Under the pieces are notes generated by a model, which did no database searches, was not told the origin of the DNA, and saw only the letters and a list, made by a program, of their open reading frames with translations. From positions 96,001-160,000 of the IMG/VR virus record IMGVR_UViG_3300042868_005761: a stretch of DNA of 64,000 bases; one strand, written 5' to 3'. Shown here in pieces: positions 1 through 64,000 of this stretch (position 1 is the first letter of the stretch; each line of letters begins with the position of its first letter). The DNA comes from a virus. A program made the position numbers and the translations under genes.

Positions 1-592
1 CATCTAAGATATCCTCATACAAAGTAAAATCACTTGCTGGTGTTTTTATATATATTTGATATATATTATTTTTCTTTCCAACTTTATCTTTAGGAATTTC
101 AATTATAACGGGAGCAACTTTTCCTGAGGCAAGTCTATAGTGAACTCTTGTGTATACTCCTAGAGTATCTGTATCTATACTGGCGATTACATTATCAACT
201 ATCTGAGCTTTAAAGTCTCCTTGGATTATTTCAAATTCCTCAGAAACCTTATCCATTACCATAGAGTCCCATTCAAGAATTGGCCAAGATGATTGCCAGA
301 CATTAAAAGTATCTTTTGCTTTCGTTATGCCTAGTGAAGAGAAGACTTGCTCTATATATAAATCACTAGTTACATCTCTCATAAAGTTCATTAAAGTAGA
401 TTGCTGCTTTCTTTGTCTATTCATTAGAATATCTAAGCCAATCATTCCTCTTTGGATTGTTGCAGATAGATCGCCAAACATAGACTCAACAGTCTGCACT
501 CTTCCTGCAATATCTAATGTATTGAAGTAAGGTTGTGCTACAGTTGTATTAGTAGTAAAGTTAGGATTTATAAAGTAACATTGTTCAGACAT
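1..592 (-). CDS. Hypothetical virion/baseplate-region protein, 3' truncated by the window edge
   Basis: Not in the ORF track. ATG at 592 lies just after the stop of 595..984, and the frame (MSEQCYFINPNFTTNTTVAQPYFNTLDIAG...) stays open to the window edge, about 197 codons. Confidence 0.8.
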   Translation of the reverse strand, partial: MSEQCYFINPNFTTNTTVAQPYFNTLDIAGRVQTVESMFGDLSATIQRGMIGLDILMNRQRKQQSTLMNFMRDVTSDLYIEQVFSSLGITKAKDTFNVWQSSWPILEWDSMVMDKVSEEFEIIQGDFKAQIVDNVIASIDTDTLGVYTRVHYRLASGKVAPVIIEIPKDKVGKKNNIYQIYIKTPASDFTLYEDILD

Positions 593-594
593 AG

Positions 595-984
595 TTATCC
601 TATAACTTTACCTTGAGAATTGACTGAAAATTCAATTGCTTTTCTTCTTTCACTAACTAGCAAGCGACGTTGGCGTTTACCAGAAAGACTATTTATTGTT
701 TTGATAATTGGAAAGATAAGATCAACTTTTGTTTCTCTACTTTCTAATTCTTCAATTCCAACAAACTTACTAGCTGTAAAGATTTCTTCAACAGTTACTT
801 TGTAAACTATCTCATAACTATTATCTCTTATAATTCTTCTTTTCCTGATTGAATATATACCAGATAAGTCAATAACAATATTTTTATTAGGAAAACTTAA
901 TGTAATTCCTGCCGATCTTAGATTAAAGACTGGTGCTTTCTCGATAGACCAAATATTATTATTTCCTTTTTCCTGCCACATCAT
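595..984 (-). CDS. Hypothetical protein (129 aa)
   Basis: Co-oriented ORF abutting 985..1605, with an AAGGA SD-like sequence upstream. Confidence 0.7.
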   Translation of the reverse strand: MMWQEKGNNNIWSIEKAPVFNLRSAGITLSFPNKNIVIDLSGIYSIRKRRIIRDNSYEIVYKVTVEEIFTASKFVGIEELESRETKVDLIFPIIKTINSLSGKRQRRLLVSERRKAIEFSVNSQGKVIG

Positions 985-1605
985 TTATATTTCCTTTATG
1001 CATGTTGCGTTTAGTCTAATCTTTGAAAGAAAAGAACCATAATTACTTTCTGATGGAGGAACAACTAGTCTTAGGGTGACATAAAGAGAACCTTTACCTT
1101 CATTATTCGTATCTAAAGCTCCTTCATTTATGCCAAGATTAGTTCTTTTTGTATAAACTGTTCCGTTGTATGTGTAGGACTCTGATAGTAGAATAGGATT
1201 TATTACACTATTTCCTTTAGTCCAAGATACTTTAAACTTAGAAAGCAATTCTAAGTCATCAGAGTCTTCTATTGGTACGCCATAAGCCGGGCTAGTAGGA
1301 TCATTTGTTACCCATCCAAAAAGTACATAAAGCCCATACGGACTTTCATCATCGTCATTCTTAAGACTAGCTAAGTCTAAGATTTTGTTTTTATCTTCTG
1401 GGCTATCAGAGTCAATATAAAATCCAAAATTAACTAATTCCCCAAGGACTGTATTGGGCAATTCATTTCCATTATTGACTACCCAGAAATCAATAGAACT
1501 AGTACCAACAACTCCAGCCTCATACGTACTATTGATAACAGTGTTATCATCAATTAGGTTGTTTGCTGTTGTAAATGGCAAAGAATTAAACCATGATAAA
1601 TTCAT
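985..1605 (-). CDS. Hypothetical structural protein (206 aa)
   Basis: Start overlaps the stop of the upstream gene (TAATG), GGAG SD, beta-rich composition. Confidence 0.75.
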   Translation of the reverse strand: MNLSWFNSLPFTTANNLIDDNTVINSTYEAGVVGTSSIDFWVVNNGNELPNTVLGELVNFGFYIDSDSPEDKNKILDLASLKNDDDESPYGLYVLFGWVTNDPTSPAYGVPIEDSDDLELLSKFKVSWTKGNSVINPILLSESYTYNGTVYTKRTNLGINEGALDTNNEGKGSLYVTLRLVVPPSESNYGSFLSKIRLNATCIKEI

Positions 1606-3842
1606 TAGAGACTCCTATCTATGTAATAACAAGACACCTGTGATTTTGGACCAATCAAAGCTTCTGTCCCAGTTCCAAGGTCATAATTATAAGACTCAAA
1701 GGCAAGATACACAAAATCTTTTACAGTATCATTCAACGTTGAGTCATCTGCAGACTCTGGCACTAAATTTACTTCCTTAGTGTAACGTGTTGTTATGTCT
1801 CTATCAAAGCCTTGGAAGTCTTCTGTTTCTAGTGGGTCTGACCCTGAGTAGTCTTCTACGTCCAATGTAGTCAATAGAGTATCTTTACTAGATACACCAT
1901 TCGGATCGTTTACTACATAGATTGCAAGTCTATTTCCTTTATGAGCTACTTCCATATTTATAGTCAGAATCTGCTCTCCTGCTTCAGTTCTACCTTTAAT
2001 GTGTAGATAATTAATATCTACATAGCTTATATTCTTCTGATGCCCTACTAAAGTAACAGGAAGATTTCTATTGATAATGTCTTTAAAATTCATATCATCA
2101 AAGGAATCAGAATAGAAGCTTTCATCTTTGTCAATGTAGACAAAAACCTGAGAACTACTATCTACATTAATAAAGCCAGAAGCATTTAAGATATTAGAAA
2201 AAACAGCGTTCTTGTTCTTCTTTTCAATCTCATAGTCTTCTTTAAGCGCACTTAGCACTCTTAGATCTTTAACAGAGGAAGACTCGGTATACTTCTTTTT
2301 CTTAAAAGAAGCAGAACATATTGGTAAGAATTGCATATCAGCTGTAAAACTGTCAGGAACATAACTATCTACAAAGTTATAAGTACACATATCTTTAAAT
2401 TCAGAAATAAACATTCCTAGAATTAAAGACTTATTTGGATAGTTTGTATCATAGACATATTCTGAGTATGCAGATATTTGGCTATTGTATCTATCTTTCA
2501 TCCATGCCCAATATATCTTAGAATTCTGAGCTTCTGTTTTTGGAGTAGCAAAGAAAAATAGATATCCATCAAGGACTTTCTTGTTGTGCAAAGGATTAAC
2601 GTTATAGAAGTTATATTCACTTTCTTCTTCTTTAACTACATACTCTGCAATGATCTTGTCTCTTGGATTAAGAGGAACTTGATCTGATATAGTAACTATT
2701 CCAAGTGAGTAGTCTACTGAACCAGTAAACTTAGTATATTTAATAATGTTGTTATCTATATAGTTACCAGATATTTTCTTACCAACGTAAACAAGATCAC
2801 TTGACTGGGCAAACAATAACTTATAGTCCTTGGTGACATCTGAATATCTATAAACTTTAAATGTCAGATGAATGTTCTCTGAAGGGTTCACAACAATATG
2901 ACTATTTAAAACTTGAAAACTATTCCTGTTAACATAGTAACCTTGTTTTTTCAATGTTAGATAAGGATAGTAAGGAAACCACCTATCAGCATCTGGGTTT
3001 GTCCAATTATAAGTTATACTCGGCCCTTGGCCTGGTTTAACTGTAAGAGAACTACCAATGATTTCTATTGGCCAACTATAGTTTAATGGCAAGCCAGTAT
3101 TCATTCTTGCTGACAACTTTGCTTGCCTATACTCAGTATAGTATAAAGTCTCATTCACCGGTTTGACAAATTCATACTTCCATTTTCCGTCGGGTTCTTG
3201 AGTCTTGTAGTAGACCGGGGCATTTTGGTTTATCTCTAGAGTTTCTTCGTCATAATCAAAGACTGTTTGCTCTGAGAACAATGGCTCTCTTTTATAGATT
3301 TCCTTAATAGACTGACCACTTTGAGCATAGATTGAACTTGAAACAGTTGTATACTGTACAAAGTTAGCGTTGTATCTTCCAATCTCAACATCAAGATCAT
3401 TCATAAGATCAGAAAAAATAGCATTGTATTTTTCTAAATAAATCCAGCTGGAAGAATCTGTCCCATTCTTCCAAGGAATAAAGCTTACATTAGAAACTTT
3501 TCCTTTTATCTTGTGACAAAAGAATAATGGTTTTTTACCGTATGACTCCGGCGCAGTTACCGTAGTAAAGATAAGGTTACTCTTCTCGCTATATACTACG
3601 TTTTCTTTTGTACTGTATACTGTTGTATCAATTGGCGGAATAATATTTTCCAAATAAGAATTTAATTCGATTGCTTCATGTGAAAGAATAGGTAATGTTT
3701 CTAAGTAGGCAAGTTGAATCTCGTTAGACTTAACTTCTTGTCTATAGTAAATATAATCACGTTGAACATGAGTATATACTTGAATATCATATTCATACTC
3801 AACTGGATTACCAGTTACTCTTATTGTAAGTGCAATACTCAT
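1605..3842 (-). CDS. Putative baseplate/tail structural protein (745 aa)
   Basis: Long ORF in the baseplate cluster with a 'VDYSLGIVTIS...KIIAEY' beta-strand motif typical of myovirus baseplate proteins; function inferred from position. Confidence 0.6.
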   Translation of the reverse strand: MSIALTIRVTGNPVEYEYDIQVYTHVQRDYIYYRQEVKSNEIQLAYLETLPILSHEAIELNSYLENIIPPIDTTVYSTKENVVYSEKSNLIFTTVTAPESYGKKPLFFCHKIKGKVSNVSFIPWKNGTDSSSWIYLEKYNAIFSDLMNDLDVEIGRYNANFVQYTTVSSSIYAQSGQSIKEIYKREPLFSEQTVFDYDEETLEINQNAPVYYKTQEPDGKWKYEFVKPVNETLYYTEYRQAKLSARMNTGLPLNYSWPIEIIGSSLTVKPGQGPSITYNWTNPDADRWFPYYPYLTLKKQGYYVNRNSFQVLNSHIVVNPSENIHLTFKVYRYSDVTKDYKLLFAQSSDLVYVGKKISGNYIDNNIIKYTKFTGSVDYSLGIVTISDQVPLNPRDKIIAEYVVKEEESEYNFYNVNPLHNKKVLDGYLFFFATPKTEAQNSKIYWAWMKDRYNSQISAYSEYVYDTNYPNKSLILGMFISEFKDMCTYNFVDSYVPDSFTADMQFLPICSASFKKKKYTESSSVKDLRVLSALKEDYEIEKKNKNAVFSNILNASGFINVDSSSQVFVYIDKDESFYSDSFDDMNFKDIINRNLPVTLVGHQKNISYVDINYLHIKGRTEAGEQILTINMEVAHKGNRLAIYVVNDPNGVSSKDTLLTTLDVEDYSGSDPLETEDFQGFDRDITTRYTKEVNLVPESADDSTLNDTVKDFVYLAFESYNYDLGTGTEALIGPKSQVSCYYIDRSL

Positions 3843-3843
3843 A

Positions 3844-6800
3844 CTAATCTACCATTGCATTTGGAACAGGAGCTGTTACTACTTTAATTACAATTTTTCC
3901 TCTTAGTTCTACGTAGATAGGAATAACGGCAGTGTCCTCAATACCAAATGCAGCACTTCCATCGGCATATTTCCAATCAAGGGAATTTACACTTGCTTTT
4001 CTATAGACAGGACGGCCATCAAAATCCGCTACATATACCCTGTACGGAACTGCAAAATTATAATTTTCACGATTTAAAACATCGTCTGTTAGTCTTGAAA
4101 AATAAAAATCTGGAATATTAACAACTGGAACAAATAATTGATTTATTATGCCTGTTCCCGTGTTAACATCATAGAGGAAGTCTGTATTTACGTATTCACG
4201 AAGTGAATATAATTCTTTAAATAATGGAAATTTACTGTTATAACTAGTCATTCCTGAGTTGGCCATTATAGTACCAAGAAAATCTTGATAACCAACTATA
4301 GCATTTGGATTGTTTCTATTAGTTAAAGTTGAGTTATTGTTTGAACTTCCGGCATTGGTCATGTAAGACTGGGGTTGTCTTCCTGCCATAACAACGTTTA
4401 ATCTATTTAAACCTTGTTGATTTATACTGTCAGAAAATGGTGGATCCATTTCATATGGATCACTAACACTTGCCGCTCCAGTCACACCATGACCAGATGC
4501 CGGAACCATAACATTGTACCCAATAAGAACTCGCCCATAAGAAAAAACATCCCGAGAACTACTAGGTGATAGGCCGTATTTGCCACTGTGCGGAGAATTT
4601 TCATCTGACTGATTACTTGTAGATTCGCTTATTGTTCCACCAGCTATATCACATACTCTTCTACCAATGAAATACTCAAGATTAACTTTAAAGTCGACAA
4701 GACACCTAGGAAAAGCATTGTTATAAGAGCTTGAGCTATTCTGAAGGAATATTTCTTCACTTCCTCTTATTAGCTCGTCGATCGAAGGTAAATCACTCTC
4801 AACAATATTCGCAAAAACTAACTTACCCCCATAATAGTCAACAGGAGAAACACTCATTGAGTTTCTTAAGACAATATTTTTCTGACAAATTAATTTCGTA
4901 ATATCGTCTTCGCTCGTGTCGTATGTTATATCTCCAGTCTCATAATCAATACCGTCAATATAATCACTTATACGTTTACCTGTATCTATGATTGCTCTGA
5001 AAGGATAGACATACTCTGCCATATATGGCTGCAGAGGATCATGACGAACGCCTTGAAAGGCATCTACATATGATGCATTTCTTATTGCAGACCCATAATT
5101 AGCAGGGTTAGAAGAGCCCAGTGATATAGCACGAGCGTTAAGCCAAGGACTAACATCCGTTTGATTCCCGCCGCTAAGAGCTCCACTTAGAGTTGATAAA
5201 TCTTTTCCAAATCTTTTATATGGTTGCCCAAACCCATATAGTAAATTAATATTACCACCCTGTGTGTGAGAGTAATCAAATGGACTATAGACAGTTGGAG
5301 AGACAGGAGTAGTCTTGCTATTTTTGCCCCAAAATCTAAACTCTCTATGTATAAATTCATTTTCTTCAGCACTAAGAATAGCTTTATCTGGACCCCAAAG
5401 ATTTTTTGAGTCCCATAGTTTGAACCCAGTCTTAAAATCTGTAGATAGATTTTCCAACTGAGAGCTTGAGCAAAAATCAATTCCGTATGTTCCTCTTAAT
5501 AAAGGTCTACCAAATGGCCACTTACCAAGGTTATCATCGGCATCTATCGGTGTATCAGCTGATAAAGTTGAAGTAGCAACTGCACCAGTATCTGGATTAA
5601 TATCTTTTTTATTAGCATCTGGGGCAAAATTAAATATGTCTAATAAAGACCCTGGACTAAATCTAAAATTCCATGTATCCATTTTTGTTGTTGCAAAACT
5701 TTGGTTATCCCAAAGTTGAGCAAAACTATAATTATTTGAGATATTACTAGCCCAGGGAATTGTATAGTCGTTGTAGAGCCCTTGGTTTGTAACTAAAGCA
5801 CCTGGACTTGTAAATAGGCCGGCACCAGATGATACTTGCTCTTTGAATTCATTTAAAGTAGTAAGTGAAAAGGCACCACCTTGTGTAGACTCTAATGAGT
5901 AAGAAGATGGAATATAACTGGATTCTATAGAAATAGTACCCGGTAAACCTGATAAGCTATTTCCTGTGTGGACAGTTGGAAATTGGCTTATATATGTAGG
6001 ATTATCAGCACTTCCCGCAGACAGCCAAATGCTAGAACCTTTTGTTGCTCTTACATTGAAGCCATCTCTATATGCGGAATTGCTTTTTATTGCACTATTC
6101 GTATTCTTACCAGCGTTATTGTTACCTGTAGTTACTACGTTAAATTCACTTGTTCTCCAGAACGCACTTGACTCTGTTCTTTCTTCTTCAGTCGTTAGTC
6201 TGCCATTAAGTATGTCTTCTCTGTATCCAAAGAATAAATTGCCCCATCCAATATTTAAGCCTTTCCCAGGAGTTCCATTTCCTGTAAAATTACCAGGTAC
6301 AAACCCATGACGCCATAGCCTCCATTCAACTCCAGTATTGTCGTAAGAGGTGCTAGCTAAGAAATTATGAGATTCATAATATAATTTTGTAGCTCCGTAT
6401 GAATACTTTTCAGGGGCAGTATTACTGGGCCATCCAAAAATAAACGCATGACCTCTTCGATTTGCAAAACTATCTGTACTATCAGAAAGATTACTCAGAT
6501 CCCAAGTAATTTCTTCAATATTTTCCCCTGAAGAGACTGCAGCGTTATAAGCAGATAGTGTTGACCATAAATATGGTGCAGAATTTTTGTATATTGGATA
6601 AAATATTAAATCGCCATGCATTGCATTCAGATCAACAGCTTTTGTGTTATCCAAATCGGCATAGTAACCTTGACTTCCACCAAATCTATAACCAAGCCTA
6701 TTCAGATATTGTGTATGTGGATTGTCTTCTACTCCGCTAAAAGCAAGTTGTCTATTATAGTTAATGAAGTCTAGGCCACCATTACTTCCGTCTTGATCAT

Positions 6801-8145
6801 CTGCAAATCCTTGAATATTATTTTCTGCATCAAGAAGATCTCTATGGCTAATCTTATAAGAATCTAATCCATTATGCCTATGTCTTGCATAGTTTAATGT
6901 AGTCTGAGCAAGTGTATCAGAGATATTTGTACCAAGACAAAATAAAACAAAATCTTTGCTATTAAAAGATGAAGTGCTACTAGACAATAACGTTGTTCCA
7001 TTATCATCTACAAATTGATTTTTTAATGATAGAGGTCCGTAAAAATATAAGACGCATTCATTATTAGTTCTTTCCCACTTTAAATTAAGACTATAGCTTT
7101 TTCCTCTTCCAGAATCATATAGACTAAGAACATTTTCAGTTAAATTAACATCTGCTAATGGATAAAGTTCAGGATTTAATGTATAACGTTTACCTGAAGT
7201 TGGTATCCCAAGGGGCGCGTCTGCTACAACATATTTACCAAACGGTTCAAAGGCATCACTGTCATTTGTAGCAGAAAATCCTCTTCCATCTAAGTTAACA
7301 AGACTATCTTTTGTTGATATGATTTTTGGCAATATTACTCGCCATTTTGAATAAGAACCGCTTGATTCTATATAGCTTACAATCAGTGCTCCCTTATGTG
7401 CCAATTCGTCGTATAAAGTTGTACGTACGATGTCACTCATAGAGAAAATAGATAAGTCAGGAATGCAATTGTAACCTGAGCCTAGCACTCCAAAAGTATT
7501 AGGCACACGCAAGGTATACTTAATAAAATCTCCATCAGTAAAAGCTTGATTAGAATAAAGAGTTCCATCAGCAGCTAAGTGCCAAACCTTATCGGTTTCA
7601 GTTGTCAAACACTCGCTTGGTGTTCCAACTGGTTTCCAAGCAGAGGATAGAATTCCACCACTCCATATCTCTACACCGTAGCCACAACTCCAACTGTCAT
7701 CGAGCGCTTGTGTATAGGCATTTCCACCTGTATAAGGAGGGAAAGGCAACTGTTGAACTTTTTTGCTACTATCTAAAAGCCATCCAGTTCCCTGTTCTGT
7801 TTTTGTATGTATTGATCCTGGAAGATAGGTAGGATTTAAAGAAGCATGAGGTCCAATAATTCTTGCAAGATTAAAGCTATCTACTATAGCTCTTTCAGCA
7901 TCGTCCGCTAGAGTCTCCTGTTCCGAAGGCGACATCCTTCCATATGTATAAGAGGAAACTATTTTTCCTAGACTATTAAATGAAGGATTATCATTCTCCA
8001 AAGGTCCTAGGATTTTACATACAGTGTTTAAAGCTCGATAATAGCTATTAAACGTAACATTGAACTTCCTTGCTGTTGGCTGCTCTCCTGCCGTCCAGAT
8101 AGTTGACACTACATTGGTAGCCGGAGTCTTAAGAAAATCACTCAT
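3844..8145 (-). CDS. Putative tail fibre / receptor-binding baseplate protein (1433 aa)
   Basis: G/S/N/T-rich and beta-rich, with HRHNG...ISHRDL and DNPHTQYL motifs seen in trimeric fibre proteins; lies downstream of wedge genes; AAGGA SD. Confidence 0.55.
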   Translation of the reverse strand: MSDFLKTPATNVVSTIWTAGEQPTARKFNVTFNSYYRALNTVCKILGPLENDNPSFNSLGKIVSSYTYGRMSPSEQETLADDAERAIVDSFNLARIIGPHASLNPTYLPGSIHTKTEQGTGWLLDSSKKVQQLPFPPYTGGNAYTQALDDSWSCGYGVEIWSGGILSSAWKPVGTPSECLTTETDKVWHLAADGTLYSNQAFTDGDFIKYTLRVPNTFGVLGSGYNCIPDLSIFSMSDIVRTTLYDELAHKGALIVSYIESSGSYSKWRVILPKIISTKDSLVNLDGRGFSATNDSDAFEPFGKYVVADAPLGIPTSGKRYTLNPELYPLADVNLTENVLSLYDSGRGKSYSLNLKWERTNNECVLYFYGPLSLKNQFVDDNGTTLLSSSTSSFNSKDFVLFCLGTNISDTLAQTTLNYARHRHNGLDSYKISHRDLLDAENNIQGFADDQDGSNGGLDFINYNRQLAFSGVEDNPHTQYLNRLGYRFGGSQGYYADLDNTKAVDLNAMHGDLIFYPIYKNSAPYLWSTLSAYNAAVSSGENIEEITWDLSNLSDSTDSFANRRGHAFIFGWPSNTAPEKYSYGATKLYYESHNFLASTSYDNTGVEWRLWRHGFVPGNFTGNGTPGKGLNIGWGNLFFGYREDILNGRLTTEEERTESSAFWRTSEFNVVTTGNNNAGKNTNSAIKSNSAYRDGFNVRATKGSSIWLSAGSADNPTYISQFPTVHTGNSLSGLPGTISIESSYIPSSYSLESTQGGAFSLTTLNEFKEQVSSGAGLFTSPGALVTNQGLYNDYTIPWASNISNNYSFAQLWDNQSFATTKMDTWNFRFSPGSLLDIFNFAPDANKKDINPDTGAVATSTLSADTPIDADDNLGKWPFGRPLLRGTYGIDFCSSSQLENLSTDFKTGFKLWDSKNLWGPDKAILSAEENEFIHREFRFWGKNSKTTPVSPTVYSPFDYSHTQGGNINLLYGFGQPYKRFGKDLSTLSGALSGGNQTDVSPWLNARAISLGSSNPANYGSAIRNASYVDAFQGVRHDPLQPYMAEYVYPFRAIIDTGKRISDYIDGIDYETGDITYDTSEDDITKLICQKNIVLRNSMSVSPVDYYGGKLVFANIVESDLPSIDELIRGSEEIFLQNSSSSYNNAFPRCLVDFKVNLEYFIGRRVCDIAGGTISESTSNQSDENSPHSGKYGLSPSSSRDVFSYGRVLIGYNVMVPASGHGVTGAASVSDPYEMDPPFSDSINQQGLNRLNVVMAGRQPQSYMTNAGSSNNNSTLTNRNNPNAIVGYQDFLGTIMANSGMTSYNSKFPLFKELYSLREYVNTDFLYDVNTGTGIINQLFVPVVNIPDFYFSRLTDDVLNRENYNFAVPYRVYVADFDGRPVYRKASVNSLDWKYADGSAAFGIEDTAVIPIYVELRGKIVIKVVTAPVPNAMVD

Positions 8146-8161
8146 TTATAATTCCTTATAT

Positions 8162-11101
8162 TTAATCCTCAGTTGATTTTAAAGTCAAGCCCAAGGACGA
8201 AGAATCTGTTTTGTATGCTGTGCCTGAATAAATAATACCATTGCCATCTAGGTAGGAAATCAAAGGAAACTTATGACTTGAAAAGGAATTTCCTGAGCTT
8301 ACATTGATTGTAAGAAATGTTTCCATATCTATAGTTGAACTTCCTGCGTAGTTCACATCATCTCTTATTCTAAAACCGTAAGGTACATATTTATTTAATA
8401 ATGTCTTTACAACACCTTTATCTCTATCATTCAAAGTTATATAGAACTGAGCTTTATTAGAGTAAATTGGAATGTTATATTTCCCTAAGGTTGTTGCTTG
8501 TAAAGTTGCAAATTTTTCTGGGAATAAAGAAAATCCTGCAATTACTTTACTTGGATCATTTGAATCTGATAAAGGTAACACAGAATTTACTGTGAACCTT
8601 TTTGTATTTGAGTTATATGTACTAGTAAACACAGGGCCAAATATTGGCTTATCAATTGAATAATCATCTATACTTGGATGTAACCAATTCTCCCGAGGGG
8701 TTTTTGATTCTGCAATAACAACTCTTCTTCCATTTAATTCAGCGTCATCATATTGCACGTCTGAAGAGGTAAAGAAAGAAGCTACTGCTATAGTGTTTAT
8801 ATCTGCTACATTGGTTAATTCATCAGTAGCTATTTCTTCAATGAGAACTAGATAAGTATTAAATCGGTAATCAATAATATCTTTAGGATATTCATACTCA
8901 TAAACAAGTGGATCTACAGTACGCCAAACTTCAGGATAACTTTGTATATCTTTAATTACAAAGTCTGCTTCACTATCAAAGCCTGAGTATGAGAGATAAG
9001 ATAATTTAACTTTTCCACCAACATACTTAGCAACATCTTCTTCACTGAAGAAATCAAAAATATAAAATCCATATGATCCTCTGCCTTCGAATCGATCTCC
9101 AAAGGGTCCGGTTAACATTTTCTTATATTCTTGACTAGGAGATACCCCAGACAATAGACTATCTTTACTCCCAAGTATTAACCTATTACCTAATGTACCA
9201 AGACTACCATCATCTTTTAATATTGTATATACAATGACTTGTTGATCACCACTGTTAATGTATTCAAATAACTTAGAATCATTATAGTCACTATTAGCAT
9301 GTAGGGTTGTAGAAGTCGCACCTCTTACAATATCCCCGTCTTTAAAGTTTAACCAAGCAGCTCGTGAGGATTTAGGATCATAAGAAGTATAAAACTTACC
9401 TTCATCGTCTGTTGTTGCAACAATTGATACTTCGCCGTCAAGATTTCCTTCTCCTGTTAAAACATTTACAGTAACATCACATTCTATAACAGGCTGACCA
9501 TCATAAGATGTAACTTCTCCCTCTAGGAGAACTATCTCTGCTCCATTGTATAGTGGTCCATATACACTAATGCCATCTTTTGTATAAAGATAAGGTGTCT
9601 CTATTGGTTTTAAAGAGATGTAATATGGGTAAACCTTTTCACTCTTTGAAAGAACAGCAATTGTTCTTTGCTTCTTCCAAAGCCAAGGCTTTATTTCTGA
9701 GAATAAAAACTCTCTTTTTGCAGTCGGAACTTCTTTCTGAAATTCAATTACTGCGTCATAAAGTGCATATACCTTTGCATTTTCTTCTGGAATAAACATT
9801 GCACAATAAGGAGATATATAAATCTTATCTCCAAATGTCTCTCTGATATATAAAGGATCTCCCTCGTATTCTTCAAAGTCTGGCCATCTAAACTGTACTG
9901 TTTTACTACCAATCTTATTAAAGATTAGAACATTGTTCTTACTGGAATAACTGTCTAAGCCATCTATCCGAACAAGACCGCAGTCGTCAAACATATTAGC
10001 AATTGCAGGCTCTTCAAAGTTAATTACAAAATAAGGATTTTCACTAGGATCTAATTCTCCGCCTGTTAGGTACTGACTTGGGATAGTTACTCCATCTACA
10101 ATCACGCCGCTATCTTCACTAGGAAGCGTTAGCGAAGTAATTGGTCCTGATAGAGTTTGTTTGCCAAAAAAGACTTCACCTTTATATCTATTCACATAGC
10201 AAGCTTTTGCTTCGACAGCAGAAACTAAAGGATTGTCTACTATCTGCTTAAGTATTTCTTCTAGCCCAAACAGCTCGGCTTCCATATAAGAATTCTTTAA
10301 TGTATAGAAATCTATAGTCCCATCTGTGTCTACCGCAATATGTGTTTTGCTATCGGTAAGAGTTCCAGGAGTAGTTGTTATTTCTGTCATAGGAGAATAT
10401 TCAGTACTAAAATACTGATTACTTTGACCGGTTGAAACGCCAAGAATCTCTCCGTGTAACTCTAAACTTTCACTCGATATATCAAAGTCTGCTTCGTAAA
10501 AACGTTTACTAACAACCGGCAATTTAACTTCTGATTCTCTATAAACATAATTATTAACCCAAAGGTTTTGATCGTCTGTAAAGCTATAACCTATATAGTT
10601 CTGTGGGCTATACTCACCAGCAATATTATGCTCACTGGGAGACATCCAGAAAGACTCGTTCTTGTAGACTGCTGCTTTAAAAAAGTTCAGACTAGGTTTA
10701 GTAGCGTAGACTGGTACAGTTAATAGTTCTTGGGCTAATGTACTAGTTGCTAGGTTCTGGTAGTTTAAATAATTAAGGTAAATAACTGTGCCTTCAATAC
10801 TGTACTCTCCAGGCTTAACGTAAAAAACTCCATCCTGAAGGAACGAAGTTAAATCATTAAAGTTCTCAACACCACTTCTATAAGAAGATCTTGGTATTTC
10901 ATTGTTTGGCATATAGACAGGAAAGAACTTATTACCTACAACTTCATTGAAAAAGTTACCTTGACCAAAAGTACTATTGTAATTAAGTCCTGAGTCTTTA
11001 GGATATTCTTTCTTTGCCTCATCTACGTCTTTAATATAGCTATAGATATTAATTGGAAAATTAATTTCTTGTATACTATTTCCTATATTCTTAAGAGGCA
11101 T
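8162..11101 (-). CDS. Large baseplate wedge protein with Ig-like domain (about 979 aa)
   Basis: 'LGVSTGQSNQYF' and 'VNRYKGEVFFG' resemble baseplate wedge repeats; 'GQPVIECDVTV...ATTDDEGKFYTSY' is Big_1/Ig-like. Start moved to ATG 11101 (MPLKN, 11-nt overlap) from the track's TTG 11164, which overlaps the upstream gene by 74 nt. Confidence 0.6.
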   Translation of the reverse strand: MPLKNIGNSIQEINFPINIYSYIKDVDEAKKEYPKDSGLNYNSTFGQGNFFNEVVGNKFFPVYMPNNEIPRSSYRSGVENFNDLTSFLQDGVFYVKPGEYSIEGTVIYLNYLNYQNLATSTLAQELLTVPVYATKPSLNFFKAAVYKNESFWMSPSEHNIAGEYSPQNYIGYSFTDDQNLWVNNYVYRESEVKLPVVSKRFYEADFDISSESLELHGEILGVSTGQSNQYFSTEYSPMTEITTTPGTLTDSKTHIAVDTDGTIDFYTLKNSYMEAELFGLEEILKQIVDNPLVSAVEAKACYVNRYKGEVFFGKQTLSGPITSLTLPSEDSGVIVDGVTIPSQYLTGGELDPSENPYFVINFEEPAIANMFDDCGLVRIDGLDSYSSKNNVLIFNKIGSKTVQFRWPDFEEYEGDPLYIRETFGDKIYISPYCAMFIPEENAKVYALYDAVIEFQKEVPTAKREFLFSEIKPWLWKKQRTIAVLSKSEKVYPYYISLKPIETPYLYTKDGISVYGPLYNGAEIVLLEGEVTSYDGQPVIECDVTVNVLTGEGNLDGEVSIVATTDDEGKFYTSYDPKSSRAAWLNFKDGDIVRGATSTTLHANSDYNDSKLFEYINSGDQQVIVYTILKDDGSLGTLGNRLILGSKDSLLSGVSPSQEYKKMLTGPFGDRFEGRGSYGFYIFDFFSEEDVAKYVGGKVKLSYLSYSGFDSEADFVIKDIQSYPEVWRTVDPLVYEYEYPKDIIDYRFNTYLVLIEEIATDELTNVADINTIAVASFFTSSDVQYDDAELNGRRVVIAESKTPRENWLHPSIDDYSIDKPIFGPVFTSTYNSNTKRFTVNSVLPLSDSNDPSKVIAGFSLFPEKFATLQATTLGKYNIPIYSNKAQFYITLNDRDKGVVKTLLNKYVPYGFRIRDDVNYAGSSTIDMETFLTINVSSGNSFSSHKFPLISYLDGNGIIYSGTAYKTDSSSLGLTLKSTED

Positions 11102-11993
11102 AGAATGTTCCGTTTGCAGATATGGGGCTTGTCTGATTACTCTTCCAGGTTTTACTTGTAACAAAGATATCCCAAAGAATATCTATATCGCTATCCGACA
11201 CAGGTATGACTGAAGAGGCAGTTTCAACATTTGAAGCCATGGTTTGTAATATTTTGTATGCACTAACCACTTTTACTGGACAATAGTAAATTGGTATGTA
11301 TCTATGCACTACTGAATATGATACTTGAATATTGCCAAACGTACTAGAATCATAAATAATTAATTTATCTACTCCGTCATAATAGTAGTCTCCGGCAGAT
11401 AGAACTTCTCTTATACTTGATTTTCTATTTCTAATAACAACGCTATCAGAGATAAAAGAATCTGGAGCTATATTTCTATGAGGTAATCTATTAACACCGG
11501 GTCTTACATTTGCGGAAAGATCATCTTCGTAATTCTTGAATGGCAGCATTGATAATAGTTTTTTATTATTAAACCTTGGATCTATAATTTCATATCTGGC
11601 AATGTTATCAAGTGCAAGAAAACTTCCAGAATCAGTTATTGATGTCTCGGCAGTCAATTTTGTATAAAGAGTTCCGCCCGGAGAAGATCTACTCCCAACT
11701 CCACTTTCTACCATCAGTGTATATCCATCAAAATTAATCCTTGTTGGAGCCACGTCTGGGTTCAGTTTGGTATCGATATAGCCAGCAAGGTATGGCCTGG
11801 TGTTAAAGGCCCTTGCAAGCGTTGCAGAGATGCCTTGGTCAGTTAGTGATGAGCTATGTGTAAACAAAGAAAGAACACGTCTTTTAAAATCCTTAATAGA
11901 TTCTTTGTTTCCTCTTACAAGTCCAAATTTAAAAGCAACATTGTCTATATCTATGCTAGACTTTGGCGAATCAATTTTTTGAAAAGTAGACAT
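11091..11993 (-). CDS. Baseplate wedge protein (P2 gpI/T4 gp7-like N-terminus)
   Basis: N-terminal 'IDNVAFKFGLVRGNKESIKDFKRRVL' matches the LD..G...GL.R...E....YR.RI pattern of wedge proteins; two genes downstream of baseplate J. Confidence 0.6.
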   Translation of the reverse strand: MSTFQKIDSPKSSIDIDNVAFKFGLVRGNKESIKDFKRRVLSLFTHSSSLTDQGISATLARAFNTRPYLAGYIDTKLNPDVAPTRINFDGYTLMVESGVGSRSSPGGTLYTKLTAETSITDSGSFLALDNIARYEIIDPRFNNKKLLSMLPFKNYEDDLSANVRPGVNRLPHRNIAPDSFISDSVVIRNRKSSIREVLSAGDYYYDGVDKLIIYDSSTFGNIQVSYSVVHRYIPIYYCPVKVVSAYKILQTMASNVETASSVIPVSDSDIDILWDIFVTSKTWKSNQTSPISANGTFYAS

Positions 11994-13675
11994 TAATACC
12001 CCGTTACAAGTTCATCAAACTCTACATTTGTATAAATAGCATTACTTGTTGCATCATAAATCCAGCCATCCTTCATAAAGGATAAGTGCTTTATTTCATT
12101 AATACTTTTTGTAACTTCAAGCTCTTGGTCTGGATTGAAACCTAATTCGTATCCAGTGTAATTTGCATCTAGAACAAAAGTTTTATAGGGAATCTTATAA
12201 TCAACATTAATAATTTTTTTACCAATTATTAGTCTTGTATCAACATCAAATACTGTGAAAACAAAAGTTCCTACCACGTCAGTGGGAAGAGTATATTTCC
12301 ATCTTACTTCTTGATTCTTTAAATCAAAAGCTCTAACTGGACCTGGATCCCAAGGATCTTCTTCTGTAAAGAAATTGCCATCAGCCCCAATGTAATTTTT
12401 AAGGCCACTTTCAATGTTTTCAACTTCCATTACAAATTTTCTTAGTTTGTTTCCATAAAGAAATTCTACTGGTCGGCTTTCAAGATATATCTCGTCTCCC
12501 GGCCGATAGTCAATTTTGTCACAGACAACATTCATTGCATAAGTAGTATTGTCATTGTATATACTGTGAGCTCCATGTAAAAACAAATCGTACATATGAA
12601 GTTTACTAGGCTCTTCTAGATCACTTGGATTCTCAAGAGCATACATAATTACATCTTTTTTCAAGAAAGAAGAAGGATATACTGTTTCATTATTGTCATC
12701 AAATAGAAGATAACTATCAAGTACAAAATCTGTAGTCTCTTCAACATAGTCAATGCTTTGAACAATTAGATAATCATCTTCTATGCACATATAAGCTGTT
12801 TTATTTGCGTTTTCAATTGTATAGTTTCTGCTATATAGTGTCTTCTTTCTTGAAGAAGGAAACGAATTGTTTATTACTAGTTGTACATAGAAATTATCTA
12901 GCTGGCTTTCAAGTAGCAAATCAAACTTAAGAACATACATACCAGGAACAATAACTCCCTCAAATGAATGCTCGTACTTTGGCAACATATTAATAACTGA
13001 TACATTATTAGTTGTTTGATACTCAGTCAGTATTGCATTACCAAAGATGTAGGCGCTTCTTCCTGCTGAGTTTTTTCTCTTTGCAAAGAAATCTTCCTTT
13101 ACAATTGCAAGAGTTTCATCTTTTGGTACTAAGGCAAACCCTAAATAGATTGGCTCTTTAACAAAAATAATAAACTCGCTTTTGCTTTTTACATTATCAA
13201 AAAAGCCAATATATGGATTAGAGCCATTGGCATTTATTGCTTCTAACACTGAGACTCTTGGTTCTCTATGAATAGATTCTTCAAAGGTTAAGAACTGTCT
13301 ATTGCTTAGATCTAGAATGTCACCATAAGAGCAAGGCGTTAGTTCGTATGTTGTTGCGCCAAGTTTTCCAGTGACGGTAACTGGTGGCAAATTAAAACTT
13401 CCCGCTCCTGTTGTAAAGAAAACGCTACCATCATCAGAGTACTTATAGTAGTAGGCTGGTAGAGTAACATCTTGCTCTGGATGAAACTGGCTATTGTAGT
13501 TGTTGTGTACAAGAAAAGAGAACATGTCAAGTTGCTCTGACATGTCAGACATTATTGTTTGAAAGTTACTATGCTTATCTGAACGAGCAAGAGACCAATC
13601 TGGAAAAGAGTTGGCAAGCTTTTGCGCGCTTAATGAATAGTAAGGTCTTTTTCTTAGCTCTTTGTAAACGCTCAT
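11993..13675 (-). CDS. Putative baseplate protein (560 aa)
   Basis: Directly follows baseplate J; its stop overlaps the next start. Confidence 0.55.
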   Translation of the reverse strand: MSVYKELRKRPYYSLSAQKLANSFPDWSLARSDKHSNFQTIMSDMSEQLDMFSFLVHNNYNSQFHPEQDVTLPAYYYKYSDDGSVFFTTGAGSFNLPPVTVTGKLGATTYELTPCSYGDILDLSNRQFLTFEESIHREPRVSVLEAINANGSNPYIGFFDNVKSKSEFIIFVKEPIYLGFALVPKDETLAIVKEDFFAKRKNSAGRSAYIFGNAILTEYQTTNNVSVINMLPKYEHSFEGVIVPGMYVLKFDLLLESQLDNFYVQLVINNSFPSSRKKTLYSRNYTIENANKTAYMCIEDDYLIVQSIDYVEETTDFVLDSYLLFDDNNETVYPSSFLKKDVIMYALENPSDLEEPSKLHMYDLFLHGAHSIYNDNTTYAMNVVCDKIDYRPGDEIYLESRPVEFLYGNKLRKFVMEVENIESGLKNYIGADGNFFTEEDPWDPGPVRAFDLKNQEVRWKYTLPTDVVGTFVFTVFDVDTRLIIGKKIINVDYKIPYKTFVLDANYTGYELGFNPDQELEVTKSINEIKHLSFMKDGWIYDATSNAIYTNVEFDELVTGY

Positions 13676-13676
13676 G

Positions 13677-14852
13677 TTATTCGATTACGTCTATGATTAC
13701 AGCGGGAGCACCATCTGGTGAACCTAATGTTGCAATTTGAGTATCTAAAATAGTAATGGTTTCTCTTGGCCCTGCTATATATTTAAACTTTGCACTTCCT
13801 TCATATGTTGTATAAACAACAGAATCAAAACTGTTTGATCCAGATCCTAAACTCTTAACACCAGGCACTGAACTTGTTACTCGTGAAGCAAGAGCACTCA
13901 GTGAGACAGCTTGCCCTCCACTAAGTCCGTTAAAGTAATCACTAATTGCAATCTTTACACTGTCAATAAGATTACTTGCTGTAAAGCCTGCTTTAGCTGA
14001 AATTGTTGTTTTAAAAACAAACCCAACTGGATCATAGTTCTTAACTAAGACTTTTCTTCCAGCCCCTATCTCCATCTCTAGCTTTGCTTGTAAGTCCCGG
14101 ATTGTTGACTCAGGATAAACAACTCCAGAATAAGGTTGGACACAAACCATCAAAGCACCAGGGCCATCATAGTTTCTTATTACTGTAGTTTTACCTAGAC
14201 CAGACAATCTTGAGATTGCACTATTTAGAATAAATTCAGTATTAGCATTTGATTCAATTTTTTCAAGGATTCTATTTCTTATAGAGTCCATTGTCTCTAA
14301 ATCTTCTCCGTTTAGTATTGCTCTTGTATTTGTAACGGTAAGTCCTTGATAAGATTTCTCAAATCTATTTAACTCACCCTTAGCAACATTAAAGTCAGAA
14401 CCTAAGGCATAAGCCTGGACTCCTACATAAGCACTTGACTGCGAGTAGCCATTAGGCTCGATCTCTGTTACAAAGTATTTCTTATTTCCACTTAAAAGGG
14501 TTATACCTACTATTTCAATATTATTTAATCTTAGATTAGCGCTAATAGACAACCCATTAGTTGAGCTAACTAGCACATTAAAATCAGCTGACTCAGACTT
14601 GGCTTTTCTACCAATCTTTCTTCTGACATTGAAATCTTCTGCATACTTTGAAATTTGATCTTCTGTAATCGTATTGAAATGTATGTCTCTTATGATCTGT
14701 TCTTGTTGTGCTTCTAACTGCGCAATTTGTCTGCTTATATCAGTGGCAAGACCATCTAGCATTGAGCCAGATCCATAGTACGTAGCACCAAGTCTACGCT
14801 TTGAATCGTTGATGATTTCTTTTCTTATAGCGTTTTCAGATCTTATTGCCAT
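13677..14852 (-). CDS. Baseplate J-like wedge protein
   Basis: 'VQAYALGSDFNVAKGEL...VTNTRAILNGEDLETMDSIRNRI' is the characteristic baseplate-J signature (A...G..gN......V.N......G.D.E.....R.R); follows a gp25-like gene. Confidence 0.85.
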   Translation of the reverse strand: MAIRSENAIRKEIINDSKRRLGATYYGSGSMLDGLATDISRQIAQLEAQQEQIIRDIHFNTITEDQISKYAEDFNVRRKIGRKAKSESADFNVLVSSTNGLSISANLRLNNIEIVGITLLSGNKKYFVTEIEPNGYSQSSAYVGVQAYALGSDFNVAKGELNRFEKSYQGLTVTNTRAILNGEDLETMDSIRNRILEKIESNANTEFILNSAISRLSGLGKTTVIRNYDGPGALMVCVQPYSGVVYPESTIRDLQAKLEMEIGAGRKVLVKNYDPVGFVFKTTISAKAGFTASNLIDSVKIAISDYFNGLSGGQAVSLSALASRVTSSVPGVKSLGSGSNSFDSVVYTTYEGSAKFKYIAGPRETITILDTQIATLGSPDGAPAVIIDVIE

Positions 14853-14854
14853 TC

Positions 14855-15328
14855 TTATTCTCCAAAGCCTGTAATTGTTTTAAGTTCTTGCGTGCCATCA
14901 TAGAATACAGAGTTAATCATAACTGGTATTGTGCCACCGCCACCTGTAGGTACATTTAGTTGCACGTGAATAATAACTGCTTCTTTGTTGATTGGATCGG
15001 GGATTACATCAACTTTCAATGCATATCTATTTGGATTGATATTACTATTAACCATATTCTGATATATATAAGATCTCAACTGCGCCATTCCATTTGAAGT
15101 GACAAGACTTTTCTTTCCTTTAGGAGATGCCCCAAATTGTAAGTTAGTCTTATATGTTCCTACTGCTGTACTTAGACATAATCTAATTACTTGTTTAAAA
15201 GTATCAAGACTTGACTCATCTGTAAAAGCAAGATCCGAATAGCCCTCTGGTCTAGTAGTCAATGCAAAATCCCAATTAGATGAAATTTTTATATCTTTTA
15301 CTCCATATGGATCTTGGATAGAAGCCAT
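14855..15328 (-). CDS. Baseplate wedge gp25/gpW-like sheath initiator
   Basis: 'DLAF...FKQVIRLCLSTAVGTYKTNLQFGAS' resembles the gp25 motif (Q.I...L.T..G.....P.FG); size and position before J fit. Confidence 0.7.
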   Translation of the reverse strand: MASIQDPYGVKDIKISSNWDFALTTRPEGYSDLAFTDESSLDTFKQVIRLCLSTAVGTYKTNLQFGASPKGKKSLVTSNGMAQLRSYIYQNMVNSNINPNRYALKVDVIPDPINKEAVIIHVQLNVPTGGGGTIPVMINSVFYDGTQELKTITGFGE

Positions 15329-15645
15329 TAAAGCATACCTACAGCGCCACCTATTAGTGCATTCATTGCAAACATATTGGCAAAGGCAAGTAATGGACCT
15401 GGACTAATCATGTACTTTGGACCAATTGGGAACATTCCAGCAATTGGGTTAACATGCGTTAGCATTCCATAGTAAGTCATCTGGTCAGGGCTCATTTGCC
15501 AGTTCATAGAACCAGCTCCTGCATTCATAGACTTCTTGTCTAGTACAAGGAACGTTTCTGTTCCTGCTCCTATTCTGACATAGTCCAACCCAACCTCAAT
15601 AAAAGCTTCCCCATCGGGAAGTTTAATAATTTTTGTTTCAGCCAT
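15328..15645 (-). CDS. Small baseplate/spike-associated protein (105 aa)
   Basis: Located between hub and gp25; short beta strands followed by a hydrophobic C-terminus; AAGGA SD. Confidence 0.5.
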   Translation of the reverse strand: MAETKIIKLPDGEAFIEVGLDYVRIGAGTETFLVLDKKSMNAGAGSMNWQMSPDQMTYYGMLTHVNPIAGMFPIGPKYMISPGPLLAFANMFAMNALIGGAVGML

Positions 15646-15653
15646 TTTGTTCC

Positions 15654-16229
15654 TTAAAACCCGGGAATCTTTGTATTGTTTAGCATTGCTGAGAAGATTT
15701 GAATAGCATTACCAGACCTATTCTTGTTTTGTGTATACGACCATTGCTCTGGAGAGATCTCTCCTCCATTACCAAATCTAGAATCTGAAATTATAGTAGC
15801 CGTGCCAGATAGAAAGGTTGTAGGATGGAATGTATATTCAATAACAGGTTGAATTCTTTCTATTGTCTGCTTTGATCCAAAGCTAGTAAACAATTCTTGA
15901 GGAGTAGAAGTCAAGAGAAATACTGTAGGATTTTCAGTTCTAGAGTTGTTTTCAAGTATATTATTCCACTCAACATCTAGAATTTCTCCATATGCAGCAT
16001 TTTTATTTCCGCTTTTATCTCTACCTTGTATTAGGCTAACTCTAAAGTCAATATAAACGTTATTGCCAATAAGCTGAGTACCTGAAGGCAAAATATCACC
16101 TGGAAAGAATATTGATTTAATATAACCTTTAGCGCTTATAAGACTATGTAACCCAGGACTACCTACTGACTGATGGTCAAAAGATTTGTTTAACTTATAG
16201 CCAATATTTGTCTTTGGTACTTTTGGCAT
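15654..16229 (-). CDS. Putative baseplate spike/OB-fold protein (191 aa)
   Basis: Immediately downstream of the hub gene (TAATG overlap), where spike genes normally lie; function inferred from position only. Confidence 0.4.
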   Translation of the reverse strand: MPKVPKTNIGYKLNKSFDHQSVGSPGLHSLISAKGYIKSIFFPGDILPSGTQLIGNNVYIDFRVSLIQGRDKSGNKNAAYGEILDVEWNNILENNSRTENPTVFLLTSTPQELFTSFGSKQTIERIQPVIEYTFHPTTFLSGTATIISDSRFGNGGEISPEQWSYTQNKNRSGNAIQIFSAMLNNTKIPGF

Positions 16230-19200
16230 TATTGCTTCTTTACGTTGGGGAACAGATATTTATTTGCAAGCGTACCACCAATATCTTCAAACATCTTATC
16301 ATAAGTAAAGCCTAGGTCGTCTGCTGTAAACTGCGCTTCAAGAAGAGTATTATCCATTGATGCACCATATCTTAATCTTGCATTTGCAGTTTTCATTATA
16401 GAATCTGCTCTTGTCATAGATTGTCCTAGGCCACCATCCATCCAGTACTGACGGATGTATTGACCAGGGGACTTATACATACCAGTACTCATGCCTATGT
16501 TTGTGCCTGCCACCATAGGAATACCCTCTCTTGCTAAAGGAATCATCATATAAGCGCGACCTTCTGCGATGTAGTTGTATATGACTGAAGTTAAAGATGA
16601 AGATGCATAGAAGTAAGCCAAACTTCCAGCAATTGCAGAACCAAGAAGAACACTAGCAGTGCTACCAAGTGCACCTCCTCCATACATAAATCTTTTGGTA
16701 CTTAATGCAAGGGCGCCGCCAGAAATTACGCCAAGAGTACCAGCCCCAATTGATATGTTTTCAGTAAAATCCTGAGCAGCATTTACCTCTTCTTGCATCT
16801 TTAAAACTTTTTGTCTGTAATTTTCCATTACCTCACTTAAGCTATCAAGATAGTACTGCCCTTCACTTGTCATATTATTTTTCTCACCCCAATTGGGGAA
16901 AGCTGCAAGCGCTAATTCCATATAGTACTGAGTTCTTGTGTAGACACTACTTTGTAGTCCATTGAAAATAATATAAGGAGTAACATCTTCTTCTATAACA
17001 AAAGTGTCTGGGTAAAGCTGAGTGATGTATCCAGTTTCTGGACTAAAGATATGATGCACTTCTTCAACTTCAATAGGTCCATAGATATTGTTATAAGTAT
17101 CATTTATGATGCATACATCGTAAGGCTTTATATGCGGATTCCCCATAATGGTCATTGAACCTTTGTACATCTCTTTTGCTTGCTTTGCAAGTATTGATCT
17201 TGCATAAGTTGACGCCATTCCTTTACTTTTACAGTTAGGAAACTGATATGAAGTTTTTCTTATAAACTGAGGAGATAGATCTACGTTTGCCTTTCTTGTA
17301 ACAGTGTTCTGCTCTTGCCAGTCAATAAACGCGTTTAAGTTCCTAACGTCTGGTGCACTAGCAGTGCGAATGGCCGCATCATTCCATTGTACTTCAACTT
17401 CTGTATACCAGCCATCAGCTGTTGCTTCTATATCATTGCTGATAATATCTGTATAAGAATTAAGATTATGCCAAGTTCTAAATGGTCTAAAACGTCTTCT
17501 TGCTATTCTTATAAAATTTGCAATCTCTTCAGAACTAACACTTGGCACATTTCCGTAATCAGGAAGAGTATAGTCACCTGACGCATCTCTTCTTGTTTGC
17601 TGTAGGAAAGGACTACCTTCTTCTAATTGTCCACCTGACTTTAGTATCTTTCTGAAGATTTTATTTTGCCGATAAACATCCAAAGGATCTCCGCAATATT
17701 CCCACATATTCTGATCTGGAAGACCAAAAAACATAGTCATACGATTACTATTCTTATAAATTCTAGGATGCTTAACATAGCTAGGATGACGATATGTCAT
17801 CTCTTCAAATACATCCCAAATTGTAGAATAAAAAACATTGTAATATAAAGTTTCAGGAGAGTACACAGAAATTAACATTGGACTATTTTTATACTCACTA
17901 TCGTTAGCGTTTTTCTTGGCAAGAGCATGTCTATCCAAAATACCAGTGCCGTGGTTTCTAGCTCCTTGGAGTTCCTTTTCTACAGCATCCTTGTCCGTTA
18001 AGAAATAGTCAGCTGTGTAATACGCAGCTGTAGCCATTGCCTGAATGACCACTTTAAGTACAACTCCAAAAGCTACAGCCCCTGCAACTATAAGACCTAT
18101 CTTTGTCTTGGTAATATTACCTGCAGCTGAGCCAACCTTCCAGGCCGTTGGGAGAGCTATGGCTCCAGCTGTCCATCCAGCCGCAGCAGGAATTCCAAGC
18201 TTCTTTGCTTTATCCTCAAACTCTTTTACCTGTCCATCTTCAACTTGAACAACACGAGCTGTGCCGTCTCTTGTCAATGCCCCAGTCCAAGTACCAAACC
18301 AGTCATACCAGTAATAGCCTTGTAGCGGTTGATAGCTAGGAATATAAAGATTGTCATCCTGAGGTCCTTGGTTGGGCTTTATAACATAGGCTTTATTTGC
18401 ATCATTCTTCCAGTTCTCTAATGCGTCATAAGTTCCATCAATCCAATTCAGATCAAAGCTATCTTCAAACGTATAAAGATAGTTTATAAACCCGCCTTTT
18501 CTTCTTGCATTGTGCATACCTCCAACAGCAAATCCTTCCTTATAAGCTAAGTTTGAAGCAGCAATGCTTTTGTCTTCACCAAAGGAAATAATACTGTCAA
18601 ACTTTTTCTTACCAAAGTGTATGACTTCTGGTTCAAACATTAATCTAGCTAATAGATCAAATGTATCCAGATGTTGAACTGATGTTTCTTTTTTAGTAGT
18701 ACCTTTTAACTTTGCAACTAATTCAGCACCATAAGACTGAGCAACAACTTCAATCTTATTACCAGACCCATCTAGATTAATGTCGGTAATTTCACCAAGG
18801 AATACTTCTTCTAGCTTATTAGCATCATTGCTAAATCCTAAGCAAACTTTGATCTTCATGCCAGCATTCAAAACAAATCCAATATCAGACTGTTCAAATT
18901 CTGTTCCTCTTACAAGAGCATTGCTAGATTCAAACTCTAATCCAGTTCCAACGTTAGCTAATCTTTCTGTGACCTTATCATCACTGATTAATATAGAATT
19001 AGCTGCTTTTGCAAATTGATTAAAACCAGTAAGAACTCCATTTGGATCTACAAATGTAAGTCTGCATATAGAGCTTGGGCGCTTGCGGCTGTCAGCAATC
19101 TCTAGTCGCTCAATCTTAGAGTAGGTATAAATTTCATCTAACTCTACATACTCTGTATTGTAAATATCATCTTCTTCTATTAGATAAACTTTGCAAACAG

Positions 19201-22200
19201 GATAAGCTCTTCTTGCTGCTAATTTCTTTCTGCCAATGCTTTTCAGGCCATCATGTAGTCTAGTTAAATTCGCATATTTTTGAGTTGAGAACTGTAACAA
19301 AACTGAAGGATCTCCCGCTCCACAATCGTCATCAAAGAAATTATAAAGATTAAAATTTGGTGGCGTCCTAGACTGATTGTTTTCTTCTTCTTGTCCAAAT
19401 CTTGCTCTTGGTCTTTCTGCAGTTCCAATTCGCGGAGGCACACATAGGTTTTCAGGAGTAGGTTGTTCTGATCCGTCAGGGCCGACAGCACCTTGACCTG
19501 TTTCTCCAGCCTCTGGACGCTTAATAGTTTCTAAGAAATCCTCATAATCTCCTCGAAGATATTCTTGCATTCTAAGAATATAGTCTTCGCCCTTAACTCT
19601 ATTAAAATCTTGAAGAGTAACGTTAGCAAGCGTACTCATTCTTAACTTTTGATTTTCTTCATCATCTTTATTAAAATTCATAGACATAGGAGCAAGTAAA
19701 TCTTGGTTAGGTCCAAGCCATAGTGATAAGTTAGCCCAATCATCTTTTGAGCTCTTTGCCTTTGGATATGTAAGACTATCACCGTCATCGCCCACTTTGT
19801 CATCATTATCAAGGTTAGGAGTTTGCTTAGGTACAACTTGAGTATCATGAATTTCGTTATTCCAAGCTCCAATTACTCCTTCCATCAAATCTGATGCGGC
19901 GTTGTTTGCTTTTTCTTTAAACTTGGCTATAAAATCTTTCCTAGTCGCAGTAGTTCCCGCACGTAAGTCTGCGTTTAATGGGCTACCTGTCTTGCCAAGT
20001 CTCTCTATATCTCCAGCAGCAAGATTAGCTGACATATTAATGTTAAAGTTATATATATCTTCAGCAGACCATCTTGCACTTAGTTTAGTTTTTTCAATCT
20101 GCCTATCTGCAAGTAACTCGTCATTGCCATCAATTGACGGATTGTAAAGATAGAAGTCTGGTTCAGTAAAGCTATTTCCTCTTGAGAAATTGGCAATAAC
20201 TTGGTTATCAGGCATATCTTGATTTTGATAAAAATTATTTACAACTGCATCAAAACCAAGAGCACTTACTCTTTGATTCCAATAAGGATGCAAAGGAAGA
20301 TCTAGGTCTTCGTAAGCAGGCTCAACTAAGCTTTGTTCTTGTGCAATTAATAGTTCTCTTGTCTTTGGGAAGAATTCTGTCTCAGTGCTAATCTTATAAA
20401 TATTCTCAAAATCAAAAACGTTATTTAAGTAAGGAATAATTAAATAGTTCCAAGCATAATCCATAAAGTATTGGTTTGGAACAGTTAACTTCATCCATCC
20501 ATTTGATCCTGGATTATCAATGATCTCTTCAAATTCAGTCACAAAATCAACAACTCTACGACCCCCTTTGTATCCTTTTTTGTTTTTCAACATAAGAGGT
20601 GCTCCAGGGCCTTTTTTATTGACATATCCTGCAGCCTCCTTGAAAAGTTCAGTATCCTTATTATTTAATACAACTGAGTCCTGATCATAGTTCGGATTTC
20701 CACCATTGATTCTTCTATTATGAAAATCATAAAAGAAACTTTCAACTGCCAATTGAGCATTAGCAGAATTAATACCAAAGCCACCAACACTATTGTTAAT
20801 TCTTTTTTCTGCTAATTCATCATTAAGCTGACCTGTAGTTGCTATATTATTAAAAAGGTCAGTTAGATCTTCACCTGCTATTGAAGCACCAGTAATCAAT
20901 GTTTGTTTTCCTGAAACAAATTGTACACTTCTCATACCAGGATCAACAGGACCACGAATTGGCTTCTTACCAGCTGCTATTAAGGCATCTTGGGCAGCTA
21001 CACGGTCTCTTATTCTACCAGTGGCGGCACCTTTACCTGTGAAAAGTTTACCAGGCGCGCCAATTACGCCAGGAGTTCCACCAGCTGCATTCTTTATTGC
21101 GCCTGCTGCATTCTTTATTAGAATATCACCACTTCTAATAAAACTACGAGCTGATTGCGTGTTCCAAAGAAGCCAATGCCTAAAAGCTGAAAGTTTTTGT
21201 GTACAGGCTACAACAAAACCACTTGTTTTCCACCATGCAGCAACAGCCCCTGCAGTGTGTGTTACCGTTGAGCCTGCTTTAGTATTAGCGGCAACTACCG
21301 CACCGGCCTTGGCTGCTGCTTTTCCTTTACCAATAATAAAAGATCCAACCTTTACAACTCCTGATCCTATTTTTGCAACTACGAATTCACCACCCCAGAC
21401 TAATGCAATGTCAAGAATCATATCTTTAACATCAAAACCTTTCCAAGGCTTGAATAACATCTTAGCGCCGGGCTTCATAATAGTATAAGGATTACTTGTA
21501 GAGACATCATCTCCGTCTTTGAATCCTCCACCAATATCATCTTGTGGGAACATTAAAGTTTCAAGACTTGTAATAGGCTTAACTAACTCAAAGATATTAA
21601 CACCGTATTCCTTAGCTGAGGTACTCAAACCTCTAAGAAAATTAGGACCAAACACTTCTTCTTGGAAGATTTCATTGGGTGCAAAGCGTCTAACATAATT
21701 CCAATTTTCACGAATAGCTGTATTAGTCTTATTTTCATTAGAATCGAAATACTCAATTAATACACGAGGAGTACCTTCAATTAAAGATGCCGCATCGCCT
21801 AGTGCACTATTTCCAGTACCAGCTTCTTGTAATAGAGAAACTCGCCACATCCAAAGAAACCAAGTATTTCTTGCAAGAGCAAGCACAGATCTATGACTTC
21901 TAATATAGGGAGCTATTGGGTTTGTTGTTATATCTCCTGACAACGACCAATCATTTAATGCGTCAGCATAAGAACTTTGTCCTTCACCATCTGCAAAGGT
22001 AAAAGCTTCAATACGAAGTGGTAACTCACTTAAATCATATTCAGTATGCTCAAACTCAAGTTTAAAATCCCAGTAAGCGGGAGCAATAGGATCAAGAGCA
22101 ATAGGAGCAAACAGCTGGAAAAAACTAAATTGTTGTCCAAATACTGTCCCCATGCCCCCTTGTAAAAACTCACCTTCATATTTTTGAGTGTAGTCTTTGA

Positions 22201-24427
22201 GCCAGAGATAAGGTTGATCATATAGAAGAGTAGAATGTAAGAACCCAGTTCCTTTGCGATAAAACAAATCGATTATCTCTTTTCCTTCTGGAATTTTTAA
22301 TCGATAAGCACTATCTACAAGTCTATGGCCATTAGGAATAATTAACCTATTACAAAGATTAATAGTGCCACAAATTTTTTGCATAAATGCTTTGTGACCT
22401 TCTCCTAAACCTTGAATAGTATCGTTGTACCAAACACTTCTTGTTGTGTTCCAATACAGGAAAAGCTGATCCCGAATAACATCAAGACCTGGACTTGACA
22501 GATCTATTGTAGGTACGTTTGCGTCAGTTGCTGTAATGGGTGTAGGGGCACAGTTATCAGATATACAATCAACATTTGTAATTATAGGAGTATCAATTTG
22601 TCGGTCTACCCCATACTCAACACTTGTTCTTGAAAGCAACTCATCTATAAAAGTTCTCTTAATATCTTTACTGCTTACCAATGATTGTCTTTTAATCTTT
22701 GGATTCTTAATGTAAATGTCATTAGCAGTTAATCGCATTTCAGTTGCATAAGTACCTGGCGTTTCAGGTAGTGTTGCACTATCTAATCCATTAATTACAA
22801 AGTATAGATCTCCCATCGCATTAATAAAGTTATTCTCTACTCTTAGAACATAAGACTCAGGAATAAACTTATACTGTATAGCTTGTTTCTTTAAAGTATC
22901 TTTTATGACTTCTATTTGACGAACAGAATCTAAACCAAGAGACTTAAATGAAACTAAGAAACTGTTATCAGCACGCCCAAGAAATTGGGCAGTTGGCATA
23001 CTAATTCCTTGAATAGGTAATTTCTTAAATACGTTAAAAGATGTTGCAGATATAAAGTCACAAAATAAGTGATTAGAAGTATAAACATTATCAATGCTTG
23101 TTCCAGATCTATTGAATTTCATATCTGGATTGCTTGATGTTGGAATTATCAACGTATTTTCTTTATAGAACAAATCAAATGAAGTTAAATCTTTTGTGTA
23201 AAGATTCCATCCCATTTTCTTAAGTTCTTCAATCTGCTTCTTATATTTCCTAACAGCAAGTAAAAGTTCGCCTTCAGGTTCTACTTCTGCTGGTGGGGTA
23301 ATTTCTGGCTTAGCAGGCTCTTCAGGCGGGGGTACTGGCGCTGGGGTAGGCGCGGGAACCACTTCTGCAGGAGGGGGCGGAGGAGGCGTAGCCTCTACTG
23401 CAGGAGGTGCTGGTAGCACCTTCACAGCAGGAGGAGGCGGTAAAACTACTGCTGGGGTTTCAATTGGTGGAGTAGGGGGATCGACTTGTGCAACCTCAAT
23501 AGGTCGTAGACCAAGAGCTTCTCTGAACCTAGCCGCACTTTCTTCTGCGCTTTGTGGTAACAAGAATGTTCCCCAATTTTGAACACCAACGCTGACAGGA
23601 AGCAATTGGCCTAACTCATTTTTTTCTGGGATTCCTTCTCTTTTTCCATAATTTCTTAACCATCTACGCACTTCTTCTGAAGCTCCATTCAGAAAACTGC
23701 CGCCGTCGAAATCGCCACCGCCACCAAAATCAAAGTGCATAGCGTCGCCAGTGATATTACCAGAATGAAGATATCCGAGCCAACGAAGGCAAACTCCATT
23801 ATTTGGGACACCAGCACCATCACCACCTCTTTGATATTCAGAACCTAGAGCATCTCCTTGATCATTAGTTGGACCTCTTGAATGTCCAGTACCTCCTCGA
23901 ACAAGATCACTCCAGTCATATGCGTCTCCATTGTCCTTGACAACTAACCCCTCTTTTATACACTTAACAACTATTTGTGCAAATAACTCATAGACTCTAA
24001 AATACTTTGCACTTCTAATGTTAGGCATTAGCATGTTATTTTCGTTTATAAGAGCAATATCTATAGCTCTACCTCTTGGGTGATGAGCTTTGTTACCTGG
24101 CACAGCTCTGAGAAGAGTCGCGGGTCGGGCGTTACTCTTGGCTCTTGTAGGCCAAGGCTTAAACTCTACTTCTCGAAGGCGCTCATGTGGTTCATTTACC
24201 GAACCTTTATTTGTAACCTGCCAACCTGGAGGTAAGAACTTACTTGCCGCTTTGATCATAGCCTCTAGACGAGGATCAGCATCTACTTTACATTTCCAAC
24301 TCTCTGGGCAATCAGTTAATGGATTTCGTTTAGTAGGGTCTTTCCTATAGTAAGTTTTTGACGCGCAAGGATTAGGAACATACCTATCAGTTCCAAAAGT
24401 ATATGTACTTTTTCTTTGTTCACTCAT
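16229..24427 (-). CDS. Giant baseplate hub protein with N-terminal M15-type Zn peptidase domain and Pro-rich linker (2732 aa)
   Basis: C-terminal hub (gp27/gpD/VgrG-like) motifs 'GMKIKVCLGF...VFLGEITDI...IEVVAQSYGAEL' and 'KGSMTIMGNPHIKPYD...IEVEEVHHIF'; N-terminal H-x6-D (HPRGRAID), RWLG and DAMH motifs. Confidence 0.75.
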   Translation of the reverse strand: MSEQRKSTYTFGTDRYVPNPCASKTYYRKDPTKRNPLTDCPESWKCKVDADPRLEAMIKAASKFLPPGWQVTNKGSVNEPHERLREVEFKPWPTRAKSNARPATLLRAVPGNKAHHPRGRAIDIALINENNMLMPNIRSAKYFRVYELFAQIVVKCIKEGLVVKDNGDAYDWSDLVRGGTGHSRGPTNDQGDALGSEYQRGGDGAGVPNNGVCLRWLGYLHSGNITGDAMHFDFGGGGDFDGGSFLNGASEEVRRWLRNYGKREGIPEKNELGQLLPVSVGVQNWGTFLLPQSAEESAARFREALGLRPIEVAQVDPPTPPIETPAVVLPPPPAVKVLPAPPAVEATPPPPPPAEVVPAPTPAPVPPPEEPAKPEITPPAEVEPEGELLLAVRKYKKQIEELKKMGWNLYTKDLTSFDLFYKENTLIIPTSSNPDMKFNRSGTSIDNVYTSNHLFCDFISATSFNVFKKLPIQGISMPTAQFLGRADNSFLVSFKSLGLDSVRQIEVIKDTLKKQAIQYKFIPESYVLRVENNFINAMGDLYFVINGLDSATLPETPGTYATEMRLTANDIYIKNPKIKRQSLVSSKDIKRTFIDELLSRTSVEYGVDRQIDTPIITNVDCISDNCAPTPITATDANVPTIDLSSPGLDVIRDQLFLYWNTTRSVWYNDTIQGLGEGHKAFMQKICGTINLCNRLIIPNGHRLVDSAYRLKIPEGKEIIDLFYRKGTGFLHSTLLYDQPYLWLKDYTQKYEGEFLQGGMGTVFGQQFSFFQLFAPIALDPIAPAYWDFKLEFEHTEYDLSELPLRIEAFTFADGEGQSSYADALNDWSLSGDITTNPIAPYIRSHRSVLALARNTWFLWMWRVSLLQEAGTGNSALGDAASLIEGTPRVLIEYFDSNENKTNTAIRENWNYVRRFAPNEIFQEEVFGPNFLRGLSTSAKEYGVNIFELVKPITSLETLMFPQDDIGGGFKDGDDVSTSNPYTIMKPGAKMLFKPWKGFDVKDMILDIALVWGGEFVVAKIGSGVVKVGSFIIGKGKAAAKAGAVVAANTKAGSTVTHTAGAVAAWWKTSGFVVACTQKLSAFRHWLLWNTQSARSFIRSGDILIKNAAGAIKNAAGGTPGVIGAPGKLFTGKGAATGRIRDRVAAQDALIAAGKKPIRGPVDPGMRSVQFVSGKQTLITGASIAGEDLTDLFNNIATTGQLNDELAEKRINNSVGGFGINSANAQLAVESFFYDFHNRRINGGNPNYDQDSVVLNNKDTELFKEAAGYVNKKGPGAPLMLKNKKGYKGGRRVVDFVTEFEEIIDNPGSNGWMKLTVPNQYFMDYAWNYLIIPYLNNVFDFENIYKISTETEFFPKTRELLIAQEQSLVEPAYEDLDLPLHPYWNQRVSALGFDAVVNNFYQNQDMPDNQVIANFSRGNSFTEPDFYLYNPSIDGNDELLADRQIEKTKLSARWSAEDIYNFNINMSANLAAGDIERLGKTGSPLNADLRAGTTATRKDFIAKFKEKANNAASDLMEGVIGAWNNEIHDTQVVPKQTPNLDNDDKVGDDGDSLTYPKAKSSKDDWANLSLWLGPNQDLLAPMSMNFNKDDEENQKLRMSTLANVTLQDFNRVKGEDYILRMQEYLRGDYEDFLETIKRPEAGETGQGAVGPDGSEQPTPENLCVPPRIGTAERPRARFGQEEENNQSRTPPNFNLYNFFDDDCGAGDPSVLLQFSTQKYANLTRLHDGLKSIGRKKLAARRAYPVCKVYLIEEDDIYNTEYVELDEIYTYSKIERLEIADSRKRPSSICRLTFVDPNGVLTGFNQFAKAANSILISDDKVTERLANVGTGLEFESSNALVRGTEFEQSDIGFVLNAGMKIKVCLGFSNDANKLEEVFLGEITDINLDGSGNKIEVVAQSYGAELVAKLKGTTKKETSVQHLDTFDLLARLMFEPEVIHFGKKKFDSIISFGEDKSIAASNLAYKEGFAVGGMHNARRKGGFINYLYTFEDSFDLNWIDGTYDALENWKNDANKAYVIKPNQGPQDDNLYIPSYQPLQGYYWYDWFGTWTGALTRDGTARVVQVEDGQVKEFEDKAKKLGIPAAAGWTAGAIALPTAWKVGSAAGNITKTKIGLIVAGAVAFGVVLKVVIQAMATAAYYTADYFLTDKDAVEKELQGARNHGTGILDRHALAKKNANDSEYKNSPMLISVYSPETLYYNVFYSTIWDVFEEMTYRHPSYVKHPRIYKNSNRMTMFFGLPDQNMWEYCGDPLDVYRQNKIFRKILKSGGQLEEGSPFLQQTRRDASGDYTLPDYGNVPSVSSEEIANFIRIARRRFRPFRTWHNLNSYTDIISNDIEATADGWYTEVEVQWNDAAIRTASAPDVRNLNAFIDWQEQNTVTRKANVDLSPQFIRKTSYQFPNCKSKGMASTYARSILAKQAKEMYKGSMTIMGNPHIKPYDVCIINDTYNNIYGPIEVEEVHHIFSPETGYITQLYPDTFVIEEDVTPYIIFNGLQSSVYTRTQYYMELALAAFPNWGEKNNMTSEGQYYLDSLSEVMENYRQKVLKMQEEVNAAQDFTENISIGAGTLGVISGGALALSTKRFMYGGGALGSTASVLLGSAIAGSLAYFYASSSLTSVIYNYIAEGRAYMMIPLAREGIPMVAGTNIGMSTGMYKSPGQYIRQYWMDGGLGQSMTRADSIMKTANARLRYGASMDNTLLEAQFTADDLGFTYDKMFEDIGGTLANKYLFPNVKKQ
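23280..23485 (-). repeat. Proline-rich low-complexity linker inside the hub gene
   Basis: Encodes DPPTPPIETPAVVLPPPPAVKVLPAPPAVEATPPPPPPAEVVPAPTPAPVPPPEEPAKPEITPPAE; local GC spike. Confidence 0.85.
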
Positions 24428-24498
24428 TAGTAATCTTCCTTTTAGATCTCTATACTATATTAAGCAAGGAGATCATTTATTTATTTACTTACTATATT

Positions 24499-25986
24499 CT
24501 ATCTTTTTCCTGGCCCGCGCATGAATCGCTCCCAACCTGTTCTTAACGCTGACTTCTGACTTGTTGTACTTGTTGTAACTATTGGAACAATTGCAGGCTC
24601 TTCATCAGGGCGGTTGTTTCTTTCATTATACAGAGTCCCTACAGGATTCACCCAACGACTTGCCCAAGGACTCAGCGGATCTGCCATTGTTGGAATTAGA
24701 GAAGCTCTTACTTCAAGGTTAGGCGGGGGTCTTATCCCTAAGGTTTCTTCCCACATTTGTTTACAGTCCTCCGGTGTGCTAGGTAATCGCATATTTTTTA
24801 CTATAGAGTCTGTCGTAGGTCTATGAGCTACAAGGATGTCTTGGTTGGTGCCATTTTTTTCAGCAGGGACGCATAAAGTCTGGGCACCCTTTCCGATAGA
24901 CCAGATTGACTCGCCGGGCCGAAAATCATAATGCATGCTATCCCAACCAATATTCGGAAAATCAGGATGATTTGCATTTACAAATTCATGTGGAACTATA
25001 ACTTCACCGGCCTTGTTTGTTTTTAATACTTGAACACGGTTTCCTTCCTTGTCCCACATTGGTATTAAGCTTTTATCCCATCTACCAACTTCAGGTAGAT
25101 AGGTAATAATCTTACCTTCGCCTGTATGTAACATTTGTTGCTCTTTTTTTCCCATATCTCTTTCCATATGATATTTTGTATTTCCAAAATATCCTCCCCA
25201 TCTTACACCGTATTTGGGAGCTGTCCTTGGTACAAAACCAAAAGAACCAGTTATTTTTCCATTTGGTATATCCTTTATTAACTGTCCATTATCATTATGG
25301 GAGAAGAACTCTTTTCTTACCATTACTCCACTGCCATTATCTTCCATTCTAAATTGTCGACGGGCTCCTAATTCACCACTTGAACCACCTGTCCTGACAA
25401 TCCCATCTGTATCTGGTTTCCCCAGGACTAAGTCACCCCAGTTGCAAATAGTTCCATCTTCGTAGGATATATAACCAGGATGCCCAACTACAGTAGGATC
25501 TCCCTGTATAAGTCTACAGATAAGCTGATATAAGAGCTCATATGTTCTATAAGATCTGCCGTTTCTGATATTACAAAGAAGTGTTCCATCATTAATTCGT
25601 ATACCTACATCTATTGCTAATCCACTAAAGTGGTTTATTGTATCTCTTAGCCCTCTAAGAAGAACACCGTTTCCAGCCTTCATATACTCCTCTTTCGTAA
25701 TGTCTTGTTGCGCGCATATATTATAAATCTGCCAACCACTAGGCATAAATTTACTTGCTGTTTGCATCATAGCTTCAAGTCTTGGGTCTGCATCTACCAT
25801 GCATTTCATGTCTTCAGGGGCGGTTCCGTGGCGGGCGTTTTTGTGACTATGTTCTTCAGTAGTGCGATAGTAATACTTATATCCTCCTCCAACATACCTA
25901 TGAGGCATTAGGTTAAGAGGCGTACCACTTCCAATCAAGCAAGGAAAATCGGCTTCTCTCTTTGCTATTATTTCTTCTCTTGTCAT
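24499..25986 (-). CDS. M15-family (LAS) Zn-dependent peptidoglycan peptidase (495 aa)
   Basis: H-x6-D (HFSGLAID), VRWGGYF and WDSMHYDF motifs match L-Ala-D-Glu peptidase/M15 signatures; paralogous to the N-terminus of the hub. Confidence 0.7.
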   Translation of the reverse strand: MTREEIIAKREADFPCLIGSGTPLNLMPHRYVGGGYKYYYRTTEEHSHKNARHGTAPEDMKCMVDADPRLEAMMQTASKFMPSGWQIYNICAQQDITKEEYMKAGNGVLLRGLRDTINHFSGLAIDVGIRINDGTLLCNIRNGRSYRTYELLYQLICRLIQGDPTVVGHPGYISYEDGTICNWGDLVLGKPDTDGIVRTGGSSGELGARRQFRMEDNGSGVMVRKEFFSHNDNGQLIKDIPNGKITGSFGFVPRTAPKYGVRWGGYFGNTKYHMERDMGKKEQQMLHTGEGKIITYLPEVGRWDKSLIPMWDKEGNRVQVLKTNKAGEVIVPHEFVNANHPDFPNIGWDSMHYDFRPGESIWSIGKGAQTLCVPAEKNGTNQDILVAHRPTTDSIVKNMRLPSTPEDCKQMWEETLGIRPPPNLEVRASLIPTMADPLSPWASRWVNPVGTLYNERNNRPDEEPAIVPIVTTSTTSQKSALRTGWERFMRGPGKR

Positions 25987-26047
25987 AGTATTAACCTTTT
26001 AAAATAAGTATTAATCCTTTATCTTTATCTATCTTTATAAGATACTA

Positions 26048-28444
26048 TTACTGCTTGCCACTTCCCTCTGACGGGATAATTCCACCAATCTTATCTCCTT
26101 CGGCTGCTGTTGGGGCTGCTGTTGGGGCTGAAAGTCTTTCTGTATCTTTCATAAGGCGAGTCTCACCAGACTCATTTGTGATGATCCAATGCTCTTTTCT
26201 TAGTTCATCTTCTAATGTTTCTATTCTTCTAGCAAGTTTCTGCGCAGCATTAATTACATCTTCAGTTACATTAATTCCAGTTTTTTGACCTGCTGCTTCT
26301 CCATATAAACCATAACCTATGTTGGCTGCACATAGGCTATAAAAATTAAAAAAATGATCAAAAATATCACCCATTAAATCGCTTGTTACGCGCTCGCGCC
26401 GTGCTATTTGACTTTTACCACCGTAAGGAGCCCCAGGTAAATTTTTATTAAAAATTTCTATCGCAGTAATGTCTGGGGATTCTTGTTCTAGTCCTGTGAG
26501 AGCCCTATAGTAATTATCTTTCCTGGAATAGTAGTCTTTAATTCTTTCGCCGCAGTCTGAAAATAATAGCAATTGCTCTTTACCCGCAGGCTGAAACGCA
26601 CTTAACTTCAAAGAATTAGAAGCTCCAGATAGAGTAGGTGCAAGATATTTATTATAATTATTTACATAATATTCAAGAATATCATTTTCCATATCTCCTA
26701 TCACTACATCCCAAGTACTCCCAAAAAACCAAACCCTATACGCAGGAGTAGTCTCAGTTTTGGGCACCATAGTTGAAGTCATTATATGACCTGCTATATA
26801 ACTGGGATGACTTTTATGTAAATTATTGTTGATATCACTTTCTCTATAAAATCTCTTACTGGTGCTAGGATCCACCACAGTTGCAAACTTGTGATTTTTA
26901 ACAAAATTATAGCTCATTTGCCAACTGCTTTCTATTTCAGCATCAATCTTCCAGCGACTCTGAGGGTTCTCTCCGGTAACTGTAAGACCTAAGCTTGGAC
27001 TTGTCCATTGAACTTTATTTCTAATATTTGCTGCTTTTAGAATACCGTCAGTTTGAATCCACCATTTTGATCCATTAGCACCAAGAAAATGGGAAATATA
27101 CATCATCCAATAAGGAAAAACTCCATCAAAAGTACCAACAAGTTTTAGGTTTCTTTCGTTGACAGTTTCTATCCCTTTTTTATTTCTACTACCTGCACTA
27201 CCTGCACTACCTGTTGTACTAAGCTCTGGAAGTATGTCTTGTTTTATTAGCTTTTTGGTTTCCGGATCTTCAGTTTGAAAGTAGCTGTTATTTATTACAG
27301 CCTGAACTTGCCCTTCAAGCAATCCTCCAAAGGTATCTATAAATGCAAGTTCATCTGGCGCAAATCGGGAATCTAAGTATCTCATAGAAGTAAAATCACT
27401 ATCCATTCTTGTATCTAGATAAACAAAAGGATAAGGATTTCTAGCATCTCTAAATTTCATTTGGTCAGGATTCTCCGGGTCAACTTCAAGAAAAGCTGAC
27501 TCAACATAGTTCTTTGTTCCTCTGTTAGCCGCTTGGAATTGAGTCACAAGGAATTGATTTCTTCCCCATTCCGCCTTTTCTCGATCATATTTAGCTATAT
27601 ATTCAGGATTATTGATCATTAATCTTCTATATTCATGTGCCGCAACTACATAGCGATCTCTCATAGCTGTATGGCTTTGATACTGTAAGTATCCGGTTGC
27701 TGCCGAATCATTTATGGCATAAACAGTATTACCAGATTCTCTCTCAGCGACAGCTAATCTAAATAAAGTAGCATTAAACTTAAGAAGATAAGAATTTTCT
27801 GCTGAAAGATTATCTAATTGAAATACGTTTAAGTATCTCAAGTCAAAAGGTTTCATTCCACCACCAGGAGTACCTGGGTTAAAAGTAAGTATACTACTTG
27901 CATCAAGTTTGACACCAGGAAGAGCTTCATTGCGAGGAGGCGCTCCACTACCACTACCACTTCCAGAACCACTGCCGTCACCACTGCCGCTAGGGGCTCC
28001 CTGTCCAAAAATTCCCCCTGTCTCCGGATCAGTCCAAGCATCGGCAACTTGCCCGACATACTCAAACAGGCTCGGTAGGGATTCGTCTGAATCGTCTTCT
28101 TGATTATCACCAATGTAATCACTGGCTAATGCAGTAAGTCCGACTCCTCCTACAGCAAGAGGAACCCACAAGGGCGCGGTGGTCGCAAGCGCTCCGACAC
28201 CTCCGACTGTTAAAAATGTTCCTGCTATCGTAGTTACGTCTCCCTGTCGCCATCGTTCACCGTATGCATTGCCGAACCGTGCAATCGCGTCAAAAGCGCC
28301 TTGCTGTACTGGAACGTCTTGCTGTACTGGAGCAGCAATAGTACTTCCAGGAACTACTGCAGGGGTAGGAGTAGGAGGGGCACCTGAACCTTCAGCAACA
28401 CCAGAACCTTCTTCTCCTGTATATCCTCTTTGTTCTGCTGGCAT
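26048..28444 (-). CDS. Putative lytic transglycosylase/lysozyme-fold virion protein with N-terminal hydrophobic hairpin (798 aa)
   Basis: 'LAVAERESG...AATGYLQY' fits the SLT ES...A.G..Q motif (Glu at about aa 236); 'MYISHFLGANG' is motif-III-like; hydrophobic segment at aa ~72-107; GS linker. Confidence 0.6.
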   Translation of the reverse strand: MPAEQRGYTGEEGSGVAEGSGAPPTPTPAVVPGSTIAAPVQQDVPVQQGAFDAIARFGNAYGERWRQGDVTTIAGTFLTVGGVGALATTAPLWVPLAVGGVGLTALASDYIGDNQEDDSDESLPSLFEYVGQVADAWTDPETGGIFGQGAPSGSGDGSGSGSGSGSGAPPRNEALPGVKLDASSILTFNPGTPGGGMKPFDLRYLNVFQLDNLSAENSYLLKFNATLFRLAVAERESGNTVYAINDSAATGYLQYQSHTAMRDRYVVAAHEYRRLMINNPEYIAKYDREKAEWGRNQFLVTQFQAANRGTKNYVESAFLEVDPENPDQMKFRDARNPYPFVYLDTRMDSDFTSMRYLDSRFAPDELAFIDTFGGLLEGQVQAVINNSYFQTEDPETKKLIKQDILPELSTTGSAGSAGSRNKKGIETVNERNLKLVGTFDGVFPYWMMYISHFLGANGSKWWIQTDGILKAANIRNKVQWTSPSLGLTVTGENPQSRWKIDAEIESSWQMSYNFVKNHKFATVVDPSTSKRFYRESDINNNLHKSHPSYIAGHIMTSTMVPKTETTPAYRVWFFGSTWDVVIGDMENDILEYYVNNYNKYLAPTLSGASNSLKLSAFQPAGKEQLLLFSDCGERIKDYYSRKDNYYRALTGLEQESPDITAIEIFNKNLPGAPYGGKSQIARRERVTSDLMGDIFDHFFNFYSLCAANIGYGLYGEAAGQKTGINVTEDVINAAQKLARRIETLEDELRKEHWIITNESGETRLMKDTERLSAPTAAPTAAEGDKIGGIIPSEGSGKQ

Positions 28445-28465
28445 TTTAATTCCTTATTTCTAAAA

Positions 28466-29815
28466 TTAAGGCATGTTTCCGTTTCCGTTAGGTCCGGTAT
28501 TACTACCACTTGTGCTCATTGCGTGTTCTAATTCTCTGAAGGCCGCTAATTGCTGCTTGTCATATCCATCTGCAGTAACCTGTCCGTCTTCTTGGAATCT
28601 AATCTTAAATAGTCTTGCACGATCAAGTGCTAGTTTTCTTTTAAAATAAGTTCTTATTATATCCGCGACTTCTGGATCAATTGAGATGGACTTAAATTCT
28701 TTCCACTTTAATATTATAGAATCTCCTAGATTATGATTCTCAGACCCATAAGGGCTAATTTGAGTAAAGTCATATCTATTTAATTCATTCTCTTTATTAT
28801 TATTAACAATTTTTTGTGCCCATCTTGCATGTAGCCAATCAATGTATTGTTTGTAAAGGCTACTCTCATATGCAAACTGTGTAACGTCACTCTTTAACAT
28901 ATAGTTCTGATCAAGACTATTAATAGAATCAATTGTTTGATATGCAGGATTAACAACTGACAAATCACTTTCAGTTGTAGTTACTTGACTTGCACTATCG
29001 GCGCTAAGTTTAGGATTAACTGTCCACTCTTTTGATCCAAAATAATATGTAGTCTTCTCTGGGTCCAGATCTGATTCTTGCAATCTAGAAGGATACTTAT
29101 TCCAGTTTGGTAACTTACTCTGTATTCCAGCGTAGTTCATATTAACATCATAGAAAGATGATCCACTCTTAGCATCCCAATTCTTTTTAAATAACCACTT
29201 ATCGCTATATGGAGTATAGCCCATTGGACTTACTGTAAGAGTAGCAACAATAGTACCCGGCTCGCCTGGGCTTGTTGAGATTGCTAAGTTATGCATGCAA
29301 AATACCATATTATGTGTATGGGGTATTTTTAGTTTTGCTCGCAAAAAAGCATTCTCAATTACTGAGAATGGAATATGTTTGAACTGGATTATTAAGTCTA
29401 GAATGCCACCGCGCTTCTGAGTATTATTAATATTAAAATCTTCGTTGAGTGCTCCACTCTCAGAAGTTCTATCATCAATATTAATAATTGAATTCTTACT
29501 TGGGATATTTAAGTTGATAGAGAAAATTTCACTTGCAATACCTACTGGTACTTTTGAAGCAGAATTGCTTCTTAAGCTCTGAAATTCCGCATATGAATTT
29601 TCTTCTTGAGAACTTATTCTTTCTGGAGGCACTTCAAAATATAAATCGTTGACCCAGAATCCATGATTAAACTTATCACCATAAGTTGAATATCCACCTG
29701 CTGAATTAGCTGCAGCTGATATATCTCCGTCAACTGTGCTGTCTAAATAGTTTTTTGCATTGTAAGCATCTGGAAGAACTGTTCCAATGCTTGGTAAATA
29801 TCTTTTTGAAGCCAT
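28466..29815 (-). CDS. Putative tail tube initiator / baseplate hub-associated protein (449 aa)
   Basis: 'FWVNDLYFEVPPERISSQEEN...FQSLRS' resembles gp48/tube-initiator-type N-termini; translationally coupled to the 2294-aa gene. Confidence 0.5.
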   Translation of the reverse strand: MASKRYLPSIGTVLPDAYNAKNYLDSTVDGDISAAANSAGGYSTYGDKFNHGFWVNDLYFEVPPERISSQEENSYAEFQSLRSNSASKVPVGIASEIFSINLNIPSKNSIINIDDRTSESGALNEDFNINNTQKRGGILDLIIQFKHIPFSVIENAFLRAKLKIPHTHNMVFCMHNLAISTSPGEPGTIVATLTVSPMGYTPYSDKWLFKKNWDAKSGSSFYDVNMNYAGIQSKLPNWNKYPSRLQESDLDPEKTTYYFGSKEWTVNPKLSADSASQVTTTESDLSVVNPAYQTIDSINSLDQNYMLKSDVTQFAYESSLYKQYIDWLHARWAQKIVNNNKENELNRYDFTQISPYGSENHNLGDSIILKWKEFKSISIDPEVADIIRTYFKRKLALDRARLFKIRFQEDGQVTADGYDKQQLAAFRELEHAMSTSGSNTGPNGNGNMP

Positions 29816-32800
29816 TATAGTTGTCTCTCCAAGTCTGTAGGTATATTGTAATTATGATTGATACTTACCCCAACTTGAGCTCCAGGAATTATTCCTTGAA
29901 TTGATCTGGCATATTCAACTGGATTTGTCTTATCAACAATCATTCCTCTATTTGATATCCTGACACTAGCATTGTTTAAGTAAGACTTAGCAGCAATGCT
30001 ATTAGGTGCAGTCATTGTTCCTGACATCTCAGGGGAGCCTGCACTTCTTGCCATTTCTTCATCATTGGCTTGGCTATAGTTAGAATAGTTGTCACTAAGT
30101 AGATTGCCACTATTAATAAGTTGCATATCTGCATTAGTTGGGGTCATCATCATTCTACCAGGTGGAGGGGGAGGAAGATCAGTAAGTGGCTCATCATCGT
30201 ATCCAGAGTTGAATAAAGCATATGCGCCAGTCATAACAGCAGCACCAACCATACCAGCTCTTGCAAACTTATTAGCAAATAGAGATTTAGATGCTTCCTT
30301 TGCATCTTTCAATTCTGCTCTTGCTAGCTGTGCAGCTGAAGTGTTTTTTGTTCTAGCGGCAGCTTTTGCTTTTTCTGATTGGTTTAATTGAGATAGACTA
30401 TCTCCAAGCGCAGTGCCTCCTCTGCCAGTTAATCCTTCCTTAAATTCAGCTACTCTTTTCTTAAATTCCTCTTGTCTTCCTTTGGGTAAGGCTGACACGG
30501 CAAAGTCTAATAGCATATCACTTCTACCAGAATCTAATTGATGTAATGCAAAATCAGAATCTGCACTTCCTGAAAGATAAGAATTTAGTGCGTCTTCTGC
30601 TGTCATCTTCTCAGCTTTTTGTCCGCCACCTACAAGAGATGCTCTTGCAAGAGAGAATGAGCCAAGGGCTTGATCACTATTTGTATCAATCTTGTCTGCG
30701 TCTCTAAAACCTAAGTCTTTTAGTAGAGACTTATACTGCGCAAAACCTTGCTCTACGTTTTCATTTGCAATAGCGCTATGGAAACGCTGATACAACATAG
30801 CACGTGGAGACGTAGCCATATGTTTGAAACCAACAGCTTTCTGCTCCATTGCTTGTAAGAAGTTTGTCATTTCTTCTGAAGAACTACTATCAATTCCACC
30901 AGTGCCTTTCATTACATAATTCATTCTATGCATGGCTCTAGCAGTATTTGAAATTAAACCAACATCTTCTTGACCGGCTTGTCTTAGGAAAGCTTCTTGT
31001 TTTCTAGTAGACTTAACTCCGCCGCCTTTAAGTAAGTCTTTAAAAGACTTCTCTAGGGTAGCTTCATTGCTTTGGCTTCTTAAATCGTATTTCTTTTGAC
31101 GTTCAAATTGTTGCTTTAGACTAGGTTGACTAATAAGATCACTTTGCTGTTGCCAGTAATCAGCTATATTCTTACCAGATCTATTTCTATCACCAGCACC
31201 AACCATCATTACAGCAGCGGTATCACCGTCAAAGTCTGATGAAGTCTTTCCTGTGATAAATCCACCAAGTCTTTTCCAGATCTTTGCTCCTTCAAAGTCT
31301 ACTTGTTCTCCAAGAATATTAGCTGTATAACCTCCAGTTACGTCTCTACGCTTATCGTAATAGCCCGCCATTGTAGACACAGACTCAGGACCTATCTGAG
31401 GATTTTGCCAGCCCATAACAGCGTAGTATTTGCCTTCTTCAAGAACACCTTTCTTCATTTTCTTTAGATAGTTCTTTTCACTTTTAGAGGCAGTTCTCAT
31501 TGCTTCATTAAAGTGTTCTTCGATAACTCTTTTGCTCATACCAACGCCATAGCCTTGAGTTTCTTTTGCAATCTTGTCATCTAGGTTTGCAATAACCATT
31601 CCATACTCTGCTCCACGTAGTCTTCCTTCAAAGGGTGCATTAAAAGCTTCCATTCCTTTTCTTGCTCCAACTTGCATAAGTTGGCTACGTAAAGTAGAAA
31701 ATACTTTTTTATCTACGTCATTTATATTTGTTTCAACACTTCTAAGTATCTCAGTAATCATTTCTTCAAGATCAGTATCTTCAACATTACGACCAGCTCT
31801 CGAATCTTTTAAAGACAATTTCTTTAAATCATCTGCACCAGGTATATAAATCTGACCAGTTTCATGCTTTAAGAAACCACCTTTTGCTTTGATTGTTGAT
31901 AGCATTTTGCGACGATCTGCCTCGCTTGTCTTTGTATCAGAGAAATCTAATACTTTATCTTTCTTTGTCAATTCACGAATTGAATTCTTTGAAAAACTAC
32001 CTAGCTGTTCAACGTAACCAGGATCATGAGTCATAACTCTTTGCTGAACTGTCTCCCATACTTTCTTCATATGTCCATGTCTCTCGTTCTGAGAATCCAT
32101 TAACTGATAGAAGATGTGATCAACAAAGCGTCGTTCCATTCTTGCATTATTGCCTTGAATTATAGAAGATGAATCTGCTACTCCATGCAACGAAAGATTA
32201 AACACTTGCTTTGAGTTCTTGATACCAGCACCTAGGCTATCAACAAAGTCCTTGTCTAAGCCAAGATCTAAGAGTGCTTGAGGATCAGTCTCAATTAGAT
32301 TCTCAAGACGGAACCCAGCTTCGTCAGTCCCACCTTGCTCAAATCCGAACACGTTCCCTAGTAACTGTTCTCTTTGGGCAATTAATGTTGGATCTTCTTT
32401 GAACGCATCTTGCGCTCTTTTTAAATAGCTAATTAATGCATTAGTGTCTTCAACTGAATAGTTTTCTTGCCCCAGTCCCTTTTTCATACCCGCATGAAAA
32501 GCTTGATAGGCTGGATTAGCAGGAGAACTAATATCCCCAGCATAATTTCTAATATCCTTTAACCCTAAAGTAGGATTATTATCAGCATCAAATCTATTCA
32601 GTAGGAATCCTATTGCACTCTCTTGTTGAGTTCTAATTTGACGGATATTTGTTCCCTTTATAAAGTTACGACCTTCTCCTATAAAGGTTGTAAAAGGAAG
32701 AGTTCTTTCTGCTGCTACAGAGCCCATAAAGGCAGGATCAACTGCTCCAAAAGCTCCAGCAATTGCAGGTGCATTCCTGGCAGTAAGTATTTCATTAATC

Positions 32801-35800
32801 TTGCCTGTTCGCACAGAATCTCGCATTCCATCCCAGCCGCTTCTTGCTGCATCTACATCCCAAGCATTCTGGTCTGAGAAATCTGCAATTTCACCTTTAA
32901 TTGTCTTAAGAGAATCAAGAAGACTTTTTCTCTGAGCTTTTAAATCAGCTACAGGATCTATTTTGCCATACTTTGCTTCTGCAGCTTCTGTGCCTACTTG
33001 ATTTGCAAGACTAGAATAAGCAAGTTTTCTACCCTCTCTTAGCATTTTATTTACTTGCTCAAGTCGAGTTAGGTTGGCTGTTTTTTCTGCTGATAATCTT
33101 GCATCTCCTGGAGTCTGCCCCATAAGAGATTTATTGGCAACTCTCTCTCTTTTAGGGATACCTCTTCCTCCTAAGAAAGCGCCAAATTTACCATCGGCAA
33201 TTGATTCTTTATTAAGGTATTCCTGAACAGTACCAGCACTCGCTGGTTCCTCAACGGCGTCACCTGCAAAAAATGTCTCTACCCCTATTCTCTGTGAAGC
33301 ATCAATGCCAAGTAATTCTTCTAGCATATTACTTCTAGCACCTTTAACAGTACGTGAATCAACACCTAATGCGTATTTGTCTAGAGTTTTAGATAGCCCA
33401 GCTTTTGAAGACTTTCCACTTCCAGAGTATTGAGCTTCAAGACTTCTTGCTAGACTTGGCTTTTTGCCTTGCATCCAGGAAGGCATAGTCTTTCTGCCAG
33501 CCTTTGACTTCATTAAGCCTGTGCGAAAAATATTCTCAGCTTCGTCTAGGCTTCCCATACCTCTTCTTTCAAACTCTTGACTTAATCCTTTAACCTTATC
33601 TTGCTGACGAGCAAATCTATCAGCAATACTATTTCTATAAACTATTGTTCCATTAGGTTTTTGATCTGGATGGCCAGCAAAGTACCTTTCCATATTTCTA
33701 AAGACTGTCTGCTCTTCTTTACTTAAAGCTGTAGCTCCAGCAGTATTAGCTGCCAAGTATCTAATAGTTCCTTCATTCTTTTGCCAAAACTTAGACTCTT
33801 CTTCTAGGTTAAAAAGAGCCTGGACTTCTCCAATTGCTTTTTCTTGGAATCTAACATTGCTTAGTTCCGCGGCAGAGAGTCTAGGTTTATTTCTTAAAAG
33901 ACTTTCTCTCTCATCCATAAGGTCAAAAAGATTGGCTTTACCGCCTGTGCTTTTTCCTTTTCCTGGCCTATTTGGGAATGCTATATCTAGCATTGGACTT
34001 TCGTCTACTTCCCATTGACTTCGCCAATCTTTTAGAATTTTATCCGTCTCTTCGGTGCGAGGACCCATCGTCTCTCGAAGCTGTTTATATCCTTCATAGG
34101 AAGTCTCAAGCGATTTATTCTTTCCTAAAGAGGCATAGGCTTGCTTGGTTTGTTGTTTGCCAAATTTTGCTTTATCTTTTGTATCTTGAGCAGCTTTGCT
34201 TATAGTGCTCTTCTGTAAATTTGCAAGAGCATCTTGTAAAGCTTGTATCTCAGGAGCTCGTCTTGTCTGTTCTGCTTCTATTACAGACCTAGCATCTGCC
34301 TTTGACTTAGCAAAGAATTCATCTTTTTGTGAGTCTACAAAATCTAAAACTGATTGATATTCGCCTTTACTTAATTCCTGATCAAACAAAGAGCTTTCAG
34401 TACTAGTAGTAGCGCCAAAAGTTTTAGTACCTTCACCAAAGCCACTTACTCTACCAATGCTAAATGTATAGTCATCCATGCCAGGAATAACATCTAAGAC
34501 AGCAAGTCTTCCTTGCCCTGGTACATTGACAGTTACATCAGTTAAGTCATCGCCTTCTACTTTCTTACCTAACCAATCTCCTTCATTTAGAAAGATAGGA
34601 TTAGTTTCTAGTTCTTTTCTAATAGCAGCTTGTCTTGCTGCGGCATCACCAGTACCAGCCGCATCTGCAGCATCAATGATTCCTTTGAACTTAGAATTAA
34701 AAGAGAAAGCTTCTCTTGAAGCTGGGTCACCTTTTGTGCTTTTGTCGACGGTAAAGTGTCGACCAGGATGAATGACTCTTTCGCCTTCACTAGCCCCTAC
34801 TCTAATTCTTGTGCCTTCTGGTACAGCCTGTGGATTCTCTCTCATGCTTTTTTTAGTTGTTAGCCAGCTGCCATGGACAAACCCAATCATTCCTGACTTC
34901 TCCATATCAGCAAAAGCACCTGATCCTCTAAATGCATAAAGATCGCCTAGTGTTGCACGCAAATGACCAAGAGCTCTTTGCGAGCCTCTATTCTCTACAG
35001 TATAAGCATTAATAATATGTCGACCAGGCCTTCTTCCTATATCATTTGTAGAGTAGAATTCACCTGTGCTAGGATCAACTTCTCCAAGTGCAGCTCTGAC
35101 ATAGTCAGGTGTGCTAGTACTCATTACCTGCCCAGCAGCGTCTCTTTGAACTCCTCTGAAATTGTAAATATCTTTTCTTATTTGATTTGGACTTGTAAGT
35201 GGTTCGATTTCGTAACCATGGCTAATAGCTTGTTTTGAAATCTCATCAAAGTCACTTAGTCTACTAGCATCTGTACCTTCGACGTCAGCATCTGGATCCA
35301 TAGGATTCATACTGCGAACAACTTTCATTTGAGCCGCTTTAAGTGATAAAGCTCTACTGGGAGTTCTTGCAGGATCTACGTATTGGAGAATCTTATATTG
35401 GTCATCAACTTCAACATCCTTGCCACCAAATAATGTTGATCCAAGTCTTTGTCCTCGTTTAATACTTCTATCAATAAGACTCATGATCTGCCCATCAGAG
35501 CGAACACTTCTACCAGCCTTGTCTTTGCTTTCTTTGCCAAACAAGTATTCAAGTCCACTCATTATTTCGCTGCTTTGATCCTTGTTGATTTGCATAACTT
35601 TGCCAGTTGGACTGTACATGACAGACCCAGCTGCATCTCTATGGTAGACTTGGCCTCCTGTGCTTTCATCAACATAGTGAGCTAAATCCTGTACTGGAAC
35701 AAGAATGCTTTCTGCGTTATCAGCATCACCTATTCTATACTGAGCATATCTGAATTTTTTAGAATTACTTGCGCCAATCTTTTGATTGATTTCTACAATA

Positions 35801-36699
35801 TTAGATCTTTGGAACGTAGCATCAACACCTCTTTTCTTAATCTTCCCTTCAAAGTCTTTAACTCTTTCAAGCTCTTGAGTAGTCAAGTCTGACTGGGAAA
35901 GAAAGTTTACATTTGATAATGTGTTATTGCCTGTTCCAAACTTAAGTAGACCTCGTGATCCTGTATCAAGCATGGCTCGGTTACCATGTAGTCTTTTTGA
36001 GAAAACATCAGACATACCCTCAACGCCACCATAAAGCATATTAAAGCTATTTAGCATAGGCTTTAATCCCCTTTGAGCTGCCTTAGAATTCATTGGGCCA
36101 AAAGTTGTAGATTGAACCTGCTTTAAAAGTGCGTCGTAACTTTTTTGTTTTTGCGTTCCCGTAAACATACCAGAGAAACGTTTGTTAGTCATAATATCAA
36201 GTAAGGTTTGCCTTGTAGCTTCTGCTTGCTGGCCAATAAAAGTTTGGCCATCTGCTGCAAATGAGAACTTTTTTAAAGGTGTGCGGCCTCCAAGAATTGG
36301 GAGACCAACAGGTATACCAGTAGCGCCCATTGGCGTACTAGTAACAAATTTACTAGCTGGTGATATTCCTCCTCCTTTCATCTTTTCGCCACTGAATCTT
36401 TCTTGGTGTCTTTGGAATAAATAAGCTAATTGCTCAGAACTTAAAGCATGATTTACTGCATAGGCAAGAGACTCATTACTATTTACTCTTCTATTATTAT
36501 TTCTGTATTGCTGATTTAAAACATCAAAGAATGTTCCACCTTGAAAGTCAGAAAGAGTTTCACCTGCAAGAGGTGAAACGTCACTGCCTGTAATCATATT
36601 ACGGACAGCACTCATAGTTAGGTCTTTGCCTTTTGCTTTACCAAAAGCAAGCGCTCCTAATCCTATACTTAGCAAATTAAAAATCTTATCGCTAATCAT
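29815..36699 (-). CDS. Giant virion-associated protein; candidate single-chain two-barrel RNA polymerase (2294 aa)
   Basis: SDFDGD (nt 31222-31236), preceded by colinear beta'-like motifs GRLRG / GMSKR / WQNP; beta-like motifs EGERVI, GDWLGK, GEGTK and TNIRQI lie N-terminal. See findings. Confidence 0.6.
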   Translation of the reverse strand: MISDKIFNLLSIGLGALAFGKAKGKDLTMSAVRNMITGSDVSPLAGETLSDFQGGTFFDVLNQQYRNNNRRVNSNESLAYAVNHALSSEQLAYLFQRHQERFSGEKMKGGGISPASKFVTSTPMGATGIPVGLPILGGRTPLKKFSFAADGQTFIGQQAEATRQTLLDIMTNKRFSGMFTGTQKQKSYDALLKQVQSTTFGPMNSKAAQRGLKPMLNSFNMLYGGVEGMSDVFSKRLHGNRAMLDTGSRGLLKFGTGNNTLSNVNFLSQSDLTTQELERVKDFEGKIKKRGVDATFQRSNIVEINQKIGASNSKKFRYAQYRIGDADNAESILVPVQDLAHYVDESTGGQVYHRDAAGSVMYSPTGKVMQINKDQSSEIMSGLEYLFGKESKDKAGRSVRSDGQIMSLIDRSIKRGQRLGSTLFGGKDVEVDDQYKILQYVDPARTPSRALSLKAAQMKVVRSMNPMDPDADVEGTDASRLSDFDEISKQAISHGYEIEPLTSPNQIRKDIYNFRGVQRDAAGQVMSTSTPDYVRAALGEVDPSTGEFYSTNDIGRRPGRHIINAYTVENRGSQRALGHLRATLGDLYAFRGSGAFADMEKSGMIGFVHGSWLTTKKSMRENPQAVPEGTRIRVGASEGERVIHPGRHFTVDKSTKGDPASREAFSFNSKFKGIIDAADAAGTGDAAARQAAIRKELETNPIFLNEGDWLGKKVEGDDLTDVTVNVPGQGRLAVLDVIPGMDDYTFSIGRVSGFGEGTKTFGATTSTESSLFDQELSKGEYQSVLDFVDSQKDEFFAKSKADARSVIEAEQTRRAPEIQALQDALANLQKSTISKAAQDTKDKAKFGKQQTKQAYASLGKNKSLETSYEGYKQLRETMGPRTEETDKILKDWRSQWEVDESPMLDIAFPNRPGKGKSTGGKANLFDLMDERESLLRNKPRLSAAELSNVRFQEKAIGEVQALFNLEEESKFWQKNEGTIRYLAANTAGATALSKEEQTVFRNMERYFAGHPDQKPNGTIVYRNSIADRFARQQDKVKGLSQEFERRGMGSLDEAENIFRTGLMKSKAGRKTMPSWMQGKKPSLARSLEAQYSGSGKSSKAGLSKTLDKYALGVDSRTVKGARSNMLEELLGIDASQRIGVETFFAGDAVEEPASAGTVQEYLNKESIADGKFGAFLGGRGIPKRERVANKSLMGQTPGDARLSAEKTANLTRLEQVNKMLREGRKLAYSSLANQVGTEAAEAKYGKIDPVADLKAQRKSLLDSLKTIKGEIADFSDQNAWDVDAARSGWDGMRDSVRTGKINEILTARNAPAIAGAFGAVDPAFMGSVAAERTLPFTTFIGEGRNFIKGTNIRQIRTQQESAIGFLLNRFDADNNPTLGLKDIRNYAGDISSPANPAYQAFHAGMKKGLGQENYSVEDTNALISYLKRAQDAFKEDPTLIAQREQLLGNVFGFEQGGTDEAGFRLENLIETDPQALLDLGLDKDFVDSLGAGIKNSKQVFNLSLHGVADSSSIIQGNNARMERRFVDHIFYQLMDSQNERHGHMKKVWETVQQRVMTHDPGYVEQLGSFSKNSIRELTKKDKVLDFSDTKTSEADRRKMLSTIKAKGGFLKHETGQIYIPGADDLKKLSLKDSRAGRNVEDTDLEEMITEILRSVETNINDVDKKVFSTLRSQLMQVGARKGMEAFNAPFEGRLRGAEYGMVIANLDDKIAKETQGYGVGMSKRVIEEHFNEAMRTASKSEKNYLKKMKKGVLEEGKYYAVMGWQNPQIGPESVSTMAGYYDKRRDVTGGYTANILGEQVDFEGAKIWKRLGGFITGKTSSDFDGDTAAVMMVGAGDRNRSGKNIADYWQQQSDLISQPSLKQQFERQKKYDLRSQSNEATLEKSFKDLLKGGGVKSTRKQEAFLRQAGQEDVGLISNTARAMHRMNYVMKGTGGIDSSSSEEMTNFLQAMEQKAVGFKHMATSPRAMLYQRFHSAIANENVEQGFAQYKSLLKDLGFRDADKIDTNSDQALGSFSLARASLVGGGQKAEKMTAEDALNSYLSGSADSDFALHQLDSGRSDMLLDFAVSALPKGRQEEFKKRVAEFKEGLTGRGGTALGDSLSQLNQSEKAKAAARTKNTSAAQLARAELKDAKEASKSLFANKFARAGMVGAAVMTGAYALFNSGYDDEPLTDLPPPPPGRMMMTPTNADMQLINSGNLLSDNYSNYSQANDEEMARSAGSPEMSGTMTAPNSIAAKSYLNNASVRISNRGMIVDKTNPVEYARSIQGIIPGAQVGVSINHNYNIPTDLERQL

Positions 36700-36707
36700 A
36701 TTTAAAC

Positions 36708-39700
36708 TTACATAAACGGATTAAGAGTATTGTACTCGTTAAATGTTAAGCTGACAAAGTCTTGGTTTCTATTAGGTCCCTGGATATTATAACTATTTAC
36801 ACCATATGAGCTATATATCTTTGCCGCATTAGCCATTCCATTCAAACCATTTCTAGCGCTTAGGTTATTTAGATCTTGCATTGCCTTCTCGTCTATGTAT
36901 GGCTTTCTTGGCATATATGACGCACGACTTGGATAAATACCAAAATCATGGTAGTTCATGCCTTCGCTTTCAATATACTTTAACTTAACATCTTCTAAGT
37001 CTACTGCAGGATTAAATCCAATCCAGTCAACAGCTGGCATAGATCTATGATTAAAGAACTGAGATACTTCTTGTAGTTTTGCGCTATCTACCATCTGAGG
37101 ATCAGAAACATCAAATCCTTCTTTCTGTTTTTTAACAATAAGATCTGCTGCGTAATCCATACCATAGGTAGACATAGGAGCTGATCCAGCTGCGCGGTTA
37201 ATTGCTTCAAGATCTTGATTCATGTAGAACCCTTCCATTAGCCTTGACTTGTAATCTGGCAAAGCATCAATAATATCTTGTTGTCTACCAGGATTCATTT
37301 CTCTTGCAAATCCTGCAGCAAACATAGACTCTCTACCGCCTAGAACATTCCCTAGTCTTTCTTCCGAGACATATCCTGTTCCTCCTACATAGGTATCTTG
37401 CGCAATGTTTTGATACTGATTAGCTAACTGTTCATTGCCTTGCATTCCTGCTGCTTGTGAAAGTCCTGAATACTTAACATATTTGAGTTTATCAAAGTAC
37501 TCTTCTGTGTCTCTTTTTTCTCTTAGGCCAGGAGATTCAAAGTCAAATCCTAACCAATTATGTAATGCTGATTTAATAGCAGGGGCTATCCATCCTGCAA
37601 CAGGACTATCCCATCCTTTCATTTCTGTTCCGTAAAGTTCTCTTGATTCATATTCTTCAAGAGCATCTCGGAATGGTAATAGCTTGTTAACAGGAGACAT
37701 ACCAAACATACCAATATGCTCTATTGGCTGTGCAACCCTATTTGCAATATGAGTTGTAGCTTCCCATGCTCTACCAAACATCTTGCCAATGGGATTAGTC
37801 ATTGCATAATCTGCAATAGGCGAATCATCCTTTGCAAATCTACCTTCTTCTCTTATGTCTTTATTTACATTAAAGCCATTATTTCTAACAGCACCCATAA
37901 CTACGCCTCTCTCGTCAACGGCCTGACCAATACTTGCGGCAACATCAACAGTAACGCCTTGTCCTACTTGAATCTTGCTAGAGAAAGCTTTCTCGTTTCT
38001 AGTCTTAAGCTTTGCTGCTTGTTTGATTGATAAGTTGTAATCGCTAATTAAAGCATCAACGTCATTAGATATTCCTGCTACACCAAATCGACCACCATAG
38101 CCAGACACAGTAAAACTCATAGTAGATGCATCTACTGACGTAACATCACCACTGATAGTATCGTAAGTGCTTGGCTTGAACTGATAAGCGTCAGTGCCCT
38201 TATCGGTTGCCTTTCTTGCTACGTTCTGTTTATGCCTATAAAAGAACTTTTCCTCTTCTGTAGTCATTTCTCCTGAAGATCTCATAAGTTCAGCTTGACG
38301 CCGATATCCTTTATACTGGGGAGACTGAGGAGCAACGTCTCCTAGGATATTCATTTTATGTAGTAAAGGATAGTCTTCGGGATTGACGCCTTTTAATTCC
38401 GTATGCAAGGCAACATATCCTTTGCCCGGCATTCTGTACTCACCTTCACCATACCTAGTATTAGTGTATTGGTTTCCATATTGGAAGCTATCTGGCATCC
38501 AACTAGGCATAGCATTTTTAATTGGATTGTATTGCTTTAAGTCATCCTTGTGAAGGAATCGACGAATAGGCTCTGAGACAAAGGGAACACCCAAGAATGA
38601 ACCACCACCTTGTAGGTCATAGAATCTGCTAGCCATATCCATGTTACGAGAGAACGACTCTAACTCTTGTCTTTGGTCAGCAATGCCCGGTGTTCCTGTA
38701 AGATAGTTCTTTGCGGTTTTTGCATAGAAACCAACAAGACCACCTAGAGAAGTTGTCTGCTCCCAGAAGTCTCCTAATACTCTACTTGGAGAATAAGGAG
38801 AATAAGGTGCAGGCATTCCTAATCCACCAATACTTAAATCTGGAATCTCATCAAGCCCAGTAGATCTTTCTACAAACTTTACGTTACCTTCAGAGTCTGA
38901 ACGAGCCCATTCTCCAACATGCATTAGTCTTGGCTTTTTGATAAGGTCAGCGATCGGTTGGATAAGCGGGTATATAAAAGGAACTTGATCAAAGGCAGCT
39001 CCAGTTATAGGGGCAGGTCTGGTCCAATAGTTTTCTCTTTCAAGTTTATAAGTAAAGTTCTTAAGTGCCATTTCCATTAACGGACCATGTCCACCGGACG
39101 CGCCCGCCTGTGCAGCTCCAGAACTTAAGCGCGCAGTAAGGCTTGGACGATAATACAGAATATCAGTTCCTTCATATCCTGTCTGGCCCATTTCCCATTT
39201 CTGACCACGTCTAACAGCCTCTAATCTTTTGCCTTGATTTAGCTCTCTAAGCTCAGAGGGACGCTCAAGGGTACCCATACTACCCGTTCCTACAAACCAT
39301 GCCGCAGCAGCCACTGTAGAGGCATACAGAATGCTTCTAGTTCTAGGCGCAACACGGATGGCTTCTCTTAGTCTTCCAAGAGCATTCTTTTCACTTGCAA
39401 AGATTTTGCTTTTTGCTTCTGCGTATGTGTGATCAGTAACATGTTCAGCTATCTCGTCAAAGTTAGAAACATCTGCAACCTTGCCTATTGGATTGTTTAA
39501 TAGTCCGTATTCTCCTTCCCTTTCGAGAGAAGAAATATAAGAATTCATATTCTGTTCTACAATCTCAGTTTGTCTAGTTGATAGTCCTCCAGTATCACCT
39601 CTTATCTTTCTTATAGTAGAATCTAAAGTCCTTCTGGCTCTTATTTTTTCTTTGTCAGAAAGTTTAGGATAAGCATCTTCATGTGCTTTGGTTGCTCTAA

Positions 39701-41603
39701 GAACTCTACCGGCTTGTTCTCTTACTTCATTTCCCATGTCTGCAAGAGTAATGTTTTCTCTGTCTCTAAATTTAGCTCTTAAAAACTTTGCTCTTTCTTC
39801 CTGTTCTACGATAACATCCTTAGATAGTCCTCCAATCTTTAGATTGTCAGAGATTCTAATACCTCTAGTAGCAGCAACATAACTAGCTCCAGCTAAGAAT
39901 CCTACGCCCAATGAAGATATAACTCCAGTAGAGCCAGGCATCATTTCTTCAACATTGCGTCGCCAAGCGTTAACAGGAAGAACCTCTCCTACATAACTTC
40001 TAATCTCATTGCCTCTTGCTACAAGATTAGCAACTCCTGGTATTGGACCAGCTGCAAACGGACCAACTCCAGCCATACCTAAGACACCTAAGGCTGCACC
40101 CATTCCTGCGCCAACTAGTGTTCTTCTTTGCGAGTTGTCTGTAATTTGCATTGCCATCTTTTTAAAGACAGGAGCAAATCCTAAATCATCAGATAGAACT
40201 TCTGGAACTTTCTTTCCTAGATAAGCACCTAAGACGGTTAAGCCAACTGTTTGTAATCCACCTGATACTCCAGCAGTAACAGGATCTCCATTCATCATAT
40301 TCCAACCAAGCTGATTAACTGTAGCTAGAGTGAAAGCTACCTTAGCAGCCATTCCTGCGTATCTAACAAGCATTGCTGCTCCATGCCCATGATCTATTCT
40401 TGGAGCAAGATTATTCTTAGATAGGAAATTGTAAATCTTTTGCTTTGGGGCTGGAGATATATACTCAAAGAAATCACCTACCTGATTATATAGTTCTGAG
40501 AATAGTCTTGAAGTTCTTTGTAATGCCATAGAACCGTAAGCTTCAGTAAGCAAAGCTGTAGTTGCATATCGTCTTAAATTAGTTCCCTTGAAAAGACCAA
40601 GATCAGCAAGTGAAGTTCCTGCTCCATTTTTACCAGGTAGAAATTTAATTCTAGTCAAATTCTGCATTCGACCTATCATACGAGTTAACTCTGGATCCAT
40701 ATTATTTTCTGCCAAAAGAACATAACCTTCTTTGCCACCAATGCCTTCTGCAAAGGTTGCTCCTGTCTTTTTGTTCTTGAGACCAAGCGAAGGTTCGACT
40801 ACTCCAAGTAAAGCTTCTGTAAATAAACCTTTGTCTACTAGTCTTGCTGCTTTTTTATTCAAACTCTGCTTAGGTCCTGCTGCTGCGACTACCTCTCCAT
40901 ACATGTTTAATCTGCCAGCAAAAACATCCCCATCTTCAAATATTAAATAATCTAATAGTTCTAATTTTTTCCTATTCATCCTCAATTGTTTAGCATATAA
41001 ATCTAATGTCCTAGATCTATTGGTTGCACCAAGCGCATTCATACTTACGTTGAGAACTGTCTTTCCTTTCCTTTTTGTAGTATAGGATAAGACATCACTC
41101 ATATAAGTAGCTTTTGCAAATAACTTAACAACGTTATCAAATATAGGCAGATCTAAACCGCTCTGTTCTACTTTCTTAATACCAGCATACCAAAAGCTTT
41201 GCGGGTCATCAGATGAAGTAATATTCATTAACTCTTGGCTTGCTCTGAAAGTAACAGCTCTTAGAGTTTTCATAGCTTCTTTACCAGTCTTTAAATTAAA
41301 GACATCGCTGACTTTATTGACATGGCTAAAACTTCCAGACAACTGCCATGACTGGAACTTGGTACTCCTAGAGAGTTCACCTGCTCCACGTATTGCGCTT
41401 GGTCCCATAAAGAAAACAAGGCCACCGGCTGCGCTTTTCATTGCAAGATCTAATGCTTGATCAGCAACAGTAATTTCTTGCCCGGCATTCCCTGAGCCTT
41501 CTGCCCATGTTTGCTTATCTTCAGAATACTGTGATCTTTCCACTGATTGGCTAAGATCATGGTATTGAGCAAGTTGTTCTGCAATTACATTAGGTAGAGC
41601 CAT
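36708..41603 (-). CDS. Tape-measure-like / ejected membrane-channel protein with degenerate SNase-like domain (1631 aa)
   Basis: Follows the tail chaperones (canonical TMP position); several Gly/Ala-rich hydrophobic segments at aa ~415-780; OB-fold SNase-like pattern near nt 37840-38170. Confidence 0.6.
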   Translation of the reverse strand: MALPNVIAEQLAQYHDLSQSVERSQYSEDKQTWAEGSGNAGQEITVADQALDLAMKSAAGGLVFFMGPSAIRGAGELSRSTKFQSWQLSGSFSHVNKVSDVFNLKTGKEAMKTLRAVTFRASQELMNITSSDDPQSFWYAGIKKVEQSGLDLPIFDNVVKLFAKATYMSDVLSYTTKRKGKTVLNVSMNALGATNRSRTLDLYAKQLRMNRKKLELLDYLIFEDGDVFAGRLNMYGEVVAAAGPKQSLNKKAARLVDKGLFTEALLGVVEPSLGLKNKKTGATFAEGIGGKEGYVLLAENNMDPELTRMIGRMQNLTRIKFLPGKNGAGTSLADLGLFKGTNLRRYATTALLTEAYGSMALQRTSRLFSELYNQVGDFFEYISPAPKQKIYNFLSKNNLAPRIDHGHGAAMLVRYAGMAAKVAFTLATVNQLGWNMMNGDPVTAGVSGGLQTVGLTVLGAYLGKKVPEVLSDDLGFAPVFKKMAMQITDNSQRRTLVGAGMGAALGVLGMAGVGPFAAGPIPGVANLVARGNEIRSYVGEVLPVNAWRRNVEEMMPGSTGVISSLGVGFLAGASYVAATRGIRISDNLKIGGLSKDVIVEQEERAKFLRAKFRDRENITLADMGNEVREQAGRVLRATKAHEDAYPKLSDKEKIRARRTLDSTIRKIRGDTGGLSTRQTEIVEQNMNSYISSLEREGEYGLLNNPIGKVADVSNFDEIAEHVTDHTYAEAKSKIFASEKNALGRLREAIRVAPRTRSILYASTVAAAAWFVGTGSMGTLERPSELRELNQGKRLEAVRRGQKWEMGQTGYEGTDILYYRPSLTARLSSGAAQAGASGGHGPLMEMALKNFTYKLERENYWTRPAPITGAAFDQVPFIYPLIQPIADLIKKPRLMHVGEWARSDSEGNVKFVERSTGLDEIPDLSIGGLGMPAPYSPYSPSRVLGDFWEQTTSLGGLVGFYAKTAKNYLTGTPGIADQRQELESFSRNMDMASRFYDLQGGGSFLGVPFVSEPIRRFLHKDDLKQYNPIKNAMPSWMPDSFQYGNQYTNTRYGEGEYRMPGKGYVALHTELKGVNPEDYPLLHKMNILGDVAPQSPQYKGYRRQAELMRSSGEMTTEEEKFFYRHKQNVARKATDKGTDAYQFKPSTYDTISGDVTSVDASTMSFTVSGYGGRFGVAGISNDVDALISDYNLSIKQAAKLKTRNEKAFSSKIQVGQGVTVDVAASIGQAVDERGVVMGAVRNNGFNVNKDIREEGRFAKDDSPIADYAMTNPIGKMFGRAWEATTHIANRVAQPIEHIGMFGMSPVNKLLPFRDALEEYESRELYGTEMKGWDSPVAGWIAPAIKSALHNWLGFDFESPGLREKRDTEEYFDKLKYVKYSGLSQAAGMQGNEQLANQYQNIAQDTYVGGTGYVSEERLGNVLGGRESMFAAGFAREMNPGRQQDIIDALPDYKSRLMEGFYMNQDLEAINRAAGSAPMSTYGMDYAADLIVKKQKEGFDVSDPQMVDSAKLQEVSQFFNHRSMPAVDWIGFNPAVDLEDVKLKYIESEGMNYHDFGIYPSRASYMPRKPYIDEKAMQDLNNLSARNGLNGMANAAKIYSSYGVNSYNIQGPNRNQDFVSLTFNEYNTLNPFM

Positions 41604-41650
41604 ATTAACTTACTATAAAAGAGTATATTCTTATTTTCTCCTAAACCTTC

Positions 41651-42709
41651 TTATTCGGGTTTAGTTTTAAACCTCTTTTTGAAATTTGGCTTTTGTTTCG
41701 GCATTTTAGCAGCTTCATCTCTGGCTCTTTCTTGTTTCTGTACAATCAATTCATAGCCTGCTGGCATTAGTCCCATTTCCATTTGCATTGCTAATGCTTC
41801 AGCATCTGTCATAGTTGCACCAGCAAAGTCAGAACTTTCAAATCCGCCAAGTCGATTTTCTCTGTTAATTCTAATACCTGGAACATTAACAGCAACACCA
41901 TTTGAAATTGCTACAGCATCTTTTGGCGGGATGTATTCAGTTCTGCCTATCTTCTCTTCGACTTTCTTTTTGATCTCCTCTTCTTGCTTTGGCTTATTTT
42001 GCTGCTCTCTTCGGATGTCTTCTTCTTTCCTAAGTTTTGCTTCTTGTTTTTCTTGCTGTTCTTTTATCTTCAAGAGTTCCTTTAAGAAGCTGCCTTCTTC
42101 TGATTCTGGAGCAACATTAGTCTTTACAGGTTGCTTAGGCTCATTAGCTTCTTCTGAGGCCTGATCTTCAGGGTTATAAATTTCTAGAGGCTGCTTGAGC
42201 ATTCCGTTCTCTAGTAGATATCTTTCAGCGCTAGCAAATAGACTTGATATCTTGTCAAAAGACAACTTGTCTAACATCTCAAATGTATAAGCTTTAAACA
42301 CTAGACATATAACAGTATACATCTGGTATTCAACATTTGTTCTAGCAATGCTTCTGTACATATTTAACCTGAATGTGAATGCCGGGATATCAATCCTGCC
42401 ATTCCTATCCGGTATTATTCCAGAATCGCTAACATACATAATAAGATCAGAGATAGTATCTATCACACCTGCGGGCAATAGATCTATTTCTGTATCACTC
42501 CAACCTGGATCCCTAACCGTATAGTCCCTAAAGATTTTCATCTTTAGATCCCATGGAGGAATACTTTGAGCCCGTTCCGCAAAACGAATTCTCTTATATT
42601 CTCCCCATGGGATACGAGTATAGAATACAGTCAACTTACTAGATAAGTTGTAAGGAATATCTATAACATATAAGGGAATATCTTTATGTTCAAAGATATC
42701 AATTTCCAT
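41651..42709 (-). CDS. Tail assembly chaperone-like protein, long form (352 aa)
   Basis: Between tube genes and TMP; 'IDLLPAGVIDTISDLI' parallels the neighbouring chaperone; charged C-terminal tail. Confidence 0.55.
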   Translation of the reverse strand: MEIDIFEHKDIPLYVIDIPYNLSSKLTVFYTRIPWGEYKRIRFAERAQSIPPWDLKMKIFRDYTVRDPGWSDTEIDLLPAGVIDTISDLIMYVSDSGIIPDRNGRIDIPAFTFRLNMYRSIARTNVEYQMYTVICLVFKAYTFEMLDKLSFDKISSLFASAERYLLENGMLKQPLEIYNPEDQASEEANEPKQPVKTNVAPESEEGSFLKELLKIKEQQEKQEAKLRKEEDIRREQQNKPKQEEEIKKKVEEKIGRTEYIPPKDAVAISNGVAVNVPGIRINRENRLGGFESSDFAGATMTDAEALAMQMEMGLMPAGYELIVQKQERARDEAAKMPKQKPNFKKRFKTKPE

Positions 42710-42726
42710 TTTTTATCTTATTATGT

Positions 42727-43245
42727 TTAGAGCTCTTTGCTTAGCGAGAATGCAAGCTCAACTGGAATGAATGCGCTAAGTCGGCTAATCATGTTGACAA
42801 GTAGATCAGGAAGACCTGCAGGCAAGTCAGAGATGGCTTCTTCTGATAGCATTGGAAATACGCAGCCAGCTTCAAGAAGTTCTCTATTAAGCTTTTCTGC
42901 ATCTTGTCCGGCAATTTCACGAATCATTTTCATCTCGCGAACTCTTAATGGTCTAACAACAAACCACTTACCATCCTCATGAGGATAGACAATGACAGTA
43001 CCATGGCGCTCTTTCATCTTAACAAGGTAAGACTTAGAACAGCCAAGCTTTTCAAGGGAGCTGTAAAGTAACTCTTTCTCGTCCATCTCTTCTGCTTCTG
43101 GGCCATCATCAGGAAGATCAGTCTCTCCAACAACAGAAGCCATAGTCTCAGCTTCTTTACTTTCCTTTTCCTTCCTAGCCTTTTCTAGCTTTGCAGCTAA
43201 CTTGATATCTGACTCATCTTCTAACTTATTGTCTAGATCTACCAT
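42727..43245 (-). CDS. Tail assembly chaperone (172 aa)
   Basis: 'FVVRPLRVREMK...GCVFP...ISDLPAGLPDLLVNMISRLSAF' is a typical chaperone pattern; position fits; AGGAG SD. Confidence 0.65.
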   Translation of the reverse strand: MVDLDNKLEDESDIKLAAKLEKARKEKESKEAETMASVVGETDLPDDGPEAEEMDEKELLYSSLEKLGCSKSYLVKMKERHGTVIVYPHEDGKWFVVRPLRVREMKMIREIAGQDAEKLNRELLEAGCVFPMLSEEAISDLPAGLPDLLVNMISRLSAFIPVELAFSLSKEL

Positions 43246-43259
43246 AAAAACTCCTACTC

Positions 43260-44144
43260 TTATTTTGTAACTTCTTGTGCAATATCAGGTTTAATTAATG
43301 TATGTTTGTCTCTAGCTATGAACTTGTAGACCTCCATGACAGGTTGATCATCTGCCATTATCTGTTGGCTTTCGCCTATAAAATGAACACTCCTCAATAC
43401 AGTTGAAAAGGAGTTACTATAGTCTAGGATACCAGTTTGTTCGTTGTTAAACTTAGGATCACCATATGTAATTACAATGTCTATAGCTGGCCATGTCGCT
43501 GCGCTTGAATTATTGGAAAACTGATCTGGTCTTTTGTAGACCGAGTCTGGTGCAGCAAGGTCACCAGCAATTTGAATATTTCTTGGATCCGTAACTGATC
43601 CAGATGCATAACCAAACTTGCCATTGCTTTTGCTAAGGTCAATTCCGTTTAATTGATTTTCTCTTGGAGAAAATGCAGAGCGATAGTCCTGCAACTTTGA
43701 AGGACTATTAAATAGATCGTTTAGCAATTGATCGTAATTCTTATCTTGCCTTGCGGCTCCACCAACTGTAGTACCAGTTACTATTTCTCTTATTGCTTCT
43801 TCTGCAGCCTGAGCGCTAGACTCGTCATTTTGAATAAAAGCATTTCTATCAATTACTCCGGTAACTCTATCTTTCTTATACTCGACAGGACCATTTGGGA
43901 AATTATGATAATCTCTCATAATCTTAGAAAGATAATTTGCATGCTGGTAAGTCAAATACAATTGGCCTATTACAATAACCTGTCCAGTTGAGATAGCATC
44001 AAATAGCATACTATTGTATCCATAAATAGGTCTCTTGTTCTGAGAAAGATCATATGAGATACCAAAAGCATTCCCAATCAATGTCTCTCCTATAGTAAGA
44101 GAGATATTAGATCCAGTATATATACTTGCAACTTGTCTTCCCAT
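43260..44144 (-). CDS. Tail tube-fold protein, paralogue 3 (294 aa)
   Basis: Shares YTGSNI...ISY...KRPIY...G.L / IDI / FIAR pattern with the major tube gene; GGAG SD. Confidence 0.65.
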   Translation of the reverse strand: MGRQVASIYTGSNISLTIGETLIGNAFGISYDLSQNKRPIYGYNSMLFDAISTGQVIVIGQLYLTYQHANYLSKIMRDYHNFPNGPVEYKKDRVTGVIDRNAFIQNDESSAQAAEEAIREIVTGTTVGGAARQDKNYDQLLNDLFNSPSKLQDYRSAFSPRENQLNGIDLSKSNGKFGYASGSVTDPRNIQIAGDLAAPDSVYKRPDQFSNNSSAATWPAIDIVITYGDPKFNNEQTGILDYSNSFSTVLRSVHFIGESQQIMADDQPVMEVYKFIARDKHTLIKPDIAQEVTK

Positions 44145-44190
44145 TCAATCTCCAGAAACTATTTCTAGTGTGTAAATTACTTATTAAAGT

Positions 44191-44985
44191 CTAATTTAAC
44201 GGCTGTTGATCTGGTGAAGCAGGCGGTGCCGGTGTCTCGGCCACTGATGTGTCTGGAGCAGGAGCTACGGCCTCAGGTGCAGTACTTGCAACCTTAGGTG
44301 CATTTGCTTGACTCTTCCAACTACGTGTATCGCTAATCCCAACAGCATGAAAATATTCAATGTCTCTTGCAATATACTGATATTGTACTTCAGTATATAT
44401 ATCCTCTACTGACATTGTTTGCGAATCATGTACGATGTCAACGCCATATAGAATAATTTTGCCAACATCATTATCTTCATTTAGAAACAAAATAATAATA
44501 TCAAATGGCGGTAAATCACTTGGCTTACTTACTTCTCCGAAAAGACTTGTGTCCCAAGAGAAATCCCACTGTTTCTTTAGCTTTTCTTTGTTTATCTCTT
44601 CAGACTTTTCTGGGATTACATAGTCTACATCCCCTGAGCTATAAGTAAGAAATCCTCCCTTATCGTTTAAGGTTGTGTATCCAGTCGCAAATGCATTCTC
44701 ATTTAAAACATGCAGATGCATTTGGTTAAAGATTAAGGTACCAGCAATGGTTCTTCCTCCTCTTGCTACTCCAATTGGACTTTTAAATCCTAAAGCTTTT
44801 ACAGGAGTTTTTGCATTATAAGTTGAAATACTTATAGTTTGCAAAGTACCAATATTAAATACTTTTTCTTCATTTAATTGTTGGGTTCCTCTCATGTATT
44901 GTGGCAAACGAATAATAGCGTTTATGTCACAACCAGAGAATCCCATTCTACCAGTTCTAGAATATCCAGTGAATGTACTTGACAT
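44191..44985 (-). CDS. Tail tube-fold protein, paralogue 2 (264 aa)
   Basis: FSGCDI...LQTISIS...K.PV.ALG...RGGRTIAGTLIF...LPPFDI...YIARDI aligns by eye with 45188..45826. Confidence 0.75.
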   Translation of the reverse strand: MSSTFTGYSRTGRMGFSGCDINAIIRLPQYMRGTQQLNEEKVFNIGTLQTISISTYNAKTPVKALGFKSPIGVARGGRTIAGTLIFNQMHLHVLNENAFATGYTTLNDKGGFLTYSSGDVDYVIPEKSEEINKEKLKKQWDFSWDTSLFGEVSKPSDLPPFDIIILFLNEDNDVGKIILYGVDIVHDSQTMSVEDIYTEVQYQYIARDIEYFHAVGISDTRSWKSQANAPKVASTAPEAVAPAPDTSVAETPAPPASPDQQPLN

Positions 44986-44986
44986 G

Positions 44987-45115
44987 TTACCTTTTTAAGT
45001 AAGACTCAAATTTGTTTAGTATGTCTGTAAAATAGACATAAGCAAGAAACACTACAATAAGTACTATTATTGCTGCAGATATTTTTATTCTATCAGTTAA
45101 AGATTGTCCTTCCAT
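44987..45115 (-). CDS. Small single-pass membrane protein (42 aa), below the ORF-track cut-off
   Basis: ATG at 45115 with a GGAGG SD upstream; MEGQSLTDRIKISAAIIVLIVVFLAYVYFTDILNKFESYLKR*; stop lies 1 nt before the next ATG and fills the gap exactly. Confidence 0.7.
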   Translation of the reverse strand: MEGQSLTDRIKISAAIIVLIVVFLAYVYFTDILNKFESYLKR

Positions 45116-45130
45116 AAGCAATCCTCCATA

Positions 45131-45166
45131 AATAAAAAACCCACGTATATATTATATACGTGGGCT
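45131..45166 (-). terminator. Rho-independent terminator after the major tail tube gene
   Basis: Minus strand: CCCACGTATAT-AAT-ATATACGTGGG perfect 11-bp stem followed by TTTTTTATTT. Confidence 0.85.
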
Positions 45167-45187
45167 TCTTATGCTCTAACTTTAGTG

Positions 45188-45826
45188 TTAGGAGATGGTA
45201 ATCGCGCCACCATCACGCTTGATTGTACCAACGTTGCTGATACCAGAACCTGTGTCTCTGCTAGCTGTCCAGCGAGTGACCGCACGGGCAAGATATGTTG
45301 TCTGCATATCAGCCTGACGGTCTTCAATGCCCATACCCCAGCCTTCATTCATAAGCTCGCAACCATGAATAACGCAACGAGCTTGAATACCAAACTCATT
45401 ACAGGCAGCAACCGTAATGTCAAAAGGAGGAATCTGGTCGGCATAGAATGCCTTCGTAACTTCGCCTAGAGCTGCTGTGTCAAGAGTTGAAACAATTGCA
45501 GAAAGAGCTGCATCGTCTTTCTTAAGGTCTCCAGGGGAGATTTCATACTTCTTCTTTACGAAGTTACCAAGGTCTCCACCTTCGAACTGCTCAAGAATAG
45601 CATGTGTATCAAACTGGATAAAGATAAGTGAACCAGCAATACCACGCTTGCCACGTGAGAAACCACGAGGGTTAGCCTCACCTAGAACGTAGATAGGAGC
45701 CTTTTCACGCTGAATAGCGTAAGAGACTGCCATTAGGTTACCAACTTCCTTGGAACCGAAGACAGCTTTAATGTCTGCGCCAGAGAAGCTATTAAATGAT
45801 CTTGTTGTAAAATCTGCTGCGGCCAT
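45188..45826 (-). CDS. Major tail tube protein (212 aa)
   Basis: Directly after the sheath; FSGADI...RGKRGIAGSLIF...DQIPPFDI; strong AAGGAG SD; followed by a terminator. Confidence 0.8.
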   Translation of the reverse strand: MAAADFTTRSFNSFSGADIKAVFGSKEVGNLMAVSYAIQREKAPIYVLGEANPRGFSRGKRGIAGSLIFIQFDTHAILEQFEGGDLGNFVKKKYEISPGDLKKDDAALSAIVSTLDTAALGEVTKAFYADQIPPFDITVAACNEFGIQARCVIHGCELMNEGWGMGIEDRQADMQTTYLARAVTRWTASRDTGSGISNVGTIKRDGGAITIS

Positions 45827-45844
45827 TTTTGTTCTCCTTTAGAA

Positions 45845-48800
45845 TTACTGTGCGCTTAAGTTGACTGAGAAGGTAATCTGGCGAAGCTCAAATACCGGAG
45901 TAATTGTAAGCTTCACTTTCATCTTACCAAGAACACGGTCTGAAGCGCTTTGCTCAATCTTGAACGAAGCACTAGTAACCGTCTGGATAGGCTCACCAGC
46001 AATGTTATCCTTAAGGACTTCACCAATGGCGGATTCAAGAGCAGCTCTCATGGGCGCGGAAAGACCCTTGCCAATGAAAGGACGAGTCGCAACTCTCAAC
46101 TGATCAACTAGTCTTGAGATGATTCTGACCGTTGTAAGTCTTGTGTAGTCAGAGGTTGGTGATGCGAATGTCGGTGAGTCAGCAATTGAAGCAGAGACAC
46201 CATTAGGCTCGCTCTTAGCCATAACAAGACCAAGACCGCAACCAGCATCAATAACCTTAGTCTCAGTTCTGTAGTCGATGGTAAGCTGTGAAAGCTTCTC
46301 ATTGATTAGTGAGTTGGCAACTGAGATAGTAGGAAGAAGACCAGCAACCATTGTTGCGGCATTCAGGATATAGTTAGGACGACGAGGATTCAAGTCGTCT
46401 GTTGTTCTACCAAAGAAGGCAACAACGCTGACGTACTTGCCAAGATCAACCTTTCTTTGATTCTCATCTAGGACAAGGTTGGCTTCAGCGTAATCGATTA
46501 GACCATCCTTTGTAAGGAATAGACCACCATGCTTAAGGCCGTTGTTGAAGGTAGTATGACCACCAACAAACTTATGACCAAGAAGACCAGCACCATTCTC
46601 TGTCACATAGTAAGCATTCTCTTCTCCGTCAAAGACGTAAGAAGGAGCGCTACCGTAGTAAGCTCTAATAGCACGAGGATTGAGCCCACTGGGAAGAGTT
46701 GTTCCGATTACGCCATGAACAAACTTGTAATCGCTTGAGTTCTCATGGCAGTACTTGGCTAGAAGATGAGCAAAGTTTACCTCAGTGTAAAGTAGAGCAG
46801 GAGAAGCATCCCCAGGAACACCCGCACTTGCAATCTTAGGAGCAATTGAGTCATCTGACCAGTAGTAGGTGTAGGTATAGTCGCCATTATTAACAGTGGC
46901 AAGGTAACCAAGAGCGTCCTTTGATGATCCAGGAACTGGGTAAGAGCTATCAGTCCATGTAGTCTCAAGGCCATCTGCAATATTAGGACTATTTAGATGG
47001 ACAGAAAGAGGAACAATAAAATCAAAAGCAGCAAGATCAAGATCTTCGAAAGCAGTGTGGATCTTCTCGTATCTCTTTATGAGGGATAGGCTTTGACCCG
47101 TGTCACCAAGATCATAAACAACTTGGCTGCTACCAAGACCATTGGCAGCTAGATAAGCTGATGAGCCCATTTGGTAGAAAGCAGAGCCACGAAGACCATA
47201 AGAACTAACTCCCCCACCGTCTTTCACTTTCGATAGGGGGATGTAGACACCACCCTGGACAGAAGAGAAAGCTCTGTCAAGCGACAGAGGATAAAGGCCA
47301 ATATCACGGCTAACACGATGGGAAACAGACTCACCACTGATTGTTATGCCCGCACCAGTCATAGTAATAGGAGCACTAACAAAAGGTCTAGCTGCAAAAC
47401 CTGCCCAAGGATGCTCAGACGGATACACAAGCACGCCTGATGTATCATGCGTAAGGCCATTTGGTGTAAAGGTAATTTCTGGACCAACACGAGTAATGTC
47501 AAAGATATTATCTAGGGGAGAGTCTTGGAAACTTTCCTGAATCAAATCGGCAACATTGGACGCCGTTAAGGGCTGTGCTGCGCGAGTTCCCGTAACACTC
47601 ACAGTGCTAATTAAACCAAGAGCATTTACACTTGTAACTGTAAGAACAAGATTATGGTCAGGGGCTGTACCACCTAGTGCAGTTCCTGGGATAGTAAGCG
47701 TGCTTGGAGTGACACCAGCCTTAAACGGCTTGTGGACAAATCGTGTACCTGAAACAATAAAGTCAGTAACTGTGCCACCGTCGCCAACATTCACTCCAGT
47801 TACAGTAAGCGCAAGATTGTTGGCGCTTGTGCCACCAAGTTCTGTGCCCTTCCAGACAAGCACGTCACCAACTTTATAGTTTGCGCCTGCATCAGCAACT
47901 GAAACCTGTGAAACTGTATAAGCACCTGATGTCGCATAGTTAATCGTAACAGCAATTTCAAGACCAGTTCCGTCAACTTCCTCGTCAACTCTATCAACAA
48001 AACTTTCAGAAAAAGTATCAGTGCCAGCAAGAAGTTCATCGTAAATAATTACTTCATCTGAGGCAGCTGAGCCACCATCTACAACATTAACCTGAGCAGC
48101 AGTATATGCACCTGTTGCACTTCCTGTTGGGAGTGTAACTGTAAACTTTGGCATGTCACGGAAGTACCATGCGGTGCCTGCAGGCTGATTGATTTCAGTA
48201 CCAGAAGTTGCAGAAACTTCTGTGTACTCAGTTGATGAAAGATCGCCTGTGACAGTCACACCAGAAACTGTAACCGAATACTCACCGCCGGTATAACTAC
48301 CGCCGACTGAAACACCAAGCTTCAAAGTCTCTAGGGCGTCAGAGTCTGCTGCAGAACCAATTCCAAGATCAACATCTGACATATCAAAGCTAACATCAAC
48401 TTCACCGTTATCGGAAGTAGCGCCATCAAAGGCATTACCCATCCAGACAATAGCATCAGTCGTAAGATTGACGACAACAAGTTGAGCTACAACGCGGCTT
48501 TTATCTGCAACTTCTCCAGCACCATCACTTGAGTAAAGTTCAGCATGCTTATATGCGACAGCATAATTTGAAGCTGCCTCTGGAGACTGCTGAATTGGGG
48601 TAATCTTAATACCAGCAGGCGCACCAAAAGCATCAGCGCCAATGGCAGAGACAGAAGGAGCAGTGCCAGGAAGACGATATAGGTAAATGTTTGTACCACC
48701 GCCTTTCTTGACTTCGGAAGCACCGCGAGTTAGCTCGGATGTCGCACCAAATTCACGAACGACAGAAGCAATATCAGTCACTTGATAGGGCTCACTTGTT

Positions 48801-48916
48801 AAACCTTTGCTAGCCGTACCAATTACTAGAACAGACTGACTAGTATTTGCCGAAATCTGGCCGAGGTTTCCGTCCTGAAGCTCTACATAACTACCAGGTA
48901 AATTTACATATGGCAT
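45845..48916 (-). CDS. Tail sheath protein with large insertion domains (1023 aa)
   Basis: N-terminal 'LPGSYVELQDG...VLVIGTASKG...P...FG', C-terminal 'LTTVRI...FIGK...GKMKVKLTITPVFELRQI' are classical contractile-sheath motifs. Confidence 0.9.
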   Translation of the reverse strand: MPYVNLPGSYVELQDGNLGQISANTSQSVLVIGTASKGLTSEPYQVTDIASVVREFGATSELTRGASEVKKGGGTNIYLYRLPGTAPSVSAIGADAFGAPAGIKITPIQQSPEAASNYAVAYKHAELYSSDGAGEVADKSRVVAQLVVVNLTTDAIVWMGNAFDGATSDNGEVDVSFDMSDVDLGIGSAADSDALETLKLGVSVGGSYTGGEYSVTVSGVTVTGDLSSTEYTEVSATSGTEINQPAGTAWYFRDMPKFTVTLPTGSATGAYTAAQVNVVDGGSAASDEVIIYDELLAGTDTFSESFVDRVDEEVDGTGLEIAVTINYATSGAYTVSQVSVADAGANYKVGDVLVWKGTELGGTSANNLALTVTGVNVGDGGTVTDFIVSGTRFVHKPFKAGVTPSTLTIPGTALGGTAPDHNLVLTVTSVNALGLISTVSVTGTRAAQPLTASNVADLIQESFQDSPLDNIFDITRVGPEITFTPNGLTHDTSGVLVYPSEHPWAGFAARPFVSAPITMTGAGITISGESVSHRVSRDIGLYPLSLDRAFSSVQGGVYIPLSKVKDGGGVSSYGLRGSAFYQMGSSAYLAANGLGSSQVVYDLGDTGQSLSLIKRYEKIHTAFEDLDLAAFDFIVPLSVHLNSPNIADGLETTWTDSSYPVPGSSKDALGYLATVNNGDYTYTYYWSDDSIAPKIASAGVPGDASPALLYTEVNFAHLLAKYCHENSSDYKFVHGVIGTTLPSGLNPRAIRAYYGSAPSYVFDGEENAYYVTENGAGLLGHKFVGGHTTFNNGLKHGGLFLTKDGLIDYAEANLVLDENQRKVDLGKYVSVVAFFGRTTDDLNPRRPNYILNAATMVAGLLPTISVANSLINEKLSQLTIDYRTETKVIDAGCGLGLVMAKSEPNGVSASIADSPTFASPTSDYTRLTTVRIISRLVDQLRVATRPFIGKGLSAPMRAALESAIGEVLKDNIAGEPIQTVTSASFKIEQSASDRVLGKMKVKLTITPVFELRQITFSVNLSAQ

Positions 48917-48936
48917 ATTTTCTCCTTTGAATTAAA

Positions 48937-49680
48937 TTAACTTGAGGGTGTTATCTGTAGAATAATTTGTTTGAGGACAAGAATACTGGTCCAAGTAAGT
49001 TTTTCAATTGAAACAGCATATTTTAAAGTTCTTTTGTGTCTAAGGGCTTCTGTATCATCTCCTGTATCCTCAACAAACGTGAAGTCTAGGACTCCACTGT
49101 ATTTAACATACCATAGATAAGTCTTTATAATATCTGCAATCCACTCCTTGATCTGGTCCGCTTCGTGCGCAGTTTTCCCGTATATACTAAGATTGATATT
49201 GTAATCTAATCTTTGACCATATATGTAAACCTCAGAGGTATCATCCTGCGGATCAATATACTTCCCAAGAAGTATACTAGTTACCATTCTTCGAGAAGGT
49301 GAGTTGACTGGACCGCTACCAGCAGCGCCAGGTTTTCCGTCTCTTACTAGGAAGACAATATTAGGAGTTTCACTTTCAACGTTAATAATTGGTCTTTGAA
49401 TTATAAGACGATCATTATTTAACCAAGCTGGCTTCATAGTAGAAGTAGCCATATTGATAATCTGCTGAAGAATCTCCATAACCTCATAAATTGTATTTAC
49501 CTTAAACCTTTCATTCTGAAGTCTAACTATAGCTTTGCCACCTGGCTCGAGAATTATATTAGTAGGCATTGGCTCAAGTTGAACATTGCCTAAATTCTCC
49601 GACTCCATAATAGTAACAAGAGTTGTTTGCTGAGCTTCATTTAGGTCTTTTAGAAGTTGGGGAGTTAAAGGATTCAACAT
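48937..49680 (-). CDS. Putative tail completion/terminator protein (247 aa)
   Basis: Immediately upstream of the sheath; 'YNINLSIYGKTAHEADQIKEWI' is tail-terminator-like. Confidence 0.55.
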   Translation of the reverse strand: MLNPLTPQLLKDLNEAQQTTLVTIMESENLGNVQLEPMPTNIILEPGGKAIVRLQNERFKVNTIYEVMEILQQIINMATSTMKPAWLNNDRLIIQRPIINVESETPNIVFLVRDGKPGAAGSGPVNSPSRRMVTSILLGKYIDPQDDTSEVYIYGQRLDYNINLSIYGKTAHEADQIKEWIADIIKTYLWYVKYSGVLDFTFVEDTGDDTEALRHKRTLKYAVSIEKLTWTSILVLKQIILQITPSS

Positions 49681-49681
49681 A

Positions 49682-50230
49682 TTAATATTTCCTGCAGTAT
49701 AAGATTATGTACTCTATTCGACCAGTATCTGATCTCTTCTCATTTAGTGTATTGATTGTCCAGATGATATTGCGGCGCTCTGGTTTAACAAGAGCACCAT
49801 CAGGCTCTAATGCTAGCTCTATGATCTTGTCTTCGTAGTCTATGCCAACTGTATCTTGGACATAGAACTTGCAGAATTGCTTCTTACTTCTACCTATCTC
49901 AGTTAGAAGAGATGCCCCGGCTTTCTCTTGATCACTGCCAATTTCTACCTTGAATGTATCAACATACTGTTCATCCCAAAGGTATCCTTCACCTAAGCAA
50001 ACACTGCATTTCTGATGACCTTGTCCTTCTTTTGCTACGTTGCAAGAACAAGGAATCCTGTAGTTATTGGCATTTCGCCTAAACTTCCTAAGCATAACTT
50101 TAAAAGCCTTTGGGATTTCATAGACTGAACCTGTAAAGGTATCCTTGGTTTCCTTGCGCAAGTCTACTTCTTTCTGTGTAGTCTTTGGACCTGAGCTAGA
50201 GCGATAAAAACGACTTCTTCCTACTGACAT
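49682..50230 (-). CDS. Putative neck/head-closure protein with Cys4 motif (182 aa)
   Basis: CSC-x11-CSVCLGEGY Zn-binding pattern seen in myovirus neck proteins; position fits. Confidence 0.6.
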   Translation of the reverse strand: MSVGRSRFYRSSSGPKTTQKEVDLRKETKDTFTGSVYEIPKAFKVMLRKFRRNANNYRIPCSCNVAKEGQGHQKCSVCLGEGYLWDEQYVDTFKVEIGSDQEKAGASLLTEIGRSKKQFCKFYVQDTVGIDYEDKIIELALEPDGALVKPERRNIIWTINTLNEKRSDTGRIEYIILYCRKY

Positions 50231-50239
50231 TCGTCCCCC

Positions 50240-51328
50240 TTAGCTTCCAGTATCTGGCCAGTTTCCATTTATATTTCTATAGATGTACCGGTAACGGTAA
50301 CGGTTTTGGTAAGCATAGTCTGGATAGTATCTGTAAGACCCAGGTAGTCTAGTTTTAATATTAACACTAGGCGCAAACCTAGGCATGTTATCAATTGACC
50401 TACCAAAGGCAGGATAATCTGCTCCCATATATCCTTTGATTGCCATACCAGCATTAAGGCTAGCACCATAAGAAAGATTGCCATTGCTATGAAGAATTCT
50501 ATGTAAGTCTTCATCACGCTTTCTCATCTGTTCAATCTTTGCTTTCAGTGCAGTGGCATTATCGGCCCACTCAACTTTAAGATCACCAAGTTGCTTAGCA
50601 CGAGGAGAACCTAGAGCAAGTGAAATATTTTCAATAAGATCAACAGAACTGTTAATAATTACATATTCCATCTTAACATAGTTAAGCCACTTTTGTGTGC
50701 CATTCTGGACTGGCATGTTAAAGACCATTGCGTCAACAATCTTTGAATATCTATAGATAAGATAGTTAACTGTATCAGCATCTACGTCGCCTACAATGCT
50801 ACCTACGCTAGATATTACCTGATCATAGGTTGCATACATAGGGGTATATCTACTAGTAAACCATGACTCGTCTTCTACACCAATAGAATCAACAGCAGCA
50901 CCAATTTCTTTAATACCTCTAATCTCAATAACATATTGGTTGTTATTAAGTAAAGTATCAAAGCCTTCATCCTGCGAATACGCGTTAGCGTTGTTTCCGC
51001 TAGAGTTAATAGTAAATGGAATTAGGCTTGTAAACATGACAGGAGCAAGTGCTGTTCCAACATTTACTTCAAAGTAAGCCCACCACTCACCAACTTGCGC
51101 ATCATCAGCAGTCAAATAGCTATAAGTGTACTGGCCATATTTAGTTGGAGCACCAGCGTCCTCTTGGTAGACAATAGCATCATCCTCAAGGTTTACACCG
51201 GGAAGCCCTGGTTTTCTACCATAAGGATAAATAGACACAACAGGATCAAGCCCATTAGCTAAGTAGCCATTGCCATCTCTGACTTGGCAAACAATATCAA
51301 CTGTGTCTCCTTGGCTTACGGTTAACAT
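50240..51328 (-). CDS. Putative head-tail adaptor with N-terminal Ig-like domain (362 aa)
   Basis: 'FTSRYTPMYAT...' helical adaptor region and 'KQLGDLKVEW' beta-hairpin typical of adaptors. Confidence 0.55.
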   Translation of the reverse strand: MLTVSQGDTVDIVCQVRDGNGYLANGLDPVVSIYPYGRKPGLPGVNLEDDAIVYQEDAGAPTKYGQYTYSYLTADDAQVGEWWAYFEVNVGTALAPVMFTSLIPFTINSSGNNANAYSQDEGFDTLLNNNQYVIEIRGIKEIGAAVDSIGVEDESWFTSRYTPMYATYDQVISSVGSIVGDVDADTVNYLIYRYSKIVDAMVFNMPVQNGTQKWLNYVKMEYVIINSSVDLIENISLALGSPRAKQLGDLKVEWADNATALKAKIEQMRKRDEDLHRILHSNGNLSYGASLNAGMAIKGYMGADYPAFGRSIDNMPRFAPSVNIKTRLPGSYRYYPDYAYQNRYRYRYIYRNINGNWPDTGS

Positions 51329-51329
51329 A

Positions 51330-52436
51330 TTATTCCCTTATTATGTTAATGATAATTTTTTTGCCATTAACAATCCAAGAGTAGCCAACGTCGACTGCGT
51401 CTTGATTGCCATCCATAATATTCCTAAACAACTTAACTGTATCTGCTGTTACGCTAGCAGGATCAACATTCTTATTAAAGGTAAGAATGATTTGTCTAGT
51501 CTTTAAAGACATATTACTAGAGCCGTACTCAGGCTCAATCTTTACTAGTTGGAATTCAGTGGCAGCTATGTTTATCTCTGCCTGCGTTGGAGCGTCTAGC
51601 CCAATGGGACTCTGTGAGACTGCAGTAGGTAATTCTTTAACTTGATTTACTGCCGTTGAGAAGTCAACTTTATAAGTATCCGCAAGATATTCTATTGGAC
51701 GTAAATTGATAGTCCAGGCATCACCTATTTTAAATGCGTCAGATGCCCCGCCAATTAACTCTAAATAGATATCCTTATCCTTTGCAATCTTATTGCGTCC
51801 AGTCAAGGGTAGCAGATCATGGGTCACAAGTGAGGTGCTTTCAAAGTACCAATTTAACTTACAAGTTGAAGAGCTTCCTGCTTTGATAACTTCAACAACA
51901 AGAACATCATCTGCTTCACCGGTGTAATATCCACTTGCTCTTAGTATTCCTTCCCCAGTCGAAGTTAGTAAATCTTTCTCTGCATCAAACACAGTTCGAG
52001 ATCCAACATAACTCCACTCATTGTCAGGAGTAGATGAACCACTGATTAGTAGACGGTAGTCTGTCTTCTCTTGTAGGAATGACTTAGGTCTAACAATTAA
52101 TTTGCTTTTGACAGTAACGTCATAGGCATAACTCATTTGCTCTTCAAGAGTTTCTCCAGAAGCGTTGCATCTAACAATTTCTAACTCGACTGGAACTTCA
52201 CCTTTGAGATGTAGAGTCTCAAGTACTTTTGAATAGTTTGTGTCATTTGAGAACTTATAAAGTCTCTCTTCAAACTCGATACCAGTAACAATATGATTAT
52301 CAGGACCAACTAAACTAATACTATTTTCAGCAAGAAACTCAGAGACTTCTTGGTTAAAAAGAATTTCAATCTTTTCCCCTGTAGGAAAAGTAGTAAAGCC
52401 ATCATTTGGCCAAACTGAAACAATAGTAAAAGCCAT
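51330..52436 (-). CDS. Ig-like (Big_5/SbsA-type) domain structural protein (368 aa)
   Basis: Two copies of a V...P..G........I...FN..V motif (IVSVWPNDG...IEILFNQEV; LVKIEPEYG...IILTFNKNVD). Confidence 0.65.
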   Translation of the reverse strand: MAFTIVSVWPNDGFTTFPTGEKIEILFNQEVSEFLAENSISLVGPDNHIVTGIEFEERLYKFSNDTNYSKVLETLHLKGEVPVELEIVRCNASGETLEEQMSYAYDVTVKSKLIVRPKSFLQEKTDYRLLISGSSTPDNEWSYVGSRTVFDAEKDLLTSTGEGILRASGYYTGEADDVLVVEVIKAGSSSTCKLNWYFESTSLVTHDLLPLTGRNKIAKDKDIYLELIGGASDAFKIGDAWTINLRPIEYLADTYKVDFSTAVNQVKELPTAVSQSPIGLDAPTQAEINIAATEFQLVKIEPEYGSSNMSLKTRQIILTFNKNVDPASVTADTVKLFRNIMDGNQDAVDVGYSWIVNGKKIIINIIRE

Positions 52437-52438
52437 TG

Positions 52439-52657
52439 TTAGAACTCCTCAATGTAAGATTCAAGAGTACACTCAACTTTGCAACCAGTAACTAAGGTAA
52501 TTTCTTGCGTCTCAAGACTCTCAGCCTCTATAATACAATCTTCTGCTTCCATAATTGCTTGATGCTCTTCAAAAGCTAACCTTCTGAATAGAGCCTCCAT
52601 ATCCTTTTGGGATGTGATGGTTGCAAGGGCCTGGGCGATCTTATCTTCTAAACTCAT
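52439..52657 (-). CDS. Hypothetical acidic protein (72 aa)
   Basis: AGGAG SD; fills the gap after the capsid terminator. Confidence 0.6.
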   Translation of the reverse strand: MSLEDKIAQALATITSQKDMEALFRRLAFEEHQAIMEAEDCIIEAESLETQEITLVTGCKVECTLESYIEEF

Positions 52658-52691
52658 GTCTACTCCTAGTAACTAATATCTAGATACCGAC

Positions 52692-52697
52692 ATTATA
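52692..52697 (-). promoter_or_regulatory. Possible -10 box (TATAAT) restarting transcription after the capsid terminator
   Basis: Minus strand TGTTATAAT directly after the U-tract and 35 nt upstream of the ATG at 52657; no clear -35. Confidence 0.35.
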
Positions 52698-52699
52698 AC

Positions 52700-52735
52700 A
52701 AAAAGAAAGCCCCCAGGCCTTTCGACCTGAGGGCT
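52700..52735 (-). terminator. Rho-independent terminator after the major capsid gene
   Basis: Minus strand: GCCCTCAGGTC-GAAA-GGCCTGGGGGC (11-bp stem with two G-U pairs, GNRA loop) followed by TTTCTTTTT. Confidence 0.9.
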
Positions 52736-52762
52736 ATTTATCTATTACCTGTTACCTAACTA

Positions 52763-54049
52763 TTAGTCAGGGAACTGAGTGCTAACCGGAGAAGCACCAG
52801 GCACCGCTGCAAGGAACTCGCCATCCGTAATATTGTAGTAAGGACGCGCAATCTCAGGAGCGTAGAAGTTCTGATCGCAGAAGATATTCTTAAGCGTAAC
52901 AAGACCCTGACCTTCGTTGTACATGAAAAGACCCCACTTCTCTGACCACTTCATCTTGAAGGTCTCGAAATACTTATCCTCCCACTCATCAGCAACAATA
53001 CCTGAACCAACGATTAGAGCACCAAGTGACTTGCTATCGCAAAGAACGATATCGGTAAGCTTAGTAGCAGGATCGTAAGGCATGAAGCGTGAGGTCACAA
53101 TGCGGAGACCGAACGGAAGGCCAAGGGGAAGCTGGGGAGCCGCCGTAATAGCATTGACGTTGAAGTCCTTAAGCGAGGCCTTGGAGCTATCGGCACCAGT
53201 ACCAAGCTGGCCGCGTGAATAACCCTTTGAAAGAACACCCTTAACGGCGTCAGGAACACCGCTAACGTTAGCGGCTGAACCCGAGTAGCTACCAAAGAGA
53301 TTGCCGCTGCCGCTCTGCATTGCAAATGCACGAAGGACGGGGTCGCGAACAAACATAAGGTAAGTAAGAGGATGGCAGATTAGCGTATCAGGCGTAAAAC
53401 CTCTCTGAATGAGAAGGTGATAAGCGTTGAAAAGATCATCCATGGTAAGAGTACCATTGGTCTTCATCTTGATGTCACGACCAGTCGTGATGCCAAGAGC
53501 TGACTGAGTAGGATTAAGATTGTCAAACGCAGGAACGCTGATGTTCGTGATATGCTTAGCGATTTCGGTCTCCTTGCGGCGAGCGAAAGCACGACCAGCC
53601 TCACGGGCAAGGTAACCAAGGAGATTCCAGTTGGAAGCCTTGATAGCCTCTTGCGTAAGGGAGATCATAACACCCCACTTGTCGATGGCGGCCGTAGCCA
53701 TACCACCGCCAGTTGTCACACGCTCTTCACGGTAGCCTTCAAGCTCAGTGACCTTATGGACAGTGAAAGCTGAAAGGGCGGGAAGGCGGAACTCAGTGAT
53801 ACCATCCGGTGCAGGAATGGTGTCAAGGAGTGGAGTTAGCGTGAGCATAGGCTCCATGGGCTCCATCATAATCTCAACAATTGAGTGCTTGACCCAGGGC
53901 CCAAGCTCAGCTGATGTAATCGCGTCTTCGATTGAAAGACGTGAATCGCTGCTATGGTCTGAGCCAGGAAGCCAACCGTTGTTCTTGATGAGCGCTGTAA
54001 GCTCACTCTGATCAGCAATTTCTAGGTTCTTATGCTTTAGTCTTGACAT
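52763..54049 (-). CDS. Major capsid protein, HK97-fold (428 aa)
   Basis: 'VTELEGYRE...IDKWGVMISLTQEAIKASNWNLL...AGRAFARRKE' and 'PDTLICHP' are HK97-type MCP patterns; strongly biased codon usage, AAGGAG SD and a downstream terminator. Confidence 0.9.
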   Translation of the reverse strand: MSRLKHKNLEIADQSELTALIKNNGWLPGSDHSSDSRLSIEDAITSAELGPWVKHSIVEIMMEPMEPMLTLTPLLDTIPAPDGITEFRLPALSAFTVHKVTELEGYREERVTTGGGMATAAIDKWGVMISLTQEAIKASNWNLLGYLAREAGRAFARRKETEIAKHITNISVPAFDNLNPTQSALGITTGRDIKMKTNGTLTMDDLFNAYHLLIQRGFTPDTLICHPLTYLMFVRDPVLRAFAMQSGSGNLFGSYSGSAANVSGVPDAVKGVLSKGYSRGQLGTGADSSKASLKDFNVNAITAAPQLPLGLPFGLRIVTSRFMPYDPATKLTDIVLCDSKSLGALIVGSGIVADEWEDKYFETFKMKWSEKWGLFMYNEGQGLVTLKNIFCDQNFYAPEIARPYYNITDGEFLAAVPGASPVSTQFPD

Positions 54050-54083
54050 TTTTCGGTTCTCCTTATTGAGATTATGATTTTAA

Positions 54084-55670
54084 TTAGAGTAGGACGCGCA
54101 CGATGGCAGCGAACTGACCACCGAATGACTGATGAATTTCTGCAGGATGACCATCATTAGCCGAACCAGGAGTACGATCAGCGAGTGACACGCCTTCGTA
54201 ATCATGGAAAGTCTTAACTGTTGCAAGATCAGCCTTAGGTGAACGATCAAGTGTATAGCACTTACCAACAATGTCCTCTGGACGATGGTAAAGAGTAGGA
54301 TCAACCCAAGCAGTTGCCTCTACGGTAGCATTGTCATTGGCGTCAGCGTCATCGGCACCGTCAGTAGCAATAACCTTAGTCTCATCGGGACGAGCCACAT
54401 AAGGAACAAAGTTGGAATACTTGTCATAAGCAAGATAATCGCCAGGCTTGACAGCCTTACCAACCGCAGCAAAGACATTACCACTGTATGACTCGACATC
54501 AGCAGCAAGACGGAAGGCAACAAGATAGTCACCAGTAGCAGGGCAGTCAGTGTGCACGAAAAGAAGACCAAGATCACGGTCCACAAAGTAATCGCCAGCA
54601 GCCTTAACACCAGCAGGAGCTGCCTTCTCTTTGGCTAGCCAGGTTGAAGTAAGATCCGTATTCTGTGAGACAGTTGCACCACCAGTCGCATAAGTAACTG
54701 ACCAAAGTTCAATAGTATTGTAGATGTTGCTTTCAATACCCTGATGACCAAGAACAAGCACCTTGGCACTCGCATTAGTAGCAAGATCAGCATAACGCTC
54801 ATCAAACGTAGCCTTCACGTTAGCATAGGTAGCAACCTTAGCCAAATCAGCACCATGGTAGTAGTTAGAAAGCGTAGTGCCAGCAGCAGCAGCAGCAGCA
54901 GCCGTATTAACTGAGTTATCGCCAAGGAAAACAAGCTTCTTTGTACCATCCCAAGAGGCGCTGGCATTAGTATCAGTCGTAAGATTAAGAGCCGAGATGT
55001 CATAAGACTTTGCAGGAGCAACAGGAAGACGAAGGGTGTGGTCCTGGCCAGTCCAGAACGTTGACTTATTCTCACGACGATAGTTCATGAAACGAAGCTT
55101 ATTGGGCTGCGTACCATCACCACCGGCCCAAGCGTAAACCACGTTAGCAGCTACACCAATTGGACGAGAAATTAGCTGGTCAAGGGTCTCGCCGTCGCCA
55201 AGAAGGCCACGCTCTTGAAGCTTAAGAGTAAGGGCAGTCTTAGTGTAGGTCTTAGGACCTGTGACAGGGCGACCTGTACCAAGGTCTTCAATTCTCTCAG
55301 CCACGTCAACGGCAGTATACTGGAGAACAGTAACAGATGTAGCATGAGCAGCCTTCCAAGCAAGACGAATGCCAGCAGGAACAAGACGACCTACGGTACC
55401 TTGATTGATTGAAGAGATGGTATTGTCACCAGTAAGGCTTTCACGCGTAAGAGCGACAAGCTTACCAGGCATGATAACAACCTTGTCGGTAAAGACATGG
55501 CGTTGGTAGTCATAAGAGTGGAAACCCATTGCAATATTAGCATCGGTTGGGTCAACGGGTAGCCAAGCCGCAGCGGCAAGGTCATTCTGAGGAGCAACCG
55601 TGTCGCCATGCGTAGGGGCGATAATCGGCTTACCGTAATCGATATCTCTAAACTTTCTGTATGTTGCCAT
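54084..55670 (-). CDS. Head decoration/cement-like structural protein (528 aa)
   Basis: Directly upstream of MCP with the same high-expression codon bias; VIMPGKLVA...PIGVA...KPGDYL...IVGK pattern; AGGAG SD. Confidence 0.6.
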   Translation of the reverse strand: MATYRKFRDIDYGKPIIAPTHGDTVAPQNDLAAAAWLPVDPTDANIAMGFHSYDYQRHVFTDKVVIMPGKLVALTRESLTGDNTISSINQGTVGRLVPAGIRLAWKAAHATSVTVLQYTAVDVAERIEDLGTGRPVTGPKTYTKTALTLKLQERGLLGDGETLDQLISRPIGVAANVVYAWAGGDGTQPNKLRFMNYRRENKSTFWTGQDHTLRLPVAPAKSYDISALNLTTDTNASASWDGTKKLVFLGDNSVNTAAAAAAAGTTLSNYYHGADLAKVATYANVKATFDERYADLATNASAKVLVLGHQGIESNIYNTIELWSVTYATGGATVSQNTDLTSTWLAKEKAAPAGVKAAGDYFVDRDLGLLFVHTDCPATGDYLVAFRLAADVESYSGNVFAAVGKAVKPGDYLAYDKYSNFVPYVARPDETKVIATDGADDADANDNATVEATAWVDPTLYHRPEDIVGKCYTLDRSPKADLATVKTFHDYEGVSLADRTPGSANDGHPAEIHQSFGGQFAAIVRVLL

Positions 55671-55691
55671 AATTTTCTCCTATAATTTGGG

Positions 55692-56540
55692 TTAGACTTT
55701 CACATCTAGTGGGTTAAACTTTCCTGAAATAAAGCCAGAACGCACTTGTTGAACAAGATAGTTCTCAGCTTTATTTATATCATGATTTCGTAATTCTTTG
55801 TATTTACTAGCTACTCTAAGTTCTACAGATGTCCAGTATTCTGGTGTAGTATCTATTGCGTCTTCAATAGTATTCACATCAAGCTTCTTACCAAGCTCCT
55901 TAGGCTCAGCAGAATCTTCAATAATAATCTCTTCTGACTCTGAACTATCGGCAGCCTCAGTTGTCGCTTCTTCTGAACTATCGGCAACTTCAGTTGTCGC
56001 TTCTTCGGCCGAATCCATTGGGCCACTCATTTCTTCTTCAATTTCCTCACCGGGAGATTCACTTGGAATTTCCATGCCAGCAGTCTGAAGAGAAGAGCCA
56101 AGTTGCCATTGCCACTTTTGATGCATATCAATGCGCTCAGCTACAAAGTTTGCAATACCTTGCTCATTAGCAGAGTTAGCCATGTCAAAGACATTCTTAA
56201 GCATAGCAATCATCACTACATTCTTCTTGTACATATCAAGAGCAAGTTCACTTGCCTCAGTGGTCATAGAGTCATCTTTAATTGATGCAGTCTCGACCAT
56301 GTAAGTAAGAGAGTGAGGAAATGAACCAAGCTTGCGGATATTCTCAGCAAGTGGATCTACTGAACTAGAGTAGATGTCATCATAGATATTCCCAAATAGC
56401 TCATGATACTGGGCAAAGTCAGGGCCAGCCACATTCCAATGTGCACGATGTGCAGTAGAGTACATAGCAATTACATTACTAAGTAAGCCCTTAAGAGCAT
56501 CAGCTACTTGAGCTGGGCTAGTTGTCATTTCAGTTTCCAT
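55692..56540 (-). CDS. dps: Dps/ferritin-like protein with acidic, scaffold-like C-terminal extension (282 aa)
   Basis: 'HWNVAGPDFAQYHELF...VDPLAENIRKLG...HQKWQWQL' is the Dps signature, with both His and D-x3-E ferroxidase ligands; GGAGG SD. Confidence 0.85.
   Translation of the reverse strand: METEMTTSPAQVADALKGLLSNVIAMYSTAHRAHWNVAGPDFAQYHELFGNIYDDIYSSSVDPLAENIRKLGSFPHSLTYMVETASIKDDSMTTEASELALDMYKKNVVMIAMLKNVFDMANSANEQGIANFVAERIDMHQKWQWQLGSSLQTAGMEIPSESPGEEIEEEMSGPMDSAEEATTEVADSSEEATTEAADSSESEEIIIEDSAEPKELGKKLDVNTIEDAIDTTPEYWTSVELRVASKYKELRNHDINKAENYLVQQVRSGFISGKFNPLDVKV
55939..56006. repeat. 33-bp tandem duplication encoding EEATTE(V/A)ADSS x2
   Basis: tctgaactatcggcagcctcagttgtcgcttct followed by tctgaactatcggcaacttcagttgtcgcttct (2 mismatches). 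Confidence 0.9.
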
Positions 56541-56607
56541 ATTATTCCTCCAAAAGGATTAAGTTAAATTAATAATTACATAGTGATTCTAGCATAATTT
56601 CTATACT

Positions 56608-59022
56608 TTAGCCACCTATACCAGGAGAAGGATACGCGCCAAGGGGAGGAGTCTCTTTCTTACTCCAGACAATAGGAGCCATAATCTTTCTTAGTTCAGA
56701 CCTCTTCTTGACAGTTACTTCTTCAGTCTTGTCATATAAGCCATCCTCACCCATCTTAGCAATAGTAAGAATAGTAGCAGGATCTTCCTCTGATGCATCT
56801 ACACTTAAACCAGGACCATGAGTAACAGTTCCTTTGCTATGCATAGCATCAATGACTCCATATCCTTCTTTCATTTCAGCTGCGTCGTCTTGCTCACCAA
56901 GTGAACCTGAACTAACACCAACTTCATTACCCTTGCTATCAAGGCGATAGGAAACAAAGTCACCTACAGCAAAAGTTGGCGTTGACGGAGTTGTATAAGT
57001 TTTCTCAGGAGTATAAGTATCTTCGACTGAAGACTTAAAACTTTCCTCAATGGCAGTCTCAACAACTGGCTCATTGTAAACAAAGTCACCCATAACCCAA
57101 GGACCCTTAACTGAATCTTCAGTTCTCATACGTTCAATTTGTGCAGCTTTGGCATTTGCCCAGCTCTTGCCGCCATCACCACCCCAAAGATCCCAAGCAA
57201 TACGACCAGGAGAGGGAAAGCCTTCTTCGCCTTGGTTGAAGCCAGAAGCCTTCTTGTCAACCTCATGACGTGCAAAGAAACTCTTCATACGCATAACGGT
57301 AGAAGGAGAAAGCTCTTTCTTGTTCATAATGTCTCTAGCGCGAGCTACTCCAACGCCGGTACCACCGCGCTTGAACTCTGCACGCCACTCAAGGGCACGC
57401 TTAGCAGCTGAAGCCATACCAGGTGTTGGAACAAATCCCTCAGCGGCATCATCAATAGTAATAGTTTTTACCATCTCAGAAAACATTTCAGCCGACATAT
57501 CGTCAGCTAACTCCAGATTGAAATTACTAACTAGTAACTTCTTGATAGAGTCTAATAGTGATTGGCTATCAAGCTCAAACTTTGCAAGCTTCTCGTCTGC
57601 GATAGCTTTGCCAGATCGTAGTTCTTCAAGCTCTGCAATTACCTCAGGAGCAGGAATAGATTTTAATTTAATGTATTCGTCAACAATTGAAAGAATTTCT
57701 TTCTTATTGTCTTCTGATAGTACGGTGGGCATTTCTTGCTCCTCTTGATTAATTAAGTTAGTTTGGTCTTCCATAGGCTCTGTTTTGTTTGCAGAAACTA
57801 ATCCATCTGGGATAACAGCAAATCTGCAGTAACCATCAGGCTCTATAGTTTGGGAAATAATTTTACAACGATTTTCGCTAGCATGAAGAGCGCAGTTGCC
57901 GCACTTAACGCCAATACTGAGATTCTCATTCTCTGGGCCACTTTCATAGCCAACCCAAATACCAGGAGCCTTATCAAGAGGTCCAACTTTATTAGCAAGA
58001 GTCATCAGTGAGTCAGCTAGAGCCTTTTCCTCTTCTGAGAGTTGACTGTAAAGATCAACATAATCGTCTGCTATTTCGACTGGCACTGTCGCAACAGGAC
58101 CATTGTCAAAGCTAGCCATAATCTCTGAGTCGCTAATATCAGTAACCGCATTCTTAAAGCAATCGGTGACAACCATAGTAGTCTTGAAGTTATCTAGGTA
58201 TTGCTGAAGAGCGTCGCCGCCAACCTCTTTGTAATTCATTACTCGTGCATGAACATCAGCAGGATGTGTAACGTAAGCATAGCCACGATAGCGAAGACCG
58301 CTTGGGACGCCATAGGCTTTGGTCCCATCAATATCGTCGCCAATGTCCCATTCCATCTCATCAGTCTTGTAAGACTTACCGCTAATAGAATCGTAAAGAT
58401 CATTAGGAGTCATTTCAACACTAACTGTAAGATAGCGCCCATCAAGAGTTTTCTCTACAGCCTCTGGATCTGTAACAAGTCCCTTGACAAGTACCCATCC
58501 AAGGCCCTCAAAATCCTCATCGGTCATCATTCCAGACTTGGCAAGCTTCTTCATATAGGGAGCCATAGCAACGTCAGGAGCCTTAAGTATAAGGCCATCC
58601 TTGATCATTGTAGAACTAACATTATAAGCAGCCTTAGGGTTGTCTACCCAAGTCCCACCCATGGCACGACCAACTGCACCAACCTCTCTATTCTCAATTT
58701 TCTTACCATCAACAATAGCAACTTCCTTATGCATAGGTTTAATAGGAATATTGTATGGACTAGTAAGTGTAGGAATTGCATCTTTTAAATCAGATGGCAT
58801 ATAGATAAGGTTATTCTGAGTAGGTCTCATACCGTGAGTAACCTTTGTAAGAGTTACTAGACCAACCTTGTTCTCTGCCACGCCATCACTAATAAAGTAT
58901 TTAAAATCAAGAAAGTGTGGGCTCTTCTTATCCCAAACTTCATGGGTAAAATCGCCCTTAATACTATTAACAAAATAGTCCTGAACAATACCTTCTTGTA
59001 ATAGTCTCTTACTTATCTTCAT
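56608..59022 (-). CDS. Multidomain prohead protease (804 aa) with HiPIP-like Cys4 domain, coiled coil and two further C-terminal domains
   Basis: N-terminal 'NNLIY...PIKPMH...AVGR...TDPEAVEKTLDGRYLTVSV...AYVTHPAD' fits a caudoviral prohead protease; lies between portal and MCP. Confidence 0.75.
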   Translation of the reverse strand: MKISKRLLQEGIVQDYFVNSIKGDFTHEVWDKKSPHFLDFKYFISDGVAENKVGLVTLTKVTHGMRPTQNNLIYMPSDLKDAIPTLTSPYNIPIKPMHKEVAIVDGKKIENREVGAVGRAMGGTWVDNPKAAYNVSSTMIKDGLILKAPDVAMAPYMKKLAKSGMMTDEDFEGLGWVLVKGLVTDPEAVEKTLDGRYLTVSVEMTPNDLYDSISGKSYKTDEMEWDIGDDIDGTKAYGVPSGLRYRGYAYVTHPADVHARVMNYKEVGGDALQQYLDNFKTTMVVTDCFKNAVTDISDSEIMASFDNGPVATVPVEIADDYVDLYSQLSEEEKALADSLMTLANKVGPLDKAPGIWVGYESGPENENLSIGVKCGNCALHASENRCKIISQTIEPDGYCRFAVIPDGLVSANKTEPMEDQTNLINQEEQEMPTVLSEDNKKEILSIVDEYIKLKSIPAPEVIAELEELRSGKAIADEKLAKFELDSQSLLDSIKKLLVSNFNLELADDMSAEMFSEMVKTITIDDAAEGFVPTPGMASAAKRALEWRAEFKRGGTGVGVARARDIMNKKELSPSTVMRMKSFFARHEVDKKASGFNQGEEGFPSPGRIAWDLWGGDGGKSWANAKAAQIERMRTEDSVKGPWVMGDFVYNEPVVETAIEESFKSSVEDTYTPEKTYTTPSTPTFAVGDFVSYRLDSKGNEVGVSSGSLGEQDDAAEMKEGYGVIDAMHSKGTVTHGPGLSVDASEEDPATILTIAKMGEDGLYDKTEEVTVKKRSELRKIMAPIVWSKKETPPLGAYPSPGIGG

Positions 59023-59521
59023 TAGCCTTCCTTATAATGACTTTGCTATTAGGATGATCAGGCGGTAAATCATAATACTTACTATCTGAGATTTTTCTAT
59101 TATCTATTATAGACTGACTACTTTGATTATATACCTGGTATGATTCTTCGCCGCTATCCTTTAACGCATTGAAAACACCCCAGTTATAACTTCTCATTCT
59201 TTCTGTCTCATAGATAGTCATCATCCTATGACCAATAGTCTTAGCTGTGTCAGTTATAGTATTGCCTTGCCGATTGCGCATCTCAATATGTAACTTATCT
59301 ATAAAGAACTTCTGAACCTTCAACTGGAATTCTATGTTGCCAGTATGAGTCTCATTAGTTAAGTTAGAAGAGTCAGCATACTCAGAGTAGCCTTTTATAT
59401 AAGCCTTAATACTGTTATCTTTGAGCATAACAGAGAAACGCTCAAAAGCGGCATCAACGGTAAAATTAGGCTGAACGTCGTAGTCAGCCTTCTCCTTGAG
59501 ATGACTAACTAATCCATTCAC
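59009..59521 (-). CDS. MuF/SPP1 gp7-like minor head protein domain, probably translated as a portal extension
   Basis: 'IYETERMRSYNWG' and 'LPPDHPNSK' match the MuF motifs (I..TE..RA.N.G; PP.HPNCRC). The frame stays open upstream of the GTG as far as the A10 run at 59652-59661. Confidence 0.65.
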   Translation of the reverse strand: MNGLVSHLKEKADYDVQPNFTVDAAFERFSVMLKDNSIKAYIKGYSEYADSSNLTNETHTGNIEFQLKVQKFFIDKLHIEMRNRQGNTITDTAKTIGHRMMTIYETERMRSYNWGVFNALKDSGEESYQVYNQSSQSIIDNRKISDSKYYDLPPDHPNSKVIIRKANEDK

Positions 59522-59643
59522 ATCCTCTCGATATTCATCAAAGTCTAGGATACTGTTTGTAACTAGACTTCCTGGCCCACTTTTTGTGCCATGTTGATTT
59601 GATGGTCTAACGGCATTTGCATTAGCTTTACCGCTAGGAGACG

Positions 59644-61173
59644 CTATCGAATTTTTTTTTTAACAGCAGGTTTCTCAGAGGACTTAGTAGCCATCTTATT
59701 TTGTAATTCTCTTGCCTTGTTTAGATCAGAAGAAGACATAGGTGTTTTGTCACTTCTAGCAGAGGTTTCTGCAATAGGTGACATTGCGTTAGCTCCAAGT
59801 TTCAATAGCTCTTGGGCCTCTGTAATCATCTTGTAATAAGAGTGATCCCAGTCATCTTCCTGAGCAGCAGAAAGACCAATACGATCTCTGAGTTCATCAT
59901 GACTAATAGCACTATTCAACCAAAGTTGAATTGCTGCATTCTCTTTCTTTATTTGGTTCTCAACATCTATCTCTTTGAATCTTAAAGCAACTTTATTATC
60001 TGGGTCTAGCCAGTCAAAGCTATTCTCTTCGGTGCTTTCTTGTAAAAGAGGAACAATCAAATGAGCATAGATTTGTTCCTCGAAAACAAGCTGATCACTC
60101 TTTACTGAGTTGATAAGACTACTAGACATAGTAGCAGCGGTTGATCTGTTAGCTGTATCGCCTTCTCCAATATCAACAGTAGATAAACCAAGTGCAGCAA
60201 GAACACGCTTCTTGAAATAATCAAGGTAGCCCTCTGCTCTAAGCGAACGACCTTCTGCTCCAATCATTTTAATTTCATGACGCTCAGGGGTAACAAAGAA
60301 ACCTTCAGGAGGTTGGTTATTAATAACCTCAGTAACCATACTAATCTCATCTCTACCGTCTGGTAGAATAGTAGCAGGCATAGCGTCAGTGCCAATCTTG
60401 TACTGGACAATTGGAAAGATACTTTGGTGAAGTAGAACTTCTACATCTGTTTCAATGCGACGCAAAGCTTTGATATCTTCAATTGCTGCGCTGCATCTTG
60501 GAGTACCAACAATAAAACCTTCAAGCTTGTTAACATGAAAATGTATGATCTCACTAGGCTCATATACAGTAGTAGGACGAGTATTTTCCGTCCAGTCCTC
60601 TTCGCTGTATTGTCGATACTTTATGGGTTGTTTAAGGTCGTTGACCTTAACCTGGATCATACTGGTAGGAAGTACATGAAGTGAGCTAATTGGGGCTATC
60701 TTGCGCCCTTTAGAGTCTGTTCTAGTATAGCCACCAGATGTCTTGTCATTGCGTTTGACGAGAACAAAACAATTACTATATCTAATGATATTCTTGGCTA
60801 TGTCAGTTATGAATTGGCGAGGTGTAGTCCGGCTGACATAACAAACTTCCTTCAAACGGCGCTCTATGTACTCTACAAGATCTCGGTCTTTACCTATAAT
60901 CTCGTAACCTTCTTTCATAAATAAAGATAACTTTTTGTCAAAGCTAATTTGCAAGTAAGCTTCAATGGTGGCAATCTTGTCTATCTCTTTAAAGTCATGC
61001 TCTAGCTTTTGCCAGTCATTCATAAAGTATGGACGAGTTGTTCTATAGTTAAATACTGGATCTTTTGTTCTTTCTAAACTTGGCGCAGGTATCTTACTCT
61101 CCGCATCATCTATTGTTTGAATAGAAGATGCAAGATTCTTTAGATTAATAACTTGTGCTTTTAATTTAAACAT
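59644..61173 (-). CDS. Portal protein (509 aa)
   Basis: 'IIHFHV...FIVGTP...AIEDIKALRRIE...PIVQYKIG...YFKKRVLAALG...GEGDTANRSTA' are phage portal patterns; lies upstream of protease and MCP. Confidence 0.85.
   Translation of the reverse strand: MFKLKAQVINLKNLASSIQTIDDAESKIPAPSLERTKDPVFNYRTTRPYFMNDWQKLEHDFKEIDKIATIEAYLQISFDKKLSLFMKEGYEIIGKDRDLVEYIERRLKEVCYVSRTTPRQFITDIAKNIIRYSNCFVLVKRNDKTSGGYTRTDSKGRKIAPISSLHVLPTSMIQVKVNDLKQPIKYRQYSEEDWTENTRPTTVYEPSEIIHFHVNKLEGFIVGTPRCSAAIEDIKALRRIETDVEVLLHQSIFPIVQYKIGTDAMPATILPDGRDEISMVTEVINNQPPEGFFVTPERHEIKMIGAEGRSLRAEGYLDYFKKRVLAALGLSTVDIGEGDTANRSTAATMSSSLINSVKSDQLVFEEQIYAHLIVPLLQESTEENSFDWLDPDNKVALRFKEIDVENQIKKENAAIQLWLNSAISHDELRDRIGLSAAQEDDWDHSYYKMITEAQELLKLGANAMSPIAETSARSDKTPMSSSDLNKARELQNKMATKSSEKPAVKKKIR
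59652..59661 (-). other. A10 slippery homopolymer at the 3' end of the portal gene (candidate frameshift/slippage site)
   Basis: GTT AAA AAA AAA ATT CGA TAG in frame 0; the -1 frame runs without a stop into 59009..59521. Confidence 0.6.
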
Positions 61174-63439
61174 TGTCTACGTTTGCTCCTAATGCAACTC
61201 GTCTCCAGAAATCCAGACTTTCACCTTTGCTTATTATAGACGATTTTGCTCTATCGCAATTAGTAAGATTAAATCTACTATCAGTTGCAGGATTTATTAA
61301 GTATCTAATCGGCTTTGTCTTTTTGTTACTCTTGTTATTCCTTGCCTTTTCCTGGTAAACAGGTTGGCTATTGAAGTACTCCTTCATTGGGAAGTCACTA
61401 TTAGGATCCGGATCCCAGGGATCCCATGGGCTTTCATTTGTTAGGTTACCATTATCATCTTTCATAGGAATGCAAGGTTCAATTCCCTTAGAGGTTGCTG
61501 CTTTGTAAACTCCTAGAGCAAAAGCTAGAGTCTGAGACAAGGCCATAATCTTTGTACAGAGAACAATATTGGTATCAGCTTGAGTACCCATCAAAGCCTT
61601 CAAGGCATCAAGGCCATACTTTACAATGTCTGACTGAGAAGAAACCCAATCAATAAAGTCATATATTACAGACTTAATCATTTCGATTGAGTCAAGAGCA
61701 TCACCTTTACCAAAGAGAGGATTGGTTATTGTTGATAGGAACTTCATACCATTGTTATTCAATGCTCCTTCTAGAGCTGTCCCTACAGCTTGCTGATCTA
61801 CTCCAATCTCACCATTGCTATTGTTAAAGTATGTTTGGCTAAACTTTGTAAGTGCGCTTATTTTGCTTTCATCTGCTGTGCCTGAATTCACCCAGTTTGA
61901 GAGTTCTTCAGTTGTAAAGCCATATTGCTTACCAGCCTTATCAATATCTTGGACACTGATAAGACTATTAATAGTACACAAAGCATAGTTGGGCAAAGGG
62001 CTAATGTTTGCACGAATACTCATTTGTAAGAGATTTAGAAGAGGCTCAACAATTCCACGCAAAATAAGATCTCTTAGGAAATTTAATCCAAAGTTTGCAT
62101 TTGCAGAGAATATCTCAGACCAAGTGTAGACTAGAAGTCCACCTAGACTTGCAATAACAAATAATAACTCAAGCGGACACAAAGAGCCAAGTCGGAGAAG
62201 AGAACAGTAATTAGCTTTTAACTGAAACTCAATGTCACTGGCAAACCTTATTTTTGCAAGAAGAGCTTTCGTAATTTGTAATTGTTCTTTAAGTTTTACT
62301 TCGAGATCAATACCAAATACAAAGTCACTCCCTTTAAATATGTCCCCCGGACCTTTGATATCTCCTAACTTATTTGCAAGTTTAGTCCACTCCCCACCAA
62401 AGCAATCATAACAGCCTTCCCAGTTTGTAACTAGGTCTCCTAGGTTCTTAGCAGGTTCTCCTATAGCTCTTGCCTTGACATTTGACGGCTCTTTGCCTCT
62501 CATTAGAACGTCAATAGCGCTATTTTGCTTGTCTATGCCATTGAGGGTACTCTCTATACCATGAACGACTTCCCTAGTCTTCTGTGCCTCATTAAACAAA
62601 GGTATTAGTCCAACTTTTGCACTAATATTATCTTCACTTAGTTTTATTTCATTTTGAGCTAAAGCTGTTTCAAGTCCGAACATATCTCTAAAAATATCAA
62701 ATTCTTCATAGACTTTAAATCTTTTATCTTCTTCTAGGTTATTAAGCCAAACAGATGCCATCTTTCCAAAAGTCTTTTTAGGCTCAGGGTCATAGTCTTT
62801 CTTAACAGTTTTTTCTGCTTGATATGCATAAGCTAATTTAATTACTTCACCATACTTTGAATTAAGATCCTCTTCTTCTTCCATGCCAACCATTGGATCA
62901 TTTTTTATATCTTTTGTAGCAGACCTTAATTGATTGTCAGCTTTGAGCTCTCGGTATAGTTTTGTGTACCTTTTAAGTTCTTGCATTTCCTGATAGGTTA
63001 ACTTTCCTTTCTGGTGAGTAGGAAATAGGAAGTCTGCAAGTAAACATTGATCATGGTCTTCTTTTTCATAAGCAACGCTATAGTTTATATCTTCTAGTCT
63101 TTCTGCTGTGACTTTCAAGAAATTATCCAGGATAGCAGCTTGTCTCTTTGCTTCTTCTCTGTTCTCCTTGCGCAAGGCTTCTGCTGCAAGAGAGTCAATG
63201 TTCTTTCCCTTGCCGTTGTAAAGCTTAGTATCTAAGATTTGATTGTATTCTTTATTAGGCTCTATGCTAGAAAGAAGATCTTTAATAAGACCATTCAGTT
63301 CACTCTTAGAAAGCTTATTTACATCTTTGTTTTCTAGTCTTTCATTGTTACCATCAGGACTAAGTTCTTCTAGTGTAATATCTTGTTGTGTATTTGTTAT
63401 CGAAAAGATTTGTCTTTTCTGTAAAGGAAGTCTTTCCAT
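61166..63439 (-). CDS. Hypothetical protein (757 aa), helical with hydrophobic segments
   Basis: Long co-oriented ORF overlapping the portal start by 8 nt; hydrophobic stretch LELLFVIASLGGLLVYTW; scattered Cys. Confidence 0.75.
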   Translation of the reverse strand: MERLPLQKRQIFSITNTQQDITLEELSPDGNNERLENKDVNKLSKSELNGLIKDLLSSIEPNKEYNQILDTKLYNGKGKNIDSLAAEALRKENREEAKRQAAILDNFLKVTAERLEDINYSVAYEKEDHDQCLLADFLFPTHQKGKLTYQEMQELKRYTKLYRELKADNQLRSATKDIKNDPMVGMEEEEDLNSKYGEVIKLAYAYQAEKTVKKDYDPEPKKTFGKMASVWLNNLEEDKRFKVYEEFDIFRDMFGLETALAQNEIKLSEDNISAKVGLIPLFNEAQKTREVVHGIESTLNGIDKQNSAIDVLMRGKEPSNVKARAIGEPAKNLGDLVTNWEGCYDCFGGEWTKLANKLGDIKGPGDIFKGSDFVFGIDLEVKLKEQLQITKALLAKIRFASDIEFQLKANYCSLLRLGSLCPLELLFVIASLGGLLVYTWSEIFSANANFGLNFLRDLILRGIVEPLLNLLQMSIRANISPLPNYALCTINSLISVQDIDKAGKQYGFTTEELSNWVNSGTADESKISALTKFSQTYFNNSNGEIGVDQQAVGTALEGALNNNGMKFLSTITNPLFGKGDALDSIEMIKSVIYDFIDWVSSQSDIVKYGLDALKALMGTQADTNIVLCTKIMALSQTLAFALGVYKAATSKGIEPCIPMKDDNGNLTNESPWDPWDPDPNSDFPMKEYFNSQPVYQEKARNNKSNKKTKPIRYLINPATDSRFNLTNCDRAKSSIISKGESLDFWRRVALGANVDNV

Positions 63440-63442
63440 TTT

Positions 63443-63892
63443 TTATCCTGCTAGGGTTGTCTCAGTCGCATTGATTTTGATTGTTGCCTCATTGAAAAAG
63501 TTTACACCATTTCCTTTAGGTACAAAAGTCTTTAACATAAGATATCTGCTTACTATAGCTCCAGGCTCAATATCTACTAGTGTAAGCGTATTGTTATATG
63601 GAAGGTTTTCCCAGTTCTGGTCTCTTATGTCTGCAGTTGCTGATTCCATTGGCATTAGCTGGTAAATAATTCCATTATTAGAAATAGGACCATTTACTAC
63701 TCCATTAATAGAAACAGCTACTGATATGTTAGTATAGCCAAGATTCTCATTCGTATTCTGAAGAGTAAGAGTCTGATAGCGATAAGATCCATCAGTCGTA
63801 TCATGGAAAGCTATTATCTTTGTATTTGTATTGTCTACCATCTGCTCAGATAAGCCAGTTACTGGATCGTTAATATATAGGGCAAGCGCCAT
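63443..63892 (-). CDS. Hypothetical beta-rich protein (149 aa)
   Basis: AAGGAG SD; co-oriented. Confidence 0.75.
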   Translation of the reverse strand: MALALYINDPVTGLSEQMVDNTNTKIIAFHDTTDGSYRYQTLTLQNTNENLGYTNISVAVSINGVVNGPISNNGIIYQLMPMESATADIRDQNWENLPYNNTLTLVDIEPGAIVSRYLMLKTFVPKGNGVNFFNEATIKINATETTLAG

Positions 63893-63901
63893 TTAGACTC
63901 C

Positions 63902-64000
63902 TTATTTAATTGTTCGACCACTTGGTCTTTGATAATTGTGACGAGAATTAAATACTGGAGCTATTGCTTGTCCCATATTTCCTTTCCCATCTCTAGTAAC
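63902..64000 (-). CDS. C-terminal end of an upstream gene (possibly terminase large subunit, by position only)
   Basis: Open frame VTRDGKGNMGQAIAPVFNSRHNYQRPSGRTIK* ending at a TAA that overlaps the SD of the next gene. Confidence 0.5.
   Translation of the reverse strand, partial: VTRDGKGNMGQAIAPVFNSRHNYQRPSGRTIK

Follow-up and report, generated by a model that had tools for sequence, protein, structure and literature searches.

The question raised by this locus is whether a 2294-aa open reading frame in the tail module of a lake-water phage genome, at 29815–36699 on the minus strand of the window (the whole stretch of DNA analysed, 64,000 nucleotides), encodes an RNA polymerase that is carried in the virion. 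An earlier note had suggested this from nine short motifs recalling the beta and beta' subunits; all nine sit at the claimed places, and the Asp motif D1822–D1826 corresponds to nt 31222–31236 as stated there. DxDGD occurs just once among the 35 ORFs of the window, and the numbers expected by chance in a 2294-aa protein are 0.06 for DxDGD and 0.003 for DFDGD. Because a contig from a second sample (run X4, 30586–31755) has no differences over DFDGD and WQNP, these are not assembly errors. Searches of Pfam, PHROG and PDB sequences with the protein or its alignments gave no match, and tblastn of cultured phages gave nothing but chance amidase matches. The reading that we favour, and regard as probable, is that of an active virion RNA polymerase working like Thermus phage P23-45 gp96 and crAss-like phage gp66, with both packaging and activity being inferred.

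A polymerase-like gene in the tail module

The genes surrounding the ORF are as follows.

43260–48916, minus strand: tail sheath (45845–48916) and three tube-like genes (PHROG, tblastn)
41651–43245, minus strand: two probable tail-chaperone genes, 172 and 352 aa (weak blastp matches to ME3_33 and to WH1 gp098 and gp097, E 7e-5 to 7e-4)
36708–41603, minus strand: homologue of the virion protein gp145, 1631 aa (blastp E 4e-12 to gp145, 9e-32 to WH1 gp096)
29815–36699, minus strand: putative single-chain two-barrel polymerase, 2294 aa, in the gp146 or tape-measure slot (models and synteny)
16229–29815, minus strand: downstream hub region, with genes of 449, 798, 495 and 2732 aa

The sheath has a PHROG match with an E value of 5e-45 and also matches phrog_9206, the tube-like genes were found by tblastn to annotated tail tube genes, and in the hub region the products of 449 and 2732 aa have matches among the hub proteins of ME3, WH1 and KLEB27-3. 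The polymerase gene occupies the slot of gp146 in the 0305phi8-36-like myoviruses, flanked by the gp145 homologue on one side and the hub genes on the other, and this gene order is kept at every locus examined. The earlier note put the gene between a TMP-like gene and the hub, which needs correcting, as the protein itself fills the gp146 slot that has been called tape measure.

Both gp146 and gp145 of 0305phi8-36 are virion proteins by mass spectrometry. The same-slot proteins of three cultured phages, ME3_36, WH1 gp095 and KLEB27-3 gp034, contain R-x-P and DxDxD; gp146 has no DxDxD, so the essential job of the slot needs no polymerase. All four share the gene order and C-terminal layout seen in the window. 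ME3_36, WH1 gp095 and KLEB27-3 gp034 are structural or weak profile relatives: BFVD entries of lengths fitting ME3_36 and WH1 gp095 are structural matches (E 1e-4 and 2e-8), and profile similarity between the family and same-slot proteins is marginal (hhalign E 0.005 at best), not reaching significance for ME3_36 and gp146. None of the four is annotated as a polymerase, and an incomplete literature search found same-slot genes nowhere described as such and nothing on KLEB27-3 or WH1.

Predicted fold and domain layout

An AlphaFold model of the window protein (pLDDT 83), examined with Foldseek, places DFDGD inside a predicted double-psi barrel. Residues 1697–1834 align by VIA-align with 7dbo_B, a lone double-psi barrel, over 84 of 86 residues (Z 7.1, rmsd 2.0 Å). 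The top match of the whole model is QDE-1 (Z 9.9, rmsd 7.7, 290 residues aligned), followed by the Pol I and II large subunits (Z 9.2) and P74-26 gp62 (Z 9.1); P23-45 gp96 scores below QDE-1 and the cellular subunits (Z 6.5). The best 50 Foldseek matches in PDB are all RNAP beta'/Rpb1-type chains, with E values of just 2e-4 to 3e-3. The structural Z-scores are modest (7–10) and the rmsd high.

The model of homologue P0008 (37% identical; pLDDT 79, pTM 0.72) forms one beta-then-beta' chain. It aligns with QDE-1 over 476 residues spanning 16–1198, both barrels included (Z 9.1, rmsd 7.5), and, in its N-terminal part, with the plastid RNAP chain 8qma_A over 300 residues (Z 7.1, rmsd 5.2), and its first two atlas matches are fused Rpb2_6 and Rpb1_2 clusters (557–642 residues aligned, TM 0.36–0.43 by query). 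The beta-type barrel of the window protein was not searched alone, and support for a second barrel comes from the P0008 model and from assembly of the two halves of the window protein (aa 490–800 and 1335–2000) across the intervening insertion, which scored 0.78 against 0.00 for the best control. Of 80 solved pairs 58 reach the mark used, against 2 of 110 mismatched ones; the runs share at least 77% of contacts, and the partner pLDDT is at least 69. Two halves of a single chain can pass this mark through likeness to solved structures. At the modelled interface the K759 loop meets D1822–G1825. The proposal of beta-like then beta'-like barrels in a single chain is supported, at the level of prediction, by two AlphaFold models, Foldseek, VIA-align, atlas searches and the half-assembly model, as are an Asp triad, a bridge helix and trigger helices.

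The best structural match of both models belongs to the group of Neurospora QDE-1, plant RDR2 and YonO-like phage RNAPs, whose motifs are resembled by the G-x-I-S-N bridge helix and F-K-H trigger loop of the window protein; those enzymes keep R-x-P and two Lys, and are not virion tail proteins. With QDE-1 and RDR2 among the top matches, and RdRP as the nearest named feature cluster (score 0.81, a lead only), a QDE-1-kind RNA-dependent RNA polymerase might be considered, but the Z-scores are tied with those of DNA-dependent enzymes and we know of no RNA-templated step for such phages. Moreover, crAss gp66 is likewise QDE-1-like and yet DNA-dependent (10.1101/2020.03.07.982082), and we regard an RNA-dependent enzyme as very improbable.

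The predicted layout of the protein, which we continue to read as a DNA-dependent polymerase, is as follows.

34387–34884, minus strand: beta-type barrel, first half, aa 606–771 (mapped P0008-model strands, interface residues, conservation)
32710–34302, minus strand: charged lineage-specific insertion of about 530 aa (aa 800–1330) within the beta-type barrel
32128–32694, minus strand: beta-type barrel, second half (strands aa 1336–1347 and 1495–1509)
31198–31611, minus strand: beta'-type double-psi barrel, aa 1697–1834 (VIA-align to 7dbo_B)
31399–31410, minus strand: W-Q-N-P, aa 1764–1767, with Q1765 at the Arg of R-x-P (E. coli beta' R425)
31222–31248, minus strand: K1818 and putative catalytic loop D1822-F-D1824-G-D1826 (conservation, 24 homologues)
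30766–31005, minus strand: predicted bridge helix and trigger helices/loop (helices in model, conservation, order, spacing)
29818–30282, minus strand: conserved C-terminal module, aa 2140–2294 (present in all homologues)

The first half of the beta-type barrel holds E628–G629, a beta-rich insert (aa ~700–755), the invariant K759, and T765. SEGERVI (637–643) had been offered as the counterpart of beta NFEDSIL, an assignment that we reject; the conserved acid-Gly is E628–G629, with an invariant Gly and Glu or Asp at the acid position in 17 of 24 homologues. The insertion shrinks to about 100 aa in the shortest homologues and is the fastest-evolving part of the protein (43–47% identity, dN/dS 0.29–0.39). 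The second half has an N-x-R-x-x-R-T-Q-Q helix and the invariant E1522 and R1524. Helices are modelled at 1899–1932, 1938–1960 and 1966–1978, and VIA alignments to Rpb1 extend through this region. The putative bridge helix (aa ~1899–1932) includes G1909, Q1910, G1914 and S1917; in the trigger region (aa ~1938–1978) Q1953, F1958 and K1959 are invariant and H1960 is present in 23 of 24. The spacing Q1953-x6-H1960 matches that of the beta' trigger loop, which we take to be Q929-x6-H936, and the assignment rests on this and on order. Q929 is a residue of the beta' trigger loop (PMC7862312).

The C-terminal module consists of a Gly/Ala-rich hydrophobic helix, a Pro-rich linker and a small terminal domain, a layout found also at the C-termini of gp146, WH1 gp095, KLEB27-3 gp034 and ME3_36; it is likely to be a virion anchor, a role that is inferred. 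The polymerase takes up most of the chain (1633–2422 aa in the family), with ~330 aa after the trigger loop. A non-virion RNA polymerase merely sited in the tail operon and acting later in infection would fit a chain that is mostly polymerase besides this module, without a long tape-measure region like that of gp96, and there is no direct virion evidence against it. It is harder to reconcile with tight packing in the late structural operon, the presence of the slot's product in 0305phi8-36 virions, the C-terminal layout common to same-slot proteins, and a separate candidate for a non-virion polymerase towards the opposite end of the genome's gene order; we think it improbable. Virion delivery, as the favoured reading has it, is itself an inference by analogy, supported only by gene position and the mass spectrometry of the same-slot gene product of 0305phi8-36.

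Conservation and active-site replacements

Conservation was assessed over 24 full-length homologues, down to about 17% identity. DxDxD is invariant in all 24, with Gly in DFDGD in 22, and 24 columns in all are invariant, including K759, E1522, R1524, P1767, the three Asp, Q1953, F1958 and K1959. Between close relatives both barrels are the most constrained part (dN/dS 0.03–0.08). That the catalytic set is strictly conserved, and that the gene lies in the tail module, is evident at the sequence level; conservation is also the only support for polymerase activity.

Two departures from the canon suspected in the earlier note are real. Position 1765 is Gln in 19 of 24 proteins, including the window's clade, Arg in four distant members and Leu in one, and is followed by the invariant P1767. 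K1818, four residues ahead of the Asp motif, is shared by all 20 members that lack the Arg and is missing from the four that have it. At the position of the second beta Lys, present in 12 of 24, the window protein has T765; with K759 alone it does not meet the criterion of two conserved Lys for two-barrel RNA polymerases. The N458 position is also Ser. Two features are new here: Gln in place of the ribose-selecting Arg in the window's clade, where a Lys invariably stands four positions ahead of the Asp motif, and Thr in place of the second beta Lys in the window protein. Within the family the second Lys has disappeared on three or more occasions, and its loss is therefore tolerated. Loss of the Arg is probably offset by K1818, although there were no coordinates with which to measure K1818 against Q1765. 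The exchange rests on no more than two independent events on a tree made by a quick method and having long branches, and in KLEB27-3 gp034 the Arg coexists with a basic residue at -4. In E. coli, R425K retains kcat (20 versus 31 per second) and R425L has a strong defect in processive transcription (PMC7862312).

With two of three basic active-site residues off canon, and no activity or virion data for any family member, a dead or nearly dead polymerase fold has to be weighed, serving as a structural tail part such as a ruler, plug or ejection channel and keeping the Asp loop for metal or nucleic-acid binding. The replacement of R by Q and of the second K by T in the window's clade, a 530-aa insertion within one barrel, its ruler-like variation in length, and a slot called tape measure in 0305phi8-36, whose gp146 lacks DxDxD, all count in its favour. 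The Asp triad, K759 and the trigger-loop Q, K and H are nonetheless invariant or nearly so at about 17% identity while most columns drift, and the barrels are the part under most constraint. Since the trigger-loop and bridge-helix residues are invariant along with the Asp motif, the inactive, structural role raised as a caveat in the earlier note has become less likely, and we consider it unlikely.

The enzyme could also be active with relaxed or changed sugar choice, using dNTPs, or making primers or mixed chains on the incoming genome and not ordinary mRNA. In multisubunit RNAPs, discrimination against 2'-dNTPs depends mainly on this Arg, without which selectivity is lost (PMC7862312); here it is missing, with Ser at the N458 position as well, and the archaeal PolD row reads L-A-P at the Arg column (supplementary alignment of PMC10770324, machine-read text). 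Against this, every member that has lost the Arg carries K1818, by which contact with the 2'-OH may be restored, no homologue lacks the trigger-loop Gln, and the phage already has a Pol III-type replicase and primase. NTPs are more abundant than dNTPs in cells, and with this excess lower selectivity need not alter the product. We rate changed sugar choice as a slim possibility. In the most far-reaching reading, this presumed tail-delivered lineage, having replaced the near-universal ribose-selecting Arg, would either choose sugar by a new route, through a Lys next to the Asp loop, or have become able to use dNTPs, and so be a natural intermediate between the chemistry of RNA polymerases and that of PolD-type DNA polymerases; a real change of substrate or product, beyond mere compensation, is similarly doubtful.

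Comparison with known virion polymerases

The closest published precedent for the inferred virion RNA polymerase is P23-45 gp96, a tape-measure-fused virion RNAP (PMC10770324; PDB 8H2M/8H2N) that the earlier note did not name, with crAss gp66 second. Like the window protein, gp96 is a single chain with a beta then a beta' barrel, DFDGD, a tape-measure gene position and no sequence similarity to known RNAPs beyond motifs. It differs in being a 5002-aa siphovirus protein without a clamp, with the RNAP in its first ~1100 aa ahead of a long tape measure; in the window protein, from a myovirus, the polymerase extends over most of the chain, the two barrels lie ~340 aa apart, the beta barrel contains an insertion, and Q replaces R. 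PDB sequence searches gave no match between the two, no gp96-type peptidase domain was matched in the window protein, and the layout of an N-terminal RNAP plus long tape measure is absent.

The virion RNAP gp66 of crAss-like phi14:2 (10.1101/2020.03.07.982082; PDB 6VR4) is likewise a single-chain two-barrel enzyme of about 2,200 aa with a QDE-1-like bridge helix and trigger loop, and is packaged in the virion, but is a podovirus-type ejection protein with DFDID in place of DFDGD. PDB sequence searches did not match it to the window protein and 6VR4 is absent among the VIA-align matches listed, which does not exclude kinship; BFVD crAss entries are weak structural matches (E 0.01–0.08). Although a working likeness is proposed, membership in the gp96 or gp66 family has not been demonstrated. 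In phiKZ and AR9, beta and beta' are on separate polypeptides, in contrast to the single ORF here.

We propose that a single-chain, two-barrel, DNA-dependent RNA polymerase would be expressed late, incorporated via the C-terminal module into the tail, or its base, of a phage with a contractile tail, and pushed into the host at infection, where it would transcribe the first-entering genes and perhaps help to pull DNA in. Packaging, injection, activity, template and the role in DNA entry are all inferred. If correct, virion-borne single-chain cellular-type polymerases would not be limited to crAss-like phages and one Thermus siphovirus, and would lie hidden in the tail module throughout a broad set of 0305phi8-36-like myoviruses. 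Three of these, ME3, WH1 and KLEB27-3, are in culture and permit direct testing, including of the passage of a ~200-kDa enzyme through a contractile tail. The family forms a natural active-site series (two Lys with either Arg or Gln, and Gln with a single Lys) suited to the study of ribose choice by two-barrel enzymes, and published surveys filtering on [RK]xP...DxDxD would miss the window's entire clade.

The genome encodes its own sigma-70, and host core RNAP therefore probably does much of the transcription. Upstream of genes, no promoter-like 11-mer is enriched above shuffles, and the sequencing runs listed as containing this DNA included no RNA run. Pfam RNAP and RdRP models, including PF05183, the model for the QDE-1 group, have no match in the genome, but further polymerases are not excluded because the same models also miss the 2294-aa protein. 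A 229-aa ORF elsewhere containing SSDYDGDK (E 0.03 among the genome's ORFs, no barrel-like context) is attributed to chance. The contig ends share a direct overlap of ~125 bp, and the apparent inverted repeat next to it most likely arose in assembly. A 1471-aa ORF at the left end, far from the tail module in gene order, is a YonO/QDE-1-like candidate for a second, non-virion polymerase, without PDB, PHROG, phage or atlas support. Five identical hairpin-plus-T elements are clustered beside it, an arrangement recalling P23-45 gp64 and its repeated pre-early terminators.

The putative polymerase ORF and its relatives

The putative RNA polymerase gene at the tape-measure locus has the following position.

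29815-36699, minus strand: putative polymerase ORF, 2294 aa

Each of the motifs quoted for it in the earlier note was found in its place, and DFDGD (aa 1822-1826; nt 31222-31236 of the window) is the sole DxDGD among the 35 window ORFs. The ORF has no match in Pfam, PHROGs or PDB sequences. Protein searches brought the family to 24 full-length members, counting the window's protein; they are 1633-2422 aa long and align end to end, with identity reaching down to about 17% in the core. Only 24 columns are invariant, and these include G629, K759, Q1358, Q1359, E1522, R1524, P1767, Q1953, F1958, K1959 and five C-terminal positions; the Asp triad D1822, D1824 and D1826, whose conservation in homologues the earlier note had proposed as a check, is likewise unchanged in all 24. 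Residues 800-1330 are a lineage-specific insertion, which in the shortest members comprises about 100 aa, and comparison with two close relatives gives dN/dS ratios of 0.29-0.39 there versus 0.03-0.08 in the barrels, although these are rough because synonymous sites are close to saturation.

The source genome, a virus record of 176,231 bp that is rated as complete, is present in lake-water metagenomes of several studies, and a further lake sample has a contig identical across the catalytic region. A 3-nt in-frame insertion just before the bridge helix (window position 31020) occurs in strains from two other samples. The contig ends (G000:C1:1-143 and the last ~125 bases of the genome record) share a direct overlap of ~125 bp, preceded at the start by a short inverted copy; the overlap suggests a complete circular assembly, despite the linear classification.

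Predicted fold and active site

The earlier reading of a single-chain two-barrel polymerase is borne out by fold predictions together with family conservation, and the gene belongs to the tail module of a phage with a contractile tail. The model of aa 1335-2000 (pLDDT 83) has a double-psi barrel at DFDGD, with aa 1697-1834 aligning to the lone barrel 7dbo_B over 84 of 86 residues (2.0 A, Z 7.1; VIA-align). The top VIA-align rows for the whole model are QDE-1 (Z 9.9), Pol I and II (9.2), P74-26 gp62 (9.1) and RDR2 (9.0), with P23-45 gp96 at 6.5, and in Foldseek all 50 of the 50 matches listed are RNAP beta'-type chains, with weak E-values. Identification of the protein as an RdRP seems to us scarcely tenable.

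As the complete core of the window's protein exceeds the length that can be folded, the shorter homologue P0008 (37% identical) was folded as a stand-in (pLDDT 79, pTM 0.72). It aligns with QDE-1 over 476 residues, end to end, its N-terminal part aligns with the plastid RNAP chain 8qma_A, and its best atlas matches are fused Rpb2_6+Rpb1_2 proteins. Modelled together, aa 490-800 and 1335-2000 of the window's protein scored 0.78 (best control 0.00); the mark is attained by 58 of the 80 solved pairs as against 2 of the 110 mismatched pairs. The model has contact agreement of at least 77% and partner pLDDT of at least 69. In this joint model a barrel forms across the insertion through pairing of strand 606-619 with 1340-1341 and 1496-1501, while the interface contains the K759 loop region and D1822-G1825. 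Halves of one chain may pass through likeness to known structures, so this model shows only that the barrel can form. By its predicted structure the protein qualifies as a two-barrel polymerase, but it fails two canonical residue tests.

The active site retains the Asp triad, K759 and the bridge helix; an acidic residue is at position 628 in 17 of the 24 members, and Q1953-x6-H1960 has the same spacing as beta' Q929 and H936. The two caveats of the earlier note hold. Four distant members keep the Arg of R-x-P, whereas 19 have Gln in its place and one has Leu. At the position of the second beta Lys the window's clade has Thr, and two other branches of the tree lost this Lys independently. These losses are what could be expected of a catalytically dead fold kept as a structural protein, which in view of the retained residues we consider unlikely, though not to be dismissed. 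In E. coli it is chiefly this Arg (R425) that discriminates against deoxynucleotides, and it belongs to a set of seven residues conserved in two-barrel RNAPs; R425K remains fast while R425L is defective (PMC7862312). An altered choice of sugar is conceivable but distinctly unlikely. Position -4 relative to the first Asp is Lys (K1818) in all 20 members lacking the Arg and in none of the four that have it, raising the possibility, from alignment alone, that this Lys offsets the loss. This remains a hypothesis, since the exchange represents at most two events on the tree and the distant KLEB protein carries both basic residues.

The tape-measure slot and a proposed virion role

Genes are ordered sheath, three tube-like, two chaperone-like, a 1631-aa gene, the polymerase ORF and hub genes, an order conserved in all four homologue loci read and identical in Bacillus phage 0305phi8-36, where the slot is occupied by gp146, a virion-found protein whose assignment as tape measure rests largely on tail length. 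A viral-protein structure search returned entries from ME3, MaMV-DC and Ma-LMM01, and one whose length fits WH1 gp095. Three cultured myoviruses have R-x-P and DxDxD in this slot, in genes not annotated as polymerases.

L017:26870-31681: ME3_36
L018:29205-36752: WH1 gp095
L019:30183-37487: KLEB27-3 gp034

No DxDxD is present in gp146 itself, so a polymerase is frequent but not obligatory in the slot; some P23-45 relatives likewise lack theirs (PMC10770324).

We propose that the polymerase ORF probably works as a virion RNA polymerase, its packaging and activity being inferred. It would be synthesized late, built into the tail via its conserved hydrophobic, Pro-rich C-terminal module, ejected following sheath contraction and refolded, and would then transcribe the first-entering genes. 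Fold and conservation are the only results here, and the other steps are drawn by analogy with P23-45 gp96 and crAss gp66. An enzyme acting outside the virion is very unlikely given the tail-module position.

The ORF is not a gp96-type fusion, since the enzyme is followed by no long tape measure; it matches crAss gp66 neither in motif nor in PDB sequence searches, and with both predicted barrels in one chain it is not a phiKZ-type multisubunit enzyme. The concept of a virion-borne two-barrel polymerase is already published. We found no paper describing same-slot proteins as polymerases, and a survey that filtered on [RK]xP lists none of these phages (PMC10770324); the host phage group, architecture and altered active site are, as far as searchable, unpublished.

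In Moorella phage MTATph1 (L015:29115-36471) a transposase pair apparently breaks up the same-slot gene; the C-terminal module forms an ORF of its own, and neither piece has DxDxD. Among viral structures the best match is BFVD A0A8S5SD80 (E 3e-9 over 1379 columns), which comes from Siphoviridae sp. ctnpt50 and is named 'minor tail protein'. A 495-aa ORF (window 24499-25986) and the N-terminus of the 2732-aa hub-like ORF (16229-24427) are paralogues (E 6e-20), and a 449-aa ORF matches an N-terminal part of the WH1 and KLEB27-3 hubs, which suggests a split or partial duplication of the hub. The three tube-like paralogues (window 43260-45826) match phrog_9206, labelled 'major head protein'; their GenBank relatives are tail tube proteins.

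Other transcription and replication genes

The genome also encodes Pol III alpha, primase and RecA, and the following lie in stretches L005 and L008 of the genome record.

L005:10784-15199 (G000:C1:10784-15199), plus strand: 1471-aa ORF, YonO/QDE-1-like motif series with DxDD loop
L008:5933-9945: DNA polymerase III alpha, divided within the NTPase domain into ORFs of 436 and 828 aa
L008:12806-13903 (G000:C1:72806-73903): phage-encoded sigma-70 factor (Pfam E 2e-21)

The motif series of the 1471-aa ORF (DG, Q-x-R..KG, R-W-P, GGDADD at aa 482-487, VGAMAN, VDAAQSG) is kept in four relatives, and the ORF is fused to a C-terminal YspA/SLOG domain. Profile or fold support for it as a polymerase was not obtained, and on its motifs it is a candidate non-virion RNAP. 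After it are five identical 14-nt hairpins, each with a T-rich tail (L005:15685, 15760, 16363, 19413 and 19965), with no other copies in the genome; four or five are retained in three related contigs. Their form is terminator-like, similar to that of the pre-early terminators repeated in P23-45. A P23-45-like succession of virion enzyme, non-virion enzyme and host core with phage sigma fits, on circumstantial grounds.

A 229-aa ORF (L006:9847-10536; G000:C1:29847-30536) contains SSDYDGDK, resembling the family's catalytic loop, probably by chance. Near the left end (L005:2333-5644) are overlapping plus-strand ORFs, two with trypsin-like protease matches, possibly reflecting duplication or a frameshift.

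Follow-up and report, generated by a model that had tools for sequence, protein, structure and literature searches.

The DNA analyzed here is the structural region of a complete uncultured virus of 176,231 bp (IMG/VR record IMGVR_UViG_3300042868_005761), taken as a window of 64,000 nucleotides in which the large genes are all on the minus strand. The head genes of this window follow the order portal, a 170-aa gene, a prohead protease polyprotein of 804 aa, a gene that we call Dps-tail after its N-terminal domain and C-terminal segment, a 528-aa gene, and the major capsid protein (MCP) (Table 1). Full-length homologues of Dps-tail, with identities of 51% to 93%, occupy the same gene position in related phage contigs.

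Table 1. Features of the Dps-tail gene and the surrounding head genes, in window coordinates.
Feature	Position	Strand	Basis
Strong terminator-like hairpin directly after MCP	52708..52735	-	12-bp stem, 8 GC pairs, T run
HK97-fold MCP, 428 aa, S-I-E-D-A at aa 39-43	52763..54049	-	Pfam Phage_capsid_4
Motif copy in MCP N-arm, aa 40-43	53921-53932	-	
528-aa gene, decoration-protein position	54084..55670	-	directly upstream of MCP in most related loci
Dps-tail gene, 282 aa	55692..56540	-	ORF; full-length homologues, same position in related contigs
Basic helix-turn-helix tail, aa 233-282	55695..55844	-	AlphaFold2; homology to protease-scaffold C-termini
Disordered hypervariable acidic linker, aa 159-232, net charge -23	55845..56066	-	pLDDT <50; charge computed
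I-E-D-A, aa 225-228, candidate prohead-protease site	55857..55868	-	I225 and D227 invariant; same four residues in MCP N-arm
I-E-D-S, aa 207-210, candidate prohead-protease site	55911..55922	-	D209 invariant in 20 homologues
33-nt tandem repeat, 2.1 copies, encoding an 11-aa acidic repeat	55939..56006	-	Tandem Repeats Finder
Dps (mini-ferritin) four-helix-bundle domain, aa 9-153	56082..56516	-	Pfam, PHROG, AlphaFold2, Foldseek, PDB profile
Ferroxidase-center stretch H34, W35, H46, D62, E66	56343..56441	-	invariant in alignment of 20 homologues
Strong ribosome-binding site GGAGGA, 6 nt 5' of the Dps-tail ATG	56546..56551	-	direct reading
Prohead protease polyprotein, 804 aa	56608..59022	-	similarity to gp123 and L030; protease aa 1-275 = 58198-59022
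Motif copy in protease linker	57445-57456	-	
Portal protein, T-I-D-D-A at aa 20-24	59644..61173	-	phrog_9232, E 2e-36
Motif copy at portal N-terminus	61102-61113	-	

The protease part of the 804-aa protein (its first ~270 residues) resembles the protease/scaffold gp123 of Bacillus phage 0305phi8-36 (tblastn E 3e-5), and the 804-aa protein is 32% identical to the protease-scaffold protein of a related locus, L030 (E 2e-27). The protease looks active, since its residues H63, H98, and S201 are conserved in 57 to 60 of 60 relatives. Further along the chain, a coiled-coil-like scaffold segment at aa ~430-530 was recognized by reading the sequence and by its similarity to relatives. Besides a Cys-rich segment, the same polypeptide has a Tudor-like end and, at aa 532-631, a phrog_2859 domain. 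Small phages of Roseobacter and Synechococcus also carry a phrog_2859 domain, in their capsid/portal region, and in other phages both this domain and the Tudor-like segment share a polypeptide with Dps. Across the window's clade the protease polyproteins range from 804 to 1016 aa and differ in their C-terminal modules. The 528-aa protein is Ala-rich and equals the 0305phi8-36 decoration protein gp124 in position; it has no significant similarity to gp124, and no Pfam or PHROG family matched it.

For comparison we collected 80 head modules from IMG/VR by means of an MCP profile, plus several contigs by exact protein look-up. The genes of ~60 relatives run from protease-scaffold to MCP, with a counterpart of the 528-aa gene recognized between them in ~40. 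Where the MCP is 34% to 50% identical to that of the window, the upstream protein carries a protease domain and is 540 to 1156 aa long, and none of these loci has a Dps gene; a separate Dps-tail gene occurs only in the window's clade, defined by MCPs that are at least 77% identical. The order in 0305phi8-36 (portal, protease/scaffold with a nested scaffold gp123*, decoration protein, MCP) is the same as here, with gp123* in the slot that Dps-tail occupies. This slot between portal/protease and MCP is a likeness that Dps-tail shares with the scaffolds of protease-scaffold systems in general, including 0305phi8-36 gp123/gp123*, lambda C/Nu3, P2 gpO, and herpesvirus UL26/UL26.5.

From the protease gene to the MCP gene, by way of Dps-tail and the 528-aa gene, no gap between genes has a hairpin as strong as the one that follows MCP (12 pairs, 8 of them G-C), and the remaining terminator-like matches on the minus strand are all inside genes. 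Frameshift or readthrough as a means of joining the protease frame to that of Dps was considered and rejected, because 5' of its ATG the Dps frame stays open for 6 codons only, a stretch that does not reach the end of the protease ORF.

The Dps domain and its ferroxidase center

The first half of Dps-tail can be assigned with confidence to the Dps branch of the PF00210 mini-ferritins (aa 9-153). Residues 14-153 match Pfam Ferritin (PF00210, E 3e-11), phrog_3636 matches the protein at E 7e-23, and a profile of the family searched against solved structures retrieves Dps dodecamers, the best being 1n1q (E 1e-20). An AlphaFold2 model built on 20 homologues has pLDDT >90 over aa 9-153 and places the bundle helices at 9-36, 42-70, 78-84, 96-123, and 127-153, the short BC helix included; Foldseek aligns this bundle to Dps structures with TM scores of 0.86 to 0.93. 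The linker that follows is predicted to be disordered, and its tandem repeat is well preserved (94% matches, Tandem Repeats Finder score 122), while the terminal segment, whose last 50 residues have a pI of 9.2, is modeled as 2 helices, aa 238-253 and 255-268 (pLDDT ~87). A sequence-only reading of this DNA had proposed a Dps domain, an acidic repeat-containing linker with a terminal helical segment, and a gene slot between the prohead protease and the decoration-like and MCP genes; the database and structure searches, the disorder, charge, and repeat calculations, and the gene order bear out each of these.

The 5 ferroxidase-center residues show no variation among the 20 full-length homologues. 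In a wider phage Dps clade of 240 members, 238 domains span the site, and 238/238 have the motif H-[WF]-x10-H-x15/16-D-x3-E, which speaks for an enzymatic role beyond a merely structural one. Two oddities of the site had been pointed out beforehand, a His-to-Asp spacing of 16 and a Gly in place of an acidic residue at H+4. Both are real, but neither sets this gene apart: the spacing is the canonical 15 in 225/238 domains and 16 in 13/238, the latter reflecting one inserted residue that only the window's closest subgroup has, and Gly is the commonest H+4 residue of the clade (127/238 domains). With one oddity a subgroup insertion and the other common in the clade, neither points to lost function. 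Judged by its ferroxidase ligands, Dps-tail is a catalytically intact Dps mini-ferritin and, from its homology to solved dodecamers, it is expected to form a 12-mer with the chain ends outside.

Compaction of DNA is known for some Dps proteins, so one role to be weighed is that of a DNA-condensing protein that packs or orders the genome in the head, in the manner of the Dps-DNA co-crystals of starved bacteria. The PHROG label of the family, "DNA binding protein," would agree with such a role. The charge of the protein speaks against it, as the Dps domain has a pI of 4.7, the whole protein carries a net charge of -31, and the N-terminal arm is acidic (the first 20 residues have a pI of 4.1, with one Lys and three acidic residues). 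A check of sequence and charge found no basic, Lys-rich DNA-binding arm of the Dps type at the N-terminus, and Dps proteins without a basic arm, for example that of Agrobacterium (PDB 1o9r title), are not DNA-binding. We regard condensation as extremely improbable; with an acidic Dps domain and no Lys-rich arm, any protection of DNA would be chemical and not by coating.

The tail and its relationship to scaffold anchors

The relatives' protease-scaffold proteins have in common a C-terminal pattern that can be recognized in the tail of the Dps protein too. We built an HMM from 48 such C-termini, taken from Dps-less relatives and including none from the window's clade, and searched it against a database of 1,864 ORFs. 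Every Dps-tail protein was matched, at E 1e-7 to 5e-5, and the window's own protein at E 1.3e-5, with the next unrelated match at E 0.54. Aligning the Dps tails with the scaffold tails in hhalign gave a probability of 95.1% and E 3.2e-8 over 47 columns spanning the helix-turn-helix. The homologous tail ends the protease-scaffold protein in ~50 related phages without Dps, and in loci L088 and L064 the protease gene is shorter and the tail ends a distinct gene located after it. By inspection of their sequences, the tail-bearing genes of L088 and L064 have a long coiled-coil-like, heptad-rich stretch, which indicates that the tail belongs to the scaffold part. When the whole 176-kb genome was scanned with the scaffold-tail profile, the Dps tail was the one match (E 2e-6), and in the window's clade the protease proteins, of 804 to 1016 aa, lack a scaffold-type tail and end in other sequences.

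The occurrence of the homologous C-terminal segment in Dps-less relatives identifies the Dps tail as a scaffold-type anchor. The sequence-only reading had taken the tail for a segment that targets Dps into the procapsid, by likeness to encapsulin cargo, and had raised the question of whether related phages carry it on a protease or scaffold without Dps. They do, either at the end of the protease-scaffold protein or on a separate coiled-coil gene, and the tail is related to these C-termini. The idea of an anchor thus stands through homology, while the resemblance to encapsulins is an analogy of mechanism and not one of membership.

The link between tail and scaffold covers ~47 residues and becomes visible only through a family profile made from relatives collected by their MCPs. 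With BLASTP, the whole Dps-tail protein has no similarity to the 0305phi8-36 scaffold gp123*, and its match to the L030 protease-scaffold (E 0.30) is a weak hint only; a search for related loci seeded with the L030 protein returned zero matches. Searched against 1.84 billion protein representatives, the tail profile found only members of its own clade (P0034, P0241, and a contig-end fragment, P0242). A prediction of the complex between MCP and tail, run without controls, scored 0.00, which carries no weight for or against binding.

The tail is also the best conserved part of the protein. Mean pairwise identity among the 20 homologues is 0.79 for the tail, 0.71 for Dps, and 0.31 for the variable part of the linker (aa 159-208). 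Two homologues (P0034 and P0035) have tails 94% to 96% identical to that of the window and Dps domains only 56% to 59% identical, which suggests recombination between cargo and anchor modules. A similar pattern is seen in the comparison of the window with locus L007, where the MCP is 87% identical, the tail 74%, and the Dps domain only about 52% to 55%. Tail identity therefore tracks the MCP more than it tracks Dps, indicating that the tail is a functional module that follows the capsid and not the enzyme. On a separate contig of 1.9 kb (L003:145-651), a 168-aa protein (P0241) has the same pre-tail and tail, with an unrelated N-terminal part of ~88-90 residues replacing Dps, and the next gene is a homologue of the 528-aa gene. 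For the first ~90 residues of P0241 no match came from the 176-kb genome, the fetched loci, or the PHROG families; what the contig shows is a natural exchange of cargo or an artifact of chimeric assembly.

Scaffold proteins such as P22 gp8 and phi29 gp7 are required to oligomerize. A protein that would form 12-mers, occupies the scaffold slot, and is the sole one in its genome with a scaffold-type tail might accordingly be the scaffold itself, with the Dps 12-mer standing in for a coiled coil as the hub that nucleates the shell through its 12 tails and is later degraded or expelled, its iron chemistry being irrelevant and none of it remaining in the virion. Several observations make this explanation unlikely. 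A structural hub has no need of ferroxidase ligands, yet these are kept in all domains of the clade across many architectures. The coiled-coil-like scaffold segment persists in the 804-aa protease protein, and an intact 12-mer of ~9 nm is too big for capsid pores unless it is degraded. Compared with scaffolds in general, Dps-tail lacks an elongated coiled-coil body; AlphaFold2 predicts a globular Dps followed by the disordered linker. This is also where Dps-tail departs from the known protease-scaffold systems: an enzyme of the ferritin family and its acidic linker take the place that a coiled coil has there in front of the tail, and the tail is now encoded apart from the protease protein, which no longer has one.

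Two copies of a short motif stand in the linker shortly before the tail (Table 1). The pattern I-[E/D]-D-[A/S] occurs 6 times in the 21,157 residues of the minus-strand ORFs, and 5 of these 6 copies are in the MCP N-arm, the Dps pre-tail (2 copies), the protease linker, and the portal N-terminus. The count expected in those four proteins is 0.15, giving a Poisson P of ~6e-7 for a pattern that was chosen post hoc. In distant MCPs, D42, the Asp of the capsid copy, is conserved to 90% or more. This recurrence suggests that the motif is a candidate recognition site of the phage's prohead protease, and cuts by that enzyme that free Dps from its anchor are plausible.

Related Dps domains in other phage head proteins

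Members of the wider phage Dps clade take several forms: stand-alone proteins of 155-165 aa, proteins with other conserved C-terminal peptides, domains inside proteins of 1600-1900 aa, and fusions to prohead proteases. The domains that partner with Dps include DUF6321, DUF5872, DUF5824, and Tudor-like domains. By iterated searches, at least 57 of the 240 clade members also contain a prohead protease domain, in either order and usually N-terminal to Dps, and the N-termini of these fusions are matched by PHROG 9427, "head maturation protease" (~E 1e-49). In one such case (L001:8001-10577), the gene directly after a portal/MuF gene encodes an 858-aa protein made of a Peptidase_S78 prohead protease and two Dps domains in tandem.

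The very long form is represented by P0165 and ~30 similar proteins of 1600-1900 aa, in which Dps is near the C-terminus (aa 1433-1569 of 1740 in P0165). These giant proteins sit among other very large genes, and one adjoins a DUF5824 gene. Among the fusions with conserved ends, one set of proteins ends in ...YLPQGLIxALGYxS (P0126, P0129, P0071), another in ...MNKLLRLLT (P0209, P0233, P0083), and P0053 and P0055 end in ...ELKEFHxLIKVL. The conserved C-terminal peptides of these other Dps lineages may be lineage-specific capsid anchors.

A stand-alone Dps of 160 aa was found between an MCP gene and a DUF6321 protein (L104:6363-10930); these are followed by a staphylococcal-nuclease-like gene and a small ferredoxin gene. 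Stand-alone genes of this clade in phages could be taken to mean that Dps works in the cytoplasm, shielding the infected cell from iron and peroxide stress, and that the operon place and tail of the window's protein are relics of a gene split. The only paper found on phage DPS reads it as a host-protecting enzyme (Benler et al. 2021, PMC8008677). For the protein of the window we consider this quite improbable. A tail that is better conserved than any other part of its protein is not a relic, the same Dps clade is repeatedly fused to prohead proteases, and the stand-alone gene just described also adjoins an MCP gene. In addition, Dps-tail has a strong ribosome-binding site, and between it and the head genes there is no terminator as strong as the one after the MCP.

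Proposed route into the head and comparison with known systems

An enzyme joined to the anchor tail of its relatives' scaffolds is probably loaded into the assembling head, and we hold it fairly likely that Dps is carried into the procapsid on this scaffold-derived anchor. Dps-tail would be co-expressed with the head genes, and its tail would dock on the inner face of the assembling shell as the protease-scaffold tail of the relatives is expected to do, so that Dps would be built into the procapsid. A Dps 12-mer with its ends outward would present 12 anchors per particle. The prohead protease would then probably cut at the I-E-D-S and I-E-D-A sequences that precede the tail and release Dps within the shell, where it could oxidize and store Fe2+ and consume H2O2 beside the packaged DNA. 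As to how the tail came to be on Dps, the most economical origin is an interruption of the gene, in which an ancestral protease-scaffold-tail gene would have been broken up by accessory modules just before the tail, so that the anchor is now on Dps.

Some considerations weigh against loading, the case for which is drawn entirely from sequences of uncultured phages. A 12-mer with 12 anchors is bulky, and keeping Dps in the head would cost space for DNA. Furthermore, the protease polyprotein of the window's clade, its coiled-coil part included, has no recognizable tail for head entry. A stronger version of the model, in which Dps 12-mers stay in the mature virion as an iron and peroxide sink, a cage within a cage, and in which Dps also took over the capsid-anchoring end of the scaffold, is possible but doubtful.

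The principle of loading cargo through scaffold, protease, or leader peptides is known. In herpesviruses the C-terminal end holds the protein to the shell until the protease cuts this end off at the M-site. T4 internal proteins, by their capsid targeting sequence, and the HK97 protease, by its C-terminal targeting region, are addressed into the prohead by a short peptide that the prohead protease later removes. Dps-tail resembles these in that a non-structural protein would be addressed into the prohead by a terminal segment. It differs from the T4 case, where the signal is N-terminal and ~10 residues long, in being an oligomeric iron enzyme with a scaffold-derived anchor, and a T4-type leader is absent from its N-terminus, where the Dps fold already starts at aa 9; the conserved addressing element is C-terminal.

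Cage-in-cage designs also exist among engineered P22 particles that use scaffold fusions. In such virus-like particles the cargo rides on the C-terminal coat-binding part of the scaffold and is encapsidated at assembly (reviews PMC9962691, PMC8939255). These particles are man-made, whereas Dps-tail would be a natural version.

Encapsulins with ferritin-like cargo, such as Thermotoga maritima Flp (PMC8939255), likewise combine an HK97-fold shell, a ferritin-superfamily ferroxidase, and, at the C-terminus of the cargo, an extension by which it would be held to the inside of the shell. The setting here is different, a true tailed phage with portal, protease, terminase, and a 176-kb genome, and the cargo is of the Dps 12-mer type and not EncFtn or Flp. 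The anchor differs as well, being a 50-residue helix-turn-helix related to scaffold tails and not a short targeting peptide; no Gly/Ser-Leu-type encapsulin targeting peptide is visible in the Dps-tail sequence.

Phage polyvalent proteins (Iyer et al. 2017, PMC5512222) offer a further parallel, as they place enzymatic domains on head-associated modules that travel with the capsid, and relatives of the window's Dps do occur inside multidomain head proteins of 500-1900 aa. The window's protein is, by comparison, a small two-module one and not a giant multi-enzyme chain, and the polyvalent-protein survey mentions neither Dps nor ferritin. Searches of the literature for Dps or ferritin in combination with a scaffold, a virion, or a prohead or head maturation protease turned up no relevant paper, and it appears that no one has described a true phage in which a cage of the ferritin family is borne on a scaffold tail. 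A 2026 paper offers the speculation that biochemical functions might persist in scaffolds and that a scaffold and a cargo protein may be able to take each other's place (PMC13669383).

The evidence thus points to a head-internal Dps in this phage family and not to a host-cell helper, and the protease fusions extend this head-internal reading to hundreds of other uncultured phage protein clusters. If it is true, phages can equip their capsids with a cage that detoxifies iron and peroxide, which bears on virion survival in oxic, sunlit water. Dps-tail would then be a natural precedent for engineered scaffold-fusion cargo loading and a concrete case for the proposed interchange of scaffold and cargo between phage procapsids and encapsulins (PMC13669383). 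If Dps stays in the virion, the phage head would work like a ferritin-loaded encapsulin, with Dps as an enzymatically active scaffold protein.

Follow-up and report, generated by a model that had tools for sequence, protein, structure and literature searches.

Are the portal gene and the small ORF behind it two genes, or is this one gene read in two frames? The question is raised by the head module of an uncultured phage genome of 176,231 bp, of which we analysed a 64-kb window (the word "window" refers here to this whole stretch of DNA). The portal ORF, the small ORF and the features between them are located on the minus strand. The portal ORF (59644-61173; P0001, 509 aa, frame 0) ends with the residues KKKIR, and its 3' end reads GTT AAA AAA AAA ATT CGA TAG. 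The ten adenines, which form the putative slip site, occupy positions 59652..59661 (T10 on the plus strand) and are read in frame 0 as AAA AAA AAA A(TT), while the unshifted portal stop TAG (59644..59646) lies two codons past the run. In the -1 frame, a TAA (59660..59662) composed of a conserved T and the first two A's of the run closes the reading frame, and a new ORF begins exactly at the A10 run. This ORF stays open for 216 codons (P0003) until the TAA stop at 59009..59011, spanning an apparent gap of 122 nt (59522-59643) and a 170-aa ORF that opens with GTG (59009-59521). The stop overlaps the start region of the next head-module gene (56608-59022), whose ATG is at 59020-59022. A shift into the -1 frame would give a predicted fusion of 507 + 214 = 721 aa. 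The initial annotation had described this portal end, the A10 run, the -1 frame open through the gap into the 170-aa ORF, a GAGAGG 2 nt before the GTG and a fusion of about 720 aa, and all of these are indeed found in the sequence.

The portal identity of the first ORF relies on a match to phrog_9232 (E 1.7e-36), which covers positions 51-490 of the 502 in the profile. The Pfam model Phage_portal (PF04860) hits it with E 6.5e-7 and 29.3 bits, under the cut-off of 39.1; close homologues carry precomputed PF04860 matches, and the homologue in Bacillus phage WH1 is annotated as a portal and is located near the terminase. A gene for a major head protein-like product (52763-54049) and, downstream, tail sheath and baseplate genes complete the head and packaging context.

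The domain encoded behind the portal (59012..59548) is modelled as a helical bundle with a small sheet and a C-terminal PPDHPNS motif. The AF2 model (pLDDT 80.7) matched ESM-Atlas folds with TM 0.65-0.68 over 178-181 residues (rmsd 3.2-3.4 Å), and PF04233 was assigned to 99-100% of the members of the matched clusters. Most of the named BFVD matches (E 1e-6 to 1e-2) were to proteins of the minor capsid or head morphogenesis type, and a language-model comparison matched a PF04233 cluster with 0.94. P0003 itself gave no match to Pfam PF04233 (Phage_Mu_F), nor did any other PF04233 match occur in this genome, and no solved structure resembled the domain model. Among distant homologues, PF04233 reached at best E 0.018-0.057, about 14.6 bits against a cut-off of 29.6; one homologue matched phrog_4728 'head morphogenesis' (E 7.8e-4). 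The domain in the window has no cysteines, the typical MuF pattern CxxC...CxC with PP-x-HPNC-x-C having lost them here, whereas the distant in-frame homologues L022, L031 and Bacillus WH1 retain C-x2-C ... H-[PD]-N-C-x-C. Its position directly after the portal gene is that of the MuF genes in SPP1 (6, 7) and Mu (H, F). Overall, the model supports a MuF/SPP1-gp7 fold, the identity being suggested by fold and motif with Pfam sequence matches below threshold. The designation "MuF-like" in the initial annotation thus stands by fold similarity to PF04233 clusters and does not stand by the Pfam threshold.

Between the run and this domain lies a linker of 46 codons (59522..59659), which exists in the -1 frame only and comprises the apparent intergenic gap and the run. 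It is predicted to be disordered (pLDDT <50 at residues 1-37) and carries the motif RPSNQHGTK (59582..59608), with the consensus RP-x-NQHGTK. This motif was found in all of the recoded relatives and also in the in-frame fusions P0009, P0012-14, P0018, L022 and L031; in Bacillus phage WH1, the linker contains a diverged form of it, ENQHGKQ.

A clear division emerged when portal relatives were sorted by identity. All 16 portal protein clusters at 52% identity or more are split forms of 507-520 aa, save two shorter partial matches of 338 and 325 aa (63-66% query cover), and in these relatives gene callers predict the MuF-like part as a separate protein of 143-179 aa. The next-closest relatives (48-40% identity) are all in-frame fusions of 681-739 aa, and long forms predominate further out; IMG/VR contigs showed the same split into short and long. 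One fused homologue of 719 aa (P0009) is 45% identical to the portal over 494 aa of its N-terminal portion, and its C-terminal portion shows 27% identity. A search of 5.8 billion proteins (proteins of 379-2000 aa; portal homologues of at least 52% identity) revealed no close relative in frame. The alternative raised in the initial annotation, that homologues are uninterrupted fusions, holds for relatives at 48% portal identity and below, all of which are such fusions (680-790 aa), and fails at 52% and above, where all are split at the poly-A run.

The run itself is more than a chance feature: it is the sole homopolymer of at least 8 nt within the window and the sole A/T run of at least 9 nt across the whole genome. 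Lysine is encoded by AAA in 52% of cases overall, i.e., AAA and AAG are used about equally, and only one of the five KKK triplets in the window is written entirely in AAA. We compared 19 distinct junctions from independent metagenome assemblies (JGI, ENA, Logan and NCBI; portal identity 52-100%): 16 close ones, here called type I and drawn from 19 IMG/VR contigs and the window, and three from the deeper relatives L118, L119 and L120. An A9 or A10 run with the downstream domain in the -1 frame was present in every one of them (19/19), and related phages do keep the run and the frame break at the same place, a point that the initial annotation had named for checking. Within type I, every junction (16/16) has T-A10-T in one common phase, followed by the domain in -1, while the 150 nt 5' of the run show identity between lineages at the random level (0.26-0.37). 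Altogether, the run was found in three different codon contexts with fully diverged flanks: besides type I, CTT-A9-GTA in L120 (portal identity 64%), and C-A10-G followed at once by a stop in L118 and L119 (54% and 52%), with the MuF part in -1 in all three. The TAA formed at the run in the -1 frame is kept throughout type I (16/16) and also in L120 but is missing in L118 and L119, whose run sits in another phase. The frame-0 stop of relatives lies 2 or 13 codons past the run, or directly past it in L118 and L119.

Substitution patterns show which frame is under selection on each side of the run. Over the 50 codons at the 3' end of the portal, synonymous and non-synonymous changes stand at 55:26 when read in frame 0 and at 3:87 when read in -1. 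In the linker, a fraction of 0.79 of the changes is synonymous in -1 vs 0.14 in frame 0, with variable sites distributed over the three codon positions as 10/4/33, and for the MuF-like domain this fraction is 0.82 in -1. Purifying selection switches from frame 0 to -1 at the run.

Such evidence leads us to propose that the portal and the MuF-like domain very probably constitute one recoded gene, giving both a portal and a portal-MuF protein of ~721 aa, and the sequence comparison supports interpreting this as programmed recoding. Standard decoding would produce the 509-aa portal, terminating two codons past the run. In a fraction of expression events, the frame would shift to -1 at the run and continue through the disordered linker with its RP-x-NQHGTK motif into the MuF-like domain, the junction of the fusion reading ...V-K-K-K-N-S-I-A-S-P.... 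Most likely, RNA polymerase would slip on the T10 template, so that some of the transcripts acquire one additional A. Ribosomes slipping by -1 on A_AAA_AAA (on A_AAA_AAG in the most distant of the recoded relatives) may add to this or account for the shift instead, and both routes would lead to an identical protein. From the sequences, we infer the two products, their ratio, the efficiency of slippage, the stoichiometry in the virion, the function of MuF and the machine that slips.

We favour transcriptional slippage over a -1 shift made by ribosomes alone, since a conserved RNA stimulator was not found and the full A9-A10 run is conserved. On the 3' side, RNA structure is not conserved among the junctions (the consensus has -2.06 kcal/mol and no stem near the site), single-sequence folding gave z-scores from +1.5 to -2.8 with no common stem, and no conserved SD-like element was seen on the 5' side, where the 35 nt upstream are not conserved. 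Features of transcriptional realignment are present: A9-A10 lies in a coding region, is kept in diverged homologues and leads into an alternative frame under purifying selection. Polymerase slippage depends on the transcribing polymerase.

A purely ribosomal programmed -1 frameshift, in which the P- and A-site Lys-tRNAs slip back on a uniform A10 mRNA to give the same product, is possible, though we lean against it. A perfect X_XXY_YYZ heptamer in the frame-0 phase exists in all three junction types, being A_AAA_AAA in the window and L120 and the classic A_AAA_AAG, with a frame-0 stop directly after, in L118 and L119; frame-0 stops follow close behind the run in all of the junctions, and a stable hairpin (z -2.76) comes after the A9 run of L120. 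Some known ribosomal -1 sites also work without stimulators. On the other hand, no stem-loop, pseudoknot or upstream SD-like element is conserved at this site, and the best local hairpin of the window begins about 14 nt past the run, beyond the usual stimulator distance. Moreover, two to three invariant A's exceed what the heptamer needs, though the neighbouring residues vary and AAG is as common as AAA.

It is very unlikely that we are dealing with two ordinary genes, translation of the MuF-like protein beginning at the GTG (59521) or through ribosomes that reinitiate past the portal stop, with no fusion made. The separate 143-179-aa proteins predicted in relatives and the purine-rich GAGAGG near the GTG would fit such an arrangement, and in SPP1 and Mu, portal and MuF are normally encoded by separate genes that overlap. 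The GTG (59519..59521), where gene callers would place the start of the 170-aa ORF, is nevertheless replaced by GTA in L010, L011 and L017 and is missing in the L018-L021 group. The linker of the window (-1 frame, 59522..59659) contains no ATG, GTG or TTG, and a conserved start codon was not found within the linker of relatives. The GAGAGG is accounted for by the conserved residues Y-R-E-D, encoding R-E, and its spacing to the GTG is only 2 nt, whereas ATG is the start codon in 32 of the 33 other listed ORFs, in most cases preceded by AGGA or GGAG about 5-9 nt upstream. Over the 43 codons of the linker that precede the GTG, a fraction of 0.79 of the changes is synonymous in -1, a value similar to that of the domain, and the linker shares its motif with in-frame fusions; two separate genes would also leave the invariant A9/A10 run without explanation. 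The GTG is therefore probably an internal Val codon, and independent initiation of the 170-aa ORF, entertained in the initial annotation, is disfavoured by its lack of conservation and by the selection acting on the linker 5' of it.

Phase variation at the DNA level, with replication slippage keeping A10 genomes (portal only) and A11 genomes (fusion) side by side in the population, appears very unlikely to us. Runs of 9-10 A's are mutable in replication, and consensus assemblies would hide a minority length variant; still, the consensus lies on the same side in 19/19 junctions, no A11 assembly was seen, and a fixed low ratio per virion would be better served by slippage at the level of expression, although the two would look alike in mixed infections. 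The sequencing or assembly error considered in the initial annotation, which would mean A11 in the true genome and a constitutive portal-MuF fusion of 721 aa, is highly improbable: homopolymers are error-prone and the distant relatives are uninterrupted fusions, but the run and frame break are shared by 19/19 distinct junctions, obtained from many samples and assemblers independent of one another, the -1 relation is seen again with A9 and with another phase, the nearby frame-0 stops are conserved, and no close in-frame form exists within the protein search described above.

Recoding of the kind we propose has several known counterparts. In the tail chaperones G/GT of lambda and the capsid proteins 10A/10B of T7, a -1 frameshift between overlapping frames yields a minority of C-terminally extended virion or assembly protein in a fixed ratio, while A9 in dnaX of Thermus thermophilus is a site of transcriptional slippage, and IS elements contain poly-A realignment sites. 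Lambda and T7 differ from our case in using short heptamers and ribosomal slippage in proteins other than the portal (the lambda G/GT frameshift is cited in PMC7911831 and PMC4256274). The dnaX and IS-element sites, surveyed in PMC5009743 and PMC3711429, resemble it in having a conserved A-run of at least 9 in a coding region and products in two frames, although dnaX belongs to another gene class and its slipped product is the shorter one. A further likeness is offered by tssM1 of Citrobacter rodentium, where an A11 run causes ~20% transcriptional frameshifting and the ratio of products matters, and by tssM3 of Yersinia pseudotuberculosis: the gene encodes a structural part of a large machine, poly-A comes shortly before a premature stop, no SD-like element or RNA stimulator is nearby, and short and full-length forms are made (PMC4256274). 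These are experimentally proven bacterial secretion-system genes, whereas here a phage portal, A9-A10 and comparative evidence are concerned. The first part of a 2016 recoding review and the GeneTack survey do not mention portal recoding.

As for the domain architecture, constitutive portal-MuF fusion genes with the same order of portal, linker and MuF-like domain are present in Microbacterium phages of clusters EA3/EA5/EA8 and EB (PMC7302621). Fusions in the Bacillus jumbo phages WH1 and Edson and in many metagenomic relatives have 680-790 aa, compared with 721 aa here, and these fused relatives, on which our comparison is based, are homologous in both parts and have the NQHG linker motif in common. 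In a constitutive fusion, a single ORF places MuF on every portal subunit, whereas here the domain would be optional and presumably sub-stoichiometric. In SPP1, gp7 attaches to the portal, and a few copies of it reach the inside of the procapsid (PMC6316719). SPP1 gp6/gp7 and Mu H/F share with our locus the MuF gene directly after the portal gene and the fold, but they are separate polypeptides bound non-covalently, whereas here recoding would create a covalent link; they also differ in the typical MuF HPNCxC, which is HPNS here, where the Pfam MuF model remains below threshold.

Keeping these cases in mind, we suggest that the ancestor was a constitutive portal-MuF fusion, a state kept in all of the more distant relatives, and that the present clade replaced it by a split yielding two products. 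The portal dodecamer would then presumably carry few MuF domains on the side facing the capsid interior and so imitate the few copies in which separately encoded MuF proteins occur. It is about as likely as not that an uncultured large myovirus lineage turned a constitutive fusion into a recoded gene, in which polymerase slippage on a selected A9-A10 run could set the fraction of MuF-bearing portal subunits and produce a deliberately mixed dodecamer.

We found no earlier report of recoding of a portal gene in the literature, and the clade consists of uncultured 175-kb phages. In its present annotation, the MuF-like domain is called as a truncated orphan ORF of 143-179 aa and the linker is taken for intergenic sequence; tools for gene calling and frameshift prediction should handle the pair as one recoded gene. 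The compact, conserved site also suits separating polymerase slippage from ribosomal slippage. If our reading is true, no recoding event in a portal gene would have been described before this one, and the portal would join the few phage structural genes that are recoded, namely those for tail chaperones and for some proteins of the capsid and tail. Nearly all phage heads contain portal and MuF, and limitation of MuF to a few copies per 12-subunit portal is known only as non-covalent binding, in SPP1. The clade would offer a natural experiment on the control of MuF copy number, and a conserved slippage site splitting an ancestral fusion would be a new genetic means of setting the MuF:portal ratio.

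In this part of the window, every gene is encoded on the - strand. The portal ORF (59644-61173, - strand) encodes a 509-aa protein with the C-terminal end V-K-K-K-I-R, and its 3' end reads GTT AAA AAA AAA ATT CGA TAG, including a run of ten A's (59652-59661, - strand). Read in the -1 frame, the T before the run and its first two A's make up a TAA; from there, this frame stays open for 216 codons (product P0003) down to the TAA at 59009-59011, spanning an apparently intergenic stretch of 122 nt and a 170-aa ORF opening with GTG (59009-59521). A -1 shift, or one A added to the mRNA, would yield ...V-K-K-K-N-S-I-A-S-P..., a predicted product of 507 + 214 = 721 aa. The initial annotation had described the portal end, the A10 run, the open -1 frame, the gap and the 170-aa ORF, and was correct on every one of them. 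In the 64-kb window, which has seven A/T runs of length 7 and none of length 8 or 9, this run of 10 is the sole homopolymer of at least 8; it is also the sole A/T run of at least 9 genome-wide (176,231 bp; the IMG/VR virus record has a completeness rating of 100%). Lys codons of this phage are split almost evenly between AAA (52%) and AAG, and of the five K-K-K triplets encoded by large ORFs of the window, only that at the junction is all-AAA.

An IMG/VR scan for P0003 found 19 loci (L003-L021) that match its full 216 residues, and thus the linker too, at 65-100% identity; together with the window, they represent 16 distinct junction sequences. Exactly ten A's in the same phase (NNT AAA AAA AAA ATY) were found in all 19 loci and in the window, with the portal in frame 0, stopping 2 or 13 codons past the run, and the domain in the -1 frame, whose open stretch follows the TAA at the run. 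The codon preceding the run varies (GTT, ACT, ATT or TCT), and ungapped identity in the 150 nt 5' of it is 0.26-0.37 between lineages, which is the random level. Three deeper relatives extend this picture. L120 (64% identity) carries A9 in the phase of the window (CTT AAA AAA AAA GTA), and L118 and L119 (54% and 52%) carry A10 in a different phase (ACT CAA AAA AAA AAG, then directly TAG or TAA); all three continue in the -1 frame into the MuF-like domain, with a linker motif of the T-P-T-N-Q-H-G type. Such persistence through three codon contexts, down to 52% portal identity, indicates from sequence comparison that the conserved feature is a poly-A run of 9-10 with a -1 continuation. Whether related phages keep the A-run and the frame break, a point raised by the initial annotation, is thus answered positively.

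A portal search of 5.8 billion proteins revealed a sharply bimodal distribution of homologue lengths. Clusters at 52-89% portal identity (16) measure 507-520 aa, bar two shorter partial matches (338 and 325 aa), while all of the next-closest relatives (48-40%) measure 681-739 aa; at still lower identity, long forms predominate and 516-617-aa forms are a minority. Most IMG/VR portal relatives at 32-44% identity are likewise single ORFs running 200-400 residues past the portal match, and many of these end in HPNC or HPNS. P0009, one of the in-frame fused homologues, matches the window at 45% identity over the portal and at 27% over the C-terminal region, where it also has the motif RP-x-NQHGTK. 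In-frame relatives such as P0009 show the portal-MuF fusion to be the ancestral state. Constitutive portal-MuF fusion genes have been described in Microbacterium phages (PMC7302621). No close in-frame relative emerged from the portal search or from a search for longer proteins containing P0003. The alternative that homologues are uninterrupted fusions therefore holds for distant relatives (at most 48% identity) but fails for close ones (at least 52%). Short-form distant portals (L084, L090, L095, L098, L100-L114) were considered as further cases and rejected: these genes end in the ordinary way, lacking a slip site, and the following gene starts at an ATG of its own.

Substitution patterns argue for translation of the linker in the -1 frame. 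Over the 43 linker codons after the run, 11 distinct close sequences vary at 10, 4 and 33 sites in -1-frame positions 1, 2 and 3, respectively. Synonymous to non-synonymous changes in the last 50 portal codons number 55:26 in frame 0, 3:87 in frame -1 and 21:68 in frame +1. The synonymous fraction is 0.14, 0.79 and 0.02 in the same three frames for linker codons 4-46, and 0.11, 0.82 and 0.05 for domain codons 47-216. By this measure, the frame under selection switches exactly at the run. The linker of the window contains no ATG, GTG or TTG. The GTG at 59521 and the SD-like GAGAGG only 2 nt from it, on which an independent start of the 170-aa ORF had been entertained, are indeed present; however, this GTG is replaced by GTA in L010/L011/L017 and missing from L018-L021, and GAGAGG is explained by the conserved R-E that it encodes. 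ATG is the start codon in 32/33 of the other listed ORFs of the window, and AGGA/GGAG precedes most of these by about 5-9 nt. The lack of a start in the linker, the unconserved GTG and the frame-switched selection together argue that the linker can be reached only by ribosomes arriving from the portal frame.

The linker, predicted to be disordered between the portal and the MuF-like domain, also contains the RP-x-NQHGTK motif (59582-59608, - strand), kept from the recoded clade to metagenomic in-frame fusions, with a diverged version, ENQHGKQ, in Bacillus jumbo phages; the sequences carrying one form or the other include L022, L031, L001, P0009, P0012-14 and P0018. The IMG/VR loci L023-L029 matched the motif stretch only. 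The motif is a candidate site for processing or docking.

Across almost the entire profile, the 509-aa protein matches the portal family phrog_9232 (E 1.7e-36); its match to Pfam Phage_portal is weak. P0003 had no match in Pfam or PHROGs. AlphaFold, given 17 aligned homologues, modelled residues 38-216 with confidence (mean pLDDT 80.7) and predicted disorder for residues 1-37. The fold matched ESM-Atlas clusters at TM 0.65-0.68 over ~180 residues (rmsd 3.2-3.4 A), of whose members 99-100% carry PF04233 (Phage_Mu_F). Named BFVD fold matches were mostly "minor capsid protein", "phage head morphogenesis domain" or "head morphogenesis protein", and a language-model search pointed to a PF04233 cluster at 0.94. 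In distant homologues, Pfam Phage_Mu_F reached only E 0.018-0.057; in Bacillus phages WH1 and Edson, the sole MuF match genome-wide is sub-threshold and falls at the C-terminal end of the portal ORF. The domain ends in PPDHPNS, and distant homologues retain a cysteine-rich C-x2-C ... HPNC-x-C, typical of MuF proteins. In SPP1 and Mu, the MuF gene lies immediately 3' of the portal gene. Since fold, motif and position after the portal agree, we call the domain MuF-like, although it stays below the Pfam threshold for membership. Foldseek of the domain model against PDB gave no match, and hhalign of the domain alignment against a two-sequence profile (SPP1 gp7 plus Mu F), too thin to count for or against, aligned the C-terminal motif only, at a probability of 1%. 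P0008, an 820-aa match to P0003, was discarded as a repetitive false lead. The four C-terminal cysteines (C-x2-C ... C-x-C) are present in the distant in-frame homologues L022, L031 and L001. The recoded clade, like the fused relatives nearest to it, has replacements there (HPNS, no CxxC; window 59012-59120), which suggests loss of a metal site.

Two routes to the shift, giving an identical protein, can be envisaged: RNA polymerase might insert one A, or the ribosome might shift by -1 on A_AAA_AAA (A_AAA_AAG in L118/L119). No conserved RNA stimulator was detected: the consensus structure of 13 junctions reached -2.06 kcal/mol with nothing near the site, single-sequence junction folds had z-scores from +1.5 to -2.8 with no common stem, and the upstream alignment of close loci showed no 5' sequence conservation at the junction. 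The invariant A's exceed the need of a heptamer by two or three, and this surplus is invariant despite a freely varying disordered tail and the common synonym AAG. In Citrobacter rodentium tssM1, an A11 run was shown to undergo transcriptional slippage at about 20%, and the ratio of the two forms matters (PMC4256274); both sites combine a long poly-A run with an absence of nearby stimulators. Because of the missing stimulator, the invariant surplus and the likeness to tssM1, we favour polymerase slippage as somewhat likelier than a purely ribosomal shift. The latter may nevertheless act alone or beside polymerase slippage, and the A_AAA_AAG context followed by a stop in L118/L119 keeps it alive. 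In L120, the one A9 relative, an unusually stable hairpin (L120:3037-3117; -18.3 kcal/mol, z -2.76), not seen in other relatives, begins ~14 nt past the run and could be a lineage-specific stimulator. Reassignment of TAG to sense is rejected, as frame 0 past the TAG meets another three stops (TAG twice, TGA once) ahead of the GTG and has no coding-type substitution pattern.

The phage is a large myovirus, with genes for a tail sheath (45845-48916) and a baseplate wedge (13677-14852), and sequence comparison places it as a distant relative of the Bacillus 0305phi8-36/WH1 and Acinetobacter ME3 group. Its 3-kb junction region had no blastn match among isolate phages, and none of 50,697 isolate phage records exceeded 34% portal identity; the nearest (Bacillus WH1, Edson and 0305phi8-36, Acinetobacter ME3, Moorella MTATph1) share only 28-34%. 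P0022, a portal homologue at 86% identity, is filed at NCBI under a metagenome-assembled "Alphaproteobacteria bacterium", a possible but unreliable hint of host or binning. The 757-aa gene preceding the portal (61166-63439, - strand), with an 8-nt overlap between the two, occupies the expected position of the large terminase; it has no Pfam match and a marginal PHROG match only. An 804-aa gene (56608-59022, - strand) overlaps the end of the MuF frame, with phrog_2859 (unknown function) as its sole match. In L100, L103, L106, L109/L111, L098 and L095, a 600-790-aa gene directly 3' of the portal has a similar N-terminal start (M-x-K-I-I-[KR]-[YF]-N-D-[FY]-[IV]-Q-I-N-P-D-type) and may be a counterpart of the 804-aa gene. 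The head module also encodes a 282-aa Ferritin/Dps-like protein (55692-56540, - strand; PF00210, E 3e-11; phrog_3636, "DNA binding protein"). For five very large ORFs on the - strand (16229-24427, 29815-36699, 36708-41603, 3844-8145 and 8162-11164; 2732, 2294, 1631, 1433 and 1000 aa), Pfam gave nothing at or below E 1e-3.

Poly-A slippage and frameshifts in phage structural genes are well known. A full-text literature search yielded no published case of a recoded portal gene, and the word "portal" is absent from the searched portion of a 2016 recoding review and from the GeneTack survey. Overall, portal recoding is a proposal with good computational support. In solved portals, the C-termini face the capsid interior; for this reason, if portal-MuF chains are the minority, only a few MuF domains would lie within the head at the portal, and relatives with a constitutive fusion would have twelve of them there unless processed.
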